From Candidatus Saccharimonadota bacterium (lineage in GTDB: Bacteria; Patescibacteriota; Saccharimonadia; Saccharimonadales; Saccharimonadaceae), in contig JAFZQB010000008.1 in assembly GCA_017552385.1 (NCBI GenBank), positions 1,663-65,662 on the forward strand: a stretch of DNA of 64,000 nt. Reading direction: 5' to 3'. Position 1 is the stretch's first letter. Each line of letters opens with the position of its first letter. This document shows, one piece after another, positions 1 to 64,000 of the stretch. The position numbers and the translations under genes were made by a program. The notes below the pieces were generated by a model. It did no database searches. It saw only the letters and a program-made list of their open reading frames with translations, and was not told the origin of the DNA.

Positions 1-450
1 GCGCTGAGAGTCATCGAAGTATGCCGGGACAGTAATAATGGCCTCGGTAACCTTCTCGCCTAGGAAAGCCTCGGCATCGGCTTTAATCTTAGACAGGACC
101 ATAGCGGAGATTTGTTCTGGGGTGTAGACCTTATCGTCCATCTCCACAGCAACTCCATGCCCTTTCTCAACGATTTTGTATGGCATAATGTCGAGATCTT
201 TTTGAACTTCTTTATCAGAATACTTACGACCAATAAGGCGCTTAATGCCGTAAATAGTGTTCTTCGGGTTCGTAACGCGTTGGCGTTGAGCGACTTTACC
301 TACAAGACGCTCGCCCTTTTTGGTGACAGCGACAACGGACGGGGTAGTGCGGTCACCTTCGCTGTTAGTAATGACTTCTGGCTTGCCTGCAACCATATAA
401 GCGAACGCTGAGTTCGTGGTGCCGAGGTCAATGCCGATAATCTTTGACAT
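1..450 (-). CDS. dnaK: Chaperone DnaK (Hsp70), N-terminal part; the rest lies beyond the window start
   Basis: Reverse translation from the ATG at 450-448 gives [41 protein letters not shown]..., the canonical Hsp70 ATPase N-terminus. AAAGGAG SD about 6 nt upstream. Absent from the ORF track because it is truncated. Confidence 0.95.
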
Positions 451-465
451 AAGTTTCTCCTTTCG

Positions 466-492
466 TTAGCAGTCATTAATATTCAGTGCTAA
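466..492. promoter_or_regulatory. Second, degenerate CIRCE-like inverted repeat in the dnaK leader
   Basis: TTAGCAGTC-ATTAATATT-CAGTGCTAA has one mismatch per arm to the CIRCE consensus. It lies 16 nt upstream of the dnaK ATG. Confidence 0.6.
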
Positions 493-514
493 TTTCTAGC
501 TCTATTGTAGTTGA

Positions 515-541
515 TTAGCACTCGCATGTCAAGAGTGCTAA
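515..541. promoter_or_regulatory. CIRCE operator (HrcA binding site), perfect consensus
   Basis: TTAGCACTC-GCATGTCAA-GAGTGCTAA matches the CIRCE consensus TTAGCACTC-N9-GAGTGCTAA exactly. It lies upstream of dnaK. Confidence 0.9.
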
Positions 542-648
542 TACAGGGGTGGCGGACAAGATTTTTCGGGTTTCCGATCATTATTCTGGTAATACAGCCA
601 TGGTTTTGGTAGAATAATCATAAGCAGATTAATTAATATGGAGATTAA

Positions 649-1176
649 ATGGAAACAGAAGAACTAGACACAACACAGAATACAGTGGTTTCTGATGCGG
701 AACATGACGAGACCGCTTCCGACGCCGACGAGCTCAACTCGGTACGATATGGTGGCGCAGATGTTGAGGTGACCGAGGACAGTGTTTATGTTGATTTGAA
801 TAGTTTGTTGGATAAATATGGTGAATATCTTTATGACGATGATGATACAGAAACTTACACCGAGATCAGCCCATCATCGATACATGTTACGACGACTGGC
901 CTAAGTGAGGGTCTCCAGTTGGCCGCTATAGTTGCTTCAACTGTTGGCATGTTCATCTTAATGTTCTCGCTTCTTGTGTCTATCTACATGGCCATTGTCC
1001 AGTATCGTATTTCTAAAAAGATGGGGCGTAGCACCGCTTTCGCCGTACTAGCAATTTTCTTTTGGCCAATTATGGCTGGTATTCTTGCATTTTCCAAAAA
1101 TGCAAATGATGCCAAGCTGGCAGAGCCGATTGAAGATAAACCAACAACGCCGGATGAAACGGCGGCGAATGCTTAG
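649..1176 (+). CDS. Small membrane protein with an acidic N-terminal region and a DUF5684-like C-terminal motif
   Basis: 175 aa ORF with a GGAG SD. C-terminal YRISKKMGRSTAFAVLAIFFWPIMAGILAFSK resembles the motifs of the convergent neighbour at 1227-1643. Confidence 0.6.
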   Translation: METEELDTTQNTVVSDAEHDETASDADELNSVRYGGADVEVTEDSVYVDLNSLLDKYGEYLYDDDDTETYTEISPSSIHVTTTGLSEGLQLAAIVASTVGMFILMFSLLVSIYMAIVQYRISKKMGRSTAFAVLAIFFWPIMAGILAFSKNANDAKLAEPIEDKPTTPDETAANA

Positions 1177-1187
1177 TTAAAAAACAA

Positions 1188-1216
1188 ATACCCCGCTATA
1201 GCGGGGTATTTTTTAT
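1188..1216. terminator. Bidirectional intrinsic terminator between convergent genes
   Basis: Stem ATACCCCGC / GCGGGGTAT with a TATA loop, flanked by an A-run upstream and a T-run downstream. Confidence 0.75.
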
Positions 1217-1226
1217 ATCGAACTAC

Positions 1227-1643
1227 TTATATCGAAGATGGAAGCTGTTTGTACTTGGCGTCGCTGAAAGCCAGAATCATCTGGAAGATTGGGCCAAGAA
1301 GAATGAGGCCGATAGCGAAACCTGTGCTCTTACCAAAGGACTTAGCAAGCTTGACGTTCATAACGATGCCAAGCATAAAGTTGGCAAACGGAACGAAGCT
1401 AAGGAAACAAAGAAGTGGTTCCATGCTGAGAATCTGAAGCATGGTGTAAGTGTTATAGATAGGGATGAGAGCCTTCCAGCCTTCTTTGCCAGCCTTTTTG
1501 AAAATTTTCCACTGAGCGATGTAGACGAGAACAACACAAGCGATGATAACGAGAATCATGAAAAAGCTGAAAAATCCAGCAAAGATTCCCGCACCTGCTG
1601 ATGCAGCCGTCGGATAATCGTAGGTGTAAGTGTAGTTATACAT
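1227..1643 (-). CDS. DUF5684-like small integral membrane protein
   Basis: 138 aa with multiple TM segments. Motifs WKIFKKAGKEGWKALIP and FGKSTGFAIGLILLGPIFQMILAFS. AAAGGA SD. Confidence 0.6.
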   Translation of the reverse strand: MYNYTYTYDYPTAASAGAGIFAGFFSFFMILVIIACVVLVYIAQWKIFKKAGKEGWKALIPIYNTYTMLQILSMEPLLCFLSFVPFANFMLGIVMNVKLAKSFGKSTGFAIGLILLGPIFQMILAFSDAKYKQLPSSI

Positions 1644-1717
1644 TTTTAATCCTTTGATTAATGTAATATTACCTTAAATGTAGCATAAAAAATAGGCAAA
1701 ATCAATAGTATAACAGG

Positions 1718-3091
1718 TTATCTGACAAGCTTGCTAGAAGCCAGACGGACAAGCTCAGACCATGTTGTAGCTACATGTGGCGTAGAGGAAAGTTGGTCTA
1801 CAGTGAGCTTGTGCCTAATAGCTAGGGCGACCTCTTGAATAGCTAGTGGAGCTTCAGGACAAACAATAGTAGCGCCGATAACTCTACTTTTGTGATCTGC
1901 CAAGAGCTTTATGAAACCAGTCAGGAAATCACTAGTGTTGGCAGCCGAGACTGACGAGAGAGGAAGAACGACCTTCTTGTATGGGATGCGTTTGTCGACG
2001 CACTCATGCTCGGTGAGTCCGCTAGTGGCTACGGAAGGAAAAGTATCGGTGACACGAATAAAACCATCGTATGATCTCTGGCATTTTGCTTTACTTAACA
2101 AATTTGATGCGGCAAGTACACCTTCGTAGGCGGCGCGTTCGGCGGATGATTCCCCACCAATGCAATCGCCAGCGGCATAGATGTGCTTAACCTTTGTTCT
2201 AAGATAATTATCAACTGTGATTCCGTCAATGTCGTAAGACACCCCTGCGTTTTCTAGGCCAAGATTGGTGGCTGGATTGCTGCCGGTAGCTAAGACTATA
2301 GTTGCAGTCTCAACGGTTTTTTCTTGACCTCCGCGCCGGAAAACCACTCTTTGTATCCCTGGTTTGACACTTTTTTCAACGGCGATAACGCGAGATTCCG
2401 TGAGAACTTTAATGCGAAGCTGAGTCTCAAAATACCGGGCGATGGTAGTACCTACTTCCTCGTCTTCGTGTGGGAGTAACCGCTCGGCGATTTCAGCAAT
2501 AGTGACTTTGGACCCAAGTTCGGCGAAATAATTAGCAAGCTCAACGCCCGTGCTGCCTCCGCCAACTATGAAAACTGTTTTTGGTGGGCGAGTGGTAGCG
2601 AGAGCTTCAGCTGGAGTAAGACATGCCGTAGACTCGGTACCGGTTATATCCCCCGTGTTTAGTTTACTACCAGTCGCGATAATAAACCTAGGAGCAGAAA
2701 TAATCTGGTCTTTGACTGCTAGTTCGTACGGCGAGAGAAACGATGCAAAACCTGAGAAGCACGCTATCTTCGCGGCTTCAAATGCCTTTTTAGAACCAGC
2801 TCCTGCGCGCCGCGAAGTAAGGGATCTCCAGTTTTGGGCGGTGGGGTAGTTGTAGCGGAGCGTGGAGCTAGAAATCCCGAAGCGGGCTCCATTTTGAGCT
2901 TTACGATATAGGTGGGCAAACTCAAAAAGTGCGCGTGAAGGAATATCAGTGTAGTTTAGACTGGAACCTCCCCATTTCCCTCTTTCGACAAGCGCAGTCT
3001 TGAGGCCAGCATTCGATGCATAGATAGCGGCAGATGCGCCCGCAGATCCAGAGCCTATGACAATAAGATCGTAATCAAACTTTTTGCTCAT
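1718..3091 (-). CDS. FAD/NAD(P)-binding pyridine nucleotide-disulfide oxidoreductase family protein (Lpd/SthA-like) lacking the CxxxxC redox centre
   Basis: 457 aa. N-terminal Rossmann motif DLIVIGSGSAGASAA, second dinucleotide motif FIVGGGSTGVELA, and AAGDC FAD motif. The active-site region reads GGSSLNYTDIPSRAL instead of GGxCLNxGCIPSKAL. Confidence 0.8.
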   Translation of the reverse strand: MSKKFDYDLIVIGSGSAGASAAIYASNAGLKTALVERGKWGGSSLNYTDIPSRALFEFAHLYRKAQNGARFGISSSTLRYNYPTAQNWRSLTSRRAGAGSKKAFEAAKIACFSGFASFLSPYELAVKDQIISAPRFIIATGSKLNTGDITGTESTACLTPAEALATTRPPKTVFIVGGGSTGVELANYFAELGSKVTIAEIAERLLPHEDEEVGTTIARYFETQLRIKVLTESRVIAVEKSVKPGIQRVVFRRGGQEKTVETATIVLATGSNPATNLGLENAGVSYDIDGITVDNYLRTKVKHIYAAGDCIGGESSAERAAYEGVLAASNLLSKAKCQRSYDGFIRVTDTFPSVATSGLTEHECVDKRIPYKKVVLPLSSVSAANTSDFLTGFIKLLADHKSRVIGATIVCPEAPLAIQEVALAIRHKLTVDQLSSTPHVATTWSELVRLASSKLVR

Positions 3092-3094
3092 GTT

Positions 3095-3340
3095 TTAAAT
3101 CACTTTGTTGCGATTCCGATAAACGAGGGCAAGATCTGGAGAATATTTATCGAGCTCGGAACTTACGACCCTTTCTAAATCGCTTTTAGTTATAATATTG
3201 CGTTCTTCTAGCCAAACTAAGACGGCATGGAGCACACGCTCGATAATTGGTTCGGTAGAGCCAGACGGCAACCCGAGAGACTTGGAGTCAGATTGAAGCA
3301 CTGATACAAGCTCTTCTGGAGAGAAAATCTGGTCCGACAT
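3095..3340 (-). CDS. Hypothetical small cytoplasmic protein
   Basis: 81 aa ORF, tightly packed between neighbours (start overlaps the stop of the upstream gene at 3340). No motif recognised. Confidence 0.45.
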   Translation of the reverse strand: MSDQIFSPEELVSVLQSDSKSLGLPSGSTEPIIERVLHAVLVWLEERNIITKSDLERVVSSELDKYSPDLALVYRNRNKVI

Positions 3341-4044
3341 TAGGCTACTCCTTTCAGAATGACAAAAGTTAAAATGAAGGCGGCGAGGACGATAAAGCCG
3401 GCTCCAGTATAAAAACGGAAGAAATTCTTGTTTTTAAGACGCCAGCGCTGTACTTCGGCAACATTACGACCTCTGCGGATGAAGAAACGTAGAATGAGTA
3501 GCGGGAGAGTGCCGAAGACTGCGAAGATAACGAGCCCGATGGCTTGATAAAGAACGTCGAGACGCAAAATGGCGTCAGCAGAGAGAAAAAGAATAGGTAA
3601 AGTAAAGAGGATTTCTGATAAGGGGACAAGAAGCCCTAGAGAGAACGCTTCGGAGAGATTGTCTGTGGACTTGGCGCGAGAATCGATATAGCGCGCAAGG
3701 TGGCGTGGCAGCCAGAGTTCGGTCGAGCCTTTGCGACGGTAATAAAAGAACCAAGCGATAATCCCTAAGGCTACGAGTAGGCCGAATAGTATTGTATGGA
3801 AAATGTCCGGCAACACTCCTTCAGGCGACAAGACAAAGACTAGGAAAAGCGTGGTGCCCAACAGAAGAAAATTCATAAGTGTGGAGCCTGAGATGAAGGA
3901 CGAGGCGAGCTTTTTGGTTTTAGCGCGAATATTCTTACCAAGCGATGCATGGTATAGCAAAAGTAATGTGCCAAGCGGCAACTGTAGTGAGGCGGTAACT
4001 AAACCTCCTAAGATGATAATGCCAAGCGAGACATAAACCTCCAT
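3340..4044 (-). CDS. Polytopic membrane protein, unknown function
   Basis: 234 aa with about 6 hydrophobic helices. Extended -10 TGTTATAAT lies 8 nt before the ATG. Confidence 0.6.
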   Translation of the reverse strand: MEVYVSLGIIILGGLVTASLQLPLGTLLLLYHASLGKNIRAKTKKLASSFISGSTLMNFLLLGTTLFLVFVLSPEGVLPDIFHTILFGLLVALGIIAWFFYYRRKGSTELWLPRHLARYIDSRAKSTDNLSEAFSLGLLVPLSEILFTLPILFLSADAILRLDVLYQAIGLVIFAVFGTLPLLILRFFIRRGRNVAEVQRWRLKNKNFFRFYTGAGFIVLAAFILTFVILKGVA

Positions 4045-4127
4045 ATGATAGTATTATAACACAAGCTTTTAAAAAAGTATCCTGCATGTGCTTGTATTCA
4101 TAAAGCTTAGCGTGGTAGAGTGATGGC

Positions 4128-5660
4128 ATGAGAAGGAAGAGGTGTACTTGTTTAGAGATTTGCCTGATGTTCGCTCTGTCGATATTCGCTCATACCGTGT
4201 CGGTGTTTGCAAAACCTGTTATAGAAGTAGAAGAGTCCATTGAAATACAGGAAGAGCCCGAGGAAGAATTTAGAGTTGAAGAAGAGATTGTCGAAGACCC
4301 GGAAAAAGATATTCCTTCTAGCGTGGTCTATATGGGGGAAAATGGCAACACAATAGCCAATATCTTGATAAAAAGTTATAATCCTGGGTTTTCTGACCCG
4401 TATGTAGGGGAGTTCTTTGAACTCACAAAACTCCCAAAATCTTCAATTTCGCTCGCCGGTCTTTCGATAATATATGAAACATCAGCAGGAAATGAATACG
4501 TAGTGTATGAATTTTCTGAAGGTCACGAAATGGTCGGCGAGTCTCTCCTTATGCGTTTAGCAAGCTCAAAAGAAGTAGATGCCGCAGAAAATGCCTCGTT
4601 GGTTGCTGATGTAACTTACACACGGAATATGTCACAAAGTGCGGGACGGCTAAAGTTAAAGTATGAAGACGAAACAATCGATGCTGTTTGTTGGGGATTA
4701 AAAGAAACTGGATGTTACGGCGCATTCTCCTCTAAGAAACCATCGACGCTAGTGAGAATAATAGATGATGAAGAGATAGGCGATTTTGCGCATAAGGAAG
4801 ATTATGCACCCAAATTTGACGTTGAGAACCCTGGTCTACATTTTAACGAACCAGAAGAAGAGGCGATTCTACCAAGATGCAGAGAAATGGAATTCTCTGA
4901 ATTGTTTTCTTATTATGAGAATACAAGCACTGAACAGTTTATCGAGCTATTTAATCGCGGAGAAGAAACCGTTGACTTGGCTGGTTGCCTCCTTAGATAT
5001 AAGAATAATTATTATGCACTCGATAAAACTGTAATCGGACATGGATTTATAGTTTTTTATCCAGCGATCGAATGGCAAATCACATTAACCAAGAACCCGG
5101 TTTCGTCGAACAGGATAGAACTAGTGGACGCTGATGGAGAAATAGTGGATAGTTTAGTTTATTATAGTGGCCAAAAGCGGGGACTAAGCTTGTCTATGTT
5201 TGGATATAGATCTGACGGAAGCAGAAAATGGGAGCAAACGTATAAGTTAACTCCTGGATCAGAAAACTCATATCAACAATTCAAAACATGCCCCGTAGGT
5301 AAGGTGATAAATTTAGAAACTGGTAATTGTGTGAATGAATCTCCAATAGAAACAACTCTAGCTGCCTGCCCAGAAGGCAAGTACCGTAACCCATTAACTG
5401 GGAGGTGTAAAAGCTATGCGACAACGGCTACAGCCGAGTTGAAACCATGCGCAGAAGGTTATGAAAGAAATCCAGAGACAAATCGGTGCCGCAAGATTAT
5501 AGCAAACACAGGGGCAGATTACCCTGTAGCGACTGGAACTTATGAGGATAAAAAGGAGTTTATTTCCATATGGGCTATAGCGACAATTATTGCCGCTGGT
5601 GTTGGATATATTATCTTCCAATATAAAGATGAATTGAAACAAAAATTAATACAGAGATAA
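4128..5660 (+). CDS. Cell-surface protein with two lamin-tail-domain (LTD)-like modules, three Cys-pair repeats and a C-terminal TM anchor
   Basis: 510 aa with a signal peptide. LTD-like strings GEFFELTKL...LAGLSIIY and EQFIELFNRGEETVDLAGCLLRY. Repeats CPVGKVINLETGNC, CPEGKYRNPLTGRC and CAEGYERNPETNRC. Terminal TM IWAIATIIAAGVGYIIF. Confidence 0.7.
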   Translation: MRRKRCTCLEICLMFALSIFAHTVSVFAKPVIEVEESIEIQEEPEEEFRVEEEIVEDPEKDIPSSVVYMGENGNTIANILIKSYNPGFSDPYVGEFFELTKLPKSSISLAGLSIIYETSAGNEYVVYEFSEGHEMVGESLLMRLASSKEVDAAENASLVADVTYTRNMSQSAGRLKLKYEDETIDAVCWGLKETGCYGAFSSKKPSTLVRIIDDEEIGDFAHKEDYAPKFDVENPGLHFNEPEEEAILPRCREMEFSELFSYYENTSTEQFIELFNRGEETVDLAGCLLRYKNNYYALDKTVIGHGFIVFYPAIEWQITLTKNPVSSNRIELVDADGEIVDSLVYYSGQKRGLSLSMFGYRSDGSRKWEQTYKLTPGSENSYQQFKTCPVGKVINLETGNCVNESPIETTLAACPEGKYRNPLTGRCKSYATTATAELKPCAEGYERNPETNRCRKIIANTGADYPVATGTYEDKKEFISIWAIATIIAAGVGYIIFQYKDELKQKLIQR

Positions 5661-5663
5661 AAA

Positions 5664-5716
5664 AGCCTTAAGGTGACGGTAAATTGGGGGGGCAATTTAC
5701 CGTCGCCCTAAGGCTC
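5664..5716 (+). terminator. Long stem-loop downstream of the LTD gene (putative terminator)
   Basis: Imperfect inverted repeat AGCCTTAAGGTGACGGTAAATTG / CAATTTACCGTCGCCCTAAGGCT around a G-rich loop. Confidence 0.55.
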
Positions 5717-5724
5717 AGACAACA

Positions 5725-5801
5725 TGGTGGCGGGGGTTAGATTTGAACTAACGACCTTTTGGTTATGAGCCAAACGAGCTACCAGGCTGCTCTACCCCGC
5801 G
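5725..5801 (-). tRNA. tRNA-fMet (initiator, anticodon CAT), CCA encoded
   Basis: Hand-folded cloverleaf CGCGGGG-TA-GAGC..GCTC-G-TTTGG-CTCATAA-CCAAA-AGGTC-GTTAG-TTCAAAT-CTAAC-CCCCGCC-A-CCA. Shows a C1:C72 mismatch and A11:U24, both initiator hallmarks. Only 2 of the 3 usual G:C pairs are present in the anticodon stem. Confidence 0.85.
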
Positions 5802-5858
5802 ATATGTAAAAGAACGTGATTAATTATATATCGCGGGGTGATTTTTGTCAATAGTTAA

Positions 5859-7259
5859 CTAGCTGTCTAGTTCGTCTGTGTCTTTACAGCTTCTGATATT
5901 GTATGGATCGTCTGTATTGATACAATTGCTAGTGACATAGAAATTCTTTTTGATGGAATCATCACCATTACCGGTGGCCTGGAGCGCGAATTCGGCAAAT
6001 GGGAAGTTGTCTTTAAACTCAAGACGAGCTTCGACGCGGGAATACATATCATTAGCGCGACCGGTAGAGTCGACAGCGATTTGCACGCCTTTGAACTCTG
6101 CTACAGAAAGCTTACCATTTTCTAGACAATCTCCACGTGGCGTGTCACGATCGGTGCACATTTGGACCGAGAAAGTTGTAGTAGGATTGCCATACGGAAG
6201 AGTAAGGACTAGGAAGAATGTATTTGCATTGCGTTCGGTAACATTACCACTACCATCTGTGCCGTTGATTGGACCGGGCACTTCGATAGATGCGACGCAG
6301 GCAAATTCGTCAGAAAGGGTAGTACGGCATTTAATTTTTTGAGGCTGATTGTCAGTATCACGGTTGTAATTGTGATTGTTTGAATCGGCTAATATTGTAG
6401 TCCCATCTGAATAGTGCCCAATATGAGTTATGGCACTACTTCCAGCTGGATGCGAGGTGCCAACGTTAGCAGTGGCGTCATCGCCTTCCGGAACTAGGAC
6501 GATAGTGCCACGGTTAGTAGCTTTGGTGGAAGAATCGTAGCTATTGAATTGATCAAGCGTGAACTGACCAGCGGTTTGAATTATCTGCGCAGTAACGGTC
6601 GGTGGCGTAGGAGTCCCCAAGCTGCTATTCGTTGAATAGAACGAATCTGCATTTGCGTAGTTCATTGTAGAGAATAGGCCATCTTCTTCGGTATACCAAG
6701 AAATTCTAATGCCGGTAACTGATGCCGGGTTCTCGGTTTTGAGTGGTATAACGCGAATCGGCGTACTAGAGTTTACCGTTGAACGATAGTCACCTAAGGA
6801 GTCGTCTATAATGACGCAGGTATAAGCTTGGACGATGTTGCCACTGTCGTTATTGGAGGTTTGCTCTTGAACGAGGACTTCTCCTGAACCGTCACGGCGG
6901 GAGAGCGCTTCTGAAACTGCGTCGCAGTATCCATAGCCATCCTGATCTGGAGCCATATTGGCTCTTTGGAAACCGAGCTCTATGAACTTCTCGATGTTCT
7001 CGCAGTCTGTTGGAAGAGCACCAGAATCAGCAACGGCCTTACATTCGTAATAGCGCTTCAAGGCCGTCTTAGCATCTTCGACGCCAGCTAATGCAGAGTC
7101 GTAAGCAGACTGTGCGAGCTCATCGTTAGTGGTTTTAGCCGTTTCGTTAATAATGATACGGATGAAACTGACTGTGATAACGCTGAACAAAAGCGTGCCT
7201 ATTACCACCACATAGATTGATGTGGCGCCTTTTTTAAACTTATTGATTAGATGTGGCAT
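5859..7259 (-). CDS. PilX-like type IV pilus minor component (large secreted protein with an N-terminal hydrophobic helix)
   Basis: 466 aa. N-terminus KKGATSIYVVVIGTLLFSVITVSFIRIIINETAKTTNDELAQSAYDSALAGVEDA resembles the PilX N-terminal domain. Last gene of the pilin operon. AGGAGGAG SD. Confidence 0.6.
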   Translation of the reverse strand: MPHLINKFKKGATSIYVVVIGTLLFSVITVSFIRIIINETAKTTNDELAQSAYDSALAGVEDAKTALKRYYECKAVADSGALPTDCENIEKFIELGFQRANMAPDQDGYGYCDAVSEALSRRDGSGEVLVQEQTSNNDSGNIVQAYTCVIIDDSLGDYRSTVNSSTPIRVIPLKTENPASVTGIRISWYTEEDGLFSTMNYANADSFYSTNSSLGTPTPPTVTAQIIQTAGQFTLDQFNSYDSSTKATNRGTIVLVPEGDDATANVGTSHPAGSSAITHIGHYSDGTTILADSNNHNYNRDTDNQPQKIKCRTTLSDEFACVASIEVPGPINGTDGSGNVTERNANTFFLVLTLPYGNPTTTFSVQMCTDRDTPRGDCLENGKLSVAEFKGVQIAVDSTGRANDMYSRVEARLEFKDNFPFAEFALQATGNGDDSIKKNFYVTSNCINTDDPYNIRSCKDTDELDS

Positions 7260-7271
7260 TTTCTCCTCCTT

Positions 7272-8249
7272 TTATTTGCCTGATGACTGAATCGTAAAAT
7301 TAAATTTATTTATGGCGCAATAGCTAAAATCAGAGCTGAAATATGATGGTGCTTGGCAGAAGTTGCTGCTCGACATAATATCTACGCCGCTATTGATGGT
7401 GCCCAAGATGAACGAACCGGAGAATAATAGGCGCTCAGCAGCAGCTACACGAGCTGGCTCAAAGACGACAAGGTCGTATAGCGCAAGGTCGGCATCTGTT
7501 TTGGAAAGGAGTTCTTCTGGTTCTCCCGAGAGAACATATGGAATTTCGATTACATAATTGCCCGTTCCGCCTGGACCGATGATTGCCTGTGCGGCAGATG
7601 GGTAATTCCCTTCGAGTGTATTAGTACAGATGGATCCAGAAGTATCTTCGATCTTGATTAGCCGAAAAGCGTCTTCTCCTTTTTGGCCATAACCAGTTGT
7701 TGTGGTTGCCGTCGTGCCATCTTCGCGACGATATTGATACCTAATTTTAAGTGTATGCTTCTCGCGTAGCTCTTTTTGATTACCGCTTTCATTGAATATG
7801 TAGTCATCGAAGTTGAATAAGTATCCCGTATTCCAAAGATAGGTGTATTTACCGGAACAGAAAATACCAGCAACTGGTACTTGTTTGGCATTAGCGTTAT
7901 TCTTTCCTGATGTTACTTTTACTGAAGCATAAAATTGTTGGTAAATAGAATAGAAACCATGATTTGTGTTTTCACAATTACTTTGTTGAGTGTCGTCATT
8001 GCGATATTTGTCGGAGCAGAAAGAAGATATAGAAGCTGGTGGGGATTGGACAATCGAGCTTTGAAACTCGTCGATAAGGTCACGACCAACCTGATTAATG
8101 GCTTTGATAGAATAGCCCTTACGATAGATTTGAATAATCTCGTTAGTGATGAGAGTAACAGTAAGAAGGAGCACAGAAATAAAAGCGACGGCAAGAGAAA
8201 GCTCAATAAGAGTGAAGCCCTTTTTTATTCTTTTATGGCCCGATTCCAT
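7272..8249 (-). CDS. Type IV pilin-like protein (prepilin-type N-terminal cleavage/methylation motif)
   Basis: MESGHKRIKKG|FTLIELSLAVAFISVLLL is a class III signal peptide. The ORF track starts at GTG 8255, but TGCTAAAAT at 8266-8258 favours ATG 8249. Confidence 0.8.
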   Translation of the reverse strand: MESGHKRIKKGFTLIELSLAVAFISVLLLTVTLITNEIIQIYRKGYSIKAINQVGRDLIDEFQSSIVQSPPASISSFCSDKYRNDDTQQSNCENTNHGFYSIYQQFYASVKVTSGKNNANAKQVPVAGIFCSGKYTYLWNTGYLFNFDDYIFNESGNQKELREKHTLKIRYQYRREDGTTATTTTGYGQKGEDAFRLIKIEDTSGSICTNTLEGNYPSAAQAIIGPGGTGNYVIEIPYVLSGEPEELLSKTDADLALYDLVVFEPARVAAAERLLFSGSFILGTINSGVDIMSSSNFCQAPSYFSSDFSYCAINKFNFTIQSSGK

Positions 8250-8294
8250 ATGCACTTATTTTAGCATAAACTTTTTGATTAATAAAGCTGATTG

Positions 8295-9182
8295 TTAGTA
8301 ATTATAGTTACGGCCTTTGCAGAGGCTGTCTTCTGCATCCATTTCTGTGACCATGATGCTGGCGGAGTTATTGGCACGAGCCGCAATCATAATACCGCGG
8401 CGATTTGGATAATTATTATCTTCTGAGTCAACACAGATTGTCAGCTCATTCTCGCCGTAATTATTACTTTGGTGTCCAACCGTCTTCATGAAATAAGCAA
8501 AGCTTTTAGTATTGGAAGGATCGTTGGTGTTCTCAATTTGAGTTTTAAGATGGAATGAGTAACTTGACAGTTTGTTTGATGGATAGACGTACGTATAGGT
8601 ACGAATGCTGCCGGTTGATGGGGAGCGCACAACTAGAATAGCACCATGGAATCGTTGCCCAGTCGTGTTGCTTTGACCGATACTTCCCTCCCAAGGAATT
8701 TGGTATGTAGTCATACGGTATGGCTTAGCCTGGCAAGTAGTCCCATTGCATCCTTCTCTGTCGAAGATATTGGCGTTTACGCCGCCATTGTTAACTGTGT
8801 TATATAGCATGTCGATGGCGCGAGTACCCTTAACGGCTGATGAGCTAACCGCTAGGCCTACTATGTCATAAGTATAAATTGTGTCGGTAGTGGTTGAGCA
8901 AGATGCGTCGGCACATTCGCCAATAGAAATGAGCTTACCATAAACTGCAGTTTTGGTGCGGCCAGCCTCTTCATCAAGGCTCTTATCATTTGAAACATTG
9001 AGAACGTCTGTATAAACGCCACGAACATATTCCGCAAAACCGTTCACGGCATCATTATAGCGTTGACGGGAAATGGAAGTATTCGCGCCTACGATTATTC
9101 CGATCATAAGAAAGCCAGAAAGAGCTAAAAATAGCGCAACTTCTACAATAGTAAAGCCTGTTTTTTTGAGTTTGTGTTTCAT
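8295..9182 (-). CDS. Type IV pilin-like protein (prepilin-type N-terminal motif)
   Basis: MKHKLKKTG|FTIVEVALFLALSGFLMIGII. Start overlaps the stop of the upstream ORF (TAATG). Confidence 0.8.
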   Translation of the reverse strand: MKHKLKKTGFTIVEVALFLALSGFLMIGIIVGANTSISRQRYNDAVNGFAEYVRGVYTDVLNVSNDKSLDEEAGRTKTAVYGKLISIGECADASCSTTTDTIYTYDIVGLAVSSSAVKGTRAIDMLYNTVNNGGVNANIFDREGCNGTTCQAKPYRMTTYQIPWEGSIGQSNTTGQRFHGAILVVRSPSTGSIRTYTYVYPSNKLSSYSFHLKTQIENTNDPSNTKSFAYFMKTVGHQSNNYGENELTICVDSEDNNYPNRRGIMIAARANNSASIMVTEMDAEDSLCKGRNYNY

Positions 9183-9646
9183 TATTCTTCTCCTTTACGA
9201 ATTGATTTAAGCGCATTATCGGCAATGTTTGTATATTTAGAAAATAGCTCTGGGTCGTCAAGATGTTCTTCTGAATAAAGGGCGGCGAGAAGAGAATAGT
9301 AACGATACTTTTGGGCGAAGGTCATGAGTTCGGGAATAGAGTATTGTTTGGTGTAGTATTCGACGCCGACATAATCTTTAACCTCTAGCCTCTCTTCGGC
9401 TAAAGTCATAGCCTTATTAAATTCTTGACTATCGTATCTCGCAGAAGAATCCTCCGTCGTGTCTTGAGTCTGCGTATTCTCATTAGAGTCTTTATTTAAA
9501 AGCACAAAAATGAGCGCACCTGCAAGGCACATAAATGCCACAACAGCAGCCACGATAATAATTGTGGTTTTCTTATTTTTTTTAGGTGGTGTTGGGTCGA
9601 CAAAATCAGTAATGTCAGCTTCTGGGAGGATGAGATCATCGTCCAT
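9182..9646 (-). CDS. Single-pass membrane protein with a Tyr-rich helical (TPR-like) C-terminal domain, paralog 3
   Basis: 154 aa: basic N-terminus, TM TIIIVAAVVAFMCLAGALIFVLL, acidic linker, helical YY-rich C-terminus. Translationally coupled on both sides. Confidence 0.6.
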   Translation of the reverse strand: MDDDLILPEADITDFVDPTPPKKNKKTTIIIVAAVVAFMCLAGALIFVLLNKDSNENTQTQDTTEDSSARYDSQEFNKAMTLAEERLEVKDYVGVEYYTKQYSIPELMTFAQKYRYYSLLAALYSEEHLDDPELFSKYTNIADNALKSIRKGEE

Positions 9647-10212
9647 TATTCAGCCCTCGATTTGCCGCATCTTTCCAATAAATAATTCATGTTTGTTTCA
9701 GCAACATCGCGAGAAACGAGAAAGCCTTCGAAATTGTCGGCAAGAAGAACGGCAGCGCGATAATAATCATAACGCCCACACGTATCAAGATAGCTTGGGA
9801 AAATCGTCTCAAAAGTAGCATTGGCATATTCCCAATCTTCTTCAGCGAGCAACTCGAGCATTGAATCAAGTTTTTCTTGCTCGCTAGCGCGAAGCTCTGG
9901 GTCATCCGTATTGTCAGTATATTCACTTGACGCGTCACGGCCGGCTGGGTTAACTAGCGGGTCATCGGTAAGTGTCGGGTCGGAACTAGTATTGTTGGGC
10001 AACAAGAGAAGAAGCGCAACAGCGACTACTATAATTATGGCAAGAACTATGCAGTAGATAGTAATATGATTATTATGCTTTTTATCGTCATCCGAAACAT
10101 TTGTAAATGGATTCTTGCTCGACCGTGAACGAGAGTTGCGGATGCCTCGTGTTTGGAAACGCTCACCATCTGCGAATGGGTCTAGTTGGTTGAAAGACTT
10201 CCGCGCTGACAT
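9646..10212 (-). CDS. Single-pass membrane protein with a TPR-like C-terminal domain, paralog 2
   Basis: 188 aa with the same architecture: TM ITIYCIVLAIIIVVAVALLLLL, acidic linker, helical C-terminus with RYDYYRAAVLLADNF. Confidence 0.6.
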   Translation of the reverse strand: MSARKSFNQLDPFADGERFQTRGIRNSRSRSSKNPFTNVSDDDKKHNNHITIYCIVLAIIIVVAVALLLLLPNNTSSDPTLTDDPLVNPAGRDASSEYTDNTDDPELRASEQEKLDSMLELLAEEDWEYANATFETIFPSYLDTCGRYDYYRAAVLLADNFEGFLVSRDVAETNMNYLLERCGKSRAE

Positions 10213-10214
10213 AG

Positions 10215-10829
10215 TTACTCTCCTGTAGATTCTTTGGTTTCTGTAGTTTCTTCGTCCCAGTATACTTTGAGAATGTCCTCAACTAAGTTGGAATATGTAT
10301 CGTAAGCTGTTTCGTCGCCGGAGTGTTCATATAGATAGGCGTAAGCGCTATAGAGATTGAATAACTGGCGATAAGTGAGCGCGTCACGGTTAATCCCGTT
10401 GAGCAGAGACTCGGCCTCTTCATAAGCGCCAGTGACAGAATAAAGATTTGCAATCGAAAGTTGCGCATCAAGCTTTTCGTCTGTGGTGGCGTCTGGGTTG
10501 TCAATGGTAGATTGTTTATCGTTGACATAGTCTTGGCCGGGATCTTCAGACCCTTCGGATGGAGCCCAAACAATTTCAGTAGATTCTTCACCGTCATCGA
10601 CAGTAGTATCTACGGTTGGTTTGCGAAAAATAAAGTACAACGCTACTACTACGCCAATAAGTAAAATAGCACCGACAATTAGGAGAAGAAGGCGATGATG
10701 AATGGCTTCTTTATTCGTGGTTTTTTCTTTGCGGGCAGGCTTAGTCGAGCCAGATCCGCCTTTGAGAGAATTAATATTCTCAGGAGTGAGTTCACTCACT
10801 GGAATCTTAGAAATGTTATCATTATCCAT
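10215..10829 (-). CDS. Single-pass membrane protein with a TPR-like C-terminal domain, paralog 1
   Basis: 204 aa with the same architecture. C-terminus LSIANLYSVTGAYEEAESLLNG...LFNLYSAYAYLYEHSGDE is TPR-like. Confidence 0.6.
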   Translation of the reverse strand: MDNDNISKIPVSELTPENINSLKGGSGSTKPARKEKTTNKEAIHHRLLLLIVGAILLIGVVVALYFIFRKPTVDTTVDDGEESTEIVWAPSEGSEDPGQDYVNDKQSTIDNPDATTDEKLDAQLSIANLYSVTGAYEEAESLLNGINRDALTYRQLFNLYSAYAYLYEHSGDETAYDTYSNLVEDILKVYWDEETTETKESTGE

Positions 10830-10869
10830 GTTTTAAGTATAAACGGTTTGAGAACTTTTGACAAGTAAC

Positions 10870-11298
10870 TCAGGTGCCGAAGAGGAAAGACATCCATTGG
10901 GAAACGTTGGATGGTCCGCTGCTAACCGTTTCTTCTTTTGCTGTCTCGTTATACTTTTTGCGAGCAGCTTCAGAATTTTCTGGAAGGTAGACAAGATGCT
11001 CGCCATCAAACATTTTGTTTGATTTTGCACGTGCAGATAGTTCTTGGTATTCAGCAGAGCGATAGTATTCGTTCTCGAGTTTCAGAGATGCAACTTCTAG
11101 CTCGAGAAGTTTCTCTTCTCTTCTTCTGGTAGCAAGTTTTTGCGATAGTTCCCAGTTTTTGGCTGTAGCAGAAAGAGAGCTATAAGTCCAGAAGAAACAA
11201 GCTATTATCGCGACAAAGAAAATAATGTTGTCAAATGACAAATAATCGTGCTTAACACGGAAATAAAGGCGGCGAAGGCGAGTTTTAATGGTCTTCAT
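10870..11298 (-). CDS. Septum formation initiator family protein (FtsB/DivIC-like)
   Basis: 142 aa: N-terminal TM followed by a coiled coil, WELSQKLATRRREEKLLELEVASLKLENEYYRSAEYQELSARAK. Confidence 0.65.
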   Translation of the reverse strand: MKTIKTRLRRLYFRVKHDYLSFDNIIFFVAIIACFFWTYSSLSATAKNWELSQKLATRRREEKLLELEVASLKLENEYYRSAEYQELSARAKSNKMFDGEHLVYLPENSEAARKKYNETAKEETVSSGPSNVSQWMSFLFGT

Positions 11299-11358
11299 CT
11301 TCTTGATTATACCATAATCGTAATCATATGGGTGTTAAGCGACTGGACCCAATAACTA

Positions 11359-12333
11359 TTAACCTATGCGAATATCCGGAGCATTTTTGGACTTGTTCGA
11401 CCTGCGTTTGATTAGGTACGTCATCGAAAGAATTGCTGCTATTGTTAATGCAATTGCCACAATCAGGGTTGTCGATGTCATCACTAGTATGTACCGGCTA
11501 CCAGTGGTGTAGACATCTAGAGCAGAAATGGAATATTCGATTCGATAAATCCCGAATTTCGGAGCTTCTTCCCATCCCGCATAAATTGTTTTGGAGCTTT
11601 CTGGAAGGATAGCTGAGACAACATTATTGGAATATAGTTGCTTGCCGAATAATGAGTAAACATTGAGCTGTATTGAAGCTTGAAAGTCGATGTTCCCGTC
11701 ATTATTAATGCGCGTTTGTGTACTGACCCCACCATTTAAGATGAATGCGTCGATGCTTGTGTTGCCGATGTGGACTGAACGTTTGGGCTCTCCTGGCATG
11801 GTTGCGTAAATTGTCATGCCTACTCTGGAAATAGTTTGGATATTGTCCTCCGCGTCGCCATCCGGTATAGCCTCTACGAAGAGAACAGCGTATTGTCCGC
11901 CGCCTGGGACATCTTCTGGAACATTTATTTTATATTCTATAGCTTTAGTCTCGTTCGCAGATAACGTATAAATAACTTCAGTTTCGTAAGCGCCATTTTC
12001 GGACTTTATGGTAATCCACCGCGAGATCTGGGTATAGTTAGTATCTGTCTCGTAATCTTGTACTTCACTGTCGCTTCTAGTGGAAAATGGTTTGGCGTAA
12101 ATGCGGATGGAAATATTATTAGACCCAATATTTGTCACGTTTAGCGTAGAGTCATGAGTCTCGTTAGCATTCAGCGCAACTCTTTTAGTAACTGGGGTAA
12201 TTTCCAAAGCGGGTCGCCTCTCATTAACGCTAGATTCTTCTACGCTATCCTCGGCAGAAACTGGTGCGGGGCTAATCAAAAAGACAGAGCAAATAGCAAT
12301 AAGAATTGCTGTAATAAAGTGTCGACGTAGCAT
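11359..12333 (-). CDS. Secreted cell-surface protein with a C-terminal TM anchor (DUF916/DUF3324-like architecture)
   Basis: 324 aa: signal peptide, beta-rich body (LNVTNIGSNNISIRIYAKPF, VPGGGQYAVLFVEAIP), C-terminal TM plus basic tail. GAGGAGGAG SD. Confidence 0.5.
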   Translation of the reverse strand: MLRRHFITAILIAICSVFLISPAPVSAEDSVEESSVNERRPALEITPVTKRVALNANETHDSTLNVTNIGSNNISIRIYAKPFSTRSDSEVQDYETDTNYTQISRWITIKSENGAYETEVIYTLSANETKAIEYKINVPEDVPGGGQYAVLFVEAIPDGDAEDNIQTISRVGMTIYATMPGEPKRSVHIGNTSIDAFILNGGVSTQTRINNDGNIDFQASIQLNVYSLFGKQLYSNNVVSAILPESSKTIYAGWEEAPKFGIYRIEYSISALDVYTTGSRYILVMTSTTLIVAIALTIAAILSMTYLIKRRSNKSKNAPDIRIG

Positions 12334-12411
12334 TCTCCTCCTCTATATCTTCTTTAGACAATTATATATCATAATGGAGAATGCACAAAATACTGAAGAC
12401 TAAAAAATCCG

Positions 12412-12487
12412 TGGTGGGGGCGGTTGGGTTCGAACCAACGACCAAGCGGTTATGAGCCGCCTGCTCTAACCCCTGAGCTACGCCCCC
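12412..12487 (-). tRNA. tRNA with CAT anticodon, elongator type; probably tRNA-Ile2 (lysidine), otherwise tRNA-Met
   Basis: GGGGGCG-TA-GCTC..GAGC-A-GGCGG-CTCATAA-CCGCT-TGGTC-GTTGG-TTCGAAC-CCAAC-CGCCCCC-A-CCA. The acceptor stem is fully paired. The anticodon arm GAGCAGGCGxCTCATAAxCGCTTGGTC closely resembles E. coli ileX as I recall it. Confidence 0.85.
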
Positions 12488-12536
12488 ATTTAAGCCACGG
12501 AATTATATATAATATATCATATAATCTCAGTTTAGC

Positions 12537-13463
12537 CTAGCCAAAAAGGATCGCAATAATAAGAGGTAGGGTCAGAATTGAGCAAAGAGTAGATATAACG
12601 ACAAGCTCAGATGACTCTTCAACACGGCCGCCGTATTTTTCGGCAAAGAGACCTAGAGAAGTTGCAGTTGGAAGGGCCTGGATGAGAGTGCAGACGAGTA
12701 TGACTTCATCCGGGAACCCAATTAGGTGCAGCAAGCCATAGGTAACAAATGGGGCGAGCAGTAGTTGGATGAGCGAAATAACTAATAATCGCCAGGAGTG
12801 AATTATCTTCTTTAGATTAGCAGTCGAGAGCATGAAACCGATGCAAAGCAAAGAGAGCGGAGTGGTGGCTCCAGCGACATACTTGAAGCTAGATGTAATA
12901 ATGGCCGGGAGCTCTGCGTGAGTAAGGAAGACTAACATACCAAGAATGACGGCGATAATGTTTGGATTTAGTAAAGTTTTGCGAATGAAGTGCTTCGATT
13001 CAACACGTTTAAACAGCCAAATACCATAAGAAAACAAAGCAAGGTTGAAGGCGATGATAAAACCACAATAAGGAATGATACCTTGTTCACCAAAGGTAGT
13101 GCTAATAATCGGATAGCCGAGGAAAGTAGCGTTATTGAAAATAAAGGCAAATTGCGCCTCGGTGGCAAGGGATTTTCGCCAAAGATTCTTATTAAAGATT
13201 AATCTAGAAATAACTATAAGTATTATCATGACTATAAAACCGGCAAGTAGGCCTAAGAAGAAAAGGTTAAGAAGATCCTCATTAGCGGTGGCTGGAAAAG
13301 CTACAAAAAGTGAGGCTGGCATAAATACAGAAAGCAGGAGGTTTACAAAGTTCTTATTAGCCTCTACAGAAATAAGCTTACGTCTTCCTAAGAAGAAGCC
13401 GAGCAAAATAATTATCGCAATTACTCCAAGAGATGCATAAAAGTCGGAAAGGTTTAGTTCCAT
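12537..13463 (-). CDS. AEC (auxin efflux carrier) family permease
   Basis: 308 aa with about 10 TM segments. N-terminus and overall pattern are typical of AEC/malate-permease family proteins. Confidence 0.7.
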   Translation of the reverse strand: MELNLSDFYASLGVIAIIILLGFFLGRRKLISVEANKNFVNLLLSVFMPASLFVAFPATANEDLLNLFFLGLLAGFIVMIILIVISRLIFNKNLWRKSLATEAQFAFIFNNATFLGYPIISTTFGEQGIIPYCGFIIAFNLALFSYGIWLFKRVESKHFIRKTLLNPNIIAVILGMLVFLTHAELPAIITSSFKYVAGATTPLSLLCIGFMLSTANLKKIIHSWRLLVISLIQLLLAPFVTYGLLHLIGFPDEVILVCTLIQALPTATSLGLFAEKYGGRVEESSELVVISTLCSILTLPLIIAILFG

Positions 13464-13505
13464 ATAATTATATTATAACATAAGCAAATTAAGACACTTC
13501 GCAAC

Positions 13506-13532
13506 AAAAACCGCCCGCGTAATAGCGAGCGG
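13506..13532 (-). terminator. Intrinsic terminator of the 67-aa gene
   Basis: On the minus strand: CCGCTCGC-tattac-GCGGGCGG followed by TTTTTG. Confidence 0.75.
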
Positions 13533-13561
13533 CTTCTTGTACCTAAATAACGGCGATATCC

Positions 13562-13765
13562 TTATTTCTTCTTGAGAGTAAGGAAGCCATTGCGAGGATT
13601 CTCGTTGACTTCGCGATCTGCTGGAAGATCACAAGGAGTGCCTTTGCCGCCCTTCTCGTTCTTAGTGAAGAAGTAAATAGTCTGAGGTTTGCCACCACGG
13701 AGCGTAACTTCGGATTTGTGAAGATAGTACTTTACGCCTTTGCTGTTAGTATGTTCATAAGCCAT
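13562..13765 (-). CDS. Small conserved hypothetical protein
   Basis: 67 aa (MAYEHTNSKGVKYYLHKSEVTLRGGKPQTIYFF...) with an AGGAGGA SD and its own terminator. Confidence 0.6.
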   Translation of the reverse strand: MAYEHTNSKGVKYYLHKSEVTLRGGKPQTIYFFTKNEKGGKGTPCDLPADREVNENPRNGFLTLKKK

Positions 13766-13832
13766 TAGCTTAATCCTCCTTTAGTTATTGTATTCTTATC
13801 TTATTATTCTTCGACAGGGGTGTCAAGAGGTT

Positions 13833-14537
13833 TTATGACTTTTTCATTAAGTTTAAGGTAATTTCTAGAATTATCCAGATAAGAAAGCGTATAAAAATTA
13901 CAACACCTAGAAGTAGCGTAATGAGAATAGTGAACCCAGAGATAGTTGGGGCCCAAATTGGAGAAACGAACTCACGACGATACAGCTCAGTGGATGGAAG
14001 CTTGGCTTGAACAGTACTACCAGAAATGGTTTCGGCTGGATACTTGGCTAGCTCTGCCTGGTAGCAAGCGATATGCTCAGGGGAATTCCAAGACCATCCA
14101 TTAGCAATGGCAAGGGGGCGGCAGACGGCTGAGGCGGCAGCGTAGATATTACCGTTTGGATTAGAGTCATCGATTTCGGCTTCAGAAGCGATACGGAGAG
14201 CCTCTGAGGTAGCCGTAAGATAACTTTGTTCAAGGTAGAATACGCCTGTACCAAATTCTAGCTTTTTGTCACCGTTATCATCGACTATATTTATAATGAT
14301 GTTATTGAATGTGAAATCCTTAAGCGCATTTAGGTCTTCGGCTAAAGCTACTTCATTACTTTCTTTATCGGCTTCAAGGACAGCGGAACGAAGATTGGTC
14401 ATCTTAATATGATCGATGCGGAGTAAGGTGGCGGAGGTAAAGCACAGGAGAACAAACACCAAAAAGAGCTGCCAAGTCTTGATTGCTTTGACTTTTCTCA
14501 GCCGAGATCTAACATCATGAATACGCATACCACCCAT
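13833..14537 (-). CDS. Membrane protein with N- and C-terminal TM segments and an extracytoplasmic middle domain
   Basis: 234 aa with two hydrophobic segments (WQLFLVFVLLCFTSATLL; ISGFTILITLLLGVVIFIRFLIWIIL). No known motif. Confidence 0.55.
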   Translation of the reverse strand: MGGMRIHDVRSRLRKVKAIKTWQLFLVFVLLCFTSATLLRIDHIKMTNLRSAVLEADKESNEVALAEDLNALKDFTFNNIIINIVDDNGDKKLEFGTGVFYLEQSYLTATSEALRIASEAEIDDSNPNGNIYAAASAVCRPLAIANGWSWNSPEHIACYQAELAKYPAETISGSTVQAKLPSTELYRREFVSPIWAPTISGFTILITLLLGVVIFIRFLIWIILEITLNLMKKS

Positions 14538-14582
14538 AGTAGTTATGCTAATTATAACACAAGGACGTGATATAATGAAGGA

Positions 14583-15824
14583 ATGAGAGTATTTATTTCT
14601 GGAATATCAGGGGTAGCAATGGGCCCGTTGGCACTCGGCGCAAAATCGCTCGGAATAACTGTTTTTGGCTCTGATCTACATGAGGGTTTAGTGACAAAGG
14701 AACTGAGGGAAAAAGGTATTGAAGTTTCAATCGGCGAGCAAGATGGAAAGTATTTAAGAAAAAAGGTAGCAGAAGATGGTGGTGTTGACTGGTATGTGCA
14801 CACATCAGCAGTGCGCCCAGGGAATAAAGAATTAGCGACCGCACAAGATTTAGGGCTAAAGATTTCTAAGCGTGATGAATTTATTGAGAAGATAGTTCAG
14901 GACTATAATTTAAAAATGGTTGGTGTGGCAGGCACGCATGGCAAAACCACAACTACCGCTGGGATTCTGTGGCTTGCACTAAAATTGAATTTGCCCGTAA
15001 GCTGGCTGGTTGGTTCGACTCTTGGATTTGCAGAAGCTGGTAATTTCGTACCAAATGCAAAATATCTAATTTATGAAGCAGATGAATATGACCGGAATTT
15101 CTTGGCTTATCATCCGTGGCTATCTGTAATTCCGTCAGTAACTTATGATCATGCGGATATATACAAAACCGAAGAAGAATATAGGGCAGCCTTCGCGCAA
15201 TATATCAGACAAAGCCGAAAGACTATAACGGAAACGAATCTTACGAAGAGAATTAGAATAGCTGGAGAAGTACGACGGTTCGATTTAGCACTAGCTATCG
15301 AGGCAGTCAAAGAAATGGCCAAAGATGTCGGAGTTGATGTTACAGAAAAGCAGTTGATTGAGATAATGAACACGTTCCCGGGTGTCGAGCGCAGGATGGA
15401 AAAACTTTGTCCTGGCCTGTACACGGATTATGCGCATCATCCAGAAGAAGTGGCGGCAACGATTGAAATTGCGCGCGAGGAAATGAAATTGACCGGTAGA
15501 ACTGGCTTAGTAATAGCCTATTCTCCTCTTCAAAATGCACGACAATATGATGTGATAGACAGCTACCATGATCTGTTCACGAAAGGGGTGGACAAATTGT
15601 TTTGGTTGCCAACAACGCTACTTAGGGAAATCGAGGGACAACGCGTAATACCGCCTATTGAGTTTATAGAAAAATTAGACAATCCAGAGATCGCCGAAGT
15701 AGCAGACTATGATGAAGACTTTTATTTGAGACTCAAAGATTATCTAGCGCAGAATTACTTGGTAGCTTTTTTGAGTGGTGGCGCAGGTGATGATTGGATG
15801 CGCGAACACTTTAAAGACAGTTAG
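14583..15824 (+). CDS. Mur ligase family protein (MurC/Mpl-like UDP-N-acetylmuramate ligase)
   Basis: 413 aa. N-terminal Rossmann ISGISGVAMGPLALGAKSLGITVFGSD, P-loop GVAGTHGKTTTTAG, and YAHHPEEVAATI as in MurC. Leaderless-type promoter. Confidence 0.75.
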   Translation: MRVFISGISGVAMGPLALGAKSLGITVFGSDLHEGLVTKELREKGIEVSIGEQDGKYLRKKVAEDGGVDWYVHTSAVRPGNKELATAQDLGLKISKRDEFIEKIVQDYNLKMVGVAGTHGKTTTTAGILWLALKLNLPVSWLVGSTLGFAEAGNFVPNAKYLIYEADEYDRNFLAYHPWLSVIPSVTYDHADIYKTEEEYRAAFAQYIRQSRKTITETNLTKRIRIAGEVRRFDLALAIEAVKEMAKDVGVDVTEKQLIEIMNTFPGVERRMEKLCPGLYTDYAHHPEEVAATIEIAREEMKLTGRTGLVIAYSPLQNARQYDVIDSYHDLFTKGVDKLFWLPTTLLREIEGQRVIPPIEFIEKLDNPEIAEVADYDEDFYLRLKDYLAQNYLVAFLSGGAGDDWMREHFKDS

Positions 15825-16213
15825 AAGCCGAGAGTTTCATCGGATAGTGGGGTGGGGCCAAACGGGTCGGACGAGAAGTCGTTAACGCGGTTTATTTCTT
15901 GCTTGAGACTTTCTAGGTATTCGTCGAGAATCTCTTTGGTAAGCTTGCCAGAATCTGAGAAGGTGAATTGTTCATTGCTCTCGCCAGTTTCGACTTCTTC
16001 CTTTTCTGGGAGAAAGCCGGGTCGGGATCGATCTAGATAAACGTCTCCAGAATCGTGGTAAATCTTGAGAGCAACGAAAGTAGTCAGGAAGGCAATGAGA
16101 ACAGCAAAAACGCCTAGTAAAACTAGATTACGTCCGCCTCTGGTAATCTGAGGTTTATCAATCTTTTGCGAGTCGTCTGGTTTGGGAGAAGGGGAAGTAG
16201 GCTCGTTGTTCAT
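15821..16213 (-). CDS. Single-pass membrane protein, unknown function
   Basis: 130 aa. TM LVLLGVFAVLIAFLTTFVALKIY. Start overlaps the upstream ORF stop. Confidence 0.5.
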   Translation of the reverse strand: MNNEPTSPSPKPDDSQKIDKPQITRGGRNLVLLGVFAVLIAFLTTFVALKIYHDSGDVYLDRSRPGFLPEKEEVETGESNEQFTFSDSGKLTKEILDEYLESLKQEINRVNDFSSDPFGPTPLSDETLGF

Positions 16214-16725
16214 TTGAGTGTCTCCTTAAGATTTTCAGTATTTTTAACGACAGAAGTGAGAAGATCGTTTAAGGTTTTAATGTCAGAAGCAACCACTGCG
16301 CGTTTTTCTCTAGTCTCTACAAGTTTTTTATAGAATACTATTGGCTCGATGCGACAGTCGGTAGAAATAAGTTCTTCGAGTGATTTAGAATACTTAATGT
16401 AATCTTCAGAAAAATCCATGCGAGCTTCCGCGAAGTCAGATTGGAGCTTGAGAAGGGTAGCATTAGATAGGTCGTTGTTGACGATACGGAGGTTGAGTGG
16501 CTTTAAATATTTAGACGAAACTGTTTCGTAAATGGCTCCAAAGTAAGTGCGAGCACGCGCGTCTGTGCGCTGAAGGTTTTTTAAATTTTGTCGAATTGTC
16601 CCGCAATAGTCCGAAATATCAGCGGATTGCTTCTCAGTAATAACTACATCGGTTGCAAAAGCTGGCATGGTTAGGCAGAACACGGCAGAGAATGAGGCTA
16701 GTAGGATAATAAATCTATTTTTCAT
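16210..16725 (-). CDS. Secreted helical protein, unknown function
   Basis: 171 aa. Signal peptide MKNRFIILLASFSAVFCLTMPAFA. Two Cys residues. Translationally coupled to both neighbours. Confidence 0.5.
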   Translation of the reverse strand: MKNRFIILLASFSAVFCLTMPAFATDVVITEKQSADISDYCGTIRQNLKNLQRTDARARTYFGAIYETVSSKYLKPLNLRIVNNDLSNATLLKLQSDFAEARMDFSEDYIKYSKSLEELISTDCRIEPIVFYKKLVETREKRAVVASDIKTLNDLLTSVVKNTENLKETLK

Positions 16726-17812
16726 AACGGCCTAAATGTTTCCTCCCGTCATAGATTAGTGTTGGAATGCCGGTTATTTTGACTTGATTCTCGGCAACAT
16801 CTTTGACTCTTTCTAGGATGACTTTGACTTCGTCGGACTTCTCGAGCACAGAGATTTGTTTTAAATCTTCATCAGTAGCGCCGAACTCTTTGAGATAGGA
16901 CTTAAGGGTCTGCTTGGCCTCGTCGTAATCAAGACTTGCAAGGTAGCTTTGAATTATCTGCCCATTATCTGTCTTGCCAGTAAATATCTTGTTTATCAGC
17001 TTCAGATCAAAATGGTGTTGTTCTTCGGGAAGTTCACCTTGATCAAGAAGAGCCGAGGCATAAAAGTAGCGAGCGATAAGGTCAGAATTGGCGAATTTAT
17101 AAACCCCGTCTGATTCGATAGGATAAACAAGGAGAGCTGTTTGGTGATCCTCGAAGAAACCGGATTCAAGTTGATTTCTGAAGCTGTTCATACATGCCGA
17201 ACAACCCGGGTCTAGGATATCCACAGCGTATGGCTTATCTTCGGTAAAAGATTCTTTGGTGTCGTCTAGGATGGACGCGTCAACGAAGGTGACTGGCTCA
17301 ACAAAATATTCTTCAGCATTCCATGCACGTACGCGATCCGGAATAGCAGAGAAGATGTCGCCCCATTCGGTGAACCAACGGCCCGTTTGCTCAAGGATGC
17401 CGGCGTTGTCTTCTTTGTCGTCGAGTGAACAAACTTCAGATCCGAGCGTACAGGCGGAAGGCTTTGCAACGTTGCAAGTGCCAAGTGCCCAAAGAGCAAG
17501 AAGGGATTTAATAGCAATAAGAATGGCCCAAATAAAGATAATCACAATGATGACTGAGAGGATCTCAATAATAATCGACAGTGGCTTGACAAGTTTTGGT
17601 TGCTTAAGAATAACTTTTTTAAGGAGCGTATTCTTGACGTCGTCTTTGAAGTTGGTATCACACTTTTGCAAACGAATCTTTTTACCTACACAACCCCATG
17701 CTTTTTTCATGGCTTTCCAGTATGCGTGACCAAAGTCGCGTTTAAAGACAGAAATAATGGCAACGAATATACCAATGATACCTAAAATAATAAAGGCAGC
17801 AATGCAAACCAT
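16715..17812 (-). CDS. Membrane-anchored DsbA-like thiol:disulfide oxidoreductase with a Cys-rich 2-TM N-terminal module
   Basis: 365 aa with two TM helices and extra Cys clusters (WGCVGKKIRLQKCD; GTCNVAKPSACTLGSEVCS). Thioredoxin-fold CxxC (DPGCSACMN) and cis-Pro loop GIPTLIYDG. Confidence 0.7.
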   Translation of the reverse strand: MVCIAAFIILGIIGIFVAIISVFKRDFGHAYWKAMKKAWGCVGKKIRLQKCDTNFKDDVKNTLLKKVILKQPKLVKPLSIIIEILSVIIVIIFIWAILIAIKSLLALWALGTCNVAKPSACTLGSEVCSLDDKEDNAGILEQTGRWFTEWGDIFSAIPDRVRAWNAEEYFVEPVTFVDASILDDTKESFTEDKPYAVDILDPGCSACMNSFRNQLESGFFEDHQTALLVYPIESDGVYKFANSDLIARYFYASALLDQGELPEEQHHFDLKLINKIFTGKTDNGQIIQSYLASLDYDEAKQTLKSYLKEFGATDEDLKQISVLEKSDEVKVILERVKDVAENQVKITGIPTLIYDGRKHLGRYEK

Positions 17813-17827
17813 GTTTATAATTATAGC

Positions 17828-17848
17828 ACATCGTCGCTAAGACGATGT
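17828..17848. promoter_or_regulatory. Palindrome (candidate operator) between divergent promoters
   Basis: ACATCGTC-GCTAA-GACGATGT has 8-bp perfect arms. It lies between the -10 boxes at 17825-17820 (minus strand) and 17855-17860 (plus strand). Confidence 0.45.
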
Positions 17849-17866
17849 CTATGCTATAATGGTAGG

Positions 17867-19027
17867 ATGAATGATTTTGAATACCTAGGAGGTGGGGATG
17901 TGTATCTTGACTCGGCGTGCCAGAGTCTAAGACCAACACCAGTGATAAAGGCGCTGAATGAGTACTATGAGAAATTTAACTCGTGTGGAGAAAGAGTGAA
18001 GTATCCGTGGGGAATTGAGACTGACAGACGAGTCGAAGCGACGCGCGATAAAGTTCTGAAGTACTTAAAGCTCTCTAAACATGATTATTTCGTATCGTTT
18101 ACGCTAAATACAACTTATGGAATCAATTTGCTGCTTCAGCAACTTGACGGAAGTGATTTTGATGTTGTAGTTACAAGTGATATTGAACATAATTCCCCAT
18201 TCTTGTCAACGATGACGTTCGCAAAAAGGTACGGTATCCCGAGAATTGTATTGTCTAGAGGGGAAGATGGAAGTCTGCCGGTTGAAGGAATACCAGAAAA
18301 AGCAGTAGTAGTAGTAAACTGCGCCTCTAATATAGATGGAAGAAAACTTGTGAATATCAAAGATGTGATAAAGCGAGTGCATAAGACAGGCGGCGTAATT
18401 ATAATTGATGCCGCGCAGGCAATGGCTCATTCTTCAGAAGTACTCTATAAGACTGAGGCGGATGCAATCTGTTTTTCGGCACACAAACTTTACGCGCCTA
18501 GCATGGGCGTAATGGTAGTCAGGAAGGATTTGTTACCAAGAATCCAGACTTCATTCATAGGTGGAGGAATGGTGGATGACGTTAATAAGGAATCGTACTT
18601 ACTATCCAGCGAAAAGAATTCTGATCACATCTATACGAAGTTTGAAAGCGGTTTGCAGGCTTGGGGCGAATCGATTGCACTAGGAGCGGCGATTGATTGG
18701 CTGGAAGGGCTCTCAAGAGCGGATCATAAGAATCTAGAAGAGAATTACACAGAGCTCTTCAATTTCTTGAACGACAGCAACAAAATTACAATGGTGAATA
18801 AAGAAGCAAACCCGACAATGAGTTTCTTTGTGGAGGGAATTGATTCTCATTTGCTAGGCGAAGCTCTTGGGGCGGAGAGGATTATGGCAAGAACTGGTTA
18901 TTTTTGCGCGCATTATTATCTCGATAAAGTGCGCAAATTTCCGCCGCTTATTAGATTCTCATTAGGATATCATAATCGCCCAGAAGATATTGAAAAGGTA
19001 AAGAAGGTGATGAGGAAAATTGTTTAG
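17867..19027 (+). CDS. Class V aminotransferase / cysteine desulfurase (SufS/CsdA-like)
   Basis: 386 aa. PLP-lysine motif FSAHKLYAPSMG and catalytic-Cys loop RTGYFCAHYY. Confidence 0.75.
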   Translation: MNDFEYLGGGDVYLDSACQSLRPTPVIKALNEYYEKFNSCGERVKYPWGIETDRRVEATRDKVLKYLKLSKHDYFVSFTLNTTYGINLLLQQLDGSDFDVVVTSDIEHNSPFLSTMTFAKRYGIPRIVLSRGEDGSLPVEGIPEKAVVVVNCASNIDGRKLVNIKDVIKRVHKTGGVIIIDAAQAMAHSSEVLYKTEADAICFSAHKLYAPSMGVMVVRKDLLPRIQTSFIGGGMVDDVNKESYLLSSEKNSDHIYTKFESGLQAWGESIALGAAIDWLEGLSRADHKNLEENYTELFNFLNDSNKITMVNKEANPTMSFFVEGIDSHLLGEALGAERIMARTGYFCAHYYLDKVRKFPPLIRFSLGYHNRPEDIEKVKKVMRKIV

Positions 19028-19028
19028 T

Positions 19029-19556
19029 ATGTCTAAGAAAGTAAGTGAGAAAACTAAGCAAAAAGGAAAATATCTGATTTTTGGATTACTAAATACGGGG
19101 ATTAACTACGGTATTTATGAGGCACTGGCGTTACTGGTCTTTAGAGCGGAAGACCAATTGTGGATTGCGACGTTGATATCTGGGGCGATCTCGATCTTTG
19201 TTGGCTACTTCTTGCATTCACGATTTACATGGAAAGGGCGTGAAGTTGGAAAGAAACAGCTTGGTAAATTTTTCATTTGGAATGTAGTAATGAATGTAGC
19301 AATAAGACCACTACTCACATTGTTCTTCGGGTTATTTGGTTTCTTATACCAATTCGCATTCAATATTTGCCAAGAAATAAGTATTAACTTTAGCTATGAA
19401 TTTGTAGCTACTACGGGGAACTATGTGCTAATGACAGCAGTTGTAATGGTAATTAACTTCTTGGTATATGATAGGTTTGTATTTGGGGAGTCTAAGCGCG
19501 AGAAGAAAGCTGCGGTTAAAGAGAAGAGCGATGGGGCCTCCGCTGAAGAAGGCTAG
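19029..19556 (+). CDS. GtrA family membrane protein
   Basis: About 175 aa with 4 TM segments. LNTGINYGIYEALALLVF is a typical GtrA-like start. ATG 19029 is preferred over the track's TTG 19020 (GAGGA SD spacing). Confidence 0.7.
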   Translation: MSKKVSEKTKQKGKYLIFGLLNTGINYGIYEALALLVFRAEDQLWIATLISGAISIFVGYFLHSRFTWKGREVGKKQLGKFFIWNVVMNVAIRPLLTLFFGLFGFLYQFAFNICQEISINFSYEFVATTGNYVLMTAVVMVINFLVYDRFVFGESKREKKAAVKEKSDGASAEEG

Positions 19557-20958
19557 CTGCTAGAAAGACTGGGGAGAGATAAAGATGAATGGCATTGGGG
19601 AAGCCAGAGAAGAAAAGAAGTGTCAAAAGATAGCATAAGACAGTGCAGCCAATAAGGTAGCGTTCAGGTCTAGCAATGTGCCTAAGCGCCAGAAGAATAA
19701 GCGTCGTTATCAAGACGGCAAGAAGAAGTCCTAATATACCAGTCTCTAGGAGGAGAGAGAGGTACTCATTCTGAATAATCTCGAAAGGAGTGCTGGTCTT
19801 TTCTGCTTGAAACATAACTTTACCAGCAGAGCCAAGCCCATAGCCAAATAAGAGCGTCGATGGTGACTTAGTAGCCAAGTCTATGGCGATACGGTTAAGA
19901 TTCACACGAACGTCCGTTGATTCTTCCACGTAGCCATCGAAAACTGGCGCTATAGAGTTAGATGGGTCGATAGTTGCTGGGTCGCTATCTGTGTTCGAAA
20001 AATGGAGATTGATCTCGCCAAGTGAGAGCTGCGAGACGGAGCGTTCAATACCGGAAGCAAAAGTACTGTTGGTATAAGAAATGGCTGAGAACACCCCTTG
20101 CATGAGAAGCGTAAATATAAAGCTTAGGAGAAGAAGAGGAATAGTTTTCAAGAAGGCTCTATTGTGGAGCCTTATTAGTGATAGGAGAGTCAATACGATA
20201 AAACCTAGCGTAAATGAGTAAATAGCACCTCTGGAGAAAGTGAGAAAAAGAGTGCTAGAGAAGAAAAAGGAGAAAAAGAGAAGGGCTCTACGGCTGAAGA
20301 AATGGGCTTTTGCGGCGGGCCTAGCCCACAAACAAAGAGCTGTAAGCGTCGGGGCAAGGAGAAGATTACCCATAAATTGTGGTTCGATTGCTAGCCCAGA
20401 TGGATGGGGAAAACCAAACGAGTACGATGTGCAACCTGGGCAGAGGAGAGTGATGTTACGGTCAATGCCAAGGCAATCTAAGATAGATTGAACCCAACAT
20501 AAAGTACAGAAACATAGTGAAGAGATTAGAAATATTTTGATGAACTTAGCCTTGTCGAAAAATGATTGCGCCTTGTACTTTGTCAAAATAGTCAAACTAG
20601 TAATAATAATGCACCAAAGAATGCCTGCAGTCAGAGTAGCTCGAAGCGGGTTCGCGCTCCAGATGATGGTAGTGGAAAGATAAAGAGGAAAGAGAAAAGA
20701 TAAAAGGTATGGTCGATGATTCTTATATATATTATGTATGGCGCTAGCAAAGTCTTTAAGGGAAAGAACAGAGAAGAGAAAAAGCCAGATAAGAGGTAAA
20801 GACAACTCGTAGTTGGTGGACTCAGTGGAAGCTATAGAGATAAGGGGATAGTAAGAACAAAAGAGGACAACAGGGAACGAATAGAGAAGAAATAGACGAA
20901 TCTTCTGGGGAATCGTTAGTTTGACATTTGCTCGTGAATGACTATTTGGAGAGAGCAT
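19516..20958 (-). CDS. O-antigen ligase/polymerase-like (Wzy_C) polytopic membrane protein
   Basis: 480 aa with 10 or more TM segments and the characteristic TFSRGAIYSF motif. Confidence 0.7.
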   Translation of the reverse strand: MLSPNSHSRANVKLTIPQKIRLFLLYSFPVVLFCSYYPLISIASTESTNYELSLPLIWLFLFSVLSLKDFASAIHNIYKNHRPYLLSFLFPLYLSTTIIWSANPLRATLTAGILWCIIITSLTILTKYKAQSFFDKAKFIKIFLISSLCFCTLCWVQSILDCLGIDRNITLLCPGCTSYSFGFPHPSGLAIEPQFMGNLLLAPTLTALCLWARPAAKAHFFSRRALLFFSFFFSSTLFLTFSRGAIYSFTLGFIVLTLLSLIRLHNRAFLKTIPLLLLSFIFTLLMQGVFSAISYTNSTFASGIERSVSQLSLGEINLHFSNTDSDPATIDPSNSIAPVFDGYVEESTDVRVNLNRIAIDLATKSPSTLLFGYGLGSAGKVMFQAEKTSTPFEIIQNEYLSLLLETGILGLLLAVLITTLILLALRHIARPERYLIGCTVLCYLLTLLFFSGFPNAIHLYLSPVFLAASLLQRRPHRSSL

Positions 20959-20970
20959 AGCTTATACCGA

Positions 20971-22191
20971 TCAAACATCCTTAACATTGGAAGTTTTTTT
21001 AGTGACGAAAGCCATAAGCTGATCTTGAAAATTCTTTTCAGAAAATGGGAGGGCGGATTCTCTAATCTTGACTTCGTCGAATTTTAATGTCTGAAAATGT
21101 TCGATTGCTCGGCTTAGGGAACTTACGGTCTGCCTATCGAAAAGAACACCATTCTTGCCGTCTTTTATATAGTCAAGTGCACCACCATTGCCGTAAGCAA
21201 TGACTGGACAACCACAAGCTAATGCTTCGACTGGAGCTATGCCAAATGGTTCGAGTGACGGGAAAATGAATCCCTCAGCCTGCTCGAGGTATCGTTTGAT
21301 AGTTTTTATATCAGCAAGCGGAACGAACTTGATATATTCGGAGCCATTCGCGAGCCTCACGAGATTGTTGTGCTCAGGTCCTTCACCAATAATGGTAAGC
21401 GAGACTTTGAGTTCCATGCATGCCTTGATGGCGAGATCGAGTCTTTTCCAAGTAACTTGACGTGATGTAGCAACAAATCCATGGCGTGTGGCGGATTTTA
21501 CAGATGGTAACTGGATGGTCATTTGACTTTTTGCATTTTCGTGTTGTTTGTGTTCGGTTTCTTTAGCTTGACTTTTCGAGCGTTTTATTGTTTCCCTGCT
21601 TGTGGAAAAGTCTTTTGTGGAAAACTTTTCCACTGCAACTGGCGGATGAATAATGGTCGATTCCCTTTTGTAAGCTGATTTAATCTGTTGTTGGGCATAC
21701 GAGGATATAGTAATAAACTCATCCGGGCGCTGCGCGGCAGCGTAATCCGCTTTTTTTAATGGTGGAAGAAAGGCTTTGAGTGCGAGCCGGACTACTGGGT
21801 TTAGAATACCAAATCCTGGGTTTTTTATGTAGTCATCTTTGAGCCCCCAATAATATTGAGTGGGGACATGGCAATAACAAATGTGGATGGCGTTTCCCTT
21901 TTTTACAGATTTAGCTTCTGCTCCAGTAACTGAAATGATGAGATCGTAGCTTGAGAGGTCTAAATGATTGAAGTAACATTGGCGTAGTAGGCCGATGAAC
22001 CGACGAAGGCTAGATGGGACGATCTGGAGCCATCCCGTGTGAACTTCTCGGTCGTTGAACCAATCGATTCCCTTTTTGTTGTACTGTGAGGTATAAATTG
22101 GAGCTTTTGGGAAAAGGTCACAAATAGAACGAAGTACGCGTTCCGCACCGCCCACAGATACTAACCAATCGCAGACGATAGCGACCTTCAC
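20971..22191 (-). CDS. Glycosyltransferase family 4 (GT-B)
   Basis: 406 aa. N-terminal MKVAIVCDWLVSVGGAERV and C-terminal EPFGIAPVEALACGCPVIAYGNGG (EX7E region). Confidence 0.85.
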   Translation of the reverse strand: MKVAIVCDWLVSVGGAERVLRSICDLFPKAPIYTSQYNKKGIDWFNDREVHTGWLQIVPSSLRRFIGLLRQCYFNHLDLSSYDLIISVTGAEAKSVKKGNAIHICYCHVPTQYYWGLKDDYIKNPGFGILNPVVRLALKAFLPPLKKADYAAAQRPDEFITISSYAQQQIKSAYKRESTIIHPPVAVEKFSTKDFSTSRETIKRSKSQAKETEHKQHENAKSQMTIQLPSVKSATRHGFVATSRQVTWKRLDLAIKACMELKVSLTIIGEGPEHNNLVRLANGSEYIKFVPLADIKTIKRYLEQAEGFIFPSLEPFGIAPVEALACGCPVIAYGNGGALDYIKDGKNGVLFDRQTVSSLSRAIEHFQTLKFDEVKIRESALPFSEKNFQDQLMAFVTKKTSNVKDV

Positions 22192-23615
22192 TACTTGGCT
22201 CCTTCGTGGCGGAAGACAGCTTTGACCGTACGGAGGAGAATTTGGAAGTCAAGTCCAAGAGACCAATTTTTGATGTAATAAAGATCTAGAGAGCGGCGTT
22301 CTTCGAAAGAAATGTTACGGCGTCCTGAAACTTGAGCGAGCCCAGTAAGTCCTGATTTGACAGTGAGGAGAAGCGAGCGGTCACCATAAGTTTTAAGCTC
22401 TCCTGGAACAAGTGCACGTGGCCCAACAAGAGAGATGTCGCCACGAATAACATTGAAAAGTTGGGGTAGTTCATCGACAGAAGTCTTGCGGATGAAGCGA
22501 CCAATCTTGGTAATTCGAGGATCGTCTTTGAGAGAGTCGCCGTTCTTGCGGTACTTTTTAATTAGCTCCGAGTGGCCCATCTTTTTAAAGGCTTCTTCAG
22601 GAGATAGGCCAGAATACTCAGGCTTCATAGAACGGAATTTATAAATCTTAAATTTGCGATTGAACTGAGAGAGGCGGTACTCGGAGTAAATTGCTGGTTG
22701 TTTAGGGCTAGATAGCTTAATGACTGCCCAAACAATTAGCATCGGGATAAGCGCAAGGATGAAAGCAACTGAGCCAAGCAAGACGTCAAAGAAGCGCTTA
22801 ACATAACGTGAGTTGCCATTTAGAGGAGTAGCATTGACACGCAGGGTTGGAGTATTACCTACGAGCTCGAGCTCACCGAGCTGAGACGAGAGGGCAGATT
22901 CACTGGGGACAAAATAATAAATAACGTGACGGTTGACCGACTGTTGATAAACATACTCTGTTTGGCGTTCGTCGGTCTGGAAAATGACGTCTGGCTTGGC
23001 GTAGCGAAGGGCGTCCTTTAATGACGAATATTGTTTCTCCACCAAATCCTTTGGAAAATACTTGCGAGCAGCAACAATACCGACAAGTTGGTAGCCGGAC
23101 TCTGGCGTGGCGGAAATGTAATCTGTCAAATAGTCAGTGTTTTTGTTATTCCCTATTACAACGACACGAAGAGTCCCACGCCCATGGCGAAAACGAAGAT
23201 TGCGAATGAATCGGAAAATCATACGGTTGAGCGTAAGAAAAATAAAGCACAGAATAAATGAATAAATAGCAATGGTACGAACTGGGAAAAGATCACTGGA
23301 ACCAAAAAAATCGATAGTGATAATAGACATCATACCGATAAGTGAAGCAACGAAGAGTCTTCCTATCTCCTTGCCCCTAGCGTGACGATCGAGAATCTTC
23401 TTAGAATAAAGGCCGATAGATATAAGAATTAGAATCCAGATTGGGACGAGAAGGGCTACCTCTACGATAAATCCAGAGAGATCAGATTCAAAAAAGTATG
23501 GGCGCTTATCAAGGTGAGTACGAAAATAGTAGGCAAAAAAGAAGGAGAAGATAATTGCAAGGAGATCTCCTAGAATTAGCAACACCCTTGAGAGGAACGT
23601 AGAGTCCTTTTTCAT
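22191..23615 (-). CDS. Polyprenyl-phosphate sugar phosphotransferase (WbaP/CpsE-type priming enzyme)
   Basis: 474 aa with N-terminal TM segments. C-terminal bacterial sugar transferase motifs KFRSM, DELPQLFNVIRGDISLVGPRA. Confidence 0.9.
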   Translation of the reverse strand: MKKDSTFLSRVLLILGDLLAIIFSFFFAYYFRTHLDKRPYFFESDLSGFIVEVALLVPIWILILISIGLYSKKILDRHARGKEIGRLFVASLIGMMSIITIDFFGSSDLFPVRTIAIYSFILCFIFLTLNRMIFRFIRNLRFRHGRGTLRVVVIGNNKNTDYLTDYISATPESGYQLVGIVAARKYFPKDLVEKQYSSLKDALRYAKPDVIFQTDERQTEYVYQQSVNRHVIYYFVPSESALSSQLGELELVGNTPTLRVNATPLNGNSRYVKRFFDVLLGSVAFILALIPMLIVWAVIKLSSPKQPAIYSEYRLSQFNRKFKIYKFRSMKPEYSGLSPEEAFKKMGHSELIKKYRKNGDSLKDDPRITKIGRFIRKTSVDELPQLFNVIRGDISLVGPRALVPGELKTYGDRSLLLTVKSGLTGLAQVSGRRNISFEERRSLDLYYIKNWSLGLDFQILLRTVKAVFRHEGAK

Positions 23616-23639
23616 ATATGGTATAATTATACCATATAT
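23614..23639. promoter_or_regulatory. 26-bp perfect palindrome carrying two overlapping, oppositely oriented extended -10 boxes
   Basis: ATATATGGTATAA|TTATACCATATAT. TGGTATAAT reads on both strands: -10 at 23622-23627 (+) and 23631-23626 (-). Confidence 0.6.
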
Positions 23640-23671
23640 ATTATATGGTGGGGAGTAAAAGGAGGAGCGGG

Positions 23672-25012
23672 ATGGGAAGGTATTTTGGAACAGATGGAAT
23701 ACGCGGAAAAGCGGAGATGTTTACGAACGAGTTCTTGGAACGAATTGTACGTGGGCTCGAAGTTCAAGGCAAGCGGATTCTGATTGGTGGCGACACGCGT
23801 GAGTCCACTAAGTGCATTTTGGATGACCTTAAAACATCGCTCGCAAACAATGGCGCAAGAGAGGTCGGCGTTATTGAGGTTTTCCCTACTCCTGGAATAA
23901 ACTACGTCATGTATTCTTTGGTATATGATTATGCGATAGACGTAACGGCATCGCATAATCCATATTTTGATAACGGCATAAAAATCTTCGAGTACACTGA
24001 TGCCGGCGGCTCAAAGCTCAACGAAGCAGGGCGGACACGAATCGAGGCTGTTTTAGAAGATAGTTCCCCGCTGGAGCTTAAAGATTTATCTATAGAAACT
24101 AAGATTTATAATGAGCGACAAAGAGGGTTAGAGTATTATGAAGAACATCTAAAAAGCTGCTTACGTGAAGGCGAAGATTTATCAGGACTGAAACTGATGC
24201 TTGACTGCGCGAACGGCGCAACTGGCGTACTTGGCAAACGAGTATTCGTAGAATTAGGCGCAGAAGTATCGGTAATTAATGATGACATAAAGTTCGGAAA
24301 AAAGATCAACGATGGAGCGGGCAGCACACATATTGAAGGGCTACAGGCGGTCGTAAAAGAGGGCAGCTTCAGTCTTGGAGCGGCTTTTGATGGCGATGGC
24401 GACAGATGCTTATTGGTCGATGAGGCTGGCGAAGTGGTAGATGGCGATCAAATCTTGGTGATCCTAGCAAGGTATTTGAAATTGGACAAGATTGTTGCAA
24501 CTGTAATGGCAAACCAAGGTTTGTTGAATTGGGGTAAGACAAAAGGCGTAGAAGTAGTGATGACAGATGTTGGCGATCAAAACGTAGCAAAAGAGATGAA
24601 AGAGCGCGATATACAGCTCGGCGGTGAACAAAGTGGGCATATAATTTTACCTGGGGAAGCAATGGGCGATGGACTGCTAACGGCTTTGATGGTGACTAGA
24701 GTAATGAAAGAAAGTGGTAAAAAGTTAAGCGAGCTATCAGCTGAGATGGAGAAAATGCCACAAGTGCTCTTGAATTTGCCCGTGACAGACGAAGAAAAAG
24801 CTACATTCAGCAATTCTGAACCAGTTAAAAAACTAATTGATGCTTTTTCTAAAAGATTAGAAGAGGTTCATGGACGCGTATTGGCTCGTCCTAGTGGAAC
24901 TGAGAAGATTATTAGAATTACGATGTGGGGAGATAATCAGAAAAAAATAAATGTGCTAGCGTCAGAGTTGGCGGGACAATTAAAGGAGGCCATAGAAAAT
25001 GGTAATAATTAA
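23672..25012 (+). CDS. glmM: Phosphoglucosamine mutase
   Basis: MGRYFGTDGIRGKA start with a GGAGGAG SD at 23661-23667 (the track ORF begins at 23645). Active-site TASHNPYFDNGIK. GDGDRC metal loop. Confidence 0.93.
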   Translation: MGRYFGTDGIRGKAEMFTNEFLERIVRGLEVQGKRILIGGDTRESTKCILDDLKTSLANNGAREVGVIEVFPTPGINYVMYSLVYDYAIDVTASHNPYFDNGIKIFEYTDAGGSKLNEAGRTRIEAVLEDSSPLELKDLSIETKIYNERQRGLEYYEEHLKSCLREGEDLSGLKLMLDCANGATGVLGKRVFVELGAEVSVINDDIKFGKKINDGAGSTHIEGLQAVVKEGSFSLGAAFDGDGDRCLLVDEAGEVVDGDQILVILARYLKLDKIVATVMANQGLLNWGKTKGVEVVMTDVGDQNVAKEMKERDIQLGGEQSGHIILPGEAMGDGLLTALMVTRVMKESGKKLSELSAEMEKMPQVLLNLPVTDEEKATFSNSEPVKKLIDAFSKRLEEVHGRVLARPSGTEKIIRITMWGDNQKKINVLASELAGQLKEAIENGNN

Positions 25013-25439
25013 ACGACTTGATAAATATACGGAAAAGACAGCTGATGCAATCCGCAAACTATTAATTGAATTATCTAGGAGCGGGAAGGACAAAGGCGAA
25101 ATTCCTCGCGAGTGGTTTGACGATATTATTAATTCTCCATGGCATGACTTAATAATCGCTGAGGAGGACGGAAAACTGTTAGGAATGGCGGCGATGTCTA
25201 TTATGATGGGTGCCGGAATACGGAAAAATGCATACCTAGAAGATTTTGTAGTGAGTAGCGAATCACGTGGGAAAGGAGTTGGTGGGTTGCTGTGGGATGA
25301 AATGCTGAAATGGGCAAAAGAAAAAGGAGCAAAGCGGCTGGAGTTTACTTGTGGTGAAGGACGTGAGGCTGCGCATGTGTTTTATCATAAGCATGGCGCA
25401 GAAATATATGAGACAGATTTCTTTAGGTTAGAGTTATAA
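24999..25439 (+). CDS. GNAT family N-acetyltransferase, translationally coupled to glmM
   Basis: 146 aa. Acetyl-CoA motif A SESRGKGVGGLL. AAGGAGG SD inside the glmM 3' end. 14-nt overlap with glmM. Confidence 0.8.
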   Translation: MVIIKRLDKYTEKTADAIRKLLIELSRSGKDKGEIPREWFDDIINSPWHDLIIAEEDGKLLGMAAMSIMMGAGIRKNAYLEDFVVSSESRGKGVGGLLWDEMLKWAKEKGAKRLEFTCGEGREAAHVFYHKHGAEIYETDFFRLEL

Positions 25440-25443
25440 TTCC

Positions 25444-27273
25444 CTATTCGACTGTGACTGATTTTGCAAGATTGCGTGGTTGATCAACATTAAAGCCTTT
25501 GGCTGTCGTGATGTAGTAGGCAAAGAGTTGAGAAACTAGATTCATAAGAATTGGAGCGAGAAGCTTGAGGCTTGTAGTAATCTTTATGACATTATCTACA
25601 GGGAGAGAGAACTCCGCCGAGTTTGTGATGACGACGACATGACCGCCGCGGGCAAGAACTTCTTGAACGCCAGATATGGATTTGTCGTAGAGGTTATCTT
25701 TAGGGAGCAGTACAAACTCGAAGAATCGGTCATCGATGAGGGCGAGCGGGCCATGTTTGAGCTCTCCAGTCGGATAGGCGTTGGCATCAATATATGATAT
25801 CTCCTTGAGCTTGAGCGCGCCCTCTAATGCGGCTGGATATGAGACGTCGCGACCTAGGTAGATGGCGTGGTCGTAACTTTTGTATTTCTCCGCAAGGGCC
25901 TTTATGGTATCCGGGAGGGTCTGGAGGAGGTTATCAATCTCGTTCGGAAGAGCAGCTATTTCTTCGACATATGGAGCGATAAAGGAATTCTTGATCCCTT
26001 TTGCTTCGGCAATAGTGAGACCAAACATAATCATGGCGACAGCTTGAGAAGTGAAGGCCTTGGTAGAGGCAACGGATATTTCTGGTCCAGCGTGAATATA
26101 GGTGCCTCCGTCAACTTCGCGCGCAATGGTGGAGCCAATCGCGTTAACAATACCAATGGTCTTAACGCCTTGAGACTTAAGATCGCGAAGGCAGGCTAGG
26201 GTATCGGCAGTCTCCCCAGATTGTGAAACAATGAGAGCAACGGTATGGTCAGGGATATGAGCGTGACGGTAGCGGTACTCTGAAGCCATGACCGGCTCAA
26301 TAGTAATATCGTTCGTGAATTGTTCGATGTAATAGCTGGCAAGCATTCCAGCGTGGTAGGCTGTCCCGCAACCAACAATAATAAGATGTTTGATGCTCTT
26401 TAGTTCTTTATCAGACAAATTGGGGCCACCGAGATGGACGGTTTTTTCTATAAGATTAATGCGACCACGTAAAGTCTCGGTAAGTGAGGCTGGTTGTTCC
26501 ATGATCTCTTTAAGAAGGAAATGATCATAGCCTCCTTTTTGAATAGCGGCAAGATCGGTTTTTATGGTTTCGACTTTAGCGGAAACCGGTTGAGAATCGA
26601 GGGTCTTTATTTCTACGGAGTCAGCAGTGATAGATGCAACTTCGCCATCATTTAGATAGATGGCTTTCTTGGTGTGGCCAAGAAGAGCTGAGGCGTCAGA
26701 TGCGATAAGCGTCTCTCCATGCCCTATGCCGATAACAAGTGGCGAACCAGAGCGCGCGACTACGACTTCCGTGGGCTTTAACTCTGAAACTACGGCAATT
26801 CCATAAGTACCGTGGACTAGTTTCAAGGCTTGGACGACGGCATTTGAAAGGGGGTACTCGCCATCAAGGTAAAAGTGATTGATAAGAGCAGCAAGAACTT
26901 CAGAGTCGGTATCTGAAGCAAAAGTATGAAATTTTTCTAGCTTAGATTTAAGCTCTTTATAGTTTTCTATAATACCGTTATGGACGAGGTATATCTTGCC
27001 GGCTTTATGTGGGTGAGCGTTTCTCTCGCTTGGCTCGCCATGAGTTGCCCAACGAGTGTGTCCGATACCGACAGTATCAGTGCGCTTGTTTTTGGCGACT
27101 TTAGTTTCAAGATCAGATATTTTTCCTTTGGATCTGAGAAGCGTCGCTTTCCCTTTTGCATCAAAAGTAACAATGCCAGCCGAGTCATATCCGCGATATT
27201 CTAGACGTTTAAGTCCGCTAATCAAAAAATCTTGCGCATTCTTTTTCCCTACATAGCCCACGATTCCACACAT
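25444..27273 (-). CDS. glmS: Glutamine--fructose-6-phosphate aminotransferase
   Basis: 609 aa. MCGIVGY Ntn-amidotransferase start, two SIS domains, C-terminal ...KSVTVE. Confidence 0.97.
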   Translation of the reverse strand: MCGIVGYVGKKNAQDFLISGLKRLEYRGYDSAGIVTFDAKGKATLLRSKGKISDLETKVAKNKRTDTVGIGHTRWATHGEPSERNAHPHKAGKIYLVHNGIIENYKELKSKLEKFHTFASDTDSEVLAALINHFYLDGEYPLSNAVVQALKLVHGTYGIAVVSELKPTEVVVARSGSPLVIGIGHGETLIASDASALLGHTKKAIYLNDGEVASITADSVEIKTLDSQPVSAKVETIKTDLAAIQKGGYDHFLLKEIMEQPASLTETLRGRINLIEKTVHLGGPNLSDKELKSIKHLIIVGCGTAYHAGMLASYYIEQFTNDITIEPVMASEYRYRHAHIPDHTVALIVSQSGETADTLACLRDLKSQGVKTIGIVNAIGSTIAREVDGGTYIHAGPEISVASTKAFTSQAVAMIMFGLTIAEAKGIKNSFIAPYVEEIAALPNEIDNLLQTLPDTIKALAEKYKSYDHAIYLGRDVSYPAALEGALKLKEISYIDANAYPTGELKHGPLALIDDRFFEFVLLPKDNLYDKSISGVQEVLARGGHVVVITNSAEFSLPVDNVIKITTSLKLLAPILMNLVSQLFAYYITTAKGFNVDQPRNLAKSVTVE

Positions 27274-27349
27274 AATACCTCCTGATTAATGTATCTATTA
27301 TACAATAACCAAAGCCTGTAATGAAAGAAATAAATGATATAATGAAGAT

Positions 27350-28354
27350 ATGAACATTTTAGTAACAGGAGGAACTGGATACATCGGTTCCCATACAACT
27401 ATTGAGCTTATACGTGCTGGGCATACAGTCGAGATCCTTGATAACCTCTTTAATTCTAAGATTGAGGTGCTAGATAAAATAGAAAAAATATCAGGCGTAA
27501 AGCCTATATTCCATAAAGTTGACTTGCTTGACTATGGCAGCACGCTGAGAGTATTTAAAAATACTCAGTTTGATGCGGTTATTCATTTTGCAGGGATGAA
27601 AGCGGTAGGTGAGAGTGTCGAGAAGCCTCTTATGTACTACGAGAACAATATTCAGGGGACGATTAACCTACTCAAAGCAATGAATGAGACTGGCGTAAAG
27701 AAATTAATCTTTTCTTCTTCAGCGACGGTTTATGGCGATAAAGGAGATAAAAGTGGAGAGTTGGTCGAAACGATGACGACTGGGGTCGGGATAACAAATC
27801 CTTACGGCTGGACTAAGTCAATGATTGAGCAAATTATCCGTGACACTGCTGTTTCGGATCTATCTTTGTCTGCAACGATTCTACGTTACTTTAATCCGGT
27901 AGGGGCAGATAAGTCTGGCTTAATTGGTGAGGATCCAAATGGGATACCGAACAACTTAATGCCGATTGTTACGAAAGTCTATCAGGGCAAACTCCCGAAG
28001 TTAATAATATATGGTAATGATTATGCAACAGAAGACGGAAGCTGTAAGCGCGATTTCATACATGTAACTGATCTAGCCAAAGGTCATCTTTCTGCTCTCG
28101 AGCATATGGAGCCTGGAGTCTCGGTATACAATCTTGGAAGCGGAAAGGCGACATCGGTTTTTGAAATTGTAAATGCTTTTGAAAGAATATCTGGAAAAGA
28201 GCTGCCAAAAGAGATTGGCGAACGGCGCGCTGGCGATTTGGCTGTGGTTTGTGCAAATCCATCATTGGCATACAAAAAGTTGAATTGGAAGACGGAACTT
28301 ACCATTGACGACGCGATTGCTGATACGCTTAATTATTTGAAGATTAATTCGTAA
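27350..28354 (+). CDS. galE: UDP-glucose 4-epimerase
   Basis: 334 aa. MNILVTGGTGYIGSH Rossmann motif, SSSATVYG, and YGWTK (YxxxK). Confidence 0.92.
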   Translation: MNILVTGGTGYIGSHTTIELIRAGHTVEILDNLFNSKIEVLDKIEKISGVKPIFHKVDLLDYGSTLRVFKNTQFDAVIHFAGMKAVGESVEKPLMYYENNIQGTINLLKAMNETGVKKLIFSSSATVYGDKGDKSGELVETMTTGVGITNPYGWTKSMIEQIIRDTAVSDLSLSATILRYFNPVGADKSGLIGEDPNGIPNNLMPIVTKVYQGKLPKLIIYGNDYATEDGSCKRDFIHVTDLAKGHLSALEHMEPGVSVYNLGSGKATSVFEIVNAFERISGKELPKEIGERRAGDLAVVCANPSLAYKKLNWKTELTIDDAIADTLNYLKINS

Positions 28355-29319
28355 AATCGCCAAGCGGTCCTAAAGATTGAGGGCCCCATTTTCAAGGAGA
28401 CGAGCGCAAGCTTGTCTCTTTTCCCTGCCTCTGGATTTTTAGAAACCCATGTCTTATGACTTTTAATATAGCTAGAGAGAGACTTAATAAGTTTTTTGTC
28501 GTTAGTTTGGCGAAGAATAGAAAAGCGGGCGTGGATGCGGCGAAGATTGGTAGTATCGCTAAGGTTTGGGAAGATTTGGTCAATTTGATCACACATTTCG
28601 TCGGTACGCGTAATAAGAGCGAGCTTACGCTCATCGAATTTGCTGTTTGTGTAGGATGAGCTCCGAATATTATAGAAATATTTTGGCGTGGCGCCAAAAG
28701 CAATAGTGGCATTTGGGCTATTCTCATAGGACCGAAGGAAGAGACGGTAAGTTGTAGCGACGTCTTCGTGTATTTCATTCTCGGGGAAGCGAATTTTCGG
28801 AGATTGTTCAAAAAGACATCGTTCAAATAGCTTCGGAGTAACCTGAAGGTTGAACCCACGTTCTAATAACATGTTTTTTATTGCCTTCTCAACTGGTAGA
28901 TTGGCAGTTTTTTCTCTAGTTGTGTTAAAGTTGCGAAGATTGTTCGCGCGGCATTCATAATGTGGGCATATAGATATGGAAGATTTGGTTCGTTGGGCTA
29001 GAGATATGAGGTATTCTATGCAATCTTCCGCTAAGTAATCATCTGAGTCAAGAAAAAAGATGTAATCCCCTTTTGCAAGCTTTAGTCCAACATTCCTAGC
29101 GGCAGAAAGGCCGGCATTTTGTTGATGCCTAACAACGAAGCGACGGTCTTTTTCTGCATATTGATCGCAGATGTTTGGTGATTCGTCGGTAGATCCGTCG
29201 TCAATAATAATGACTTGGAAGTTGGAATAAGTCTGGCTTAAAACAGAGTCAAGGCATTTACGAAGATATCCGGATACGTTGTAGGCTGGGATAATGATAG
29301 ATACGAGGGGTTTAGCCAT
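28333..29319 (-). CDS. Glycosyltransferase family 2
   Basis: MAKPLVSIIIPAYNVSGYL...IIIDDGSTDES...DSDD. The internal ATG 29319 is preferred over track start 29367, which would overlap the upstream gene. Confidence 0.85.
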   Translation of the reverse strand: MAKPLVSIIIPAYNVSGYLRKCLDSVLSQTYSNFQVIIIDDGSTDESPNICDQYAEKDRRFVVRHQQNAGLSAARNVGLKLAKGDYIFFLDSDDYLAEDCIEYLISLAQRTKSSISICPHYECRANNLRNFNTTREKTANLPVEKAIKNMLLERGFNLQVTPKLFERCLFEQSPKIRFPENEIHEDVATTYRLFLRSYENSPNATIAFGATPKYFYNIRSSSYTNSKFDERKLALITRTDEMCDQIDQIFPNLSDTTNLRRIHARFSILRQTNDKKLIKSLSSYIKSHKTWVSKNPEAGKRDKLALVSLKMGPSIFRTAWRFYELIFK

Positions 29320-29320
29320 T

Positions 29321-30154
29321 TTAACTCCTAACCTTCTTCGCGCGATAAGCGGAACGGTAGCATGCAATACGCCATTTAATATATAGAAGCGCTAATAGGG
29401 CACGTTCTTTTGCTGAGGGCTGGGCCCCAACCCATGACTTAAGATTTTTGTAACTCTTTTGCCAGTTCTTCCATATTATTCCTGTTTTTTGGACAGAAGA
29501 GGTACTGGTGCCGAAATTATAAACATAAAGTGGCTCTAGAATAAAGTTGATCTTCCCTTTTGCATACTTTAGATAGTCAAGCACAAATTTGGTGTCTTCT
29601 GCAAAATCCCAAGATTCATCAAAAATTATATGGTGCTCCCGAACGATGCTGGCCTGAAAGATTTTATTAAAGGCTGGATACATCCGCCCATCTGCTAGAA
29701 GTGAGCGAAGAACAAAAGTGGTGTTTTTTTCGTTCGGAAGATATGGAAATGGTTCAAGATAAACATCCTCTGACGAATTCAGATTTAGCTTCTTGTAGTG
29801 TACGGCCGTAGCGACAAGTGAAGTGTCAGGCTGCGCAATTGCTGAAACAAGTTTTTCTATAAATGTTTTTTTGATAGTATCGTCAGAATCAACAAAAAGC
29901 AGGTACTCGCCATGGGATTTACCAATACCAAAGTTACGTGCAGAAGAAGCACCTCCATTAGACTTAGAGAAAATTTTAACTTTAGAGTTCTTGATTGTCT
30001 TAAGAATATTTAAGGAGTCGTCAGATGAACCGTCATCAACAAGGATTATCTCTATGCTTTTATATGCGCAAGAGAGTATAGTTTCAACAAGCGCTTTTGC
30101 CGTGATGCCAGTGTTATAGACTGGGATAATGATAGAAACAAGGGGCTCCGTCAT
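29321..30154 (-). CDS. Glycosyltransferase family 2
   Basis: MTEPLVSIIIPVYNTGI...ILVDDGSSDDS...VDSDD. ATG 30154 is preferred over 30268, which would overlap the divergent ABC permease gene. Confidence 0.85.
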   Translation of the reverse strand: MTEPLVSIIIPVYNTGITAKALVETILSCAYKSIEIILVDDGSSDDSLNILKTIKNSKVKIFSKSNGGASSARNFGIGKSHGEYLLFVDSDDTIKKTFIEKLVSAIAQPDTSLVATAVHYKKLNLNSSEDVYLEPFPYLPNEKNTTFVLRSLLADGRMYPAFNKIFQASIVREHHIIFDESWDFAEDTKFVLDYLKYAKGKINFILEPLYVYNFGTSTSSVQKTGIIWKNWQKSYKNLKSWVGAQPSAKERALLALLYIKWRIACYRSAYRAKKVRS

Positions 30155-30197
30155 GTTATCTATTATACATAAAACTCTTTTATGGTAAAATATAGGA

Positions 30198-31010
30198 ATG
30201 AGTATCCCAAGAATACTAAACAAAAAGAACCGAATTCTACTGAAGGAACTCACTAAGACTGATTTCAAATTAAGGTATCAGGGTTCGGCGTTAGGCTATC
30301 TTTGGGCATTGCTGCGCCCATTAATGATGTTCGCGATTCTCTATGTAGTGTTCGCGAAACTCCTTAAAATTGGCAACGATATTCCACACTATCCGGTCTA
30401 TCTTTTGACTGGTACGACAATGTGGAGTTTTTTCACAGAATGCACGAGCCAAGGAATACAGGCTATTGTGCAGCGGGGAGACTTACTAAGAAAAATTGCT
30501 TTCCCAAAATATATAGTAGTCGTATCAGCAACGCTTACTGCCGTTATAAATATGTTGATTAACTTAGTCGTAATTGTGATTTTTGCATTGATTAATGGAG
30601 TGACCCCAAGCTTATCCTGGCTCTTGGTCCCAATTTCTTTAGTTGAACTCTATGCATTATCTCTAGGTTTAGCCTTCTTTCTCGGAGCGCACAACGTAAA
30701 ATATCGTGACGTTACATCAATTTGGGACGTGCTTGTTCAGGCCCTATTTTATGCGGTACCGATTATCTACCCAGTATCAATGGTGGCAAATACGAGCGCT
30801 CTAGCTGCTAAAGTAATTCTTATGAACCCGATTGCGCAGGCGATTCAAGACATACGTTTTAATTTGATTACGACGGAATCTATGACGAGTTGGAATTTCC
30901 TAGGAGAGCCGTGGCTCTGTATAATACCGATTGTGATTGTTTTAGTCGCGTTAGTCATCGGAGCTTTGACTTTTAGAAGAAAATCTAAATTCTTTGCGGA
31001 GGAGGTCTAA
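30198..31010 (+). CDS. ABC-2 type polysaccharide/teichoic-acid export permease (Wzm/TagG-like)
   Basis: 270 aa with 6 TM segments. N-terminal KTDFKLRYQGSALGYLWALLRPL is typical of the ABC-2 family. Confidence 0.88.
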   Translation: MSIPRILNKKNRILLKELTKTDFKLRYQGSALGYLWALLRPLMMFAILYVVFAKLLKIGNDIPHYPVYLLTGTTMWSFFTECTSQGIQAIVQRGDLLRKIAFPKYIVVVSATLTAVINMLINLVVIVIFALINGVTPSLSWLLVPISLVELYALSLGLAFFLGAHNVKYRDVTSIWDVLVQALFYAVPIIYPVSMVANTSALAAKVILMNPIAQAIQDIRFNLITTESMTSWNFLGEPWLCIIPIVIVLVALVIGALTFRRKSKFFAEEV

Positions 31011-31792
31011 TGAGGCACAAGTTAGGAACGAGAATGGTAACGGATACAGATGGTGATGTCGCGATTTCCGTGAAGAATTTGCACAAAAGTTTTAAGCTTC
31101 CGACAGAACGAGCGTTCGGCCTAAAACAAGCTATTTTCAATCGTCTACGAGGGATTAAGGGATATACAGAGCAAAAGGTCTTAAATGGGCTTGATTTCGA
31201 AATTAAAAAGGGTGAATTTGTAGGGATTGTAGGTAGAAACGGAAGCGGTAAGTCTACTCTTCTTAAAATCCTTGCAGGTGTTTATTACCCTGAAAAGGGC
31301 CACATTGTGATTGATGGAAATTTGGTGCCGTTTATTGAGCTCGGGGTTGGATTTAACCCGGAACTTACAGGCCGCGAAAATGTCTATATGAATGGTGCGC
31401 TGCTTGGCTTTTCGAATAAAGAGATGGACGAAATGTATGATGACATTTGGAAGTTTGCGGAATTGGAGCAGTTCCAAGACCAGAAGTTAAAGAATTATTC
31501 GAGTGGTATGCAGGTTCGCTTGGCATTTTCAATCGCCATTCGTGCTAAAGGTGATATATTGCTTCTGGATGAGGTTCTCGCGGTTGGCGATGCGGCATTC
31601 CAGGAAAAATGTAATAAGTTTTTTGCTTCTCTACGCGGAGAACAAACCGTAGTATTGGTGACTCATTCGATGGACAATGTGCGAAAGTTTTGCGATCGTG
31701 CGATCTTAATCGAAGATGGAAAAATCAAAGACCAGGGCGATCCAGATAAAATTGCTGACGAGTACCTAAAACTCTGGGAAAACTATTCGTGA
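31010..31792 (+). CDS. ABC transporter ATP-binding protein (Wzt/TagH-like)
   Basis: 260 aa. Walker A GRNGSGKST, signature YSSGMQVRL, Walker B ILLLDE. ATGA overlap with the permease gene. Confidence 0.92.
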   Translation: MRHKLGTRMVTDTDGDVAISVKNLHKSFKLPTERAFGLKQAIFNRLRGIKGYTEQKVLNGLDFEIKKGEFVGIVGRNGSGKSTLLKILAGVYYPEKGHIVIDGNLVPFIELGVGFNPELTGRENVYMNGALLGFSNKEMDEMYDDIWKFAELEQFQDQKLKNYSSGMQVRLAFSIAIRAKGDILLLDEVLAVGDAAFQEKCNKFFASLRGEQTVVLVTHSMDNVRKFCDRAILIEDGKIKDQGDPDKIADEYLKLWENYS

Positions 31793-32724
31793 ATAATCTT
31801 TCGGAAGGTCTTGTATGGAGCTCCTCCGAGCTTGGTGGAAAGAAATAGGTACGTAGAAAGCTTTTTTGTAAGGAATCTATTTCGCTCAAAATCTTGGCTA
31901 TGTTCGCGTAACCAAATTAGTGTTTTTTGTGCTTCATCGTTTGAGATTTCAGATCGTAAACTCGCGTCAAGACGAGCAAACTTGGCGAGCAAAAGTGATA
32001 TGTCGATTGCGTCTTTATATCGCGGATTGTCCTTTGTGCCTAAAAAATTTTTCGACTCTTCGACTGCGCGTTCGCGAATATCGAGACGGTGAAGAATGTT
32101 TTTTTGAGCAGTAATGCTGCCAGGGCGCTCCCGATAAATATATAGTGACTCCGGAAGATAGGTAACCTTTTCCGCAAGAGAGAGAAGTTTATATGTAGTG
32201 AGGTTGTCTTCGTGCGTTTCGCCTTCGGGGAAGGCAATGTTCTTAAATAATCGCGATGAATATAGTTTGTTCCATGCAATAATATCTAGATTCTCTTGGC
32301 CGATAAGAAGCTGAATGGTAGCAGACTCGCCAGAAACTGTTTTTGCAGATGGGATGTCTTCGTTATAACCGAATACGACAATGTCGGCTTGATGGCTTGC
32401 GCTAGCAGATATGGCATGTTCAATTAGCTCTGGCTTGACATAGTCGTCGGAGTCTACGAAAGCAATGTACTCCCCTTTTGATGTTTTTATGCCAGTATTC
32501 CTAGCAACAGATAGCCCGGAGTTCTTTTGGTGTTTAACAATAATGCGCGAGTCCTTTGCCTTATATTTATCGCAAAGTGTTTCTGATCCATCTGTGGACC
32601 CATCGTCGATAAGGATAATTTCTAGATTGTGGTAAGTCTGGTTGATAATTGAATCGATGCACTCTGGTAAGTAGTCTTTGACATTATAAACTGGAACAAC
32701 AACAGAAACTAATGGGTTATTCAT
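31783..32724 (-). CDS. Glycosyltransferase family 2
   Basis: MNNPLVSVVVPVYNVKDYL...ILIDDGSTDGS...VDSDD. ATG 32724 is preferred over track start 32796. Confidence 0.85.
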   Translation of the reverse strand: MNNPLVSVVVPVYNVKDYLPECIDSIINQTYHNLEIILIDDGSTDGSETLCDKYKAKDSRIIVKHQKNSGLSVARNTGIKTSKGEYIAFVDSDDYVKPELIEHAISASASHQADIVVFGYNEDIPSAKTVSGESATIQLLIGQENLDIIAWNKLYSSRLFKNIAFPEGETHEDNLTTYKLLSLAEKVTYLPESLYIYRERPGSITAQKNILHRLDIRERAVEESKNFLGTKDNPRYKDAIDISLLLAKFARLDASLRSEISNDEAQKTLIWLREHSQDFERNRFLTKKLSTYLFLSTKLGGAPYKTFRKIIHE

Positions 32725-33865
32725 TGGCTTCCCTTTCTTGATATAATGGAAGCATTTCTTTTTCAAAAATTTGCTCGAAGTTGAATTCTTGTTCATAGCG
32801 ACGACGAGCGTTTTTGGCCATGGTTATTGACAGTGAACGATCGTCTATGACCTTCGCCATAGCCTCTGCGAGGTCTTCGGTAGAATTTGGGTTAATAAGA
32901 AGCCCCGTTTTCCTGTCATCAATTACTTCCGAAGCAGCGCCTACGTTAGTAGCAATAATGGCTTTCTGCATCATAGCTGCGTCTAACAATGACAAAGACA
33001 AGCCTTCTCTGTGGCTCGGGAGAATAAAAAACTCGTTTCCCGCAATAGCTTTCAACGGCTCGTCGGTACAACCGTGAAAGACTATGCGCTTGTTGCTTCC
33101 CGATGCTTTTTTGTAGCTTTCCAAATCTGGCCCATCACCATATATATTTAGAGTAATACTAGGATATTTGACACTTACAATGTTAAAAGCATCAATTAGC
33201 TCGGATACGCCTTTCTCTTGAGTAATACGCCCAACATAGACAAAACTGTTTTTTGGAGCTTTTGAACCATTATACTGTTCCCGTTTATCGAGAACGCCAT
33301 TTCGAATGATTGTGATATTGTTCGGGAGTTTTGACAATATATCTTGCAACCATTGTTTTTCATACCTGGATATTAGAACAATTTTCCCCACTGTCGGCAT
33401 AAGCGAGACTATTTTCTTTCCGATACTATTTTTGAATTTCTTATCAACGTTCCATAAAACCCAATTTCTAAAGTCGGCATGGTCCGTCCAGATGGTTCTT
33501 ACCTTGAGCTTATTCGCGGCCATGGTTGCAGAAATCCAATCGTCACGAGATTGAATATTGACTATCGCTGGCCTTTCGGCCTGGAAAAGGCCTGAGTACC
33601 ATCGTTTTTGTACATTTATGTTTAGCCAATAAAATGGCAATAAAAAGTTTTTGGCGCCGCTCCAGTTTTGTGTTTTTATATATGGTGGAGTAAAAGTTTC
33701 GATGCCTAAACTCTTGGCACGCTTTAGAAGTTCTTCTGAATTGGTAATGATATACGGAAGAAACCCGTGTGCTTTTAATTCCTTAGCTAATTCAAGCTGA
33801 TATACTTCTCCGCCTCCGAATTTGTTCGGGGCTACGTTGCGGATAAGGAATACTTTTTTTTGCAT
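32717..33865 (-). CDS. Glycosyltransferase family 4 (GT-B)
   Basis: 382 aa. FGGGEVYQLELAKEL N-terminus and EGLSLSLLDAAMMQKAIIATNVGAASEVI C-terminal motif. Confidence 0.85.
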   Translation of the reverse strand: MQKKVFLIRNVAPNKFGGGEVYQLELAKELKAHGFLPYIITNSEELLKRAKSLGIETFTPPYIKTQNWSGAKNFLLPFYWLNINVQKRWYSGLFQAERPAIVNIQSRDDWISATMAANKLKVRTIWTDHADFRNWVLWNVDKKFKNSIGKKIVSLMPTVGKIVLISRYEKQWLQDILSKLPNNITIIRNGVLDKREQYNGSKAPKNSFVYVGRITQEKGVSELIDAFNIVSVKYPSITLNIYGDGPDLESYKKASGSNKRIVFHGCTDEPLKAIAGNEFFILPSHREGLSLSLLDAAMMQKAIIATNVGAASEVIDDRKTGLLINPNSTEDLAEAMAKVIDDRSLSITMAKNARRRYEQEFNFEQIFEKEMLPLYQEREANE

Positions 33866-33874
33866 AATGACGGT

Positions 33875-36040
33875 CTATTTATCAAACATGTTCTTAGTCG
33901 TTTCAAAGAATTTTTGCCATGAATGTTGTTCTTTTAGAATGCGATGTGCCTCCGCAATGTATTTTTTGGCCTGGTCTGGTCTCTCCTTGAGCTCTTTTAT
34001 AGCCCGAGCATATGCAGATGGGTCCTCTATATCATCAACTAGCAGGCCAGACGCATGATCTTTTACGAAATCACTGATCCCGCCGATATTCGACGCAACG
34101 ATAGGTAAACCTTTCGCAGCGGCTTCTAATAGAATATTCGGTAAGCCGTCGCGGTTAGATGTATACAAAAACGCGTCGTATTTCGATGTATTTATTGACT
34201 GTAGCCCACCGCTGAACTTTCCTTTGTAACGGCCGCAGCCAGTGTTTAAATATTTGGAATCGAAATCGCTAGCAAGCTCGCCATAAAAATCAATCTTAAA
34301 GTCTTCTTCGTTAAGTAATTTTGCGACTTTTTTTGCTACTGAGGGGAGCTTCTCGTGGTCTATACGGCTAGCCCAAAGAATTCGGTATTCTTTGCTTGCT
34401 TCGTTCTCTTCCTTGCTTTGATCTTTGTTAATATCTACTGGTTGATAAATCGCTCGCATCTTGTCTTGATCGAAGCCCTCTTTTTCGATAAGTTCCTTTA
34501 TGGTGTTTTGGTTATCTGTATAGATCTTATTAACGAATGGGTAAATATTTAACAAATATGGATTCGCGTAATTCCCTATTTCTGGGGCATATTGATTAGT
34601 GATTGAAAAGATAGACACATCAAGTTTTACATTGCTCGAAATAAATTTTTTATGTGAAGCCGCCCACAAATACCCGTATTCTGAATTAATAATGTGTATG
34701 TTGTTACATTTTAATTGGGCGATAAGTCTGGAGAATAGCATCTCTTTTTGTGGCTCCCACAGTGCATTAGCCTTGTTTCCATAATCTATAATATATGCAT
34801 TCTTTGGCAACTGCTCGGCTTTGGTGTTCTCGACTGGTAAAGTGGTTATAACTGCAACCTTCCAATCTGGATGCTGTTTGGATATTGACTTGATATAATT
34901 GCACAGCGCTTTGTCTGCACCGCCTGTTCTAACCCATGGAACTATAAAAATATAGTCTGGCAAGGCAGGGATCTGCTTAACTAGATCATAGTATACTAGG
35001 CCGACACTATAATCGTCTGGCTCTGCCTCGACTACCTCACTGAGGACTTCTTTTGTCGGGTAGAGTTGGCTTTCGATTTCGTTAATCTTCTTCCATTCTT
35101 CAAGCATAAACTTAGGAACTTTTGCGCGTGGCCTGTCCTCTGGCTTGCCAATTCCAAGTGCTCGCTTTGTCATTTTTGCGACTGGGATAATGAAATAATT
35201 GATTCTGGAGTTGCTGCGAATCTTTTTGTAGACTTTGTATAATGCTGTACGGTGGCGAGTCCGAGCCGTTCTAGGGCGCATTTTATCTACTTCGTCTTTT
35301 GGAATAGATTTAAAATAGTCGATGTCGAGTAAAGAGACATATGGTTGAATGACGTGTTCCGTGTTTGAGCTTGTCAAAAGTGATCCTTCGGCTTTTTGAC
35401 GATAAAACATAACTGTCTCTGGGGCGACCATATGTTTAACGCCATGACCAACAGTGTTCGAATTCAGATTATAGTCTTCATAGCCGTATCCTCTTTCTGT
35501 CTTCATGTATGGATATTTGCGAAAGATTTCCGTCGGCCCCATGATAGCGGAGCACCAACGGTTAACTCCTGCTAGGATAATTGCATCTTCAAACTTCTCA
35601 TAGGAATCTTTTCTCCAGGTAAACTCTGGCCGTGTACCCGCCCCAAAATTGAATTGAATATTTGGGTGAATCATTATAGGCTCGGGCGACTCCTCGATTC
35701 GTTTTAATGCGCTGACATACCAGTTTGACGATAACATATCATCTGCGTCCAAGAATGAGATATACTTTCCTTTGGCGTGTTGAGCAATACAGTTTCTCGA
35801 CATTCCGAGATCCTTGAAGGAGCTGTGAATAATTTTAAAGCGTTTGTCATTCTTATATTGGTCAAAGTAGTTATTAGTGGGTTCGTCGCCGTTATCGATA
35901 TGAACAATTATTTCGTAAGGATATTTTTCAGTATCGAGTTCTTCGAGTGCAGCAAAAATGCTTCTGATGGTTTTGTGCGCAAGCGCTCCTTCTGCATGCG
36001 CCGTTACTCCGATGGTTAGTATGGTTTTTTCTTTGGTCAT
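33875..36040 (-). CDS. Two-domain glycosyltransferase (N-terminal GT2-like, C-terminal GT4/GT-B)
   Basis: 721 aa. N-terminal ISFLDADDML (DxD). C-terminal DGLPNILLEAAAKGLPIVASNIGGISDFV. TGGTATAAT lies 6 nt before the ATG. Confidence 0.8.
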   Translation of the reverse strand: MTKEKTILTIGVTAHAEGALAHKTIRSIFAALEELDTEKYPYEIIVHIDNGDEPTNNYFDQYKNDKRFKIIHSSFKDLGMSRNCIAQHAKGKYISFLDADDMLSSNWYVSALKRIEESPEPIMIHPNIQFNFGAGTRPEFTWRKDSYEKFEDAIILAGVNRWCSAIMGPTEIFRKYPYMKTERGYGYEDYNLNSNTVGHGVKHMVAPETVMFYRQKAEGSLLTSSNTEHVIQPYVSLLDIDYFKSIPKDEVDKMRPRTARTRHRTALYKVYKKIRSNSRINYFIIPVAKMTKRALGIGKPEDRPRAKVPKFMLEEWKKINEIESQLYPTKEVLSEVVEAEPDDYSVGLVYYDLVKQIPALPDYIFIVPWVRTGGADKALCNYIKSISKQHPDWKVAVITTLPVENTKAEQLPKNAYIIDYGNKANALWEPQKEMLFSRLIAQLKCNNIHIINSEYGYLWAASHKKFISSNVKLDVSIFSITNQYAPEIGNYANPYLLNIYPFVNKIYTDNQNTIKELIEKEGFDQDKMRAIYQPVDINKDQSKEENEASKEYRILWASRIDHEKLPSVAKKVAKLLNEEDFKIDFYGELASDFDSKYLNTGCGRYKGKFSGGLQSINTSKYDAFLYTSNRDGLPNILLEAAAKGLPIVASNIGGISDFVKDHASGLLVDDIEDPSAYARAIKELKERPDQAKKYIAEAHRILKEQHSWQKFFETTKNMFDK

Positions 36041-36115
36041 ACAGATATTATACCAAGTTTTTTAGCTTTTGCGTAACAAGGACAAGGAATGCCCTGATTA
36101 AAACAACGGGGCGGT

Positions 36116-38320
36116 CTACAGTTTAATCAATTTCCAGTTTTGATTCTTCAGGGCAGTTCTCGTGAATATTTCAACGGTATAGTTGCCGCCAGTTTGTTTA
36201 TTCGACAAAGTGAGTGGCTTTCCGGAACAAGCTGAGGATATAATATATTCTTCTCCTGACCGTTCTATGCTCCAAAGCTGATTACAATAACCGCCATTGT
36301 CTTCGAAGGCAATCACGGAGCTTTCGTCTTCAATCCCGGAATTAGCTACATCAAGCCTCAACCCAGAGGTGGGGTTTGTAATATAGTAGGCATTCTTATC
36401 GGTGGAGAACTCGATTGCAAATGTTTGGTTGGCAATATTCTCGTTTCGGGCAGCAAATAAGATTAGCGTTCCTTGTTTCATGCCTGGCCTTACACCACCT
36501 GAAATATCTAAGGCTAGAGACGAATCGGCTGAGCGGATTTGGTATTCTCCCGCAAGTATGTTGAGAGATGTGTTACCCTTCGAGAAGTATGGTTCAAAAG
36601 TTACTTCTACGCCACTCGGCACGACTGTCGTGAATGTGTGATATTCCCCTTCTAGGTTTTGCGATGTGGCAATATTTGCGCCATCACAAACAGATTTGAT
36701 TCTGGCCCCTTTAGCCCTTTTGTCTAAAACCCATTTTTGAGAGCATTTGCTTTCGTCTTGTTTCTCTACAGATATTACTTCTCCGGATGTTAGCACGAGG
36801 CTGGAAGCTGGGTTTTTAAATATATAATTCTTTTCTTCTACGTTATATATTGCTTCGAAGAGTTGATTGTCTTGAAAATTTTTCTTAAAGCTAATTACTT
36901 TTCCTGTTGCCATGTTGTCGGACACTCCCCCGGAGATATCAAATGCATTTTCGCCTATTGATATCTGGTAGATCCCTTCTTCTATGGTTGAATCTGCTGG
37001 CTGAACTGCCTTCAAACTCCATTCTTGTACATTCGATGAAGAACGTTGATTAATAGCTAATACACCATTGGTGTTTTGCAGAACCTTACTCGAACAGCGA
37101 GAGACAAACTTCAGATAGCCAGCATTGGTTTTTTCAATAAGCCAATCTTGATTGCATGAATTATTCCTTGGAAAAACAATAAGTGCGCTTCCGTCGTCGG
37201 TCTTCCCACCACTAACATCAAGATAAAGATTAGTGGTTGGATTAATGATGTTGTAATAACCAGTATCGTTGTTAAATTGTATTTTAAAAATTTGGTTCTC
37301 GGTTGTTCCAGTATTTCGTGGAAAAACTAGCATATCCGCAATAGCCATACCATTTCTAACTCCCCCACGAATATCAAAAACTTTTTCTGGGTTAGATTTG
37401 GAGAAGATTTGATACCAGCCGTCTTCGACTGGCTGCTCGTTTTTCGTCTGAGCCTCGACTATGGGTTCTTTTGAAACTGTCGGGTCGCCAAACCAGTCCA
37501 TGAAGAAAAGATAGAAGTTACGATTGCCGTATGCGCCACAGGTTACAGTGCCATACCCAGCCGCAAGCGCAGCGGCGTTAGGTTGGTAAGGAGTATATCG
37601 ATAGAGCGATGAGGTAGCTAAATTCTCGATGTAGACGATTGAGCCCCCACAAGAAGCATTCGGGTTGTAGTGGATATAATTTTCTCCTAGTGGATAGTTT
37701 GTCCATCCACCATCGAGGACAGTGCGGAACAGCCAGGCTGCGCTTTCGAGCTGGTTCTTTAACCCATAATACTCGCTATCGCACGGAGCAGTGTCGGGGC
37801 AACCAAAACCAGTAGCTGAGCGGAACTGAATTGAGTTAGGCCAAGAATCAGAGATAAGGCCTTGTTCTTTTTCTAGGAGGACTAACAGGACCTGAGGATT
37901 AATCTTATATTTTTGCGAAACCTCGTAGATTACTTCTGCTGCAGTTTGAGACTCCTCGTCCTCTTCCAGAAGATCTCCGTAGTTTGCGCCAGTCACTGCA
38001 AAATGCTCATCGGCAAGACAGACAAAATGGCCATCCTCGATATGATAATGAAGTGACGGGTACCAAGAAGCTTTGATTGTATTGGTATCATTGCAACTAC
38101 CATGGGTATGGAGGAAAGCGTCAATATCAGCAACCGACATGGTGGTGTAATTTGACATGGTATAGTCAGAAATAATGTTGCCTGGATTGAAGTTGGCGAG
38201 CGAGGCAGCTTGAGATTCTCGTGGATGCGCGAAGGTCAAGAATGTAAAAATAGAAATAAAGGTGAAAAGAAAGGTGATTTTGTAAATAAGTCCAGGGTGG
38301 CGACGATTAAAAGCTTCCAT
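36116..38320 (-). CDS. Secreted cell-wall-hydrolase-like protein with three ricin-type beta-trefoil lectin domains
   Basis: 734 aa with a signal peptide. N-terminal domain contains YKINPQVLLVLLEKEQGLIS (glycosidase-like). Three roughly 140-aa repeats carry QxW/QxF motifs (QDW, QEW, QKW, QLW, QNW). Confidence 0.7.
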   Translation of the reverse strand: MEAFNRRHPGLIYKITFLFTFISIFTFLTFAHPRESQAASLANFNPGNIISDYTMSNYTTMSVADIDAFLHTHGSCNDTNTIKASWYPSLHYHIEDGHFVCLADEHFAVTGANYGDLLEEDEESQTAAEVIYEVSQKYKINPQVLLVLLEKEQGLISDSWPNSIQFRSATGFGCPDTAPCDSEYYGLKNQLESAAWLFRTVLDGGWTNYPLGENYIHYNPNASCGGSIVYIENLATSSLYRYTPYQPNAAALAAGYGTVTCGAYGNRNFYLFFMDWFGDPTVSKEPIVEAQTKNEQPVEDGWYQIFSKSNPEKVFDIRGGVRNGMAIADMLVFPRNTGTTENQIFKIQFNNDTGYYNIINPTTNLYLDVSGGKTDDGSALIVFPRNNSCNQDWLIEKTNAGYLKFVSRCSSKVLQNTNGVLAINQRSSSNVQEWSLKAVQPADSTIEEGIYQISIGENAFDISGGVSDNMATGKVISFKKNFQDNQLFEAIYNVEEKNYIFKNPASSLVLTSGEVISVEKQDESKCSQKWVLDKRAKGARIKSVCDGANIATSQNLEGEYHTFTTVVPSGVEVTFEPYFSKGNTSLNILAGEYQIRSADSSLALDISGGVRPGMKQGTLILFAARNENIANQTFAIEFSTDKNAYYITNPTSGLRLDVANSGIEDESSVIAFEDNGGYCNQLWSIERSGEEYIISSACSGKPLTLSNKQTGGNYTVEIFTRTALKNQNWKLIKL

Positions 38321-38910
38321 TATTCTGTGCTCCCTGTTATGCTACCTGTTCTCTCCCCAGAGGTCAGACTAATATTGATAGAAATTGGTCTCGCAAAACC
38401 ATCAAGCTCTGAACTTTGGACATCGAACCCTTCGCATGTCGAAGTAGAAGCGATTGGCACAAGGTTAGCGGTCTTTTCTAATTGATGCGCCCCGTCTGAG
38501 AGGGTAAGTTTACAAGTGCCATTTGACAGAAACTGATCAACAGCGACGCGGACTAACAGTTTATCGCCGTCGAAGCGCGCAGTAGTGATTGAGCCGGTGA
38601 GAGACTCGTAGGTGTTCGGGTCAGTCCCTTCGTATTTTTCTGGAGTTTTACCATCGGAAGATATAACGGAGTCCGTGGTAGAAGGGTCGGCCTCGGTCAT
38701 ATTGGAAGATTGTGTGGTCTCCTGTGTTTCCCCTGACGATCGTTTATCGGGATTACTATTAGTAACAGTATCAGTGCTAGGATTCATTGGCTGCCTAAAG
38801 GCAAGATATAGAAGAGCGGCAACAACGATTATGATAACGAAAAAGAAAAGTGGTTGTTTATAAAATGGGCGATGGCGACGAAGAGATGTTTGTTGTTTGT
38901 TTTGTGGCAT
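38320..38910 (-). CDS. Single-pass membrane protein with an S/T/D-rich linker and a small Cys-pair extracellular domain
   Basis: 196 aa. TM LFFFVIIIVVAALLYLAF. Stop overlaps the start of the ricin-domain gene. CAGGAG SD. Confidence 0.55.
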   Translation of the reverse strand: MPQNKQQTSLRRHRPFYKQPLFFFVIIIVVAALLYLAFRQPMNPSTDTVTNSNPDKRSSGETQETTQSSNMTEADPSTTDSVISSDGKTPEKYEGTDPNTYESLTGSITTARFDGDKLLVRVAVDQFLSNGTCKLTLSDGAHQLEKTANLVPIASTSTCEGFDVQSSELDGFARPISINISLTSGERTGSITGSTE

Positions 38911-38967
38911 ATATTACGCTCCTGTATATATTATATATAGGATAGTTTAAAACTGCAAGAGACGTTG

Positions 38968-40092
38968 CTAATATTTGTAGATATACCATCCTTTGGTTTC
39001 GTAATGGAAACGCCATGCGCGGGAGTGACCTTTTACGCCTGTAGTGTGAAGTTTTGCGTCCCATGGGTCAACATAGCTAAATTGGACTTCCTTGCCATCA
39101 AGAATGATATGTGGTTGGTCCCAGTTCTCGCCGATACAAGTGTTCTGGTCGAAGTATACTTCAATTCGATCAACATTTGTGGTGTTAACAAAACTCGAAA
39201 CGCCAACAAATGTAACAAAATGGCGACCAACTTTCCCGTTGTATTTCTTGCCGTAAGTCTTATTGCCCATGGCAACGCTGACTGGTTTGCCGGACATTAT
39301 TTCTCCGACAAGTTCTTTCACGAGAGCCTTGAAAGCATTACGGTTGACTACCTTGCTAGAAGAATTTTTGATAACCGAGCCGTTGCAATGCATTGGCGAA
39401 TTGTCTTCATTATCGTTAGAGGGTATTGTTTGTGTATGGACAGAAGCGCCACCTCTCAATGGGGCTTCGTGGACTATAGGATTGCCATAAATCATTTCTT
39501 TGGCATTAACGCGAGCCATATCTGCACATACGCTCCCCCACCCGCTAGTGGCCTTATACGATTGGCAGGAGTGGTACTTGGAGCAGGCATTTTTTACATA
39601 TTCTGAAGCGTGAATTTTGGTATCTGCGTAGCAAAAGCCTCCTTCTTCATAAGTGTGCGGGTTGTCCGCACAGGAGACACCTTCTTTGGTTTCCTTGGGC
39701 GGGATTTCTTCTTCGCCCTCACCTGGCGGAGTAGGGGTGACTGGCTCTTCTGGTTCCTTTGGGCATGAAGAAGTCATAGTGTCTAATGTCGAATTAATAA
39801 TGCCACCAGGAATTAAGAACTCAGCAAAAGCAAAGAAAACGCTATAGCACATTATTCCAATAATTATTTCCGCAAATCGCCGTTTAGCCTTGGTTTGAAG
39901 GGCGGGATTGCCAGCGGAAGTTATATACGAAACCCCGACTATTATGATGCTAATTACCGCGAATGCGCCGATTAAAATAGTGAGAATCTCAATACCTTCG
40001 GCAAGTATTTTATATATTGCCCCGCCATCGCAGTAGTCGCAAACTTTTCCAAATAGACCTGTGTCAATGCATTGCAGTATTCGTTCTGACAT
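38968..40092 (-). CDS. Fusion protein: T4SS-pilin-like (VirB2/TrbC-like) membrane hairpin plus P/E linker plus Cys-rich segment plus putative papain-like Cys/His domain
   Basis: 374 aa. VISIIIVGVSYITSAGNPALQTKAKRRFAEIIIG aligns with the pilin paralogs at 60282-62240. The C-terminal domain (GSVCADMAR ... GRHFVTFVGV ... VDPWD) is paralogous to ORF 49975-50871. Confidence 0.7.
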   Translation of the reverse strand: MSERILQCIDTGLFGKVCDYCDGGAIYKILAEGIEILTILIGAFAVISIIIVGVSYITSAGNPALQTKAKRRFAEIIIGIMCYSVFFAFAEFLIPGGIINSTLDTMTSSCPKEPEEPVTPTPPGEGEEEIPPKETKEGVSCADNPHTYEEGGFCYADTKIHASEYVKNACSKYHSCQSYKATSGWGSVCADMARVNAKEMIYGNPIVHEAPLRGGASVHTQTIPSNDNEDNSPMHCNGSVIKNSSSKVVNRNAFKALVKELVGEIMSGKPVSVAMGNKTYGKKYNGKVGRHFVTFVGVSSFVNTTNVDRIEVYFDQNTCIGENWDQPHIILDGKEVQFSYVDPWDAKLHTTGVKGHSRAWRFHYETKGWYIYKY

Positions 40093-40094
40093 GT

Positions 40095-40853
40095 TTATTC
40101 TTCTCCCGAGTTAATATATATCGGATCTGTCCAGACATAAAAGTGCTTTTTAGAAGATAAATTATTAAATATTTCTGAGCCAGTATATTGCTCTGGCAAA
40201 TCCGTTTCGCTATGCTTTAGATTCTCGTCAGAAGAATCAGCGCAAGAGATAGGGGATATATTATATATAGAATCAGCGAGTGAGCCACCGAATATTAGAA
40301 TAGCTTTACTAACTTCGCCAAATTCGTAATCCCATTGGCCAGATATTATAACGACAGAGGCGTTGTCGAGATACAGATTAAGCATAGTTGGGTTCATTCG
40401 TGGGACTTCTACAAGCTCACTACATAGAATATTAGTAGGCGGTTCAGAATAATACTTTTTTGAAATACTAAAGTCTGGCATATATGATGACCCCGGATCC
40501 TTAGATAGCTCATAAAAGTAATTGTTTAGTGCTAGCTCTTCGTCGACAACCGTATCGTCGGTGATTATAGAGCCATCCTGCGAAGGTGTCTCCTTGGCTG
40601 GCTTGGCAGGTTCAGAAAGCGACACGAGAATGATTAGAAGAATAACAATTATTATGAGGCCGATTGTCACAGGGATAGTCCAAAGCGGGAAGGCAGTAGT
40701 CTTATGCTGCTCTTTCCATGCTTGTTTGGCACTAGGATTAGACGGTTCAACAATAGATCCGGTTGGAGATTGACTAACTCTTGTTGAATGGCCAAGCGAA
40801 GCTAAGGCTCGTCTGTTTGTAGAATGAGCCGCATCTGTAAATCTTCTTTTCAT
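40095..40853 (-). CDS. Single-pass membrane protein, paralog of ORF 49352-49987 (candidate immunity/partner protein)
   Basis: 252 aa. TM IPVTIGLIIIVILLIILVSL. C-terminal strings MLNLYLDNASVVIISG and SEIFNNLSSKKHFYVW match ILNFYLDQEDTIVAILE and SELFNQLTSSTKFYIVK. TGCTAAAAT lies 7 nt before the ATG. Confidence 0.6.
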   Translation of the reverse strand: MKRRFTDAAHSTNRRALASLGHSTRVSQSPTGSIVEPSNPSAKQAWKEQHKTTAFPLWTIPVTIGLIIIVILLIILVSLSEPAKPAKETPSQDGSIITDDTVVDEELALNNYFYELSKDPGSSYMPDFSISKKYYSEPPTNILCSELVEVPRMNPTMLNLYLDNASVVIISGQWDYEFGEVSKAILIFGGSLADSIYNISPISCADSSDENLKHSETDLPEQYTGSEIFNNLSSKKHFYVWTDPIYINSGEE

Positions 40854-40900
40854 TAAGCTTATTTTAGCATGCGTACAAGGCTGATTGCAAGGAAAGGATA

Positions 40901-41248
40901 CTAACTCTGTCGTTGAATAGAGTCCGGATCTAAACCTAAAATCGCGGCGGCCCTTAGAAGTGTCTGGATATCCTCTTCAGACTCAGAGGAGTTGATAGCT
41001 TTAGCGAAGAGAGTGACGGTTTCAGGATATATATCGATAGTAACTTCGAGTGAACGGGCAGCTCCTGGAATTTTTCTTAGAACTCCTTTTGCTACAAGGT
41101 TCTCAATATGCTCAGCAACGGCAGAGACAGAGGATAGCCCTACTCCAATCATAATCTCACGATAAGATGGAGAATAGCTATTTTCTCTGAGAAAAGTCGA
41201 AATAAAGTCTACAATTTGCTTTTGCTTTTTTGTCAGTTTTTCGGGCAT
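40901..41248 (-). CDS. LexA N-terminal-type winged-helix DNA-binding protein without a peptidase S24 domain
   Basis: 116 aa from ATG 41248: MPEKLTKKQKQIVDFISTFLRENSYSPSYREIMIGVGLSSVSAVAEHIENLVAKGVLRK. The longer track ORF (to 41470) overlaps the divergent LCP gene. Confidence 0.7.
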   Translation of the reverse strand: MPEKLTKKQKQIVDFISTFLRENSYSPSYREIMIGVGLSSVSAVAEHIENLVAKGVLRKIPGAARSLEVTIDIYPETVTLFAKAINSSESEEDIQTLLRAAAILGLDPDSIQRQS

Positions 41249-41270
41249 GTATGGTATAATTGTATAATAA

Positions 41271-43214
41271 ATGACTGAAGAAGGAAAGACAATAGATGGG
41301 TTTACCGTCCGTCGTGCGGGCGATTCAAAGTTAGTTTCGCGTTCAAAAGCGAATAAACTCTCATCGAATTTAATATCAAGAAAAGTTAAGACGGTAGCGC
41401 AAAATGACCCATTGGTCAGAAAGTCCGTCGAGCGTAGTCGTGTCAAATCTAATCCTGCGGTCCCGTCCATGGATATGAAAGCACGAAAGAAGCCCGTTCA
41501 GCGTCGCAAAATTTCGAAGGCGAAGACGGCGGAGTTATTTGCCGCGGAACCGTTGGCATTTAATTTAGATATCGAGTCATCAAAAGGTGCAGCTAAATTG
41601 TCCGATGACGAGAAAAGATTTGCGGGTGGAATTCGTGAAGAGCTGTCCGATGATGAATCTTATGAAGAGAGTGAAAGAAGCGTCAAGGCACACGATGAAT
41701 TTTTGGCGCCAATAGAGTCTTTTGATGCCGACTCCGACTCAACTAGCAGTGGTGTTGTTTCTGAGGTAGAAGACGAAGAGATTAAAGATATGAAGAAGTC
41801 AAAGAAAGAGTTAAAAGAAAACGAGAGACGTGCAAAGCGCGAACGAAAACATCTCGAGAAGCTCGAGAAAAAAAAGAAATCGAAAGTACGTAAGGTCTTA
41901 AAATGGGTTTTGATTGTTCTTATTCTTTTGATTATCGGCGTAGGTGCATATTTATATTTTTGGGGCGATGAAATAATCCGAAAGATTACTGGTGGGAATG
42001 GAGATATTTGGAGTGCGATTAGCGCATTCACGGCTGAAACGTATGACCCATTAAAAACCGACGAGAATGGCAGGACAAATATCTTAGTGTTTGGCACTAG
42101 TGGTTTTGATTCTGAAGGCACCGGTTTTGGTGGCTACGAGCATGATGGCTCGAATTTAACTGACTCAATTATGGTCGTTTCCCTTGATCAAGAGAGTGGT
42201 GATGTGGCAATTGTTTCCCTGCCGAGAGATCTATATGCTGGATACACTTGCACGGCAACCTCAAAGATAAATGAAGTTTATTGGTGCAATAACCAATACG
42301 GCGATAACGAGGAAGCCGGCGCAGTTGCTCTTCAAGAAAAGATCAGAGAAATACTTGGTATAGATACGCAGTATTGGGTTCATATGAACTGGGGTGCATT
42401 AGTGAATATCGTCGACACGCTCGGTGGGATTACTATCGTACTTGATGAAGACATCAATGATCAGTGGTACACTGGCGCTGTATATTCTGCAGGTGTACCA
42501 TACACAATCAATGGTTATGATGCGTTGGGCCTCTCAAGAGCGCGCCATGGTACTGAGTATGGTGATTTTTCACGTGCAGCAAGCCAGCAGAAGATTTTAA
42601 TTGGTATCAAGAATAAAGTGGTCGAGAAGGGCTTAGGCCTTTCTGAAGCTCTTAATATTATTTCTGCAGTAGGAGATAACCTTCGCATGAATCTTAATAT
42701 GACAGAGATTAAGACTGGTATGCACCTGCTAGAAACTTTGGACTTGGATGGTATTCGCCAAATTCCTATTTGGGATGACAACACAAAATATATGTCGTTT
42801 GGCAACAGAGATGGCATTTCTTATGTGATACCAAGTGCTGGATTCGGCGTATATGGCCCATTGCAAGAATATGTAGGGCAGCAGCTCAAGAGCAACCCTG
42901 CGGAGCGCGAGGGCGCGGTGTTAATTGTCTACAATGGCTCCGGAGAAGATGGTGCAGCAGCGCAAGAACGAGAATTGCTTGAAGAGAAAGGTTATAGAGT
43001 AAAAGATATAGCTAATGCCCCCGAGGGTGAATATAAATATGTGGAAGATATTGAGCTATATGATGCAAGCGAAGGATTAAAGCCGGATACGAAGAAGGCC
43101 CTGCAAAAGTTTTATGGCGTTGAGGCGAAAGATATGAGCTTACTCCCGAACGGGATTTCTCCGATTGGATATGACTTTATAATTATAGTCGGCAGTGCTG
43201 CGAATGCAGAATAG
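41271..43214 (+). CDS. LCP (LytR-CpsA-Psr) family glycopolymer-to-wall ligase with a long basic cytoplasmic N-terminus
   Basis: 647 aa. About 200 aa K/E/R-rich N-terminus, a TM, then LCP core NILVFGTSG...SNLTDSIMVVSLDQESGDVAIVSLPRDLY and a LytR_C-like tail. Confidence 0.85.
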   Translation: MTEEGKTIDGFTVRRAGDSKLVSRSKANKLSSNLISRKVKTVAQNDPLVRKSVERSRVKSNPAVPSMDMKARKKPVQRRKISKAKTAELFAAEPLAFNLDIESSKGAAKLSDDEKRFAGGIREELSDDESYEESERSVKAHDEFLAPIESFDADSDSTSSGVVSEVEDEEIKDMKKSKKELKENERRAKRERKHLEKLEKKKKSKVRKVLKWVLIVLILLIIGVGAYLYFWGDEIIRKITGGNGDIWSAISAFTAETYDPLKTDENGRTNILVFGTSGFDSEGTGFGGYEHDGSNLTDSIMVVSLDQESGDVAIVSLPRDLYAGYTCTATSKINEVYWCNNQYGDNEEAGAVALQEKIREILGIDTQYWVHMNWGALVNIVDTLGGITIVLDEDINDQWYTGAVYSAGVPYTINGYDALGLSRARHGTEYGDFSRAASQQKILIGIKNKVVEKGLGLSEALNIISAVGDNLRMNLNMTEIKTGMHLLETLDLDGIRQIPIWDDNTKYMSFGNRDGISYVIPSAGFGVYGPLQEYVGQQLKSNPAEREGAVLIVYNGSGEDGAAAQERELLEEKGYRVKDIANAPEGEYKYVEDIELYDASEGLKPDTKKALQKFYGVEAKDMSLLPNGISPIGYDFIIIVGSAANAE

Positions 43215-43215
43215 T

Positions 43216-43266
43216 GGGGTCTAGCTCTAAAGACCCCTCTAACTAATAAAGGCCCTTGGGGCCTTT
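43216..43266. terminator. Two adjacent hairpins between convergent genes (bidirectional terminators)
   Basis: GGGGTCT-agctctaa-AGACCCC, and AAAGGCCC-ttg-GGGCCTTT followed by a T-rich tract. Confidence 0.7.
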
Positions 43267-43741
43267 ATTCTTCGTCGTCTTTACGATCAACTTTAGAGAT
43301 GATTAAAACCCGTTCACGTCCTTCGCCTTCGGAGTGGGTTGTAATATCAGAATAGTCTTCCGCGAGCTTATGAACAACTCGACGGTCTGCGGCATTAAGA
43401 TTAATCGTCATCGGTTCACCGGTTTGGCGAACTTTTTTTATCCATCCCTCTGCCTTATCTGCGATGCGGTCGGCGCGTTGACGCTTATAATCAGCGATGT
43501 CGACATTGACGCGGGTAATCTCAGCGTTTTTAGCAACGAGAGACATGCTAACAATATGTTGAAGGCAGCGAAGGTTTTCGGCGTTCTTACCGATAAGCAG
43601 GCTGTTCATGCTAGTTGAGGGAACACTAAGTTGGATGACTTCGTCGTCGATGGTTGAATATACCGCGACGTTGATGCCAAAGAAGCTCAGTAGATCCTCT
43701 AGATATTTGGTGGCAAAGCGGATTGACTCGTCTCTGTCCAT
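43265..43741 (-). CDS. jag: Jag/KhpB-type RNA-binding protein (KH + R3H domains)
   Basis: 158 aa. R3H region LNAADRRVVHKLAEDYSDITTHSEGEGRERVLII. Conserved position downstream of yidC. Confidence 0.85.
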   Translation of the reverse strand: MDRDESIRFATKYLEDLLSFFGINVAVYSTIDDEVIQLSVPSTSMNSLLIGKNAENLRCLQHIVSMSLVAKNAEITRVNVDIADYKRQRADRIADKAEGWIKKVRQTGEPMTINLNAADRRVVHKLAEDYSDITTHSEGEGRERVLIISKVDRKDDEE

Positions 43742-43746
43742 AATTG

Positions 43747-44796
43747 TTATCTCCTTTTCTTTTTATTATCTTTGGCGGAGATACGAGTTATTTTTGTTCC
43801 TGTCTTTTTATTTTCTATCACTTCAGCTTCCTGAATGTGTTTAAGTTCTTTAAGGACGGCCTTGTCGGCAGAGATTTCCATCTCTTTTTCGGCTTTATCC
43901 AAGACAATTTTTTGCTGGACAAAGGTAATAACGTTCGATAAGAAGTAGTAAAGAATAAGGGCACCTGGGAGGTTAATCATGATTAAGAGGAGCATAATTG
44001 GCATAAATGTGCCCATCTGAGCAGAAGTCATATCGTTTATTTCTGCTTGGTTGACTTCTTTGCCCTCACCCGCTTCTTTCATGAGCTGACGGAAGCTCTT
44101 ACCTTTGCTCTTGCCAGAAGGGCGAATTTGCTTTTGAGTGAGGTATTGAACAAAACAAGCCAAAACAGCAAGAAAGAGGGCGAAAATGGCGCTTGGGCTG
44201 ACAAACCCTGGCGTTGCCTCAAGATTCACGATCCCGAAGAGATTGGGGTGGAACTCATAGACTGGTGTCTCCGCAGAAGACTTCTCCTCTTCTGTCTTAG
44301 ACTCATCGGCTTGAATAGCATCATAAGATGATTTTTCCTCTAGGTATTTATTTTGGAGACGAATAACCTCTTGGATACGAGATCCATCTTGCTTAACAAA
44401 CGAATAGGCGCGAGCATCGAGGTTTGAGTCGATTGTTGGAATATTGACCATTACTCGAATAGCGCCGAAAATCGCGATAAACATCGGTAATTGAATAATA
44501 AGAGCGAGAATAGCCCGGAATGGTTTGACGTTATACTTCTTATACAGATCCATTGTCTGCAAGGACTCTAGTTGGCGGTTCCCTGCACAATTCTTCTTAA
44601 TCTCGGCTAGCTCAGGTTGAATCTTGCGCATGAGCTTGGTTTGGTGGAGTTGTCGTTTAACTAGTGGCCACATACAAAGTTTAACCACTATGACAAAGAG
44701 GATAATGGCAAGGCCAAAATCGCCAACAAGATTATAGATAAGGAAAAGAATGTTTGTAATTGGGCGGACAATAATAGTATCTATTAGGCTAAACAT
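43747..44796 (-). CDS. yidC: Membrane protein insertase YidC
   Basis: 349 aa. FGLAIILFVIVVKLCMWPL...KLMRKIQPELAEIKKN...MDLYKKYNVKPF motifs. Synteny with rnpA. Confidence 0.92.
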   Translation of the reverse strand: MFSLIDTIIVRPITNILFLIYNLVGDFGLAIILFVIVVKLCMWPLVKRQLHQTKLMRKIQPELAEIKKNCAGNRQLESLQTMDLYKKYNVKPFRAILALIIQLPMFIAIFGAIRVMVNIPTIDSNLDARAYSFVKQDGSRIQEVIRLQNKYLEEKSSYDAIQADESKTEEEKSSAETPVYEFHPNLFGIVNLEATPGFVSPSAIFALFLAVLACFVQYLTQKQIRPSGKSKGKSFRQLMKEAGEGKEVNQAEINDMTSAQMGTFMPIMLLLIMINLPGALILYYFLSNVITFVQQKIVLDKAEKEMEISADKAVLKELKHIQEAEVIENKKTGTKITRISAKDNKKKRR

Positions 44797-44803
44797 ATCT
44801 TTC

Positions 44804-45145
44804 CTATTGTAACATACTTTCCTCTATAAGAGAACGGATAGTTTTCTGTAGCTCCAGATATGGCTGGTCCTTAACCGCCTTGGAGTAAATAACAAAAATA
44901 TAGTCGCGAGGTTTTTTAAATTTATCTAGATTAAGCCGAATTATCTCGTAGATGCGACGACGAATCCGATTGCGGCCAACGGCTGACTTGATGACCTTCT
45001 TAGAGACAACAACAGCAAAGCGGGTTTTCCCGCGCGAGTTGTCACAGAAAATCAACGAAAGGTCTGGCCGTCGAATCGTTTTGCCGGACCTATAGACAGA
45101 TTTAACTCCACCACGAGAGTGGAAGCGATATTCTTTAACTAGCAT
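44804..45145 (-). CDS. rnpA: Ribonuclease P protein component
   Basis: 113 aa. FAVVVSKKVIKSAVGRNRIRRRIYE (RNR motif). Located between rpmH and yidC. Confidence 0.92.
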   Translation of the reverse strand: MLVKEYRFHSRGGVKSVYRSGKTIRRPDLSLIFCDNSRGKTRFAVVVSKKVIKSAVGRNRIRRRIYEIIRLNLDKFKKPRDYIFVIYSKAVKDQPYLELQKTIRSLIEESMLQ

Positions 45146-45172
45146 ATATTATATATATTATAACATATAGAA

Positions 45173-45195
45173 AGAAGCTGGCTTTGCCAGCTTCT
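45173..45195 (-). terminator. Hairpin immediately after the rpmH stop
   Basis: AGAAGCTGGC-ttt-GCCAGCTTCT perfect 10-bp stem. Only a weak T-tract follows, and a TGTTATAAT promoter for rnpA comes next. Confidence 0.5.
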
Positions 45196-45197
45196 TA

Positions 45198-45335
45198 TTA
45201 ATAGGTAAGTTGTTTGCGGCCTTTAAGGCGGCGGCGCTTTAGAACTAGGCGACCAGCATGGGTAGCGTTTCTCTTCATGAAGCCATGTTCAGCTTTGCGC
45301 TGACGCTTGTGTGGCTGATATGTGCGTTTTGGCAT
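45198..45335 (-). CDS. rpmH: 50S ribosomal protein L34
   Basis: Hand translation gives [45 protein letters not shown] (45 aa). Too short for the ORF track. Confidence 0.95.
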
Positions 45336-45394
45336 AAATCTTAGAATCCTATATAGTTTTAAATTTTGCAAATATTTGTTGTATTATATCGCAG

Positions 45395-45521
45395 TTTTCC
45401 ACCAAAAGCAAGGAGTTTTCCACATCGTGAACGGGGTAAGTGGAAATCCGTGGAAAAGTTCTTCCCTGTTAATTTTTTAAATATTATAAAACAAAAAATC
45501 TTACAAGAAACCTGTGGAAAA
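45395..45521. other. oriC part 1: DnaA-box cluster between rpmH and dnaA
   Basis: TTTTCCACC (45395), TTTTCCACA (45416), GTGGAAAT (45440), CGTGGAAAA (45449) and TGTGGAAAA (45513) are variants of TTWTNCACA. AT-rich flanks. Confidence 0.8.
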
Positions 45522-45570
45522 CTTTATTAACTTCGGTTATAATTGTTCTATCAAAGGAGGTCGATAAGAA

Positions 45571-46965
45571 GTGTTTGATGTATTCCAGAATGTCCTAGCA
45601 GAAACCCGAAAAGGGATTGGTGAGATGAATTATAAAATATGGTTCGAGAATGTCGAATTAATCTCACTAGATAAAGAGCTGATGTCGGCTACAATCGGTG
45701 TGCCTAATGTTTTTAAGAAAAAAGGATTAGAAACTAGGTATAAGGGTGAGTTATTAAAAGCGTTTGAACATAATGACCTCCCCCTAAAGCAGCTAGATTT
45801 TACAATTACCTCCAGTGAGAAAACAAGAGTAAGAGCGAGAGAAGTAAGGGGCGGGGATCCGTTGAGGTTTGGTGATGAGCCGCTTAGGCCCACTAAGAAG
45901 GTGCCCCAAAAAATTACACCACCCAAACTCCTACCTCGCACTACAACTAGTGGATTAAATCCTAAGTACACATTAGACAACTTCGTTGTAGGTAGAAATA
46001 ATGACTTAGCTGCTGGTGTTGCAAAACAGATCGTAAAAGACCCTGGTGGCAAATATAACCCGTTCTTCTTGTATGGCGGTCCAGGACTTGGTAAAACTCA
46101 CTTGGTGCAAGCGATTGGAAACGCGATTCTCGCAAAAGACCCAAACAAAAAAGTATTATATATAACAACAAACCATTTCTATTCTGAGTTTATTAACGCA
46201 GTGCGTAGTGGTAAAGGAGAAGAGTTTGTAAAGAGGTTCCAGAAGCTTGATGTATTAATTATAGATGACTTTCAGATGATTATTGGTAAGGACCGGAGCC
46301 AAGAAGAATTCTTTAATATCTTTAATGATTTACACCAAACAAATAAACAAATTATTGTAACAAGTGATCGGCTTCCTGATCAGATTAAGACCCTTGATGC
46401 GAGGCTTGCTGGGAGGTTAACGTGGGCTGGTGCATATGATTTACAGCTTCCTGGTTTTGAAGATAGATGTGCAATTTTAAAGGCGAAGGCAGAGTTTATG
46501 GGGCAGACTATTGAGGACAAGGCGGTTGAGTTTATTGCGGAAAATGTTAAGACGAATATTCGCGACCTAGAAGGTGAGTTTCAAAAGATAATGGCCACAA
46601 GCGAAATACGCGGAATGTCACCTCTTGAGTTAATTAATGAGGGGTATATCTCTGGGACAGTAGTGCGGCGCAGAAGGAATGTAACTGCTAGGATAATTGT
46701 TGAAAAAGTTGCTAAGTATTATGATCTTACGGTAGTTGAAATGACTGGTAAAAGCCGTGTGAGTAATATAAAGACCGCAAGACAAGTCGCAATGTATCTT
46801 TTATCAAAAGAGCTTGGGATGAGCACAACCAAGATTGCCCCCGAGGTAGGAGTAAAAGATCATACAACCGTAATGAACGGAATAAAGAAAATCGACCGGG
46901 ATCAAAAAACTGATCTACAGTTACGTGATCAAGTTGATCAAATTCGTGAGGCTATTTATGGCTAA
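45571..46965 (+). CDS. dnaA: Chromosomal replication initiator DnaA (GTG start)
   Basis: 464 aa. Walker A GGPGLGKTHL, LIIDDFQ, and C-terminal DNA-binding helix KDHTTVMNGIKKI. AAGGAGG SD. Confidence 0.96.
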   Translation: MFDVFQNVLAETRKGIGEMNYKIWFENVELISLDKELMSATIGVPNVFKKKGLETRYKGELLKAFEHNDLPLKQLDFTITSSEKTRVRAREVRGGDPLRFGDEPLRPTKKVPQKITPPKLLPRTTTSGLNPKYTLDNFVVGRNNDLAAGVAKQIVKDPGGKYNPFFLYGGPGLGKTHLVQAIGNAILAKDPNKKVLYITTNHFYSEFINAVRSGKGEEFVKRFQKLDVLIIDDFQMIIGKDRSQEEFFNIFNDLHQTNKQIIVTSDRLPDQIKTLDARLAGRLTWAGAYDLQLPGFEDRCAILKAKAEFMGQTIEDKAVEFIAENVKTNIRDLEGEFQKIMATSEIRGMSPLELINEGYISGTVVRRRRNVTARIIVEKVAKYYDLTVVEMTGKSRVSNIKTARQVAMYLLSKELGMSTTKIAPEVGVKDHTTVMNGIKKIDRDQKTDLQLRDQVDQIREAIYG

Positions 46966-46967
46966 TT

Positions 46968-47228
46968 CGTGGAAAAGCCTGTGTAGAACTTTGTGTGTAC
47001 TGTGTGGGTTTTGTGTAGAAAACTTTGTTCAAAAGTCCAAAATTGGAGAATTGATGGCTTTTGTTTGTGGGAAAATGGTATGTTTCGCGGATAAGTGTTG
47101 GTTCATTGTGGGTAATTATATATATGTTGGTGGAAAAGGTGACCAGGTAAGAAAGGCTGGTTTTATCACGATTTCCACAGTTTCCACATAGTCTATAACT
47201 ATTATTACTTATATAATAAATAATAAAG
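46968..47228. other. oriC part 2: DnaA-box cluster plus AT-rich tract between dnaA and dnaN
   Basis: CGTGGAAAA (46968), TGTGTAGAA(A)ACTTTGT direct repeat, TGTGGGAAAA (47066), GGTGGAAAA (47129) and tandem ATTTCCACA-GTTTCCACA (47171-47188). An AT-rich stretch follows at 47194-47228. Confidence 0.75.
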
Positions 47229-47236
47229 GAGGAAAA

Positions 47237-48343
47237 ATGGAAATTGAAGTAGAGTCAGGAAAACTAGCTAAAGCTCTAGCGATCGTAAGTAGGATTGCAG
47301 TAAATGGAAAAGCGATATTGCCAATTCTTAATAATGTTTTAATTAGAGTAGATGCTAGGAAGGTGAGTCTCACGACAACAAACCTCGATATGGCAGTAGT
47401 TGATTTCCTTCCCGTAAGCGAGAGTAAGGATGGGGTGGTAACCGTGCCTGCTAGACTACTTGCCGAGTTTGTTGGAAACTTACCAAAGGGCGCCCCAGTG
47501 AAGATTATTGCTGATGGAACAAAAGTAGTTACTGAGTCTGGTAAGTATACCTCCACACTTAATGGTACGGTGGCTGATGATTTTCCTGAGTTACCAGAAA
47601 TTGATGAAGTGAAGATGGTTAGGTTTAAGATGGGTGTGGACGAGTTTAAGACTGGAATGAACCAAGTAATGATGGCTTGCTCTAACGACATGACGAGACC
47701 AGCGCTCACTGGTGTATATTTTAATACGGACGACGGGACGCTATATATTGCGGCGACGGATGGGTATAGATTGGCAGAAAGAAGATTTATTGAGAAAGTG
47801 GAAAGCGAAGTGAAGGCGATAGTGCCAGCTAGTTCCCTATCTGAGGTGATGAGGTCATTAAGCGACGAGGAAGAAGAAATAGAAATACTGTTCGACGAGG
47901 CGCAAGTGAGGTTTAGGTTTGGCGAGATTGAAATTACCTCAAAGCTTATTGATGGTAGTTTCCCAGACTATCGACAACTAATTCCAAAAACAAATGAGGC
48001 GGAAATTGTATTAGAAAAAGGAGAACTTTTACGTGTAACAAAGTTAGCTGCGCTTTTTGCTAGGGAAGTTGGTGGATCTATAGTACTGGAAGCAAAAACA
48101 GCGACTAAAACCTTTTCGGTTGCCTCTGTAGCGAACGAATTTGGTGAAAACACATCAGAAATTGAAACAACCATTCCAAAAGATGAGAGGATGACACTAA
48201 ACTCAAGGTTCCTTATTGATGCATTAAACGCGGTTGATGAAGAAAAGGTGGTGTTGGGCTTTTCTGGAAAGCTAAACCCAATAGTTGTTAAGAACGAGAA
48301 GAGTAATAATTATACGCATATTATTATGCCACTAAAGTCATAA
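47237..48343 (+). CDS. dnaN: DNA polymerase III beta sliding clamp
   Basis: 368 aa. Canonical position after dnaA. LTTTNLDMAV, ATDGYRLA and MPLK C-terminal motifs. Confidence 0.95.
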   Translation: MEIEVESGKLAKALAIVSRIAVNGKAILPILNNVLIRVDARKVSLTTTNLDMAVVDFLPVSESKDGVVTVPARLLAEFVGNLPKGAPVKIIADGTKVVTESGKYTSTLNGTVADDFPELPEIDEVKMVRFKMGVDEFKTGMNQVMMACSNDMTRPALTGVYFNTDDGTLYIAATDGYRLAERRFIEKVESEVKAIVPASSLSEVMRSLSDEEEEIEILFDEAQVRFRFGEIEITSKLIDGSFPDYRQLIPKTNEAEIVLEKGELLRVTKLAALFAREVGGSIVLEAKTATKTFSVASVANEFGENTSEIETTIPKDERMTLNSRFLIDALNAVDEEKVVLGFSGKLNPIVVKNEKSNNYTHIIMPLKS

Positions 48344-49359
48344 TGATAGTAAAGAACTGTAAACTTACAAACTTTAGGAGTCACGACTATTTTGAGCTAA
48401 GTTGTTGGAAAGAAACAACGATGCTTTCTGGCGAAAATGGCAGCGGGAAGACCTCTATCCTAGAGGCGATATATGAAGCGATGCGTGGTAAAAGCTTTCG
48501 GGCTGTAGATAAAGAGATTATAAAGCGCGGAGCAGACTTCTATAGGGTTGAGTTGGAATATAAAGATGGCGAAAAAACGACAGTAGTGTATGAGAAAGAT
48601 GGGAAGAAGTATTTTCTTGTTGGTGATAAGAAAGCCGCGAGGCTTCCGCAAAAATATAGGTACCCAGTAGTTTTGTTTGAGCCGGACGACTTAAACTTGA
48701 TAAACAGTTCCCCGTCGCACAGGAGAGACTATTTTGATAGGTATTTTGGCCAATTAAGTGATACATATAGTACTACTGTAAGTAAATACAACAAAGCCCT
48801 CAGACAAAGGAATGAACTATTAAAAAGCACCTTCATATCACGAGATGCGATGTTCTCGTGGAATATAATTTTGAGTCGCCTTGGTGTAGAAATATGGAGA
48901 AGCAGAGAAAAGTTGGTGGCGAGTATTAATGAAGAGCTCACGAAGGTGTATCAGTCGATTGCTGGGAACGACGACGAGGTAGTTATTAAACTAAAGGCAG
49001 ATCCTTGTGGGAGGACGGAAAGTGATTATTTAGGCGAATTAGAGAAAGGGTTTGAAAAGGACAAAGTGCTTAGTCACACGAGTTTTGGTGTACATCGTGA
49101 TAATTATGAATTTTGGTTTAATAATAGACTAGCGGACGGGTCGGCGAGTCGCGGCGAAGTAAGGTCTATTGTAGTTGCACTGAAGTTTATTGAGGCGGAT
49201 ATGATATTAAAAACAGTTGGAAAGGCGCCGGTAGTATTGCTTGATGATGTGTTCTCTGAGCTTGATGAGATGAGACAAAAAGCATTGGTATATAATTTCA
49301 AAAAGAACCAAGTAATTATTACGAGTGTAAATGCAGTTGAAGACATCGAGACTAGTTAG
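48343..49359 (+). CDS. recF: DNA replication/repair protein RecF
   Basis: 338 aa. Walker A GENGSGKTSILEAI, and LLDDVFSELD Walker B/D-loop. ATGA overlap with dnaN. Confidence 0.9.
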   Translation: MIVKNCKLTNFRSHDYFELSCWKETTMLSGENGSGKTSILEAIYEAMRGKSFRAVDKEIIKRGADFYRVELEYKDGEKTTVVYEKDGKKYFLVGDKKAARLPQKYRYPVVLFEPDDLNLINSSPSHRRDYFDRYFGQLSDTYSTTVSKYNKALRQRNELLKSTFISRDAMFSWNIILSRLGVEIWRSREKLVASINEELTKVYQSIAGNDDEVVIKLKADPCGRTESDYLGELEKGFEKDKVLSHTSFGVHRDNYEFWFNNRLADGSASRGEVRSIVVALKFIEADMILKTVGKAPVVLLDDVFSELDEMRQKALVYNFKKNQVIITSVNAVEDIETS

Positions 49360-49987
49360 TTGAGTCTGATGCTGGTTTTTTAACGATGTAAAACTTTGTT
49401 GAAGAGGTGAGTTGGTTGAAGAGTTCAGAACGCGAAAAATGAATAGCGGCTTCTTCTGGGAATAGATAGTCGTCTTTATTGGAGCCGTCTGGATTAAAAT
49501 CGGATGGGTCGAAGCCGACGAAACTATAGTTATATGCAGCGCTAGCATATATAAACAGTGTGGTGGATTTTTTGTCTAGCGAAGAAATACCAGATGGTTC
49601 AAGAATAGCAACGATGGTATCTTCTTGGTCTAGGTAGAAGTTTAATATATTAGAATTCATTGCGGCGACACTCGTTGCGGACGAAAAATCAGGGTTTTCA
49701 ACATTAATATTATAGAGGAGGATGATTTCTTCAGGAACAGCTCCGTAGTTAGGAGAGACTTCGTTTGGTGTTGTGTAGTTGTGGTTGGGGTCTTTGTCTA
49801 CAATAGAGGCAAGTGTTTCATTGAGGCTCTCAACTTGTTCTTGTTGCTCTGCTGTGATAACGTTGTTAAATCTATCCTTGCCGATTATTACAACTATAAT
49901 GATAGCCACAATGGATAAAGCCATGATTATTAGGGCAGCGAGTAAGAGCTTTCGTTTTTTATTGTAGTCTATCATTATGTACCACAA
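49352..49987 (-). CDS. Single-pass membrane protein, paralog of ORF 40095-40853 (candidate immunity/partner protein)
   Basis: 211 aa. TM LLLAALIIMALSIVAIIIVVIIG. Shares C-terminal strings with the 252-aa protein. Start overlaps the upstream gene by 13 nt. Confidence 0.6.
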   Translation of the reverse strand: MWYIMIDYNKKRKLLLAALIIMALSIVAIIIVVIIGKDRFNNVITAEQQEQVESLNETLASIVDKDPNHNYTTPNEVSPNYGAVPEEIILLYNINVENPDFSSATSVAAMNSNILNFYLDQEDTIVAILEPSGISSLDKKSTTLFIYASAAYNYSFVGFDPSDFNPDGSNKDDYLFPEEAAIHFSRSELFNQLTSSTKFYIVKKPASDSTN

Positions 49988-50871
49988 TCCTTTCGATCAT
50001 CGCCGGTCTTGGTGGTCGGTATATAATACTCTGATTCGTAAATGAATCTATTTTGTTTATCGGTGCGGCTGCAGCTGCCATTAGACCAACGGTAGCCCCC
50101 AAAGACTCCGGAGATGTTGTTCCATAGGATGCCACCACCAAAGGTTTCTAGGAATAGGAAGTCCGAATTGTCTAGGTGTTCACGATTTGCGTTTTCTTTA
50201 ACACCGACGACGGTGGCATAATGGCGTTGTGCTTGGGCATCCTGTGAGGTTCTCATAGAAACACGCCGTACGGCGGGGCGACCAGCCATAATATCATCAT
50301 ACATTTTTTGGAAGTTACCATCTCCTTGTATTAAGGAAAACCCGCTAGGTGTTCTACCGCGATCATACCTGCCAGTGCTACAGGAATCGGAGGTGATTGT
50401 GTCGTAAAACATATCATAGGCCATATTACGAGAAACGATATCACAATGTCCATTTTGTGCCGTGGAGTCGGTGTGATTACCATTGAGGTCATAGAGCTTT
50501 TTGTCGCTTTGATCAATATGGTAGGCGCGGACCTTTTCGGCAATATATCTTTCTAGACCGGTTTTGCCGTCGGACCCATCATCATCTTTACCGTTTACAG
50601 TAACTTTAATAACGTTGAATGTCATACCGCACATTGTGAATTTTGTAACGCCTTGGCCTTCCTCGGATGGTACATTACCGCCACCCTCCTCTTCTTCTCC
50701 CTCTGTGCCACAATCTGTTTCATCGTCACATGGTCTAGTAAAAATAATTCCCTCTAGAGCGTAGCGCTGTCTTTCTGCGTTCGAAAATTGGTAAGCAAAG
50801 GCTTTAATAGTTATAGCGCCAGCGATAATGATAGATAGTAGAATAAGAGGAAAATAGTTTTTTCTTAACAT
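49975..50871 (-). CDS. Secreted/anchored protein with a putative papain-like Cys/His domain, paralog of the C-terminus of ORF 38968-40092
   Basis: 298 aa. N-terminal TM/signal, acidic G/E linker, then NGHCDIVSRNMAYDM ... FQKMYDDIMAGRPAV ... QRHYATVVGV, matching the same ordered motifs in the pilin-fusion protein. TGCTATAAT lies 7 nt before the ATG. Confidence 0.65.
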   Translation of the reverse strand: MLRKNYFPLILLSIIIAGAITIKAFAYQFSNAERQRYALEGIIFTRPCDDETDCGTEGEEEEGGGNVPSEEGQGVTKFTMCGMTFNVIKVTVNGKDDDGSDGKTGLERYIAEKVRAYHIDQSDKKLYDLNGNHTDSTAQNGHCDIVSRNMAYDMFYDTITSDSCSTGRYDRGRTPSGFSLIQGDGNFQKMYDDIMAGRPAVRRVSMRTSQDAQAQRHYATVVGVKENANREHLDNSDFLFLETFGGGILWNNISGVFGGYRWSNGSCSRTDKQNRFIYESEYYIPTTKTGDDRKDCGT

Positions 50872-50894
50872 TACCTTTATTATAGCACAAATAA

Positions 50895-51572
50895 TTATTG
50901 TAAGGAATTGAGCGAACGGACCATCTGTTGATCGAGAAAGGAAAGGTCGGAGTAAGTGTAAAAGAGTTTAGGCATCGTTTTTGGCTCGCCGTTCTCTAGG
51001 ATAAAGCGATAGGTATTAGTGGAGCCGTCATAAAGAGAATGGGTGAGGGTCTGGACGGTATATGGAGATTCGCCAAAAGCGTAGAGATTGGATTTTGTAA
51101 ACCCAGACGGTAGATTATTGGATTTGAGGTCTTCTAAAGAGTAGCCAGTGAAGGGGTTGTAATAATTTAGGAGCTCGATCTCATAATCAAGAGGGTCGTA
51201 TTTGCCAAAATTTTCAGTGAGAAGACGTGTAACCATGGTATCGCGAGAGGAGGCGGAAAGTGCAGAAAGAGTGAGCTTAAAAGTGTAGTCTCCCATACTA
51301 TCGGTGTCTAAAAGGTAAGAGATTTGGTATGATGGGCTTTCGGAAATAATCGGGAGATAGTCAGAGATTTTAAAAGCTTCATTTTCTGAGAGGGCTTTTT
51401 GATCAGCCGCAAGAGAGGCGTCGTACTCTCTAGAACTATCACCTTCGATACCGTCATTTTCTGAAGAAGTGGCTATGCTAACTATGACCGCTAAAACGAC
51501 GATAATAAGAAGACCAACGACGACGAAGGAGAGAAGTTTGTGTTTTTGAAAGAGGGATTTAATAGTCTGCAT
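50895..51572 (-). CDS. Single-pass membrane protein in the T4SS operon (position analogous to VirB8/PrgL-like components)
   Basis: 225 aa. TM LLSFVVVGLLIIVVLAVIVSIA plus a roughly 180-aa extracytoplasmic domain. The functional call rests on gene order only. Confidence 0.4.
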   Translation of the reverse strand: MQTIKSLFQKHKLLSFVVVGLLIIVVLAVIVSIATSSENDGIEGDSSREYDASLAADQKALSENEAFKISDYLPIISESPSYQISYLLDTDSMGDYTFKLTLSALSASSRDTMVTRLLTENFGKYDPLDYEIELLNYYNPFTGYSLEDLKSNNLPSGFTKSNLYAFGESPYTVQTLTHSLYDGSTNTYRFILENGEPKTMPKLFYTYSDLSFLDQQMVRSLNSLQ

Positions 51573-51574
51573 AA

Positions 51575-53041
51575 CTATGACTCACTTTCAGCATCAGTTA
51601 TGACTTCATCGGCCGGGATATTAGTCTCTGGATTGGCCGCAAGGCGATAGACAGAGATTGGATAAGTGGTGCCATTGAAGCTAGAGGACATACGGGAGAG
51701 ACGGTTTAAAGAAGGGGTCCAGGTTTGGTAAGAAGCGGAAGCGATATTAACCTTGCAGGTGCTATTGGGGCAAGCGCTACCTTTAACGGTTTGCTCGCCA
51801 ATCCAAATTTGGATGTGGCCACCACGGGCATCGCCGCTTCCAGAAGAATAAGCAAGCACATCGCCCGGTTTGAGGTTAGACATTGAAAAAACTTGTCCGT
51901 CAGTGGAGACTTTTGTCCACTTATTGGACCGATTCATATAAGCCATCTGGGAGCGAACGCCGACTTTAGGAAAATCGGTATCGACTTGGGAATAAACCAT
52001 GACAGCGCCGACGAATTTACCACAGTCGCGGAGAGAAAGACCACCGACGGCTTTTTGCGCAAGTTTTGCTGTGGAGTTGAGCGTGTTAGAGCAAGCTTGA
52101 ATGCCGCCATCGGCACGAGGCTTCCAGGCAGTGAGGCCATAGAAAGTCTCACAATTCCCTTCGGTGTTTGGCCAAGACATCGAAATGGCTGTCTCAACGA
52201 TTTTCTTGCTGCCTTCTGTGCCGCTGCTAATGCCATTACAGGAGACGGACGATGAAATGGTACCTACAGTTGACCCAGATATTTCTCCGACTTCAGCGAG
52301 GGCAGACTTAGCCCATTTAAGACGATTCATGAATGCGGAGTAGGCAGATGAGGTTTGTGTTTCGGAAAGTTCAGCGTAAGATCCTGGTGCGTAGTTGTTA
52401 TAGCAACCGGCACGATCGTTGGTGGTGCAAAATGAGGAACGAGGAGTTTCAAAGCGACGATACATAAAGAAGGTGGCGTCTTCTAGAGAGCTGGCATTCA
52501 TATTAGTGACAGATGAGCCATGACCACGCACTTCACGTTGGAGTTCATCGAACAAGTAGCCCAATTGGGCTTCCATAGAGATTACTGGTAAACCATTTGC
52601 GTCGGCGAAATTTTGGAGTGCGGTTTGTCGTCCAGAAGAAGTCCATTGTGCTATACCGAACCCACGTTTGCCGTACTTTTCCCATGAGGTAAGGCGCCAA
52701 GTTGGGTCTGTGACTAGTTCCCCGCCTTCTTTTTTGTTTGGAACAACGCTAGACTCGGCAATGAGGTTGCCAACGATAGCTGCGGCGGAGGTTGCAGAAT
52801 AGCCTTTATTGATGAGGTAATTTAGGGCGGTTTTAGAATTGTCACCCAGGTCGACCAAGTCACCATCTAAACAATTGGATGAGGCAGTTTCATCATCTAT
52901 AAACATAATGTTGTTTTGAGCATAAAACTTGAGATCTTCTTTTGATATAGCATATGCAGAAACTGTAAGATAAGCAGGCGCCACAAAAGAAAGGAGAACA
53001 CTAGAAACAAGAAGAAGGTAACGTTTGACCATATAATACAT
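51575..53041 (-). CDS. T4SS-associated peptidoglycan hydrolase (tail-lysozyme-like N-domain plus CHAP/NlpC-P60-like C-domain; VirB1/PrgK analogue)
   Basis: 488 aa with a signal peptide. AAAIVGNLIAESS...GFGIAQWTSSGR lysozyme-like motif. C-terminal CGKFVGAVMV ... GGHIQIWIG Cys/His pair. The true start may be MVKRY (53032). Confidence 0.7.
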   Translation of the reverse strand: MYYMVKRYLLLVSSVLLSFVAPAYLTVSAYAISKEDLKFYAQNNIMFIDDETASSNCLDGDLVDLGDNSKTALNYLINKGYSATSAAAIVGNLIAESSVVPNKKEGGELVTDPTWRLTSWEKYGKRGFGIAQWTSSGRQTALQNFADANGLPVISMEAQLGYLFDELQREVRGHGSSVTNMNASSLEDATFFMYRRFETPRSSFCTTNDRAGCYNNYAPGSYAELSETQTSSAYSAFMNRLKWAKSALAEVGEISGSTVGTISSSVSCNGISSGTEGSKKIVETAISMSWPNTEGNCETFYGLTAWKPRADGGIQACSNTLNSTAKLAQKAVGGLSLRDCGKFVGAVMVYSQVDTDFPKVGVRSQMAYMNRSNKWTKVSTDGQVFSMSNLKPGDVLAYSSGSGDARGGHIQIWIGEQTVKGSACPNSTCKVNIASASYQTWTPSLNRLSRMSSSFNGTTYPISVYRLAANPETNIPADEVITDAESES

Positions 53042-53114
53042 ATATTATAGCATATTGCGGGCATTATTTGAATGGCCGCAAGATAAGTGGTGGGATTGGG
53101 TGTGTAGACTTAGG

Positions 53115-54941
53115 CTAGCGTTGTTGGGGTTGGATAGCACCTGGATTGGTAGTGATAAGAGATTCTTCAGTCTCAGATGCAATAACTTGGATATGAACGT
53201 GGTTTGGTCCGGCGAAGAAGAGACCTTGTCCGACCGGGAAGCTAGCAAGGCGCTTCTTCTCCTCGTCGGTGAGTTTGAAGACATCGGAGAGAACATCTAC
53301 TGCAGACGACGATTGTTTTAGAAGAAGCTGCATGGAGGAGTTAGTAACAATAGCACGGCCCATTTTAGTAGACATAAAGTCTTCGACATCTTGAGTAATG
53401 GTGGTAAGACCGAGATAGTATTTGCGAGCACGTTTGGCTAGTGAGAAGAGGAAGTTTGCGGAATCTTCGAATTGCATGAGTTGCCAGGCTTCGTCGACGA
53501 TTAGAAGACGACGTTTTTGCTCAGCGCGGACGACATTCCATATATGGGAGAGGACGATATACATAGCAACGGGACGTAGTTCGTCCTCAAGATCGCGGAT
53601 ATTGAAAACGACCATTTGGTTATTGATGTCAACATTGGACTGTTGCGAGAAGATGCCTGCGAAAGTTCCCGTGGTATATTTACGAAGGCGTTGAGCGAGC
53701 TGAGGGCCGGAGCCTTCCATATGAAGAAGAGTGTCGTAAAGATTAATGATAGTTGGTGGGGTGCTCTGGTGGGTGAGCGGATCGGAGGTGATGCCAGCAC
53801 GAGCATAAGTGTCAATGAGAGCTTGGTCAAGATCAGCTTCTTCGTTAGGCGTGAGCGGAATAGCTGGCTGTCCATTTACGGGTGTGCCACTGAGCATAAG
53901 ACGGAAAAGACCATGTAGTGTAACGAGGTTGGCACGGAGCGCATCGTTGGCATCTTCAGAGTCGACGACTTTTGGTAGGTCGAAAGGATTGATCCGGACA
54001 TCAGAGTTGAGACTTAAGCGGATATAGGAACCGCCGACGGCGTCACAGAGCTTTTGGTACTCGTTTTCTGGATCAATGATAATGATTTCACTACCGATCA
54101 TCATGGAGCGAAGAGCTTCGAGTTTAACGGTGAAAGATTTACCTGCACCGGACTTAGCGAAGACGACCATATTAGCATTTTCTAGCGAGAAGCGATCGAA
54201 GATGACGAGGCCGTTGTTGTGCATGTTGATACCGTAGAGGATGCCTTTCTCTTGAGTGAGATCGGCGGAAGTGAATGGGAAGGAGGTAGAAATAGCGCCC
54301 GTATTCATGTTGCGGCGAATTTGAAGTTGGTCGGTACAAAGTGGCATACAAGACTGCATCCCTTGTTCCTGTTGAGAAGAAGCGACTTTGGAAAAGACCA
54401 TTTGTTGGCCAAAAAGAGTTTCTATTTTTTGGCGGACGAACTTTAGCTCGTCTAGTGAGTCGGCCCAAAGGGTAACATAAAGGCCAAAACGGAAGAAACG
54501 TTCGGCGCCGACTTGGAGCTGATCGCGAAGCTCCTCAGCATCGTTGATGGCTGCTTCAAGTTCTGGATCACGAATGCGGCCTCTCTCGGCGTTAACGTTC
54601 ATACTAGCTTCGAGCTGGGTAACTTTCTTGCGAAGGTTTTTCATAACTACGCCAGTATCGACAGGATAAATGAACATGGAGATATCAAGGACCTCGTCGA
54701 TATTAATGAGTGGCGAGAGCCAACCGGTATAAAGAGAGCGTGGGTATCCGTAAACATACATAGTGAGGCCGTATTTGGTGCCAAGGCGAAAATGGTCGGA
54801 TTGAATTTCGAGCGAGGATGGAGAAATAAGGTCGCGAAGGGTGGTAATTCCCTGCTCAAACGCCTGTTGGATTTGTTGGTCTTCGTTGATTTGGCTAGAA
54901 GCGCCGATTTGCGCGGCAGTTTTTTTATTTTTCTTAGGCAT
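53115..54941 (-). CDS. virB4: VirB4-family T4SS ATPase (PrgJ/TraE-like)
   Basis: 608 aa. Walker A VFAKSGAGKSFTVK and Walker B RLLIVDEAWQL. N-terminal domain YGYPRSLYTGWLSPLI is typical of Gram-positive VirB4. Confidence 0.9.
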   Translation of the reverse strand: MPKKNKKTAAQIGASSQINEDQQIQQAFEQGITTLRDLISPSSLEIQSDHFRLGTKYGLTMYVYGYPRSLYTGWLSPLINIDEVLDISMFIYPVDTGVVMKNLRKKVTQLEASMNVNAERGRIRDPELEAAINDAEELRDQLQVGAERFFRFGLYVTLWADSLDELKFVRQKIETLFGQQMVFSKVASSQQEQGMQSCMPLCTDQLQIRRNMNTGAISTSFPFTSADLTQEKGILYGINMHNNGLVIFDRFSLENANMVVFAKSGAGKSFTVKLEALRSMMIGSEIIIIDPENEYQKLCDAVGGSYIRLSLNSDVRINPFDLPKVVDSEDANDALRANLVTLHGLFRLMLSGTPVNGQPAIPLTPNEEADLDQALIDTYARAGITSDPLTHQSTPPTIINLYDTLLHMEGSGPQLAQRLRKYTTGTFAGIFSQQSNVDINNQMVVFNIRDLEDELRPVAMYIVLSHIWNVVRAEQKRRLLIVDEAWQLMQFEDSANFLFSLAKRARKYYLGLTTITQDVEDFMSTKMGRAIVTNSSMQLLLKQSSSAVDVLSDVFKLTDEEKKRLASFPVGQGLFFAGPNHVHIQVIASETEESLITTNPGAIQPQQR

Positions 54942-55773
54942 TTGGTTGTCCTTTCTTCACGTATGTAGTCGCGAGTTGTGTAAAATCGACGAGCGGTTCG
55001 CGGACTGCCGTGTCGGGGTTGTTGAAATCATAGTATAATTCGGCGAGCTGTTTAGTGTTGAGACGGACGGAGCGGATGCCGATTTGTAGTAGGCCGGAGG
55101 TGATGGTGTCAACGCGATTGTTGATTTCAGTCGCAGCTTTGTCGTAAGTGTTGCGATCAATTTGAGCAACAGGCTGAATCTTATTTTTCTGGAAAACGGA
55201 AATAAGGTTTTTGGTTTCATTGAGCTGCTTTTCGTATTCGCTTGATGAATAATATGGAACGATGATGAAGAATGATTTGTCCATGATGTTAGCTTCTTGA
55301 GAAAGAACATCAATAAAGTTGATGTAATCGTCCATGAGAATGCCTAGAAGCATATTATCGTTGTTACGGCGAATATCTGCGAGACGATTAATGTATGGGC
55401 CGATGTCGACACGCTGAGAGCGGATAAGGATCTGAGTCGTAAAGTTGAGAGAGTTTAAGAAGTTCTGGAAGGAATACTCGACGCCTTCACGTTCGGTGTC
55501 AGACATGAGATCGAAGTTGATGGATTGGCAGGCGATGACGGCTCGGAAAGAAGCATCTTTCATAATGACCATGCCATCGCGGAGCTCAGAAATAAGGAGA
55601 GTGGCCTGAGTGGACTGTGGGTTGTCTTGAGTGACTTGTTGGGGGGCTTGCTGCTGCTGTTGAGGTTGTGGTGCCATAACCTTGCCGTTAACAATAGGAG
55701 CATCTGGTAAGGGCTGACCTGGAAAGACGCCATTTGCGGCGGATACGTTTGGTTGAGGTTGGTTTGGATTCAT
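54934..55773 (-). CDS. T4SS operon protein with a Q/P-rich N-terminus; the body resembles a VirB4 N-terminal (non-ATPase) domain
   Basis: 279 aa with no P-loop. RDGMVIMKDASFRAVIACQSINFDLMSDTEREGVEYSFQNFLNSL pattern. 8-nt overlap with virB4. Confidence 0.45.
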   Translation of the reverse strand: MNPNQPQPNVSAANGVFPGQPLPDAPIVNGKVMAPQPQQQQQAPQQVTQDNPQSTQATLLISELRDGMVIMKDASFRAVIACQSINFDLMSDTEREGVEYSFQNFLNSLNFTTQILIRSQRVDIGPYINRLADIRRNNDNMLLGILMDDYINFIDVLSQEANIMDKSFFIIVPYYSSSEYEKQLNETKNLISVFQKNKIQPVAQIDRNTYDKAATEINNRVDTITSGLLQIGIRSVRLNTKQLAELYYDFNNPDTAVREPLVDFTQLATTYVKKGQPNA

Positions 55774-55784
55774 ATCTTCTCTCC

Positions 55785-56714
55785 TTAATGATGATGTAAA
55801 CTAATATATACTTCGTCTCGATCAGCATTGCGATTACGACTTTTACTCGCGCGGTTTGCTTCTTTGGCGATAGTAGCAATGGTGAATTGTTTGTTTTTCG
55901 ACAGCTCGACGAGGCGCTCATGGTTGGCGGAAATAGTAGCAAGGGGATTAGAGGGGAGCTGTTCTTCGGGTATTTGGGTCGCATCGGTGGCTTTGGCAGA
56001 AGAGACGGCTGGAGCAACTGGGGCTGGAGGAGTAATAGGTGTGGTTTGGGTGAGATTAGCGGCGTTAAACTGAGGCATTGGTGGCTCTTCGGGAGCAGCG
56101 GGCTGTATGGGATTATTAGCAGCGATGGCGGCGCGCATTTGTTGAATAATTTCAGCGCGACGTAAGTCTGCTTCAGAGGAAAGATCGGTAGAAAGTTGTT
56201 CGGAGTGGTAGTTTTCGAAAATGTCGGGCGTCGATTCGGCTTCGGCGATAAATTCATCACGGATTACAGAATCAGTAGAAGAAGCCAAACCTTCTTTAAT
56301 TGAAAGACCTTCGCTATCCACGACGTTTGCAAGGAAGGAAAGACGACGCCCGGCTTCTTCTTCAGTAATGTCTTTGGTGAGTGATTTCTCGACCGTCTTT
56401 GGAACGGTGATCCTAATAGTGGATTCTCGTTGACCTGGGCGCCAGCAACGTTTGTTCGGCTTAAGATGGAAACTGATAATAGCAGCAACGTAGGTTTCCA
56501 TAGGCTGGTCTTTGCGAAGAGGAAGTGCAAGAATGAGCAAGAAAATAGCCGGAATGACGGGTATGATTGCAAAGAATGGAAAAATTTGGCCGACTACCCA
56601 AGCTAGGGCAATGAGGGCGGCGACGATGAGCAGGTAGATAAACTGACGGAAGTTAAAAGGGCCTAGAAGTTTATCGTCCGCTTCGACATCCTGAGGGACC
56701 TTATATTGCGCCAT
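55785..56714 (-). CDS. PrgI family (VirB3-like) T4SS membrane protein with a long A/P-rich C-terminal extension
   Basis: 309 aa. MAQYKVPQDVEADDKLLGPFNFRQFIYLLIVAAL... is the PrgI-type start, followed by two TM segments. Confidence 0.7.
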   Translation of the reverse strand: MAQYKVPQDVEADDKLLGPFNFRQFIYLLIVAALIALAWVVGQIFPFFAIIPVIPAIFLLILALPLRKDQPMETYVAAIISFHLKPNKRCWRPGQRESTIRITVPKTVEKSLTKDITEEEAGRRLSFLANVVDSEGLSIKEGLASSTDSVIRDEFIAEAESTPDIFENYHSEQLSTDLSSEADLRRAEIIQQMRAAIAANNPIQPAAPEEPPMPQFNAANLTQTTPITPPAPVAPAVSSAKATDATQIPEEQLPSNPLATISANHERLVELSKNKQFTIATIAKEANRASKSRNRNADRDEVYISLHHH

Positions 56715-56743
56715 AGTACAATTTTACCATAAACGTAACTGAA

Positions 56744-59700
56744 TTAGAAGTTGGAATCGTCGTCAATGCAACGAAGGATAAAGTCGAGGAGAGAATCGTT
56801 AAGTTCACTGTTGTTACGTTCGTGATGGTCACGGACTTGGTCAACGATGTGTTTGAGGCCATAGGAAGAAAGGATGCCGATACTGTCTTCGTAGAAATGT
56901 TCACCGTCTGGGTCTGCATTGAAAGCATCTCTGATGGACTCCTTGAGCATACCGCGTTGTTCTGGGGTTAGGATAGGTGCGACGCCAGAATCAACACCGG
57001 ATTCAGAACCTGGTTCTGGTGTAGTTTCCTCTTCTTCTGAATGCTCTTTTTTGCGCTCACGATCTTCGCGGTGTTTACGACGGCGTTCGTAAATTTTATC
57101 GCGGTAATCGTCAACAAAGTCTTCGGAGTCGAGGCCAAGGAAGTCACGGACAGAGGCCTTGGTGCCGGCAGCGACGCCAGAGCGACGGCTGGTCATGACT
57201 TGGTCTAAGGTCTTGGTACCATAGAGGAGGTTCATAAAGGCTACCTTAGCAAACTTCTTGCGTAGGGCTTTCTTGCGTTTAGCAAGGTCTTTGTTATCTC
57301 TTTCTTTACGTTCTTTTTCGGCATCAGAATCGGTATCGCGAATTTCTTCTGGATCTTGGCTGTACCAGTCAGGAAGTGTTCGATCGGGTTGATCTTCTGG
57401 GCCTAGGGTAGAAAGAATATCAGGAGCAATTTCGGCGATAGGATCTGGGTTATGGGCTGGATCTTCTGCGTGCTTCTTGAGCTTCTCGGCATAGTCTAGG
57501 CCAAGGGCTTCTATGATTGGATAGAATACATCGGTGCGTAGGCCAAGAATTTGAGATGGAGTTTGCCATTTGAGATAATTCTTGACACGCTCAGCGAAGA
57601 ACTGTTGGTCGACGCCGAAGAATGGATCTTTTGGATCAGTCCAACGAGGTATCCATTCGCCATCTTTGCCGCGCTTGAGACCGGTGAGGTCGGCAGCGCC
57701 ATTGACGATTTGCTCTGAACCAGATGCATATTTGAGCATGGCTGAGATATAAGCTGGCGCCATAGCCATTTCGACTTCACCCATTTTCTTCTTAAAGGCT
57801 TTAAGGGCTTCCGGGTCAGGGTGTTCAGTGCCCGGTTCAATATAGGCGTTGCGAATACGGGCAGCCATATTATCAAAGTAAGTACGTTCGATTTTATCAA
57901 GAGGAGTACCTTCAACAAGTTGAGCAAGAGATAGTTTGGATCTACCTGCGCCTTCTACGAGCCGGCCATGTTCATCGTACTCATCATATCTACCGGTAAT
58001 ATATTCGTTAAGGCTGAGTGTAGTGTTTTGACGTTTTGGTCTGGATTGGCCTTCGTTAAATACACGTGCTGTTTCAAGATTGATATATTTACCAAAGCGG
58101 CGAAGGAATGGGTCGGAGTCCTTAGTGGTAAACATACAGAAGTTGGAGAGCGACTGAGAGGCATGAGTACCGAGTTTAATCTGCTTAGAATCAAGCATAC
58201 GTTCGACGACGTCGGTTACGAGGTCGGTATCGCCGCGTAGGTTGAGGGCGGTAAGACCAGTAATGATTGGATCGATGTCCTTTGCTATATGATCGGTACC
58301 AGTGAGTTGGAAGAGGCGGTCGTAGAGCTCTTGAGTGGCTGGAATAGCGGAGAAGTATGAGTAGAACTTCTTGCCGAGAACTTTGGTCTGGCTTTCGAAG
58401 TCGGCAGCTGCGTTGGCGCCAACAAGATGAGTACCCGCGACATCGCCTTCAAGAGCGGAGGCAATTTGGTGATAACGATCGAGGTCACCATAATTGACAG
58501 AACGGGCTAACTGTTCGGCGCGTCTGGTAGCGTTGAAAGTGGCATTGCTATGAGCATTAAGGGCGGCATCGATGCGATCCTGACGAGATTGAGCATTGTC
58601 GAAGCGGATCTTCTCGCCACGAGTGGTTTCATAATATAGAGCATCGGCAGCGTTGACGTTGCCCATATCGATTGCTTTGAGACGAGCTCGCTCTCTGTCG
58701 TTCGTTGCGTAGTTGGAAAGGCCTTTTTGGGCATCATTATCGTTCTTAAGAATGCGGCGCTGGTATTCTGAGTTTTGCGCAATGAGAGAGGTGAGCTCGC
58801 GACCACGCTTACTGATTCTGCCATCGCGATTGCGAAGCTCTGAAGCGTAGGCGGCGCCACGAAGTTTGGCGACCTCGAGATATTTCTGAGTGTCGGATGC
58901 AGTGCGAACCTTGCGGTCTTGGTGAGTTTGACCGAACTGACGGGCGTATTGCCAAGTGTGAGGCTTGCCGCCAAGGTATTTGGCGCGTCGTAAAGCGACT
59001 TCGTCGGCGGACCAATTGCGAAGCGCGCCAACAGGATGGCTGCTGAATTTGGTGAGCATGGAATTGATTTGGCCTGGAAGCGTGCCGGACATTTTAAGTA
59101 GTGGCCAGCAAGCAATGAGAGGAATTACTTTAACTGCGATACCCATAATGAGAACAAGCACATCTTCAGCAGCAGCAATAATAGTCCAGCCTACAAGAGA
59201 ACAAGCGCCGAACAAGACGGCAAACATTGGGTAGAAGAAGAGCATTTGAGAAAGAGACTTCTTCCACGTCGTAAACCATTTTTCGGTGTTTGGCAGGAGG
59301 TTGCAGACGAAAGCCAGAGGGCTGACCATGATGAGCAGATATACAAACGCTTGTCGGGCTGCAATGGTGACATAAGCGATGGCAACGGCGAAGACGGCAG
59401 TGAGGAGGACTGGTAGAAGGGAGAAAAAGATGGCGCCGAGACCACCGGATGCACCGACGGCAAGGCCGGCAATAAGCCCGCCTCCGATAAGTCCGGAGAC
59501 TATATTGGAGAAGTCAATCTTAGTTCCTTCGGCCGCGCTCGCGATAATTCCAGTAGCGGTGACACTTTGCTCGACGTTAGAGAAGAGTCCTTTTAAGGAG
59601 GCGCCAAGAATGTTCGAGACATCAACTAGAGCCGCACAAATGATATAGCTCAAATTGATAAGAATAGCCGAGACGATAATTTTAGGAAGGAGTTTTTTGA

Positions 59701-60172
59701 TGCCGTAATTAGAAATACCGAAACCAGAGACTTGAGAAAAGATAATAATGAGGAAGAAGATGGCAAATATCACGTTGGTGATATCTCGGAAGATGGACCA
59801 GATTTGGTGGTATGGAGAGTCGGAGTCGGTAGTGAGAGGGTTGATGACGAGCATTTGTTGGATGATCTCGTATAGACCATCTGTAACGCGTGCTAGAAAG
59901 CCTGTCGTAGGACAGACAAGCCAGCCAAGCGAACCAGATTCATCGTAGCAAGTATTAGAGTTTTCCTCGGTAGAGGTTTGATTGTTCTGAGTCTGAGGAT
60001 TGGAATTGCCTTGACTTTGGTCTGTGGAAGTGGTTTCGCTTGTTGTTTGGTCCTGAGTGTTAACTGGGTCGGCAAAAACAGGGGTAGAAATGACACCAAA
60101 TGTTAGAAAGACGCTCAAAACGATAGCGCCCAAAGAGAGGAAAAACCTATTGATTATATTTCTAACACTCAT
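56744..60172 (-). CDS. VirB6/TrbL-like polytopic T4SS channel protein with a roughly 700-aa C-terminal soluble extension
   Basis: 1142 aa. Signal peptide, S/T/Q/N-rich spacer, Cys pair (CYDESGSLGWLVCP), about 7 TM helices, then a large domain ending in K/R/E-rich stretches. Confidence 0.7.
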   Translation of the reverse strand: MSVRNIINRFFLSLGAIVLSVFLTFGVISTPVFADPVNTQDQTTSETTSTDQSQGNSNPQTQNNQTSTEENSNTCYDESGSLGWLVCPTTGFLARVTDGLYEIIQQMLVINPLTTDSDSPYHQIWSIFRDITNVIFAIFFLIIIFSQVSGFGISNYGIKKLLPKIIVSAILINLSYIICAALVDVSNILGASLKGLFSNVEQSVTATGIIASAAEGTKIDFSNIVSGLIGGGLIAGLAVGASGGLGAIFFSLLPVLLTAVFAVAIAYVTIAARQAFVYLLIMVSPLAFVCNLLPNTEKWFTTWKKSLSQMLFFYPMFAVLFGACSLVGWTIIAAAEDVLVLIMGIAVKVIPLIACWPLLKMSGTLPGQINSMLTKFSSHPVGALRNWSADEVALRRAKYLGGKPHTWQYARQFGQTHQDRKVRTASDTQKYLEVAKLRGAAYASELRNRDGRISKRGRELTSLIAQNSEYQRRILKNDNDAQKGLSNYATNDRERARLKAIDMGNVNAADALYYETTRGEKIRFDNAQSRQDRIDAALNAHSNATFNATRRAEQLARSVNYGDLDRYHQIASALEGDVAGTHLVGANAAADFESQTKVLGKKFYSYFSAIPATQELYDRLFQLTGTDHIAKDIDPIITGLTALNLRGDTDLVTDVVERMLDSKQIKLGTHASQSLSNFCMFTTKDSDPFLRRFGKYINLETARVFNEGQSRPKRQNTTLSLNEYITGRYDEYDEHGRLVEGAGRSKLSLAQLVEGTPLDKIERTYFDNMAARIRNAYIEPGTEHPDPEALKAFKKKMGEVEMAMAPAYISAMLKYASGSEQIVNGAADLTGLKRGKDGEWIPRWTDPKDPFFGVDQQFFAERVKNYLKWQTPSQILGLRTDVFYPIIEALGLDYAEKLKKHAEDPAHNPDPIAEIAPDILSTLGPEDQPDRTLPDWYSQDPEEIRDTDSDAEKERKERDNKDLAKRKKALRKKFAKVAFMNLLYGTKTLDQVMTSRRSGVAAGTKASVRDFLGLDSEDFVDDYRDKIYERRRKHREDRERKKEHSEEEETTPEPGSESGVDSGVAPILTPEQRGMLKESIRDAFNADPDGEHFYEDSIGILSSYGLKHIVDQVRDHHERNNSELNDSLLDFILRCIDDDSNF

Positions 60173-60266
60173 ATGATGTTTTTATCTTGTAGATTATAGC
60201 ATTTTTAAGATGAAAAGTCAATAAGAATATCCGAGATAAGCCTTTTTTGTTTCGTGGTGATAAATA

Positions 60267-60275
60267 TGATACAAT
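60267..60275 (+). promoter_or_regulatory. Extended -10 promoter (TGATACAAT) 6 nt upstream of the pilin-1 ATG; leaderless-type
   Basis: TGATACAAT-gaggtt-ATG. The same element is duplicated at 60783-60791. Confidence 0.6.
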
Positions 60276-60281
60276 GAGGTT

Positions 60282-60746
60282 ATGAAAAAGAGATTATTGA
60301 CTATTGTTGCGGGGATAATGATGATAATGTGCGCACTGATGCCGATGAGCGTGAGTGCGGACGAGGGTGGAGGTGGTGGCAGTAGTGGTAGCAGCTGTGG
60401 AAGCGTAACGTTTTTTGGGCTTGATCCATGGTACTCAGCATTAACTTGCAATGCTAGTGGCGAAATAGATCAGAGCAATTTTCAAGGTTCTACTCTTACT
60501 ACTAGTACTATACCTAAGATAATAGGCGTGGTAGTGAAAGACGCATTGTTCTTGGCGGGCTTTGTAGCGGTGGGTTTTGTGATGTATGGCGGGTTCTTAA
60601 TGGTGACTAGCTCAGGGAATCCGACAGCTGTAGTAAAAGCGAAGAAGACGATTTCGAATGCGTTAATAGGGTTGGTTATCTCGATATTGGCTACTGCTAT
60701 AGCAACTGCTGTAATGAATGTAGTCACTAAGGGCTCGATATCTTAG
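60282..60746 (+). CDS. T4SS pilin-like protein (VirB2/TrbC-like, T4SS_pilin family), paralog 1
   Basis: 154 aa. Signal peptide ...MPMSVSA|DEGGGG, variable region with 2 Cys, and conserved hairpin GFVMYGGFLMVTSSGNPTAVVKAKKTISNALIGLVISILA. Confidence 0.8.
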   Translation: MKKRLLTIVAGIMMIMCALMPMSVSADEGGGGGSSGSSCGSVTFFGLDPWYSALTCNASGEIDQSNFQGSTLTTSTIPKIIGVVVKDALFLAGFVAVGFVMYGGFLMVTSSGNPTAVVKAKKTISNALIGLVISILATAIATAVMNVVTKGSIS

Positions 60747-60782
60747 AGCCGCTTTGATGAATTCGTATGGGCGTGGATAATG

Positions 60783-60791
60783 TGATACAAT
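60783..60791 (+). promoter_or_regulatory. Extended -10 promoter (TGATACAAT) 6 nt upstream of the pilin-2 ATG; leaderless-type
   Basis: TGATACAAT-aaggcc-ATG. Confidence 0.6.
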
Positions 60792-60797
60792 AAGGCC

Positions 60798-61241
60798 ATG
60801 AAAAGGATATTTTTAACTATTGCTGCGGGGATAATGATGATAGCTGTTGCGTTAGCGCCGATGAGCGTGAGCGCGGACGATGGTGATGCGAAAATCGAGA
60901 CTACTAGTATTGGATCAAAAGAGGATGTAAAGGGCAAGCTTCCCCATGAGGAAGGCACGATAGCGGATGAAGGTGGTCTCAAAAATGTCGTGAATGTGTT
61001 TCTATATATTGGCGGGCTTGTGGCAGTGATAATGGGAATTGTGGCCGGTGTGCAAATGACAACGAGCGCAGGCGACCCGGCGACAGTAGCAAAAGCGAAG
61101 AAGACTTTGTCGTGGTCTATTATTGGTCTATTAGTAATGATATTGGCATATGCAATCGTGAATTTTGTAATCGGTAGGGTTACGGGTTCGTCAGATGGTG
61201 GTGGCTTCGGTTGTGAATATATAGTGCGGATTTTGGGTTAA
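60798..61241 (+). CDS. T4SS pilin-like protein, paralog 2
   Basis: 147 aa. Signal peptide nearly identical to paralog 1 (MKRIFLTIAAGIMMIAVALAPMSVSA|DDG). Hairpin VIMGIVAGVQMTTSAGDPATVAKAKKTLSWSIIGLLVMILAYAIVNFVIG plus a G-rich tail. Confidence 0.8.
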   Translation: MKRIFLTIAAGIMMIAVALAPMSVSADDGDAKIETTSIGSKEDVKGKLPHEEGTIADEGGLKNVVNVFLYIGGLVAVIMGIVAGVQMTTSAGDPATVAKAKKTLSWSIIGLLVMILAYAIVNFVIGRVTGSSDGGGFGCEYIVRILG

Positions 61242-61326
61242 TTGGTTTCTCTAGATGAGTGGCGGCTTTTGACATGCCGTCTATGGCTTGGTATGATAAA
61301 ATGAGAAAAGAAGAAAGGATATTTTG

Positions 61327-61752
61327 ATGGGCATATCGAATAAAATAAAAATCACGATAATAGTATTAACGTTTGCGATTACTGGGGTTATCGGCACGCC
61401 TGCAAATACATTTGCGAGTACTTGTAGTTGTAGAAAGAACGATGATGGAGGTATTGTATTTGACGGAGCATGTTCAGAGACCGAGAAAGGTATGATGGTT
61501 GCGAATGGGTGTGCCGAAGCCGAGCCGCTCGAGAATACGGTTGTTAGGGTTGTCAATGCTGCGCTCTATGTAGCAGGTATTTTGGCGGTAGTAATGGTAA
61601 TTATCGGTGGCGTGCGATATACAACTTCTGGCGGTAATGTAAATATAGTGACGAAGGCTAAGAATACGATTCTTTATGGCATTATTGGTCTTGTGATTGC
61701 TATCCTCGCATATGCAATTGTGAACTTCGTAATTGCTAGAGTTACGGTATAA
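61327..61752 (+). CDS. T4SS pilin-like protein, paralog 3 (4-Cys variable region)
   Basis: 141 aa from ATG 61327 (AAAGGA SD; the track starts at TTG 61324). VVMVIIGGVRYTTSGGNVNIVTKAKNTILYGIIGLVIAILAYAIVNFVIA. Confidence 0.8.
   Translation: MGISNKIKITIIVLTFAITGVIGTPANTFASTCSCRKNDDGGIVFDGACSETEKGMMVANGCAEAEPLENTVVRVVNAALYVAGILAVVMVIIGGVRYTTSGGNVNIVTKAKNTILYGIIGLVIAILAYAIVNFVIARVTV
61654..61735 (+). repeat. 82-bp tract identical to 62142-62223 (3' ends of pilin paralogs 3 and 4)
   Basis: Base-by-base comparison of AAGGCTAAGAATACGATTCTTTATGGCATTATTGGTCTTGTGATTGCTATCCTCGCATATGCAATTGTGAACTTCGTAATTG in both genes. Confidence 0.9.
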
Positions 61753-61853
61753 CGTAATCTTGAGTAGCCATTGGGGGTATTTGGAAATCTTGGTACTTTA
61801 CAATAATAAAGTTTCTGTTTATAATAAGCTTAAGTTAAAAGAAAGGATAAACA

Positions 61854-62240
61854 ATGAAGTTATCTTCAAAAATAAAGACTGCAGTGATGGCTTTGACGCT
61901 AGCTGTAGTAGGCGCGGGCGCAGTTTTGGCTCCAAGCAACTATGCGGCAGCAGCTTCATGGCAGGACGGTATGGATGCGGCTATGGGCGATGATGTGCCT
62001 ACTGATTTGGATGGCACGTCTGGTGTAGTCACACAGATCATCAACGGGGCCCTCTATGTGATTGGTGTTTTGGCCGTCGTAATGGTTATCATCGGTGGCG
62101 TACAATATACTACTTCTGGTGGCGATCAAGCAGCTGTGACCAAGGCTAAGAATACGATTCTTTATGGCATTATTGGTCTTGTGATTGCTATCCTCGCATA
62201 TGCAATTGTGAACTTCGTAATTGGTAAAGTCACAGGTTAG
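61854..62240 (+). CDS. T4SS pilin-like protein, paralog 4
   Basis: 128 aa. AAAGGA SD and signal peptide. VVMVIIGGVQYTTSGGDQAAVTKAKNTILYGIIGLVIAILAYAIVNFVIG. Confidence 0.8.
   Translation: MKLSSKIKTAVMALTLAVVGAGAVLAPSNYAAAASWQDGMDAAMGDDVPTDLDGTSGVVTQIINGALYVIGVLAVVMVIIGGVQYTTSGGDQAAVTKAKNTILYGIIGLVIAILAYAIVNFVIGKVTG
62142..62223 (+). repeat. Second copy of the 82-bp identical tract
   Basis: Same as 61654-61735. The flanking sequence diverges immediately on both sides. Confidence 0.9.
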
Positions 62241-62254
62241 TTCAGCGTAAGTTT

Positions 62255-62286
62255 AATTCCCTCAGCTTGCTGAGGGAATTTTTATT
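62255..62286 (+). terminator. Intrinsic terminator of the pilin array
   Basis: AATTCCCTCAG-cttg-CTGAGGGAATT followed by TTTATT. Confidence 0.8.
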
Positions 62287-62291
62287 ATGCG

Positions 62292-62324
62292 AAAAAATAA
62301 CTTGGGATTCTCCCAAGTTATTTT
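62292..62324 (-). terminator. Intrinsic terminator of the hsp20 gene
   Basis: AAAATAACTTGGGA-ttc-TCCCAAGTTATTTT. The minus-strand transcript ends in a U-run. Confidence 0.75.
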
Positions 62325-62341
62325 GAATTTTAGATTAAGAT

Positions 62342-62878
62342 TTATTGTACTGGAATGACCTTCGGTTCTTCAACTTTTTCTTTTTCGAAGGTGATTGTCA
62401 GGACACCATCACGAAGTTCGGCTTTAACAGAGTTCTCGTCTTCGCGGACGGCAACAGGAAGAGCGATAGTGCGAGAGAATTCGCCCCAATAGCACTCTTG
62501 AATGTGCCAACGAGTGGTTTGATCATCTTCTCCACCGGATAGCACACCGGAAATCGTCAAGATTGAGTCGTGAATCGAAACGTTCAAGTCAGATTTCTTG
62601 ATACCGGCAGTACGAGCCTTAATTACTAGTTTGTCGGCGGTTTCATAGACATCTACTGCAAGTTGTCCAGGAAAATCATCGCCGGTTTCCCACCCATCAT
62701 CCCCCTCTTCTGATGGTTCGATTTCTTCTTCTTCCTCGGCCGCGGCGAGCGATGCATCTTCCGCAGGAGCGGCATTAGCGGGCTCGTCAGGTTCGAGCAT
62801 AGTGGTAGCGTCGTCTTCAAGGAAGGCGGCTGCTAATTCATCTTCCATCAGCATGTCATCGTTGTTTTTACGAGCCAT
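62342..62878 (-). CDS. Hsp20/alpha-crystallin family small heat-shock protein with an acidic N-terminal extension
   Basis: 178 aa. Alpha-crystallin domain LAVDVYETADKLVIKARTAGIKKSDLNVSI...AELRDGVLTITFEK. GGAGGA SD. Confidence 0.88.
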   Translation of the reverse strand: MARKNNDDMLMEDELAAAFLEDDATTMLEPDEPANAAPAEDASLAAAEEEEEIEPSEEGDDGWETGDDFPGQLAVDVYETADKLVIKARTAGIKKSDLNVSIHDSILTISGVLSGGEDDQTTRWHIQECYWGEFSRTIALPVAVREDENSVKAELRDGVLTITFEKEKVEEPKVIPVQ

Positions 62879-62951
62879 ACTCGGTTTTCCTCCACTTTAT
62901 ATAGTATATGCTTAATTATAAAGACATGGTTTGATAAAATCAAGAGAGAAT

Positions 62952-63686
62952 ATGAAATTTGGCATAAAAAATGTTGTAAAAATTATTGCGAATGGGCTAT
63001 TCCCTCCCCGATGCAGAGGATGTGGAGCGTCTGGAGAATATTTATGTGATTGTTGTAAAAAATACATAAGCGAGAACATGAAAGCACGGCAAGTTGGCAA
63101 TATGAGCGGTGGGCTAACTGCGGAATATCTGGGATTTAGAGATGAAATACTTGGCGAGTTGATTGAGGAAGCTAAATATGAGTCGGTTAGGGGTTTATTG
63201 CCAGAAATTGCAGAGGTAGTGTACGCGGGGTATTTTGAGAAATATGTGACGGAAAATGATGTAGGAAGCTTGATTCTGGTGCCGATGCCAACGAGTAGAC
63301 AACATGTTAGGGAGCGAGCGATAGATCATATGAACAGGATAGTTCTAGAAATTGAGAGATTATCTGATAATAAAATCCAACATACAAGATTGTTAGAGCG
63401 AGCTAAGGATACTGTGCAGATGGGGGCTAATGTAGTTTTGCGAAAGAAGCAAGCAAAAGAAGCGGTGAAAATTAATCCGCAATTTGTTTCGGATGATGGC
63501 AAGATAAATTTGGAGTATAGAAGTGCTAAGGTCGTATTGATCGATGATGTATGGACGACTGGGTCGAGCTTAATTGAGGCGGGGAAAATACTTAAAGAGG
63601 CTGGAGTTAAGAATTTGAAGCTAGTGGCGATAACAAAAAGTCGGGCTAGAAGGAGCCCGACTTTAAGACACGGCGAGATCTATTAA
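62952..63686 (+). CDS. ComF family protein (phosphoribosyltransferase-fold competence protein)
   Basis: N-terminal 4-Cys motif CRGCGASGEYLCDCC and PRTase motif VVLIDDVWTTGSSL. ATG 62952 (MKFGIK...) is preferred over the track's TTG 62931. Confidence 0.8.
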   Translation: MKFGIKNVVKIIANGLFPPRCRGCGASGEYLCDCCKKYISENMKARQVGNMSGGLTAEYLGFRDEILGELIEEAKYESVRGLLPEIAEVVYAGYFEKYVTENDVGSLILVPMPTSRQHVRERAIDHMNRIVLEIERLSDNKIQHTRLLERAKDTVQMGANVVLRKKQAKEAVKINPQFVSDDGKINLEYRSAKVVLIDDVWTTGSSLIEAGKILKEAGVKNLKLVAITKSRARRSPTLRHGEIY

Positions 63687-63690
63687 GTAA

Positions 63691-64000
63691 TTAGAACAAG
63701 CCGACGATGAAGTTGACGATTGCGTAAGAAAGAATAGCAATCACGAGGCCGATAAGGGCGTAAAGAATAGTGTTCTTCGCGTCGGTAACGGCTTTGGCGT
63801 CACCAGCAGAGAGGGCGTATTTGACGCCACCGATGATGAGCATGACGACGGAAATGAAACCGAGGACGTAAAGAATAGTGTTGGTGATATTGCTGATGAC
63901 CCCAGTGCCACTGTTGTTGATGAGGTCAGATGGCATGTCGTCAGTCTTAGCGGCATTGATGCCGTCGCGGACTGAAAGGGCCATAACTTTACCAGCGCTA
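63691..64000 (-). CDS. T4SS pilin-like protein, paralog 5; N-terminus runs off the window end
   Basis: VVMLIIGGVKYALSAGDAKAVTDAKNTILYALIGLVIAILSYAIVNFIVGLF. The frame stays open upstream of the listed Met (..SAGKVMALS..) and no signal peptide is seen yet. Confidence 0.8.
   Translation of the reverse strand, partial: SAGKVMALSVRDGINAAKTDDMPSDLINNSGTGVISNITNTILYVLGFISVVMLIIGGVKYALSAGDAKAVTDAKNTILYALIGLVIAILSYAIVNFIVGLF

Follow-up and report, generated by a model that had tools for sequence, protein, structure and literature searches.

A Saccharibacterial gene was found to encode a 374-aa protein in which a type IV secretion system (T4SS) pilin hairpin is joined through a linker to a Peptidase_C39_2-like cysteine hydrolase domain, which confirmed the earlier observation, made by a sequence-only reading of the same DNA, of a pilin hairpin fused to a Cys/His enzyme-like domain. 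The gene lies in a stretch of 64,000 nucleotides, hereafter the window, to which all coordinates refer. The exchangeable enzyme domain and a coupled neighbouring gene suggest, with about an even chance, that the protein is one allele of a polymorphic, pilin-anchored surface effector family of gut Saccharibacteria with an immunity-like partner.

The fusion protein and its pilin-like module

The gene and the parts of its product that precede the enzyme are as follows:

38968..40092, minus strand: target gene, a 374-aa fusion of pilin hairpin, linker and C39_2-like cysteine hydrolase domain (open reading frame, NCBI protein, orthologues)
39994..40092, minus strand: N-terminal tail, residues 1-33, net acidic, with three Cys and the motif QCxDTxLFGxVCDxCDGG (alignment)
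39808..39993, minus strand: pilin hairpin, composed of helix 1 (34-57), the basic loop TSAGNPALQTKAKRRFA (58-74) and helix 2 (75-95) (hydrophobicity, charge, hhalign, BLASTP)
39760..39807, minus strand: conserved motif after helix 2, GGIINSTLDTMTSSCP, residues 96-111 (alignment)
39688..39759, minus strand: Pro/Glu-rich linker, residues 112-135 (read from the sequence)

The open reading frame starts with ATG, and it cannot be extended in the 5' direction because the stop of the preceding gene ends 2 nt ahead of the ATG. An NCBI record, the hypothetical protein IK146_01600 of Candidatus Saccharibacteria, is 100% identical to the product. Full-length orthologues (45-65% identity) were found in the same chromosomal slot, as in loci L001 and L007; the target is therefore a real gene. 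A frameshift chimera was excluded, since the exact protein is present on three contigs and the orthologues show the same architecture and neighbours; the fusion is thus kept in related genomes.

The carriers are uncultured Saccharibacteria represented only by ruminant-gut genomes and metagenome contigs. A genome scan with an alignment of the N-terminal modules detected fusions in only 4 of 185,579 GTDB species representatives, in addition to metagenome contigs. Every carrier belonged to the Saccharibacteria, the four genome-derived ones came from ruminant-gut samples, and most Saccharibacteria with pilin arrays had no fusion in the same scan. When the 112-aa N-terminal module was used as a single query, for which the word index is weak because of its shortness, one match was obtained. 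No description of a T4SS pilin-enzyme fusion was found in the papers searched, in agreement with the earlier remark that no described pilin-effector fusion of this type was known.

Residues ~28-106 of the target are homologous to the five small T4SS pilins of the window. Profile-profile comparison of the fusion N-modules with these pilins by hhalign gave a probability of 97.7% and an E value of 1.7e-12 over 77 columns, in an alignment that spans both helices and the loop, and BLASTP aligned the target with the pilin at 61854..62240 at 42% identity over 55 aa (E 2e-9). These values bore out the two-helix signature reported earlier as common to the target and the five pilins, and show a likeness that exceeds that of generic transmembrane helices. 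The target's own score for the Pfam T4SS_pilin family (PF18895) was 22.8 bits, under the threshold of 26.6, and two members of the fusion family, P0012 (30.2 bits) and P0013 (26.7 bits), cleared this threshold.

The hydrophobic stretches of the target lie at residues 26-62 and 72-99. The hairpin loop has a charge of +4/0 (four K/R and no D/E) and both tails around the hairpin are acidic, the N-terminal one with 3 positive and 5 negative charges; by the positive-inside rule, the N-terminal tail would lie outside the membrane. The same charge pattern supports the earlier expectation that the C-terminal domain should be extracytoplasmic, and a hairpin inserted with both ends outside the membrane would place the hydrolase at the outward side of the membrane or at the cell surface. 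The N-terminal tail motif was kept across 16 fusion proteins in the alignment. No signal peptide was found in the target, which begins with MSERILQC and has no hydrophobic leader, unlike all small pilins compared (those of the window and of L012-L025), which carry signal peptide leaders. Of the non-catalytic Cys, four are located in the tails on either side of the hairpin and six within the enzyme, and these even numbers would allow disulfide pairing.

The target hairpin falls in a pilin subfamily ending in EFLIPGG, whereas the five window pilins end in AIVNFVIG, and no small EFLIPGG-type pilin was found in the window. Small pilins stop soon after helix 2, but the target runs ~280 residues past it. 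Small pilins of the same subfamily (in L012-L014, L017, L019, L020 and L022) terminate inside GGIINSTLDTMTSSCP (…IPGG(V/I)(L/I)N), exactly where the fusions go on, and one may speculate that this motif is a junction or processing site. The Pro/Glu linker was found as previously stated; its length and composition differ among orthologues, and its pLDDT was low in a full-length model whose alignment held only four orthologues and whose overall pLDDT was 42.

The C39_2-like domain

The C-terminal part of the protein contains the following features:

38971..39687, minus strand: papain-fold, Peptidase_C39_2-like domain, residues 136-374 (alignment, AF2, profile and fold searches)
39562-39564, minus strand: predicted catalytic Gln177 (conserved column)
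39526-39528, minus strand: predicted catalytic Cys189 (conserved column)
39220-39222, minus strand: predicted catalytic His291 (conserved column)
39067-39069, minus strand: predicted catalytic Asp342 (conserved column)

Conservation of the catalytic residues was judged in an alignment of 31 diverse homologues, in which Cys189 and Arg290-His291 were invariant, Gln177 was kept in at least 90% of the sequences and the Asp342 column, within the motif (I/L)D(S/T/P)W(D/G), in at least 70%. The three motifs named by the sequence-only reading were all present with conserved or invariant residues: GSVCADMAR holds Cys189, GRHFVTFVGV holds Arg290 and His291, and VDPWD holds Asp342. Its "5-Cys segment" stood in part, as the five Cys exist (C141, C154, C170, C176 and C189) but do not make up a separate segment; the stretch C141-C189 already belongs to the enzyme, of which it is the beginning, and Cys189 is the catalytic Cys. 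Subtypes that are less than 25% identical show no or almost no variation in Gln, Cys, Arg-His and Asp, which indicates selection for catalysis.

The assignment to a C39_2-type papain-like fold, proposed earlier, was supported by several lines of evidence. Pfam PF13529 (Peptidase_C39_2) was found in 62 of 82 remote homologues of the C-domain; the target itself had no match to it, and a related fusion in L010 scored 30.0 against a cutoff of 24. Searches of PDB, Pfam and NCBIfam with the single target C-domain sequence gave no match, and the 31-sequence profile matched the PDB "Peptidase C39-like" entries 9jdd and 9jg8 (E 5e-5). The AF2 model of the C-domain alone, built on the 31-sequence alignment, reached a pLDDT of 82 and a pTM of 0.86, with a helix (54-68, fragment numbering) that starts at Cys55 and a strand (156-165) that starts at His157. 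All top Foldseek matches of this model were papain-fold enzymes, the best being staphopains, with weak values (E ~1e-2, TM 0.3-0.4) that are due in part to two large lineage-specific insertions seen in the alignment of the domain.

The homologous C39-like domains co-occur with Phage_lysozyme2, Peptidase_M23 and PG_binding_1 domains, and are fused to Phage_lysozyme2 in P0026 and P0033. Furthermore, the best viral fold matches of the C-domain, though weak, were actinobacteriophage lysins. From such associations, the enzyme probably cuts cell-wall peptides. In PHROGs, no match to the C39-like domain was found, and the matches of P0038 lie in the M23-type region at its N-terminus. An LXG module of type VII secretion was considered for the Firmicutes-like homologues P0029, P0031, P0036, P0041 and P0048, which have long helical N-termini, but Pfam identified no LXG domain in them. 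A classical bacteriocin C39 peptidase was likewise rejected, given the lack of a PF03412 match, the lack of an adjacent ABC exporter and the predicted extracytoplasmic location.

Exchange of the enzyme, partner genes and surroundings

The genes around the target and at the T4SS cluster that bear on its function are listed below:

40095..40853, minus strand: partner gene A, 252 aa, candidate cognate immunity protein or inhibitor (paralogue, synteny)
40861..40890, minus strand: promoter-like site just 5' of partner A, TTGCAA-18-TAAAAT with TG (consensus scan, weak)
40901..41248, minus strand: small LexA_DNA_bind-type regulator, directly upstream, in conserved synteny (PF01726 on syntenic genes)
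49352..49987, minus strand: partner gene B, 211 aa, overlapping the end of the type B enzyme gene (identity, HMM)
49975..50871, minus strand: second C39-like gene, "type B", 298 aa, with a plain N-terminal signal anchor and no pilin hairpin (hmmsearch)
51575..53041: Phage_lysozyme2 protein in the T4SS cluster (Pfam)
53115..60172, minus strand: span of the T4SS core genes (Pfam, size)
53115..54941, minus strand: VirB4-like ATPase (Pfam P-loop_TraG/AAA_10)
55785..56714, minus strand: PrgI/VirB3-like protein (Pfam PrgI)
56744..60172, minus strand: large polytopic VirB6-like candidate (size and hydrophobic segments only, no Pfam match)
60282..62240, plus strand: array of four small T4SS pilins with signal peptides (PF18895 above threshold)
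63691..63984, minus strand: fifth small pilin (PF18895 above threshold)

The pilin module of ~110 aa is constant (55-72% identity), whereas the C-terminal enzyme differs among genomes. The same N-module carries at least three C39-like subtypes (A, B, C and the L010 type), an alpha/beta-hydrolase (Abhydrolase_2/Esterase_PHB) domain (in P0013) or a NAGPA glycosidase domain (in L011). In the chromosomal slot between the LexA-type gene and a gene for a 196-aa protein, type A is found in the window, L001 and L007, and type B in L004 and L029. The window also holds a type B gene at the edge of the T4SS cluster (49975..50871; E 4e-41 to the 31-sequence C39-like profile by hmmsearch), which forms a non-pilin enzyme and partner pair with its neighbour (49352..50871), and the type B C-domain is joined to the pilin module in P0005-P0011, L008, L009 and L029.

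Partner A consists of a basic N-terminal tail, one transmembrane helix and a ~170-aa domain predicted to face outward. It is translationally coupled to the target with a 2-nt gap, and is paralogous to the gene at 49352..49987 (E 4e-8). The latter, partner B, gave an E value of 3e-91 with the partner-family HMM and is 65% identical to the gene downstream of the fusion of pilin module and type B domain in L004. In all 13 loci examined, a partner-family gene adjoins the C39-like gene, overlapping it or no more than 4 nt apart. It is upstream of the enzyme gene where this is of type A, type C or the L010 type, and downstream of type B genes. Type A enzymes (window, L001, L007) are accompanied by partner A, and type B enzymes (window, L004, L008, L009, L026-L030) by partner B; beside the NAGPA and esterase fusions, the family was absent. 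The swappable C-domain, the coupled partner and the second, non-pilin pair therefore indicate an effector/immunity-type system rather than a one-off fusion. The partner family had no relative in Pfam, NCBIfam or PDB, and comprised only 13 clusters in a search of the whole collection.

Immunity genes usually lie 3' of toxin genes, whereas the type A partner is upstream, and the partner may alternatively activate the enzyme, act as its chaperone or serve as its substrate. Orphan immunity genes and spare toxin cassettes are typical of polymorphic toxin loci. In the window and the loci examined, which do not amount to a systematic survey, no spare C-domain fragments and no orphan partner genes or partner arrays were seen, with the exception of a weak partner-like match at 50895..51572 (E 9e-5).

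PF01726 was matched by the syntenic regulator genes in L001, L004 and L029, and the window copy starts at MPEKL. The number of promoter-like sites found was close to that expected from shuffles. The target is located outside the T4SS cluster; the VirB4-like gene is ~13 kb and the pilin array ~20 kb away, with yidC, rnpA, dnaA, dnaN and recF-like genes in between; the T4SS of the same genome adjoins dnaA/dnaN. A Ricin-lectin protein is encoded near the target (36116..38320), and the neighbours encode variable surface proteins.

Possible functions and comparison with known systems

The effector family with an immunity-like partner is the explanation that we prefer. In this mechanism, the partner ectodomain would bind the hydrolase at the outward side of the membrane or at the cell surface and neutralise it in the producer as an immunity protein or inhibitor, and the enzyme may act on another cell at the contact zone of the epibiont, either the actinobacterial host or a competing epibiont. 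Its most likely action would be the cleavage of peptidoglycan stem or cross-link peptides, and the pilin module may serve as an anchor or trafficking handle that takes the enzyme to the site of T4SS or pilin assembly. We see only a modest chance for a bolder form, in which the VirB2-like hairpin would be a working pilus subunit or a T4SS-recognised handle by which gut Saccharibacteria load interchangeable envelope-degrading enzymes (C39-like hydrolase, esterase or phosphodiester glycosidase) onto the essential T4SS filament to breach the wall of host or rival, with the membrane-anchored immunity protein shielding the producer.

The display model of the sequence-only reading is a more specific version of the preferred explanation. 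In it, the protein would be a modular T4SS pilin: its hairpin would be pulled out of the membrane and incorporated, as one of the minor subunits, in the VirB2-like pilus of the Saccharibacterial T4SS, and the filament would physically bring the hydrolase to the wall of the host. Grafted domains occur in the "modular pilins" of type IV pili, and F-pilin tolerates short extensions of its C-terminus, which are exposed on the F pilus. The model agrees with the true homology of the hairpin to T4SS pilins, with the predicted outside location of both termini, with a long flexible linker as expected of a grafted module and with the Saccharibacterial pilin arrays, which are essential for epibiotic growth and have been proposed to build a pilus (PMC12857230). 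However, a pilus has not yet been seen in these organisms, and the target differs from all small pilins of the window and L012-L025 in lacking a signal peptide. Its hairpin also belongs to another subfamily than the five window pilins, so that a small EFLIPGG-type pilin for co-polymerisation is missing from the window. For steric reasons, 7-kDa helical-hairpin subunits that each bear a 26-kDa globular domain would be difficult to pack, and the same enzyme and partner pair also occurs with a plain signal anchor (49975..50871). Taken together, polymerisation into a pilus appears unlikely.

The remaining explanations give the enzyme other tasks. A housekeeping autolysin that opens the producer's own wall for assembly of the T4SS, the pilus or type IV pili or for division, with a recycled pilin hairpin as anchor and the partner as regulator, would fit the need of Gram-positive-type T4SSs for dedicated wall hydrolases, the Phage_lysozyme2 protein (51575..53041) in the T4SS cluster of the window, the Phage_lysozyme2 fusions of P0026 and P0033, and a membrane tether that keeps the enzyme at its own wall. 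A housekeeping enzyme, however, would not be expected to swap its subtype together with a matching partner at one locus between close relatives, or to be exchanged for an esterase or NAGPA on the same anchor; its patchy distribution over four GTDB species representatives and a nearest solved relative that is an interbacterial effector also make the autolysin unlikely. Some VirB2/TrbC pilins are C-terminally trimmed or cyclised, and a substrate-mimicking hairpin in the membrane could place a peptidase beside pilins or other secreted proteins for C39-style leader removal or C-terminal trimming, as classical C39 domains cleave leader peptides (PMC3482391). Such a processing peptidase is nevertheless very improbable, in view of the lack of a true C39 family match and of an ABC transporter context, the absence of the fusion from most Saccharibacteria with pilin arrays, and the subtype swaps with a co-varying partner and non-peptidase alternatives, which are unlike a dedicated maturation enzyme. 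The two large insertions in the domain and the variable surface proteins of the neighbourhood, such as the Ricin-lectin protein, would suit a surface protein that acts as adhesin or antigenic decoy and uses the papain-like fold as scaffold only, but the (near-)invariance of Gln, Cys, Arg-His and Asp across such divergent subtypes leaves hardly any room for a catalytically irrelevant domain.

Saccharibacteria cannot grow on the host without their T4SS and its arrays of VirB2-like pilins, for which no cargo or role is known (PMC12857230). The locus is thus a concrete candidate for what this essential T4SS presents to other cells. If the pilin module directs the enzyme to the T4SS or pilus, it identifies candidate effectors, adds a new trafficking domain to the polymorphic-toxin repertoire and hints at the way in which the Gram-positive wall of a host is opened by an ultrasmall epibiont; if loading onto the T4SS filament is true, polymorphic toxins would have a mode of trafficking not described before, and the Patescibacterial T4SS its first concrete cargo. 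The conservative reading, a membrane-tethered effector with an immunity protein, still adds two uncharacterised protein families, namely that of the partners and that of the divergent C39-like subtypes A and B.

Among known proteins, the VirB2-like small pilins (PF18895) of Patescibacteria T4SS loci often form arrays near dnaA (PMC12102498; PMC12857230). Like them, the target combines a pair of hydrophobic helices with the basic loop motif Y-x-T-S-x-G-D/N…KAK and has Cys in the segment before the first helix; unlike them, it has no signal peptide, carries a 260-residue C-terminal extension that contains an enzyme and lies outside the pilin array and T4SS cluster, and unlike those of the window it is a member of the subfamily that ends in EFLIPGG.

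Among solved structures, the C-domain is closest in sequence to BtaeB (profile E 5e-5), which was solved with its partner BtaiB (PDB 9JDD, 9JG8/9JG9). Entry 9jdd is the C-terminal domain of this Bacteroides fragilis T6SS effector, crystallised with the immunity protein BtaiB. Similar to the target C-domain, the BtaeB domain was deposited as a "Peptidase C39-like domain", is C-terminal in a secreted interbacterial effector and has a dedicated partner (immunity) protein; the sequence match is limited to ~60 residues on both sides of the His strand, and the folds match only weakly (TM ~0.3). BtaeB is delivered by the T6SS spike, in contrast to the pilin hairpin of the target, and the target's partner has no detectable similarity to any PDB chain.

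Among the toxin domains of polymorphic toxins, C39-like peptidases are well established (Zhang et al. 2012, PMC3482391). As in the Tox-PL-C39 toxins of that survey, the target family has a constant N-terminal region, here with a putative trafficking role, an exchangeable C-terminal domain and an adjacent co-varying gene; it differs in that the partner is upstream for some subtypes and that neither spare cassettes nor poly-immunity arrays were observed. The survey (PMC3482391) uses none of the terms pilin, VirB2, TrbC and type IV secretion.

Staphopain and staphostatin (PDB 1PXV, 1Y4H), a papain-fold cysteine protease and its specific inhibitor, provide the best fold match of the C-domain; the matched chains have 173-183 residues, 10-12% identity to the C-domain and no membrane-hairpin module. 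In the organisation of these genes and products, staphostatin is co-transcribed with staphopain and protects the producer, and staphopains are secreted as soluble proenzymes while staphostatins are cytoplasmic. The modular type IV pilins PilB and PilC of Streptococcus sanguinis follow the same concept as a displayed enzyme, with a globular module on the pilin C-terminus for filament display, although this pilin class is unrelated to the VirB2-like one and its modules are adhesive, not enzymatic, and have no partner gene.

The X-Tfes of Xanthomonas are soluble and are brought to VirD4 by a C-terminal XVIPCD domain; unlike them, the target has no XVIPCD, and its enzyme is attached covalently to a pilin-type membrane hairpin. 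Many of these bacteria-killing T4SS effectors act on the cell wall, and they are paired with extracytoplasmic X-Tfi immunity proteins (PMC6536674, PMC8740702). In the same way, the target family would be a T4SS-associated candidate antibacterial enzyme with a cognate partner.

A pilin-type hairpin joined to a papain-fold domain

The target gene encodes a protein in which a T4SS-pilin-like hairpin is followed by a linker and a C39_2-like domain; its extent in the sequence-only reading was confirmed exactly. The preceding gene's stop codon finishes 2 nt short of the ATG, so a hidden upstream signal peptide is impossible. The identical protein is recorded as hypothetical protein IK146_01600 of Candidatus Saccharibacteria bacterium, on three contigs. 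The window comes from the region around the replication origin of a Saccharibacterial chromosome and encodes a Gram-positive-type T4SS; T4SS genes and pilin arrays near dnaA have already been described in Patescibacteria (PMC12102498). The features of this setting are as follows:

38968..40092, minus strand: target ORF, 374 aa, ATG start
43.7-49.4 kb: rpmH, rnpA, yidC, dnaA, dnaN and a recF-like gene
51575..53041, minus strand: Phage_lysozyme2 wall hydrolase, with the T4SS
53115..54941: VirB4-like gene, part of the T4SS
55785..56714: PrgI/VirB3-like gene, part of the T4SS
60282-62240 and 63691-63984: five small PF18895 pilins

The likeness of the N-terminus to pilins, proposed earlier from the sequence, proved to exceed that of generic hydrophobic helices. 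BLASTP aligned the target with the window pilin 61854..62240 at 42% identity over 55 residues (E 2e-9). Moreover, hhalign comparison of 16 fusion N-modules (the ~110-aa pilin-like part) with the five window pilins gave a probability of 97.7% and an E value of 1.7e-12 over 77 columns, covering helix 1, the loop motif Y-x-T-S-x-G-D/N…KAK and helix 2. The target scored 22.8 bits against Pfam PF18895, under the 26.6-bit threshold, which was passed by the same-module relatives P0012 (30.2 bits) and P0013 (26.7 bits); the homologue P0002 has a precomputed PF18895 match.

When 185,579 GTDB species genomes were scanned for the N-module, 19 loci came up, all 19 in Saccharibacteria; five encode fusions and the others ordinary signal-peptide pilins. 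Many of these small pilins terminate exactly at …EFLIPGG(V/I)(L/I)N, the point beyond which the fusions run on into STLDxxTxSCP, the linker and the enzyme; this suggests that in the fusion one pilin subfamily has been extended at its C-terminus. The window pilins end in …AIVNFVIG and are of another subfamily, and no second IPGG-type pilin besides the target was found within the window.

The small IPGG-type pilins (loci L012-L014, L017, L019, L020 and L022, ORFs near position 5000 of each) have signal peptides, end precisely at …(E/Q)F(L/I)IPGG(V/I)(L/I)N and share a Cys-rich N-terminal region with the motif C-D-L-(V/I)-x-(K/T)-Y-(L/I)-(N/D)-P. At L016 and L018, a short Pro/Thr-rich tail past the IPGG point resembles a domain-less linker. 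Elsewhere, at 5859..9182 (minus strand), three successive genes encode proteins that begin like type IV pilins or pseudopilins (…KKGFTLIELS…, …KTGFTIVEVA…) and have C-terminal parts that are large and variable; components of a type IV pilus, separate from the T4SS pilins, are thus also present in the window.

The hydrophobic stretches of the target span residues 26-62 and 72-99. The hairpin loop carries four K/R and no acidic residues, and both sides are acidic (N-tail 3+/5-, post-helix-2 segment 2+/9-), so that by the positive-inside rule both hairpin ends, and hence the enzyme, would face outward. The non-catalytic Cys residues, four flanking the hairpin and six within the enzyme domain, would fit an oxidising location.

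The predicted hydrolase domain and its exchange

The C-domain (residues 136-374) is a predicted hydrolase of papain fold and C39_2-like type. Single-sequence searches of PDB, Pfam and NCBIfam with the target found nothing for this domain. A profile built from the C39-like subtypes A, B and C (the target is type A) gave 123 matches among 1.84 billion cluster representatives; in the 82 scanned with Pfam, Peptidase_C39_2 was found in 62, T4SS_pilin in seven, Phage_lysozyme2 in three and Peptidase_M23 in two. In a 31-sequence alignment, Cys189 and Arg290-His291 were invariant, Gln177 was nearly invariant, and Asp342 (full-length numbering) lay within a conserved (I/L)D(S/T/P)W(D/G) motif; type A carries two lineage-specific insertions. 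The AlphaFold2 model from this alignment was confident (pLDDT 82, pTM 0.86), with the Cys at a helix start and the His at a strand start in the papain-like pattern. The top Foldseek matches in PDB were staphopains A, B and C, then 9jdd_A, then Der p 1, phytochelatin synthase and bleomycin hydrolase, all of papain fold with weak scores (E about 1e-2, TM 0.3-0.4); the top viral fold matches, also weak (E 0.02-0.1), were actinobacteriophage lysins. By sequence profile, the nearest solved proteins were 9jdd_A and 9jg8_C, 'Peptidase C39-like domain-containing protein' (E 5e-5). The papain-like C39_2-type assignment of the sequence-only reading is supported by these homologues, the conserved Cys/His/Asp and the weak fold matches. 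Entry 9jdd shows BtaeB, a T6SS effector of Bacteroides fragilis (Bfe7, as named in PMC13402684), as its C-terminal domain complexed with the immunity protein BtaiB.

In many non-CPR-looking homologues (P0029, P0031, P0032, P0036, P0037, P0039, P0041, P0048 and P0050), the C39_2-like domain lies C-terminal to a 200-300-residue helical/coiled-coil N-terminus in which no Pfam match was found. The layout recalls that of secreted polymorphic toxins.

The full architecture of the target is kept in its relatives P0002-P0004 (type A, 45-65% identity). In P0005-P0011, the N-module is about 63-70% identical, but the C39-like domain is a different one, type B, and P0012 carries type C. Further cargoes on the N-module are an alpha/beta-hydrolase (Abhydrolase_2/Esterase_PHB) in P0013 (L005, 3083..4204, a metagenome contig) and, both from the genome scan, another C39_2 subtype in L010 (PF13529, 30.0 bits) and an NAGPA phosphodiester glycosidase (PF09992) in L011 (5001..6254, a goat-gut Saccharibacterium). 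Within the conserved order LytR / LexA-like / … / 196-aa protein / large lectin protein, the slot holds partner A and pilin-type A in the window, L001 and L007, and pilin-type B and partner B in L004 and L029. This synteny shows cassette replacement at one locus, and the C-domain is exchangeable between genomes. The RGIG5879 genome has a type A fusion (L007) and a type B fusion (L008) at separate places.

The neighbouring genes have features of their own. A small LexA_DNA_bind-type regulator (40901..41248, minus strand) lies immediately upstream of the partner/effector operon, a position kept in L001, L004, L007 and L029; its listed 189-aa ORF probably starts at an internal MPEKL (41248). Between the target and the lectin protein, 38320..38910 (minus strand) encodes a conserved membrane protein of 196 aa that spans the membrane once and has a Ser/Thr-rich stalk and, at the C-terminus, a domain containing Cys; its identity is 57% in both L001 and L004, whichever effector type fills the slot. 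The 734-aa secreted protein two genes downstream of the target (36116..38320, minus strand) has counterparts in L001 (4897..6567), L004 (10424..11782) and L007 (6799..8397). Its ~283-aa N-terminal stretch is 85-91% identical across genomes and its C-terminus wholly different in each: the window version has Ricin-B lectin repeats, and the others have repeats of other types. This makes it a further surface protein of the neighbourhood whose C-terminal part is exchangeable.

The partner gene and the second pair

The following genes make up the pairs with the target and with a second C39-like gene:

40095..40853: partner A, 252 aa, directly upstream of the target
49352..49987, minus strand: partner B, overlapping the end of the type B gene
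49975..50871, minus strand: type B C39-like gene at the edge of the T4SS cluster, a plain signal anchor replacing the pilin hairpin

Partner A, predicted to comprise a basic N-tail, one transmembrane helix and a ~170-aa outward-facing domain, is a paralogue of partner B (E 4e-8). A match to the partner-family HMM abuts every C39-like gene examined, with spacing from overlap up to 4 nt, upstream of the enzyme for type A (window, L001, L007), type C (L006) and the L010 type, and downstream for type B (window, L004, L008, L009, L026-L030). Partner similarity tracks enzyme type; the L004 partner B is 65% identical to the window partner B and about 30% to partner A. No partner-family neighbour was found beside either non-C39 fusion (L005 esterase, L011 NAGPA), which indicates that the partner belongs to the enzyme and not to the pilin module. 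The family is small, forming 13 clusters, with all members traceable to a genome or contig in Saccharibacterial contexts, and no Pfam or PDB relatives were found. The partner ectodomain and the enzyme are predicted to be exposed outside the same membrane, the location required of an immunity protein or inhibitor that acts on an extracytoplasmic hydrolase.

Just upstream of the type B gene, a 225-aa membrane protein (50895..51572, minus strand) matches the partner HMM weakly (E 9e-5), and this three-gene set recurs in L027. The Phage_lysozyme2 protein carries at residues about 33-50, after an N-terminal hydrophobic leader, the motif …(E/K)R/LK-x-(F/Y)-(A/G)-Q-N-N-I-(I/L/M)-F…, shared with several leader-bearing C39-like/lysozyme homologues (P0018, P0022-P0024, P0026, P0028, P0033) and degenerate in the window type B protein (ERQRYALEGIIF). 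This motif may be a second N-terminal targeting/pro-region module alternating with the pilin hairpin.

Possible function and relation to known systems

A polymorphic effector/immunity-type system with the T4SS-pilin hairpin as its constant 'handle' has, in our judgement, about an even chance of being the correct reading. The hairpin would serve as an anchor whose two ends face outward, the Pro/Glu linker would extend the reach of the hydrolase past the membrane, the co-translated partner would mask the enzyme within the producer, and in the contact zone the enzyme would be directed at another cell, with some role perhaps falling to the T4SS. The most likely substrate would be cell-wall peptides, because members of the domain family are found alongside lysozyme, M23 and PG-binding domains, the C-domain is similar to a T6SS effector domain, and the alternative cargoes (a carboxylesterase/PHB-depolymerase-type alpha/beta-hydrolase and a phosphodiester glycosidase) are, as we judge them, candidate envelope-active enzymes.

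Display on the pilus, a more specific version of the effector reading, seems unlikely, since the target lacks a signal peptide, its hairpin is of a different subfamily from the window pilins, the enzyme domain would be a steric load, the gene lies outside the T4SS cluster, and the enzyme/partner pair also occurs with a simple signal anchor. Subtype swapping fits poorly with a self-directed autolysin regulated by the partner, which we regard as rather improbable, and also with a pilin-processing protease, which we consider very improbable. A non-catalytic surface protein is hardly credible given the conserved catalytic tetrad.

The components and logic of the effector/immunity-type system are of known kinds. 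C39-like domains are already known in polymorphic toxins, in a survey where trafficking modules of pilin, VirB2 or T4SS type go unmentioned (PMC3482391), and bacteria-killing T4SS effectors with immunity proteins occur in Xanthomonas (PMC6536674). The Patescibacterial T4SS papers searched report arrays of small pilins and mention no fusions to enzymes, and the use of a VirB2-like hairpin as the constant part of a family of exchangeable effectors appears to be undescribed in the literature searched. 'Modular pilins' exist among type IV pili; none are known for VirB2-like pilins. The fusion family occurs in a narrow, uncultured clade, and it bears directly on what the essential Saccharibacterial T4SS and its pilins do. 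The Xanthomonas T4SS effectors are soluble and recruited via a C-terminal signal, whereas the target is an effector candidate carried on a VirB2-like hairpin.

Follow-up and report, generated by a model that had tools for sequence, protein, structure and literature searches.

Two paralogous cassettes pairing a predicted pilin-linked cysteine hydrolase with a putative pseudo-enzyme in a gut Saccharibacterium

The two cassettes and the neighbouring T4SS genes

The window (the whole stretch of 64,000 nucleotides that was analysed) comes from a gut Saccharibacterium and contains two related two-gene cassettes, modules A and B, both on the minus strand. The four orfs from which the original prediction assembled its paired-gene modules are all present, at the positions given below. 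In module A, partner A (40095-40853, minus strand, 252 aa) has a basic N-terminal tail predicted to be cytoplasmic, one transmembrane (TM) helix (approximately residues 57-80) and a predicted extracytoplasmic domain homologous to that of partner B; a TG-extended -10-like site lies by this gene at 40861-40890. Its stop codon is 2 nt ahead of the start codon (TAA-AC-ATG) of enzyme A (38968-40092, minus strand, 374 aa), which consists of a VirB2-like T4SS pilin, a Pro/Glu-rich linker and a C39-like Cys hydrolase domain. The pilin core (residues 25-100; 39793-40020, minus strand), recognized with Pfam and hhalign, is a pair of hydrophobic helices with a basic TKAKRR loop between them and a conserved IPGG motif after them. 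Its score against Pfam T4SS_pilin (22.8 bits) is under the cut-off of 26.6, and the orthologue P0009 scores 34.1 bits. The pilin portion is genuine, as had been proposed: the N-termini of the fusion proteins match the five canonical pilins of the window with an hhalign probability of 98% (E=2.4e-13). The hydrolase domain (residues 140-374; 38971-39675, minus strand) was examined in a 60-sequence domain alignment, and its codons were checked; the predicted catalytic set is Q177 (39562-39564), C189 (39526-39528), H291 (39220-39222) and the acidic residue E311 (39160-39162).

In module B, enzyme B (49975-50871, minus strand, 298 aa) begins with one hydrophobic helix, which carries an AFA-like cleavage motif, and continues with a C39-like domain (residues 70-298; 49978-50664, minus strand; domain alignment, codons checked) with the predicted catalytic set Q121 (50509-50511), C143 (50443-50445), H217 (50221-50223) and D237 (50161-50163). 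In its AlphaFold model, Cys143 opens a helix (142-156) and His217 opens a strand (215-225), but the model is poor (pLDDT 57) and its best structural match is not significant (E 0.6). The N-terminus had been described as a signal or TM segment and is indeed signal-peptide-like, but it is a degraded pilin, a remnant found in this lineage only, since orthologues outside the lineage are 350-371 aa long and keep the full two-helix VirB2-like pilin; the IPGG motif is lost as well (EGII instead). Partner B (49352-49975, minus strand) overlaps enzyme B as predicted, but the 13-nt overlap of the mechanical orf, which begins at TTG 49987, is less likely than a 1-nt overlap (TAATG). The most likely start, which yields 207 aa, is the ATG at 49975; the homologue P0018 begins MLDYNKKRK.

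Next to module B is a monoderm-type T4SS gene string (50895-60172, minus strand) assigned with NCBIfam and Pfam, the Pfam labels being taken from orthologues in the sister genome L013. It encodes, all on the minus strand, a VirB6/TrbL-like protein (56744-60172), a PrgI/VirB3-like protein (55785-56714), a TraC/TrsD-like protein (54934-55773), VirB4 (53115-54941; NCBIfam conju_CD1110, 1e-113), a lysozyme-containing wall hydrolase (51575-53041; Phage_lysozyme2, 1e-22) and a TM protein of 225 aa (50895-51572). Four tandem canonical VirB2-like pilin paralogues follow on the plus strand (60282-62240; Pfam T4SS_pilin, 4e-8) and a fifth lies on the minus strand (63691-63984); the canonical pilins match one another in phmmer at 5e-18 to 3e-10, and each pilin of the array has a Sec signal peptide and stops right past the second TM helix (TM2). 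Module B had been placed at the 3′ end of the T4SS operon, and it does begin 23 nt past the preceding gene, but its co-transcription with the T4SS genes is not established because the spacer holds an extended -10-like element (TGcTATAAT). The description of a module embedded in the operon holds for the window and the sister contig of L013, but in six other lineages the cassettes are far from virB4.

Domain assignments and paralogy

What had been called a Cys/His domain probably belongs to the papain clan, as a divergent C39-like cysteine hydrolase that retains the full Gln-Cys-His-Asp/Glu set and is predicted to be active. In the 60-sequence alignment, Cys and His are invariant (60/60 each), Gln is present in 58/60 and Asp is the acidic residue in 49/60; their order is that of papain and C39. 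Searched with a profile of the domain, 1.84 billion representatives yielded 99 matches at E<=1e-3, and 41 of the 54 distant matches are Pfam Peptidase_C39_2 (PF13529; best 3.4e-14), some carrying fused M23, M15_3 or Phage_lysozyme2 domains. Neither enzyme A nor enzyme B alone reaches any Pfam threshold; a protein of L012 clears the Pfam cut-off and is matched by A-only and B-only HMMs alike. We know of no well-characterised PF13529 member that could be cited. Members have been described as single-domain peptidases and classed beside C39, BtrH_N and phytochelatin synthase (PMC10318531), and the family is catalogued among lysin/endolysin domains (PMC10541714).

The partner is predicted to be a type-II (N-in/C-out) single-pass membrane protein, and fold comparison suggests that its ectodomain is probably papain-like without a Cys/His nucleophile, a pseudo-peptidase. 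The model of partner B (pLDDT 81.5, pTM 0.72) has as its top Foldseek matches papain, phytochelatin synthase (probability 0.96), the C39-like domain of HlyB and CHAP, with further matches to viral Peptidase C1A (probability 0.92-0.95); papain-clan proteins lead the matches in two independent libraries, although the matches are weak (E 0.01-0.1, TM 0.25-0.32). No Cys or His is conserved across the partner homologues. In size the partner equals the enzyme domain, whereas immunity proteins are typically small.

Pairwise and profile alignments bear out the proposed paralogy of both genes of the modules. Partners A and B align by BLASTP over 148 aa (29% identity, E=4e-8), and A-type and B-type partners align by hhalign over 130 columns (probability 97.7%, E=2.2e-12). 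Enzymes A and B align by BLASTP over 56 aa surrounding the His motif (E=1e-4), the two types of hydrolase domain align by hhalign (probability 92.6%, E=4.7e-7), and HMMs of a single enzyme type match the opposite type at approximately 2e-4 in a database of 559 orfs. The motif pairs NGHCDIV/GSVCADM, MAGRPAV/MSGKPV and QRHYATVVGV/GRHFVTFVGV, which had been noticed in the two enzymes, share alignment columns. The inverted gene order is likewise real and is conserved within each subtype: partner then enzyme in the A type (window and L004), enzyme then partner in the B type.

Linkage, recombination and selection

Enzyme and partner genes are adjacent at every locus recovered with its flanks (approximately 12 distinct loci), and no partner without an enzyme gene was found among the recovered loci. 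The junctions are 1-nt overlaps or 2-3-nt gaps, and both gene pairs are translationally coupled; in L004, a tandem array reads partner-enzyme-partner-enzyme. Partner identity follows the identity of the neighbouring hydrolase (r=0.96, a value partly driven by the contrast between the A and B clusters) and not that of the pilin (r=0.31). Pilins are 62-74% identical within a lineage type whatever type of hydrolase is attached, while hydrolases are 47-71% identical within a type across lineages and approximately 20% identical between types. This mosaic indicates that pilin N-termini and hydrolase/partner cassettes have recombined, and the joining of a hydrolase/partner unit to differing pilin N-termini looks modular in the manner of polymorphic effector/immunity systems. 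The true link of the cassettes to the T4SS is the pilin fusion, which the original prediction gave for module A only; no description of pilin-enzyme fusions was found in the literature searched. The close family is restricted to a few ruminant-gut Saccharibacteria and includes only one GTDB species representative.

Between the window and L013, in which the counterpart of enzyme B is 94% identical, dN/dS is approximately 0.014 for enzyme B and 0.07 for partner B. The partner evolves approximately fourfold faster than the enzyme (dN 0.119 versus 0.031). Enzyme B is under strong purifying selection, evolving as slowly as dnaN or yidC, and therefore shows no arms-race signature.

A possible function at the cell surface and its relation to known systems

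We tentatively propose that the two proteins of each module form a cognate pair, a pilin-tethered hydrolase and its pseudo-enzyme partner, displayed on the exterior of the epibiont membrane. A Pro/Gly/Thr-rich linker joins the hydrolase to the C-terminal end of a VirB2-like T4SS pilin, a topology that would put the enzyme domain outside the cell, where it could become part of the T4SS pilus or be carried next to it; the B copy of this lineage, having lost the second pilin helix, would probably be a Sec-dependent secreted or signal-anchored enzyme. The hydrolase would cleave an envelope substrate at the epibiont-host interface, either stem or cross-bridge peptides of peptidoglycan or a surface protein, in line with the wall-hydrolase domains (M23, M15, lysozyme) fused to PF13529 relatives and with the listing of that family among endolysin domains. 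On the surface of the producer itself, the pseudo-enzyme would bind the hydrolase domain cognate to it and restrain, dock or escort that domain, in an immunity-like or regulatory role. The cassettes offer a testable lead to what the T4SS, essential yet unexplained in these epibionts, displays on the cell.

The effector/immunity interpretation of the original prediction fits the paralogous partners, the tight coupling, the co-divergence of the pair as a unit and the mixing of pilins, but not the lineage-limited embedding in the T4SS operon or the slow evolution of the enzyme. In its strict form, with an antibacterial or host-damaging effector acting via or on the T4SS pilus and a partner that is dedicated immunity for the producer and its kin, it seems somewhat unlikely. 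The conserved, lineage-specific N-terminal pilin could be a trafficking domain with swapped C-terminal domains, one genome holds two divergent cognate pairs (L004 even a tandem array), both ectodomains are predicted to occupy the same compartment, and the partner diverges together with the hydrolase yet faster. There is also a precedent in the X-Tfe/X-Tfi of Xanthomonadales, wall hydrolases delivered by a T4SS and accompanied by immunity proteins. However, the enzyme is covalently bound to a two-helix membrane pilin instead of being a free substrate, and is constrained like a housekeeping gene; the partner is large, membrane-anchored and enzyme-like, and orphan partner genes are absent from the recovered loci. 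Host killing, moreover, would profit an obligate epibiont little, so that damage would have to stay local.

That constraint would suit a core function such as VirB1-like accessory wall remodelling, in which the hydrolase opens the epibiont's own peptidoglycan at pilus exits and the partner positions or limits it. Module B directly follows the region of the operon's lysozyme-type hydrolase, fusions link PF13529 relatives with other wall hydrolase domains, and monoderm T4SSs employ VirB1 analogues that combine a glycosidase with a Cys-peptidase (10.1101/2025.01.22.634366). We nonetheless regard this explanation as unlikely: the operon already has its lysozyme-containing hydrolase, virB4 is distant from most cassettes, a housekeeping helper would hardly account for domain shuffling or for two or more divergent cassettes in one genome, and the cassette is missing from the essential T4SS cluster of S. 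epibionticum, the model species, with no PF13529 protein in the published annotation table of strain ML1. A classical C39 processing protease that cuts a leader or linker, for instance to mature pilins or to free itself from its pilin at IPGG, with the pseudo-peptidase as a substrate-holding adaptor like the HlyB domain, is improbable. C39 peptidases cleave after Gly-Gly (PMC10318531; PMC6363468), IPGG follows TM2 in nearly all fusions, and the HlyB domain is among the structural matches of the partner, but the motif is PGN or PGR in P0089 and P0104, module B of the window retains its enzyme without it, the canonical pilins of the array rely on ordinary Sec signal peptides and stop after TM2, and PF13529 relatives are mostly attached to wall-hydrolase domains, not exporters. 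IPGG probably just marks the membrane boundary. Very improbable is an incidental pairing in which the partners are structural, VirB8-like T4SS subunits: they are single-pass proteins of approximately 210-250 aa, one of which closes the T4SS gene string, but this identity is disfavoured by their papain-like fold matches, with no VirB8/NTF2-like match in the fold searches, and by their constant position beside an enzyme gene, usually far from virB4. The partners have no similarity to the 225-aa TM protein of the operon, and S. epibionticum has unrelated proteins at the equivalent T4SS operon positions.

The cognate surface cassette that we prefer has points in common with several known systems. 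Its enzymes resemble Peptidase_C39_2, bona fide members of which are their distant relatives, in how Gln, Cys, His and Asp are ordered and conserved and in the core G-x-P-V ... R-H-[FY]-V-T-V-V-G, which aligns to profile positions 83-132. They differ in scoring under the family cut-off, in the fused T4SS pilin, in the obligate pairing with a membrane pseudo-enzyme and in extra inserts, one of approximately 30 aa that separates Cys from His in the A type and another that forms an additional hairpin bearing a YVDPW motif. The partner is like the C39-like domain of the HlyB exporter, a catalytically dead C39 fold that serves in substrate binding, in being membrane-tethered and predicted to be papain-like with the catalytic Cys/His absent, but it is a stand-alone protein and not an ABC-transporter domain, has no detectable sequence homology to it, and has as its presumed ligand the neighbouring active hydrolase, not a secretion substrate. 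VirB1-type wall hydrolases (PrgK, TcpG, CwlT) share with the predicted window enzymes an extracytoplasmic papain-clan Cys hydrolase and an association with monoderm T4SSs, but they carry lysozyme or SLT plus CHAP or NlpC/P60, whereas the window domain is C39-like without a glycosidase, is pilin-anchored and has a paired pseudo-enzyme. The logic of the cassettes resembles that of polymorphic toxins and X-Tfe/X-Tfi: a modular N-terminal delivery domain carries a C-terminal enzymatic domain that can be exchanged, a cognate gene next to it co-varies, and the system is tied to a T4SS; the window delivery domain, however, is a pilin, not an XVIPCD signal, LXG, PAAR or Rhs. Saccharibacteria typically carry arrays of divergent pilins near virB4, and these are essential. 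Unlike those VirB2/TrbC-type pilins (PF18895 arrays of Patescibacteria), the fusions are without a Sec signal peptide, have a Cys-rich N-terminal extension (C-x-DT...C-D-x-C-x-GG), add a C-terminal enzyme domain of 230-280 aa and are mostly encoded outside the T4SS cluster, but they have the same two-helix hairpin with a basic loop, and at their N-termini they share homology with the pilin array of the window.

Genomic setting of two paralogous cassettes

Identical proteins are present in NCBI as IK146_01600 and IK146_01660. Module A, on the minus strand, begins with a membrane protein (partner A, 40095-40853, 252 aa), followed after a 2-nt gap (junction TAA-AC-ATG) by the pilin-fused enzyme A (38968-40092, 374 aa). 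Module B, also on the minus strand, begins with enzyme B (49975-50871, 298 aa), followed by the membrane protein partner B. The likeliest start of partner B is the ATG at 49975, which gives a protein of 207 aa, overlaps the TAA of the enzyme by one base and is matched by homologues in which the equivalent methionine is the start; the TTG at 49987, which produces the 13-nt overlap of the original prediction, is less likely.

A T4SS gene string of the monoderm type ends with module B. Ahead of this module the string encodes, in order, VirB6/TrbL-like, PrgI/VirB3-like and TraC/TrsD-like proteins, VirB4 (NCBIfam CD1110 family, 1e-113), a Phage_lysozyme2-containing hydrolase and a 225-aa TM protein, and it runs into the convergent genes recF-dnaN-dnaA. 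That Patescibacteria have a T4SS beside dnaA has been published (10.1101/2025.01.22.634366). On the far side from recF-dnaN-dnaA, the T4SS operon is flanked by a canonical VirB2-like pilin array on the plus strand (60282-62240), consisting of four tandem paralogues with Sec signal peptides, near which lies a fifth, signal-less copy on the minus strand (63691-63984). The array corresponds to the "pilin arrays" described as essential in Saccharibacteria, in which the T4SS is essential for epibiotic growth, has unusual VirB2-like pilin arrays and has a function described as completely unknown (PMC11665869, PMC12857230, PMC10633639).

The placement of module B within the T4SS operon is correct for the window and for the sister contig (L013), which has the same layout, but does not extend to the other related loci, none of which has virB4 within 6-10 kb. 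In S. epibionticum ML1, prealbumin-like and PEGA-domain proteins are encoded in the corresponding interval, from recF to the T4SS lysozyme, and no PF13529 protein is listed in the ML1 annotation table. With virB4 nearby only in L013 and other proteins at the ML1 position, it is specific to this lineage that module B belongs to the T4SS string.

Several features of the surrounding sequence were recorded. The 23-nt spacer between the 225-aa protein gene and enzyme B (50872-50894) contains TGCTATAAT, a TGcTATAAT extended -10-like element that ends 7 nt before the ATG of enzyme B; judging by this element, module B may have its own promoter and possibly a leaderless transcript. Scans for promoters and terminators were on the whole uninformative, with no more matches than shuffled sequence would give. 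An 83-aa ORF (53045-53296, minus strand), which shares sequence with the 3′ end of virB4 in a different frame, is unlikely to be a gene, and the orthologous operon of L013 has no such ORF called. The genes immediately downstream of module A (36116-38910, minus strand) encode a single-pass membrane protein of 196 aa and a secreted protein of 734 aa with three ricin-type beta-trefoil lectin repeats (RicinB_lectin_2, 9.5e-35) after its N-terminal domain; neither is conserved beside the A-type cassettes in the related locus L004. A sign change of GC skew would normally mark an origin at the divergence of rnpA-yidC and dnaA-dnaN-recF (~45.2-45.6 kb); the skew is positive on the plus strand over the whole window, on both sides of this divergence. 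A type IV pilus pseudopilin-like gene cluster with prepilin-type N-termini (KKGFTLIE, KTGFTIVE) is located at 5859-9182 on the minus strand, the type IV pilus being the other essential surface machine of Saccharibacteria.

It is established that the window contains two paralogous cassettes. The original prediction claimed paralogy for both members of the pair, and significant BLASTP and hhalign matches bear this out for the enzymes and for the membrane proteins alike. Partners A and B align with E=4e-8 and 29% identity over 148 aa (BLASTP), or with a probability of 97.7% and E=2.2e-12 over 130 columns (hhalign); the enzyme domains align with E=1e-4 over 56 aa (BLASTP), or with a probability of 92.6% and E=4.7e-7 (hhalign). 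HMMs of a single enzyme subtype find the other subtype at ~2e-4 in a 559-ORF database, and an intermediate protein in the related locus L012 is matched by both the B-only HMM (5e-14) and the A-only HMM (2e-8). No similarity to the 225-aa TM protein of the operon was found for either partner. A third partner-like ORF (10215-10829, E=2.4e-4), located in the type IV pilus cluster and with low-complexity and TM sequence, was judged spurious.

The predicted hydrolase, its pilin N-terminus and the membrane partner

The Cys/His domain is predicted to be a divergent C39-like hydrolase of the papain clan, a functional resemblance that is well supported, with scores of the window enzymes below the level of formal Pfam membership. 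On their own, the window enzymes match no Pfam or NCBIfam enzyme family, and neither matches PF13529 (gathering threshold 24 bits) even at E<=10. A-type orthologues repeatedly match Peptidase_C39_2 below threshold (13-20 bits) across profile positions 83-132, the "G-x-P-V ... H-x-V-V-V-G" core, and the L012 protein is above the cut-off (24.7 bits). When 1.84 billion representative proteins were searched with a profile of the A and B domains, 99 proteins were found at E<=1e-3, and 41 of the 54 distant matches are PF13529 members (best 3.4e-14). In an alignment of 60 full-length domains (numbered as in enzyme B), Cys143 and His217 are invariant (60/60 each), as is Pro199, and Gln121 (58/60), Gly197 (58/60) and Arg216 (59/60) are nearly so; at position 237, 49 of the 60 have Asp, and the A-type proteins have Glu. 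Papain and C39 enzymes have their residues in this order, Gln...Cys...His...Asp. The AlphaFold model of enzyme B is mediocre (pLDDT 57, pTM 0.60); in it, Cys143 begins a helix (142-156) and His217 is at the start of a strand (215-225). Taken with the alignment, this is the arrangement of papain clan CA peptidases, in which the catalytic Cys opens a helix, the His lies on a later strand, and the two are preceded by an oxyanion Gln and followed by Asp or Asn, a place occupied by Glu in the A-type. Foldseek against the PDB gave no significant match (best E 0.6), with mostly papain-like proteases in the top ranks (TDE0362, cathepsin L, staphopain); sequence searches of the PDB with the enzyme and distant-relative profiles gave nothing meaningful.

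An envelope substrate is indicated, though not proved, by the following: the PF13529 relatives recovered in the search are fused to M23, M15_3 or Phage_lysozyme2 domains and to SLH or Big_2 modules; PF13529 is listed among lysin and peptidoglycan-hydrolase domains (PMC10541714); and its place in classification is next to C39, BtrH_N and phytochelatin synthase (PMC10318531). In the L012 region 34-2322, the 432-aa protein with the above-threshold C-terminal domain has a long helical N-terminus without TM segments, and the next gene encodes a helical protein of 326 aa; the 432-aa protein could have a secreted-toxin-like architecture from a different secretion route. An LXG/T7SS identity for its helical N-terminus was considered and is without Pfam support.

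The N-terminus of enzyme A is a VirB2-like pilin. Residues 25-100 form a two-helix TM hairpin with a basic loop (TKAKRR) and score just below the cut-off of Pfam T4SS_pilin (PF18895; 22.8 against 26.6 bits), which the orthologue P0009 exceeds (34.1 bits); the N-termini of the fusions align with the canonical pilins of the window with a probability of 98% and E=2.4e-13 over 67 columns (hhalign). Whereas the canonical pilins have a Sec signal, the pilin-enzyme fusions have instead a Cys-rich N-terminal extension, and after TM2 they share a conserved "IPGG...T-S-C-P" segment. In the usual VirB2 topology the basic loop is cytoplasmic, and on this basis the C-terminal hydrolase is predicted to be extracytoplasmic. 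All enzyme B orthologues from other lineages (P0002-P0007) are 350-371 aa in length with a complete pilin. Enzyme B of the window lacks the two-helix hairpin: it retains one hydrophobic helix and a remnant of the basic loop, and the helix is followed by an A-F-A motif, suggesting that the enzyme is probably secreted or signal-anchored. The truncated form is not a product of decay: in L013 the corresponding position is occupied by the same gene, again of 298 aa, with its first 50 residues unchanged and a dN/dS of ~0.014, a rough value because synonymous sites are saturated (dS 1-2).

A global search found this pilin type combined with a C39-like domain in at least 11 further representative clusters, with P0031, P0046, P0068, P0077, P0089 and P0104 among the distant fusions, and no mention of pilin-enzyme fusions was found in the literature searched. 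Seven other proteins (P0042, P0045, P0071, P0075, P0081, P0103 and P0115) carry a C39-like domain on a second, unrelated-looking N-terminus with two to three TM segments, which has a weak resemblance to a conjugal-transfer family of Mycoplasma ICEs, MMCAP2_0566; other monoderm T4SSs may therefore also have fusions of a membrane anchor with a C39-like domain.

To judge from its predicted fold and the lack of conserved Cys and His, the partner is probably a pseudo-peptidase anchored in the membrane. No family match was found for it in Pfam, NCBIfam or the PDB, the Pfam and NCBIfam searches returning only TM-driven noise. The structural model is good (pLDDT 81.5, pTM 0.72) and shows basic residues ahead of a TM helix at the N-terminus, from which an N-in/C-out topology is predicted, and an ectodomain consisting of a helix and then a multi-stranded sheet. 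Foldseek against the PDB ranked papain, phytochelatin synthase Alr0975 (probability 0.96), cathepsins, SpvD, the C39-like domain of HlyB, AvrRpt2 and CHAP domains, with E values of 0.03-0.8, and an independent library of viral models gave Peptidase C1A (probability 0.92-0.95), CHAP and endolysins. A papain-like fold is the best reading because the two libraries are consistent, though no single match is significant; the fold assignments of enzyme and partner both rest on such sub-significant structural matches. There is no conserved Cys or His in the partner family, and the helix at the nucleophile position begins M-N/D-x-x-I-L-N. Homology between partner and enzyme domain is undetectable by hhalign (probability 0.4%), and a common origin of the two, suggested by predicted fold only, is speculation.

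Inheritance and recombination of the cassettes

The enzyme and its partner lie side by side in every related locus that has flanking DNA, and among these loci no orphan enzyme or orphan partner gene was seen. The enzyme precedes the partner in B-type loci (L001-3, L005/6/8/11, L007, L009, L010, L013 and L014-16), and the partner precedes the enzyme in A-type loci, including L004, which contains a tandem partner-enzyme-partner-enzyme array (9230-12994) with hydrolase domains 48% identical and pilin N-termini 70% identical to each other. When GTDB representative genomes were searched with the partner profile, one locus only was found, and a metagenome scan added four; in these data the close family does not extend beyond a few lineages from the ruminant gut.

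Inheritance and recombination of the cassette as a unit is established. Across cassettes, identity of the partner ectodomain correlates with that of the neighboring hydrolase domain with r=0.96, to which the split between A-type and B-type contributes part, and with that of the pilin with r=0.31. Hydrolase identity is 41-89% among A-type proteins and 55-74% among B-type orthologues of different lineages, but ~20% between types. The pilin N-termini are of two types, "CDYCDGG" and "DDCHGT", with 62-74% and 48-80% identity within types and ~30% between them, and each type occurs with both hydrolase types. The identity matrices are incongruent: enzyme A of the window is 67% identical to the L005 protein in the N-terminal part and 23% in the C-terminal part, but 26% and 49% identical, respectively, to one enzyme of L004 (L004a). 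Such a mismatch can be produced only by recombination or gene conversion at the linker, and it shows that the pilin N-terminus is an evolutionary module separable from the unit of enzyme and partner.

Between L013 (9102-10630) and the window (49352-50871), the enzyme is 94% identical and the partner only 80%, with dN of 0.031 and 0.119, respectively; partner B evolves approximately four times faster than enzyme B, like the neighboring 225-aa TM protein. Purifying selection on both cassette genes is established. Each cassette is likewise established to consist of a pilin-borne or formerly pilin-borne, predicted-extracytoplasmic C39-like Cys hydrolase and a cognate membrane protein.

Possible functions and comparison with known systems

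The interpretation given most weight, which is plausible without yet being probable, is that the hydrolase would attack a substrate in the cell envelope where epibiont and host meet, and that the pseudo-enzyme would bind the hydrolase on the producer, restraining, docking or escorting it. The genetics are common to this interpretation and to the strict toxin/immunity pair of the original prediction, which is unlikely. The signature of such a pair was found in part: a conserved N-terminal delivery domain carries exchangeable C-terminal domains and an adjacent cognate gene co-varies with them, but there is no orphan partner in the recovered loci and no match to a known immunity family. A covalent pilin anchor, an enzyme-like partner and constraint on the enzyme at housekeeping level also fit a toxin and its immunity protein less well. 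A role of the hydrolase as a VirB1-like helper in self-remodelling is more doubtful again. Still less probable is a GG-type processing protease: IPGG as a double-glycine self-cleavage site is weakened by fusions that have PGN or PGR in its place and by enzyme B of the window, which is without the motif. The alternative named in the original prediction, that the partners are structural T4SS subunits conserved independently of the enzyme genes, is essentially excluded. A VirB8-like subunit would be NTF2-like, and the partner is predicted to fold like papain and not like NTF2/VirB8; in the recovered loci it is never found apart from an enzyme and is usually far from virB4, and the prealbumin-like and PEGA proteins at the S. 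epibionticum positions also oppose this identity.

Extending the preferred interpretation, delivery in a polymorphic effector system might be the task of the VirB2-like pilin itself, and in this system exchangeable hydrolase "warheads" in or on the essential T4SS pilus would breach the host envelope, each checked on the producer by a co-inherited pseudo-peptidase of the same papain-like fold, in Saccharibacteria and in at least ten further fusion clusters. This proposal as a whole is improbable at present; if it is true, it would provide the first defined cargo or function of a Patescibacterial T4SS and a new enzyme/pseudo-enzyme class of immunity. More generally, pilins that carry a probable envelope-cutting enzyme and are exchanged as cassettes with a cognate partner offer a concrete, testable idea about the T4SS, namely that the pilus or the T4SS surface would present hydrolases at the host interface, and the papain clan gains a possible enzyme/pseudo-enzyme regulatory pair.

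In the X-Tfe/X-Tfi system, effectors have a C-terminal XVIPCD and immunity proteins are lipoproteins, whereas the window proteins have an N-terminal pilin and a C-terminal enzyme, an arrangement that argues against membership in that system. The combination of a pilin-enzyme fusion, a putative pseudo-enzyme partner and cassette exchange on lineage-specific pilins appears to be undescribed; its parts are of known kinds, a C39-like peptidase, a VirB2-like pilin and a cognate neighbor.

Follow-up and report, generated by a model that had tools for sequence, protein, structure and literature searches.

A conserved array of VirB2-like (PF18895) pilin paralogues in the chromosomal type IV secretion locus of a ruminant-gut Saccharibacterium

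Introduction

The type IV secretion system (T4SS) locus considered here carries five pilin-like genes with strongly divergent N-terminal segments, and the question is what so many related copies are for. The original prediction regarded a single VirB2-type pilin as typical of T4SS clusters and explained the array as diversification of an exposed surface for host range or antigenic variation, with a homogenised assembly core. The locus was analysed in a window, i.e. the whole stretch of 64,000 nucleotides examined. The reading favored here, at a probability of roughly three in four, is a conserved VirB2-like (PF18895) pilin array of a chromosomal, monoderm-type T4SS whose copies are ancient, non-redundant subunits. 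The array is syntenic with the essential genes SEML1_0014-0019 of Southlakia epibionticum ML1.

Results and Discussion

Organization of the locus

The T4SS cluster is of the monoderm type, chromosomal and adjoining dnaA. The relevant features of the window are as follows.

38968-40092, minus strand, sixth module, a 374-aa fusion with a hairpin at 22.8 bits for PF18895 (sub-cut-off)
45571-49359, dnaA, dnaN and recF
51575-56714, minus strand, T4SS core other than the VirB6/TrbL-like gene
51575-53041, minus strand, cell-wall hydrolase (Phage_lysozyme2)
53115-54941, minus strand, VirB4
54934-55773, minus strand, TraC-like N-terminal piece
55785-56714, minus strand, PrgI/VirB3-like protein
56744-60172, minus strand, VirB6/TrbL-like polytopic membrane protein, 1142 aa, divergent from the array
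60282-60746, plus strand, g1, 154 aa, PF18895 33.5 bits (cut-off 26.6)
60798-61241, plus strand, g2, 147 aa, 52.6 bits
61327-61752, plus strand, g3, 141 aa, 45.7 bits, acceptor of the conversion tract
61854-62240, plus strand, g4, 128 aa, 45.2 bits, donor lineage of the tract
63691-64000, minus strand, g5, inverted distal copy truncated by the window end, 43.6 bits

All five array genes match the PF18895 T4SS_pilin profile (33.5-52.6 bits, gathering score 26.6 bits), which bears out the predicted layout of four tandem T4SS pilin genes on the plus strand (60282-62240) and an inverted fifth on the minus strand from 63691. The complete g5, 123 aa long and equipped with a signal peptide of its own, was read from contig L001 (5621-5992), which is 100% identical to window positions 58071-64000; a tRNA-Ser gene follows. 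Each gene displays a common plan, in which a Sec signal peptide precedes a paralogue-specific N-terminal ectodomain and a helix/basic loop/helix hairpin. The translations agree with the predicted variable segments: Gly/Ser-rich with 2 Cys in g1, after a signal peptide ending in ..SVSA/DE; acidic with 0 Cys in g2, which also has a C-terminal extension of 20 aa; 4 Cys in g3, for which an alternative TTG start exists at 61324; and rich in Asp/Met in g4. The proposed hairpin consensus is not matched by the second helix of g1 (ATAIATAVMN) or by the loop of g5 (DAK). Identity within the array averages 35% and reaches 51% at most. A sixth pilin-like module had also been proposed; an HMM derived from the five array genes recognizes its hairpin (E 2e-9), which stays below the Pfam cut-off.

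The array copy closest to the VirB6-like gene is g1, and hsp20 is convergent with g4. The VirB6/TrbL-like protein has no Pfam match (E up to 0.01) and a faint precomputed TrbL_3 match; its gene is syntenic with SEML1_0013, whose TrbL/VirB6-like annotation was made from structure (PMC10633639).

Start sites, promoters and terminator

Signals were located by pattern search and by match to consensus.

60267-60284, plus strand, extended -10-like motif TGATACAAT, 6 nt upstream of the g1 ATG
60783-60800, plus strand, extended -10-like motif at g2 (TGATACAAT-N6-ATG)
61269-61297, plus strand, sigma-70-like promoter candidate of g3, TTGACA-17-TATGAT with TG before, 11/12 consensus positions
61797-61825, plus strand, sigma-70-like promoter candidate of g4, TTTACA-17-TATAAT, 11/12 consensus positions
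62255-62280, plus strand, terminator-like hairpin and T run, 3' of g4 and before the convergent hsp20

A near-identical promoter and signal peptide had been claimed for g1 and g2. The motif is indeed present at both; the 5' cassettes are 79% identical over 81 nt and the signal peptides about 70%, short of near-identity. Furthermore, TGNTANAAT-N6-ATG occurs 8 times genome-wide versus 0.26 expected, which makes this arrangement a genome-wide start-site architecture rather than a private feature of the pair. The g1 motif, which is kept in the orthologue of strain L003, suggests a leaderless or near-leaderless start. The g3 and g4 promoters, candidates by consensus match, are both followed by an AAAGGA Shine-Dalgarno sequence, and the 5' leaders of the two genes are 70% alike (repeat family D6). 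The terminator-like site is the only one within the tandem array.

Identity of the array proteins

Homology search returned 792 homologues at E up to 1e-5. Among the matches listed, 120/120 have PF18895 and many have PF04956 (TrbC/VirB2) in addition; all homologues with a name are called Candidatus Saccharibacteria. The window proteins all score under the PF04956 threshold (best 16.9 bits versus 27.9), with weak TrbC/VirB2 profile similarity in g3. The AF2 model of g4 displays helices at residues 58-87 and 92-127 (pLDDT about 88-94). Because no solved T4SS pilin matched the array proteins by sequence or fold search, the term 'VirB2-like' rests on profile and context. The description of the genes as T4SS-associated VirB2-like (PF18895) paralogues with a divergent ectodomain and a conserved hairpin is supported.

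The proteins could instead be small bitopic hairpin proteins serving as stoichiometric translocon parts in the membrane or in a wall-spanning channel, in which case the name 'pilin' would mirror distant homology alone. Their fold, a generic helical hairpin, is matched equally well by ATP synthase subunit c and PsbZ, and the array and the VirB6-like gene are tightly coupled in every locus examined. Gram-positive T4SSs are generally without pili (PMC10633639; available text of PMC12102498), and pili have not been observed in any Patescibacterium, a 2025 review granting them only the 'potential to elaborate conjugative pili' (PMC12857230). Individually essential, non-redundant copies would also suit a fixed structural role. 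Weighing against this view are the TrbC/VirB2 profile similarity of many homologues, the structure-based matches of the ML1 copies to the TrbC/VirB2 family (TM-score about 0.75; PMC10633639, Table S2) and the paralogue-specific N-terminal extracellular segments of 25-50 aa, some of them Cys-rich, which suggest outside exposure and interaction. Translocon parts are considered an unlikely reading, but the most serious competitor of the pilin array.

Recombination in the conserved core

Three stretches shared between paralogues are relevant here.

61654-61735, plus strand, g3 copy of the 82-bp tract, coding for the loop end and second helix (KAKNTILYGIIGLVIAILAYAIVNFVI)
62142-62223, plus strand, g4 copy of the 82-bp tract, an exact match to 61654-61735
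60341-60369, plus strand, 29-nt patch at the signal-peptide end of g1, 93% identical to 60857-60885 in g2, repeat family D5

The 82-bp identity was confirmed as exact: the 210-nt alignable core of g3 and g4 contains 43 differences, of which 43/43 lie outside the tract. A run of at least 82 identical positions was obtained in 0/200,000 random placements of these differences. Synonymous sites differ at 0/21 positions inside the tract, against a pS of 0.63 outside (P about 7e-10). In strain L003, the tract shows 17 differences to the g3 orthologue (R_c) and 7 to the g4 orthologue (R_d). Permutation, synonymous sites and orthologues thus all point to recent gene conversion, as originally proposed, and the direction is g4 to g3, the tract being closer to the g4 orthologue. 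The 29-nt patch, where window g2 resembles window g1 and R_a and differs from its own orthologue R_b, might tentatively represent a further short conversion, with g1 as donor and g2 as acceptor.

An assembly artefact, in which a repeat was collapsed, duplicated or made chimeric, had been named as a possible refutation and would account for both the identity and the array structure. The window is indeed part of a contig (69,256 bp) of a metagenome-assembled genome, and in contigs L004 and L005 the 5' part of g3 is joined straight to the g4 tail, exactly at the repeat, showing that assemblers can be confused. However, in the unitigs of run X1 (k=31) the tract is a separate 82-nt node at depth 35 between three flanking unitigs at about 20 (19-21), and the sole path using each unitig once is g3N-tract-g3tail/g4N-tract-g4tail, as in the window. 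Artefact was rejected on this depth and path. The sequence is also reproduced by L001 (100%) and L002 (99.9%), from other assemblies, and the same gene order recurs in L003 and dozens of species, which leaves an artefactual origin extremely improbable. The L004 and L005 joins are possibly a reciprocal deletion hybrid.

In strain L003, 534 nt recur exactly after an offset of 492 nt and copy d has the tail of copy c, the signature of a 492-nt tandem duplication produced by unequal crossover. Exact tracts of at least 40 nt between non-overlapping paralogues were found in 8/69 loci, invariably within the 3' core. A modest new detail is that the conserved tract coding for the second helix has recombined repeatedly, by conversion, duplication and possibly deletion hybrid.

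Orthologues, selection and spread

Comparison with L003 (dS about 1) revealed that each of the five genes has a 1:1 orthologue in the corresponding position, at 71-90% amino acid identity. The g1 orthologue is 84-88% identical, the value varying with the alignment, that of g2 75-77% with the C-terminal extension included, that of g3 71% with its 4 Cys kept, and that of g4, present in duplicate, 90%. The g3 Cys pattern and the g1 FFGLDPWY motif are among the retained ectodomain signatures. Judged from these sequences, the divergence of the paralogues is old and not ongoing, because a strain at such distance retains 1:1 positional orthologues.

Omega between window and L003 is 0.23 for signal peptides, about 0.12 for variable segments and 0.08 for the core, estimates that derive from a single pair of strains, with dS saturated (0.7-2.3) and the segments short. 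The per-segment values indicate purifying selection on the variable segments, as the whole-gene values (0.08-0.20) do for the paralogues as such.

These results bear on the possibility that a single surface pilin exists as several interchangeable paralogous variants, serving antigenic variation or host matching, with a core homogenised by conversion. The pilins do evolve faster than the remaining T4SS (whole-gene omega 0.08-0.20 versus 0.00-0.04), dN peaks in the N-terminal ectodomain (0.19 versus 0.07 in the core), tandem copy number varies from 3 to 6 across strains and species, turning over between the latter, and conversion does occur in the core. A host-adaptation hypothesis has already been proposed for such arrays (available text of PMC12102498), and the Bartonella Trw trwL arrays are believed to work in this manner. 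In Bartonella, the amplified trwL and trwJ set host-specific adhesion (Vayssier-Taussat 2010; PMC2883598). However, variable-segment omega is far under 1 and each ectodomain signature is retained in its orthologue. The hosts being bacterial, there would moreover be no adaptive immune system selecting antigenic variation. In ML1, where alone essentiality is established, the six-gene array SEML1_0014-0019 is essential by Tn-seq (Wang 2023, Cell; PMC10633639), each gene dropping from 11-15 insertions in the input to 0-2 by T1-T2 (Table S1), in a genus different from that of the window and with polar effects possible within the array; the distal pilin SEML1_0024 keeps 22-23 insertions (PMC10633639). 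Depletion of all six tandem copies is unexpected under redundancy and argues for non-redundant parts over interchangeable antigenic variants. The antigenic-variation or host-range reading is thus weakly supported and judged improbable. Host adaptation is still conceivable, and over longer times adaptive divergence is possible, since pilin orthologues are about 50% identical in species where VirB4 is still 93-94% identical.

The notion of one pilin per cluster fails in this clade, where arrays are the rule. Among 80 Saccharibacteria species loci with VirB4 relatives (85-94% identical), 67 have between 1 and 7 pilin-like genes in the same position, 59/67 having 4-7; at least three tandem copies occur in 59/67 and an inverted distal copy in 48/67. 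The proximal gene is a g1-like copy in most species loci.

Proposed model

Under the favored reading of a conserved array of ancient subunits, the paralogues would be non-redundant subunits. After signal-peptide cleavage, they would lie N-out/C-out in the membrane, from where a VirB4, VirB3-like and VirB6-like machine would build from them a heteromeric pilus-like conduit, or a shaft with minor subunits, touching the host bacterium. The shared cassettes would have two origins. Descent by tandem duplication may have given rise to g1/g2 as a pair and to g3/g4/g5 as a group. Homologous recombination, still ongoing in the conserved second-helix coding tract, generated the 82-bp g4-to-g3 conversion here and the 492-nt duplication in L003, and probably underlies the turnover of copy number between species.

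Comparison with known systems

The canonical VirB2/TraA pilin (PF04956) shares with the window proteins a signal peptide, a two-helix hairpin, a short basic loop and a T4SS cluster. It is normally encoded by one gene per cluster, whereas the window has several, with sub-threshold PF04956 scores and longer paralogue-specific N-terminal ectodomains, in a monoderm organism.

In the Bartonella Trw system, as in the window, VirB2-type genes (trwL, with trwJ) are amplified in tandem (Nystedt 2008, as reported in PMC2883598), copy number differs between species and copies recombine with one another in concerted evolution (PMC2883598). A T4SS without coupling protein and probable co-expression of the copies are also listed as shared (PMC2883598). 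Unlike the organism of the window, the diderm Bartonella has an R388-derived system that targets mammalian erythrocytes; selection there is reported to be diversifying (PMC2883598), against an omega of about 0.1 here, and the Pfam family is PF04956 instead of PF18895.

Arrays of this kind are already published (Wang 2023; Quiñonero-Coronel 2025). According to the available text of the Patescibacteria survey (Quiñonero-Coronel 2025, Microb Genom; PMC12102498), 441 VirB2-like arrays of 2-11 genes, tandem or interrupted by a non-pilin gene, are abundant in Saccharimonadia and lie near virB4 and often near dnaA. Their within-array identity averages 25% with a maximum of 54%, against 35% and 51% in the window array. 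The additions made here are gene conversion, unequal crossover, orthologue conservation and dN/dS, which that text does not mention.

The closest counterpart is ML1, which has the same synteny: dnaA-dnaN-recF, the hydrolase, VirB4, PrgI and the VirB6-like gene on one strand, followed by a tandem PF18895 run in divergent orientation and then by hsp20, comF, tRNA-Ser and one more distal pilin, which lies on the other strand. The tandem copies number six in ML1 and four in the window, and the order of distal pilin and tRNA-Ser differs; in both, the proteins are small, divergent in sequence and structurally alike.

Organization of the array and its neighbourhood

The five pilin-like genes of the window (g1 to g5) and the two genes inserted among them are arranged as follows.

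Pilin-like and intervening genes, with scores against PF18895 (T4SS_pilin, gathering score 26.6 bits)
60282-60746, + strand: g1, 33.5 bits
60798-61241, + strand: g2, 52.6 bits
61327-61752, + strand, alternative TTG start at 61324: g3, 45.7 bits
61854-62240, + strand: g4, 45.2 bits
62342-62878, - strand: hsp20, convergent with the tandem run, between g4 and the comF-type gene
62931-63686, + strand: comF-type phosphoribosyltransferase gene, between hsp20 and g5
63691 to window end, - strand: g5, 43.6 bits

The truncated g5 was completed on a matching contig, L001, which is 100% identical to positions 58071-64000 and extends 266 nt beyond. The full gene encodes 123 residues with their own signal peptide and is followed by a tRNA-Ser gene. 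Within the tandem run, a terminator-like site occurs only 3' of g4.

A gene for a 1142-aa membrane protein, labeled VirB6/TrbL-like on the basis of a faint TrbL_3 match and synteny only, is divergent from the array. Beyond it are found PrgI/VirB3-like and split VirB4 genes, a Phage_lysozyme2 hydrolase gene, three unknown genes, recF, dnaN and dnaA (at 45571). The Pfam matches of this cluster are P-loop_TraG/AAA_10, PrgI and Phage_lysozyme2. A monoderm (MPF-FATA-like) T4SS set with VirB4, PrgI/VirB3, a VirB6-like protein and a hydrolase accompanies the array near dnaA, VirB4 being 5.3 kb from the start of an array made of four tandem copies and one past hsp20 and comF. No Pfam relaxase match was obtained among the ORFs scanned (31783-43214, 43747-44796 and 45571-64000).

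Several properties of the neighbouring genes were observed in passing. The VirB4 gene (53115-54941, - strand) is extraordinarily constrained, with 3 nonsynonymous differences in 1408 sites relative to the related-strain contig L003 (dS about 1.2, omega 0.002) and 85-94% amino acid identity across 80 species. A separate 279-aa TraC-like ORF precedes it with an 8-nt overlap, hence the split VirB4. Hsp20 is nearly invariant between the window and L003 strains (99% amino acid identity, dS only 0.3). The hsp20 and comF-type genes separate the tandem array from the distal pilin, as they do in Southlakia epibionticum ML1 (SEML1_0020 and SEML1_0021). Finally, 19 nt of the VirB6-like gene (window 57547-57565; L004:586/587) are absent from L004, another contig matching the window, leaving ORFs of 880 and 196 aa; either a frameshift variant or an error in the assembly accounts for this.

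The same arrangement is widespread. A species-level genome collection contains at least 578 VirB4 relatives, the best 80 of which are all 85-94% identical and come nearly all from 'Candidatus Saccharibacteria' or 'Nanosyncoccus' MAGs of ruminant and other guts. From 1 to 7 pilin-like ORFs occupy the same position beside the VirB6-like gene in 67 of these 80 loci; the 13 others lack them, and in at least four of these (L012, L013, L026 and L037) the sequence upstream of VirB4 is shorter than 3.2 kb and stops before the array. Three, four or five tandem copies are commonest, and an inverted distal copy is present in 48 of the 67 loci. A g1-like gene usually occupies the proximal end and a g5-like gene the distal end, with turnover among the copies in the middle.

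Family assignment and predicted structure

All five proteins pass the PF18895 cut-off, with scores of 33.5-52.6 bits. Their Pfam matches to TrbC/VirB2 and DUF6112 are sub-threshold, and the PF04956 cut-off of 27.9 bits is reached by none of them, the best match being that of g3 (16.9 bits, E 0.0077). Because several homologues carry precomputed PF04956 matches, a relationship to this TrbC/VirB2 family is likely, if distant.

Each sequence reads as a signal peptide, with a cleavage site judged by eye from A-x-A motifs, then two hydrophobic helices connected by a short basic loop. The AF2 model of g4 (pLDDT 77 as a whole) displays helices at residues 3-25 (the signal peptide), 58-87 and 92-127, with a hairpin pLDDT of 88-94. 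A model of g1 computed from the five paralogues alone was too poor for use (mean pLDDT 50.5). The Foldseek comparison of the g4 model to the PDB returned generic helical hairpins only (best E 0.94), with T4SS pilins absent from the top 50, and a VirB2 fold is therefore neither supported nor refuted. A profile of the five paralogues run against PDB sequences likewise retrieved no pilin, just spurious coiled-coil and tetraspanin matches.

By homology and by comparison with ML1, the array proteins would be exported by the Sec pathway and reside in the membrane in an N-out/C-out orientation, with a cytoplasmic KAK loop. The VirB4, VirB3-like and VirB6-like machine would then extract and assemble them into a heteromeric pilus-like conduit directed towards the host bacterium. 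Such a pilus is putative, none having been reported for any Patescibacterium (PMC12857230). A role as membrane or channel subunits stays a serious rival, since the sequence and fold searches provide no specific link from g4 or the array to solved T4SS pilins.

The original prediction counted a sixth pilin-like module. An HMM built from g1-g5 does find one more weak relative in the window (38968-40092, - strand, E 2e-9), but its PF18895 score of 22.8 bits is under the cut-off and makes it a non-member by that criterion. The 374-aa product is devoid of signal peptide and contains a pilin-like two-helix hairpin at about residues 32-95, followed by a Pro/Glu-rich linker and by about 250 C-terminal residues forming a Cys-rich domain for which Pfam returned no match. 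Its gene is located 650 nt upstream of the gene at 36116-38320, which encodes a ricin-lectin protein of 734 aa; a 196-aa ORF separates the two.

Gene conversion between g3 and g4

The 82-bp tract, which codes for the loop end and the second helix, is exactly identical in g3 (61654-61735) and g4 (62142-62223), as initially described. The 210-nt alignable core of the two genes contains 43 differences, all of them outside the tract, and an 82-nt identical run was produced by none of 200,000 random placements of these differences. At synonymous sites, 0 of 21 differ in the tract versus a pS of 0.63 elsewhere in the core (P about 7e-10). An assembly artefact, against which the original prediction cautioned, is ruled out by the read data and by independent contigs. 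Among the k=31 Logan contigs of sequencing run X1, the tract forms its own 82-nt unitig at a depth of 35, the flanking unitigs displaying depths of 20.2 (5' part of g3), 20.6 (g3 tail, spacer and 5' part of g4) and 18.7 (g4 tail), and the window order is the only path using each of them once. Contigs from other assemblies agree with the window (L001 at 100%, L002 at 99.9%).

The comparison with L003 provides a direction. The tract, identical in both window copies, differs at 17 positions from that of the L003 orthologue of g3 and at 7 from that of the orthologue of g4, these two differing from each other at 14. The sequence was therefore copied from g4 to g3 in the window lineage, and the gene conversion proposed earlier is thereby both borne out and oriented. 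As a separate matter, a functional element at the nucleotide level was rejected as the origin of the 82-bp identity, the orthologous tracts of L003 being different from each other. A 29-nt patch where the g2 signal peptide ends has the look of another, weaker conversion, in this case from g1 to g2.

Eight of 69 loci contain exact tracts of at least 40 nt between non-overlapping paralogues, and these tracts are always located in the 3' core; the longest-common-substring survey behind this count returned mostly physically overlapping stop-to-stop segments, which were left out.

Copy-number turnover

The array comprises four tandem copies in the window, five in L003 and three to six in most other species loci. 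A 492-nt unit is repeated in tandem at L003:1986-3011, where two stretches of 534 nt (1986-2519 and 2478-3011), offset by 492 nt, are exactly identical. The outcome is a pair of identical g4-type genes, and the first member of the pair (copy d) bears the copy c (g3-type) 3' tail and downstream terminator hairpin. Unequal crossover within the conserved 3' core would be expected to give such a duplication product.

In L004 (4348-4773) and L005 (34-459), two contigs that the same study obtained from different samples, window positions 61327-61735 are joined to 62224-62240. Both contigs match the window once the 488 nt separating the tracts are taken out, which leaves a g3-ectodomain/g4-tail hybrid immediately upstream of hsp20. 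Relative to the computed deletion form, L005 is 100% identical and L004 departs by one SNP and a 19-nt indel. The hybrid may be the reciprocal deletion product; a mis-join by the assembler across the 82-bp repeat is equally likely, because both contigs are otherwise identical to the window. On the window, the k=31 Logan contigs of runs X1-X4 contain no deletion joint, X2-X4 providing just 3-7x with gaps across 61600-62475.

In a broader reading, the invariant second-helix coding tract would act as a built-in recombination site by which Saccharibacteria populations in nature continually gain, lose and re-pair pilin modules, so that copy number and ectodomain repertoire would differ inside a population, under selection by whichever host bacteria are available. 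The L004/L005 hybrid, devoid of the g4 ectodomain, and the reciprocal duplication of L003 would be examples of this process. We consider this reading unlikely, at perhaps one chance in five.

Selection on the paralogues

L003 represents a related strain, its VirB6-like protein being 92% identical to that of the window with a dS of about 1. The positional orthologues display amino acid identities of 84-88% (g1), 75-77% (g2), 71% (g3), 90% (g4) and 83% (g5), the ranges reflecting two different alignments, and one g4 copy is extra. Whole-gene omega is 0.08-0.20 for the pilins versus 0.00-0.04 for VirB4, PrgI, the VirB6-like protein and the hydrolase. By segment, omega amounts to 0.23 in the signal peptides, 0.12 in the pooled variable ectodomains (0.08-0.18 per gene) and 0.08 in the hairpin, all these values being derived from one strain pair with saturated dS and short segments. 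With a dN of 0.19 versus 0.07 in the core, the ectodomains are thus the faster-evolving part, yet under purifying selection.

The compositions of the variable segments, as read from the sequences, had been described correctly, and paralogue-specific features such as the four Cys of g3 and the FFGLDPWY...C motif of g1 are kept in L003. Their retention at a dS of about 1, together with the ectodomain omega of 0.12, makes the diversification or antigenic variation put forward for the exposed part at best weakly supported. Strain comparison and the transposon sequencing (Tn-seq) of ML1 therefore favour subunits that are old and non-redundant rather than interchangeable antigenic variants. At greater evolutionary distances, pilin identity drops to about 50%, versus 93-94% for VirB4; given this faster divergence, host-driven adaptation is a possibility on that scale.

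Start sites

The promoter and signal peptide shared by g1 and g2 had been described as near-identical. This 5' cassette does exist, but with an identity of just 79% over 81 nt, and the motif TGATACAAT-N6-ATG, although present at both genes, is not specific to them. The extended -10-like motif TGNTANAAT, placed exactly 6 nt before ATG, occurs 8 times in the window versus 0.26 expected, and a long ORF starts at the ATG of every match.

Matches to TGNTANAAT-N6-ATG obtained by pattern search
14568-14585, + strand
17852-17869, + strand
27335-27352, + strand
30183-30200, + strand
60267-60284, + strand
60783-60800, + strand
36038-36055, - strand
56712-56729, - strand

This pattern represents a genome-wide start architecture, probably with leaderless mRNAs as the result, and suggests leaderless or near-leaderless transcription of many genes in this Saccharibacterium, among them PrgI, g1 and g2. 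Upstream of g3 and g4, candidate promoters with 11/12 matches to the sigma-70 consensus precede an AAAGGA Shine-Dalgarno sequence.

Comparison with known systems

Few systems have been shown to be essential to the epibiotic life of Patescibacteria, and the T4SS with its pilin array is one of them. The window locus contributes no system of a new kind. The array is an ordinary feature of its clade, already described and reviewed. Quiñonero-Coronel et al. (2025, PMC12102498) counted 441 pilin arrays, each of 2-11 genes, across 383 assemblies, the amino acid identity within arrays having a mean of 25% and a maximum of 54%, and suggested adaptation to different host strains; a 2025 review repeats this description and suggestion (PMC12857230). 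With a mean of 35% and a maximum of 51% in ten global pairwise alignments, g1-g5 therefore fall inside the divergence given there.

The synteny is the same in ML1 (Wang et al., PMC10633639), where SEML1_0013 encodes a VirB6-like protein and is followed by six PF18895 genes (0014-0019), Hsp20 (0020), ComF (0021), tRNA-Ser (0022) and a distal pilin (0024). Tn-seq insertions in each of 0014-0019 drop from 11-15 in the input to 0-2, a depletion to which polar effects may contribute, and those in 0024 are kept at 22-23. The requirement for epibiotic growth is known only from this Tn-seq experiment in ML1 (PMC10633639).

The only increment provided here is the evidence of recombination-driven turnover at the conserved helix tract. 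The mediation of both conversion and copy-number change by this tract is useful for selecting copies to delete, tag or co-express in cultivable models. The strain comparison also sharpens the open question of the structure built by several 'pilins': paralogues that are old, conserved and probably non-redundant suggest a heteromeric assembly rather than antigenic variants. The Trw array of Bartonella offers a parallel in dynamics, with copy-number variation and recombination or concerted evolution among tandem copies as in the window. The two arrays differ in selection, which is reported to be diversifying on the exposed parts in Trw, whereas the ectodomain omega values of the window array are low both per gene and pooled.
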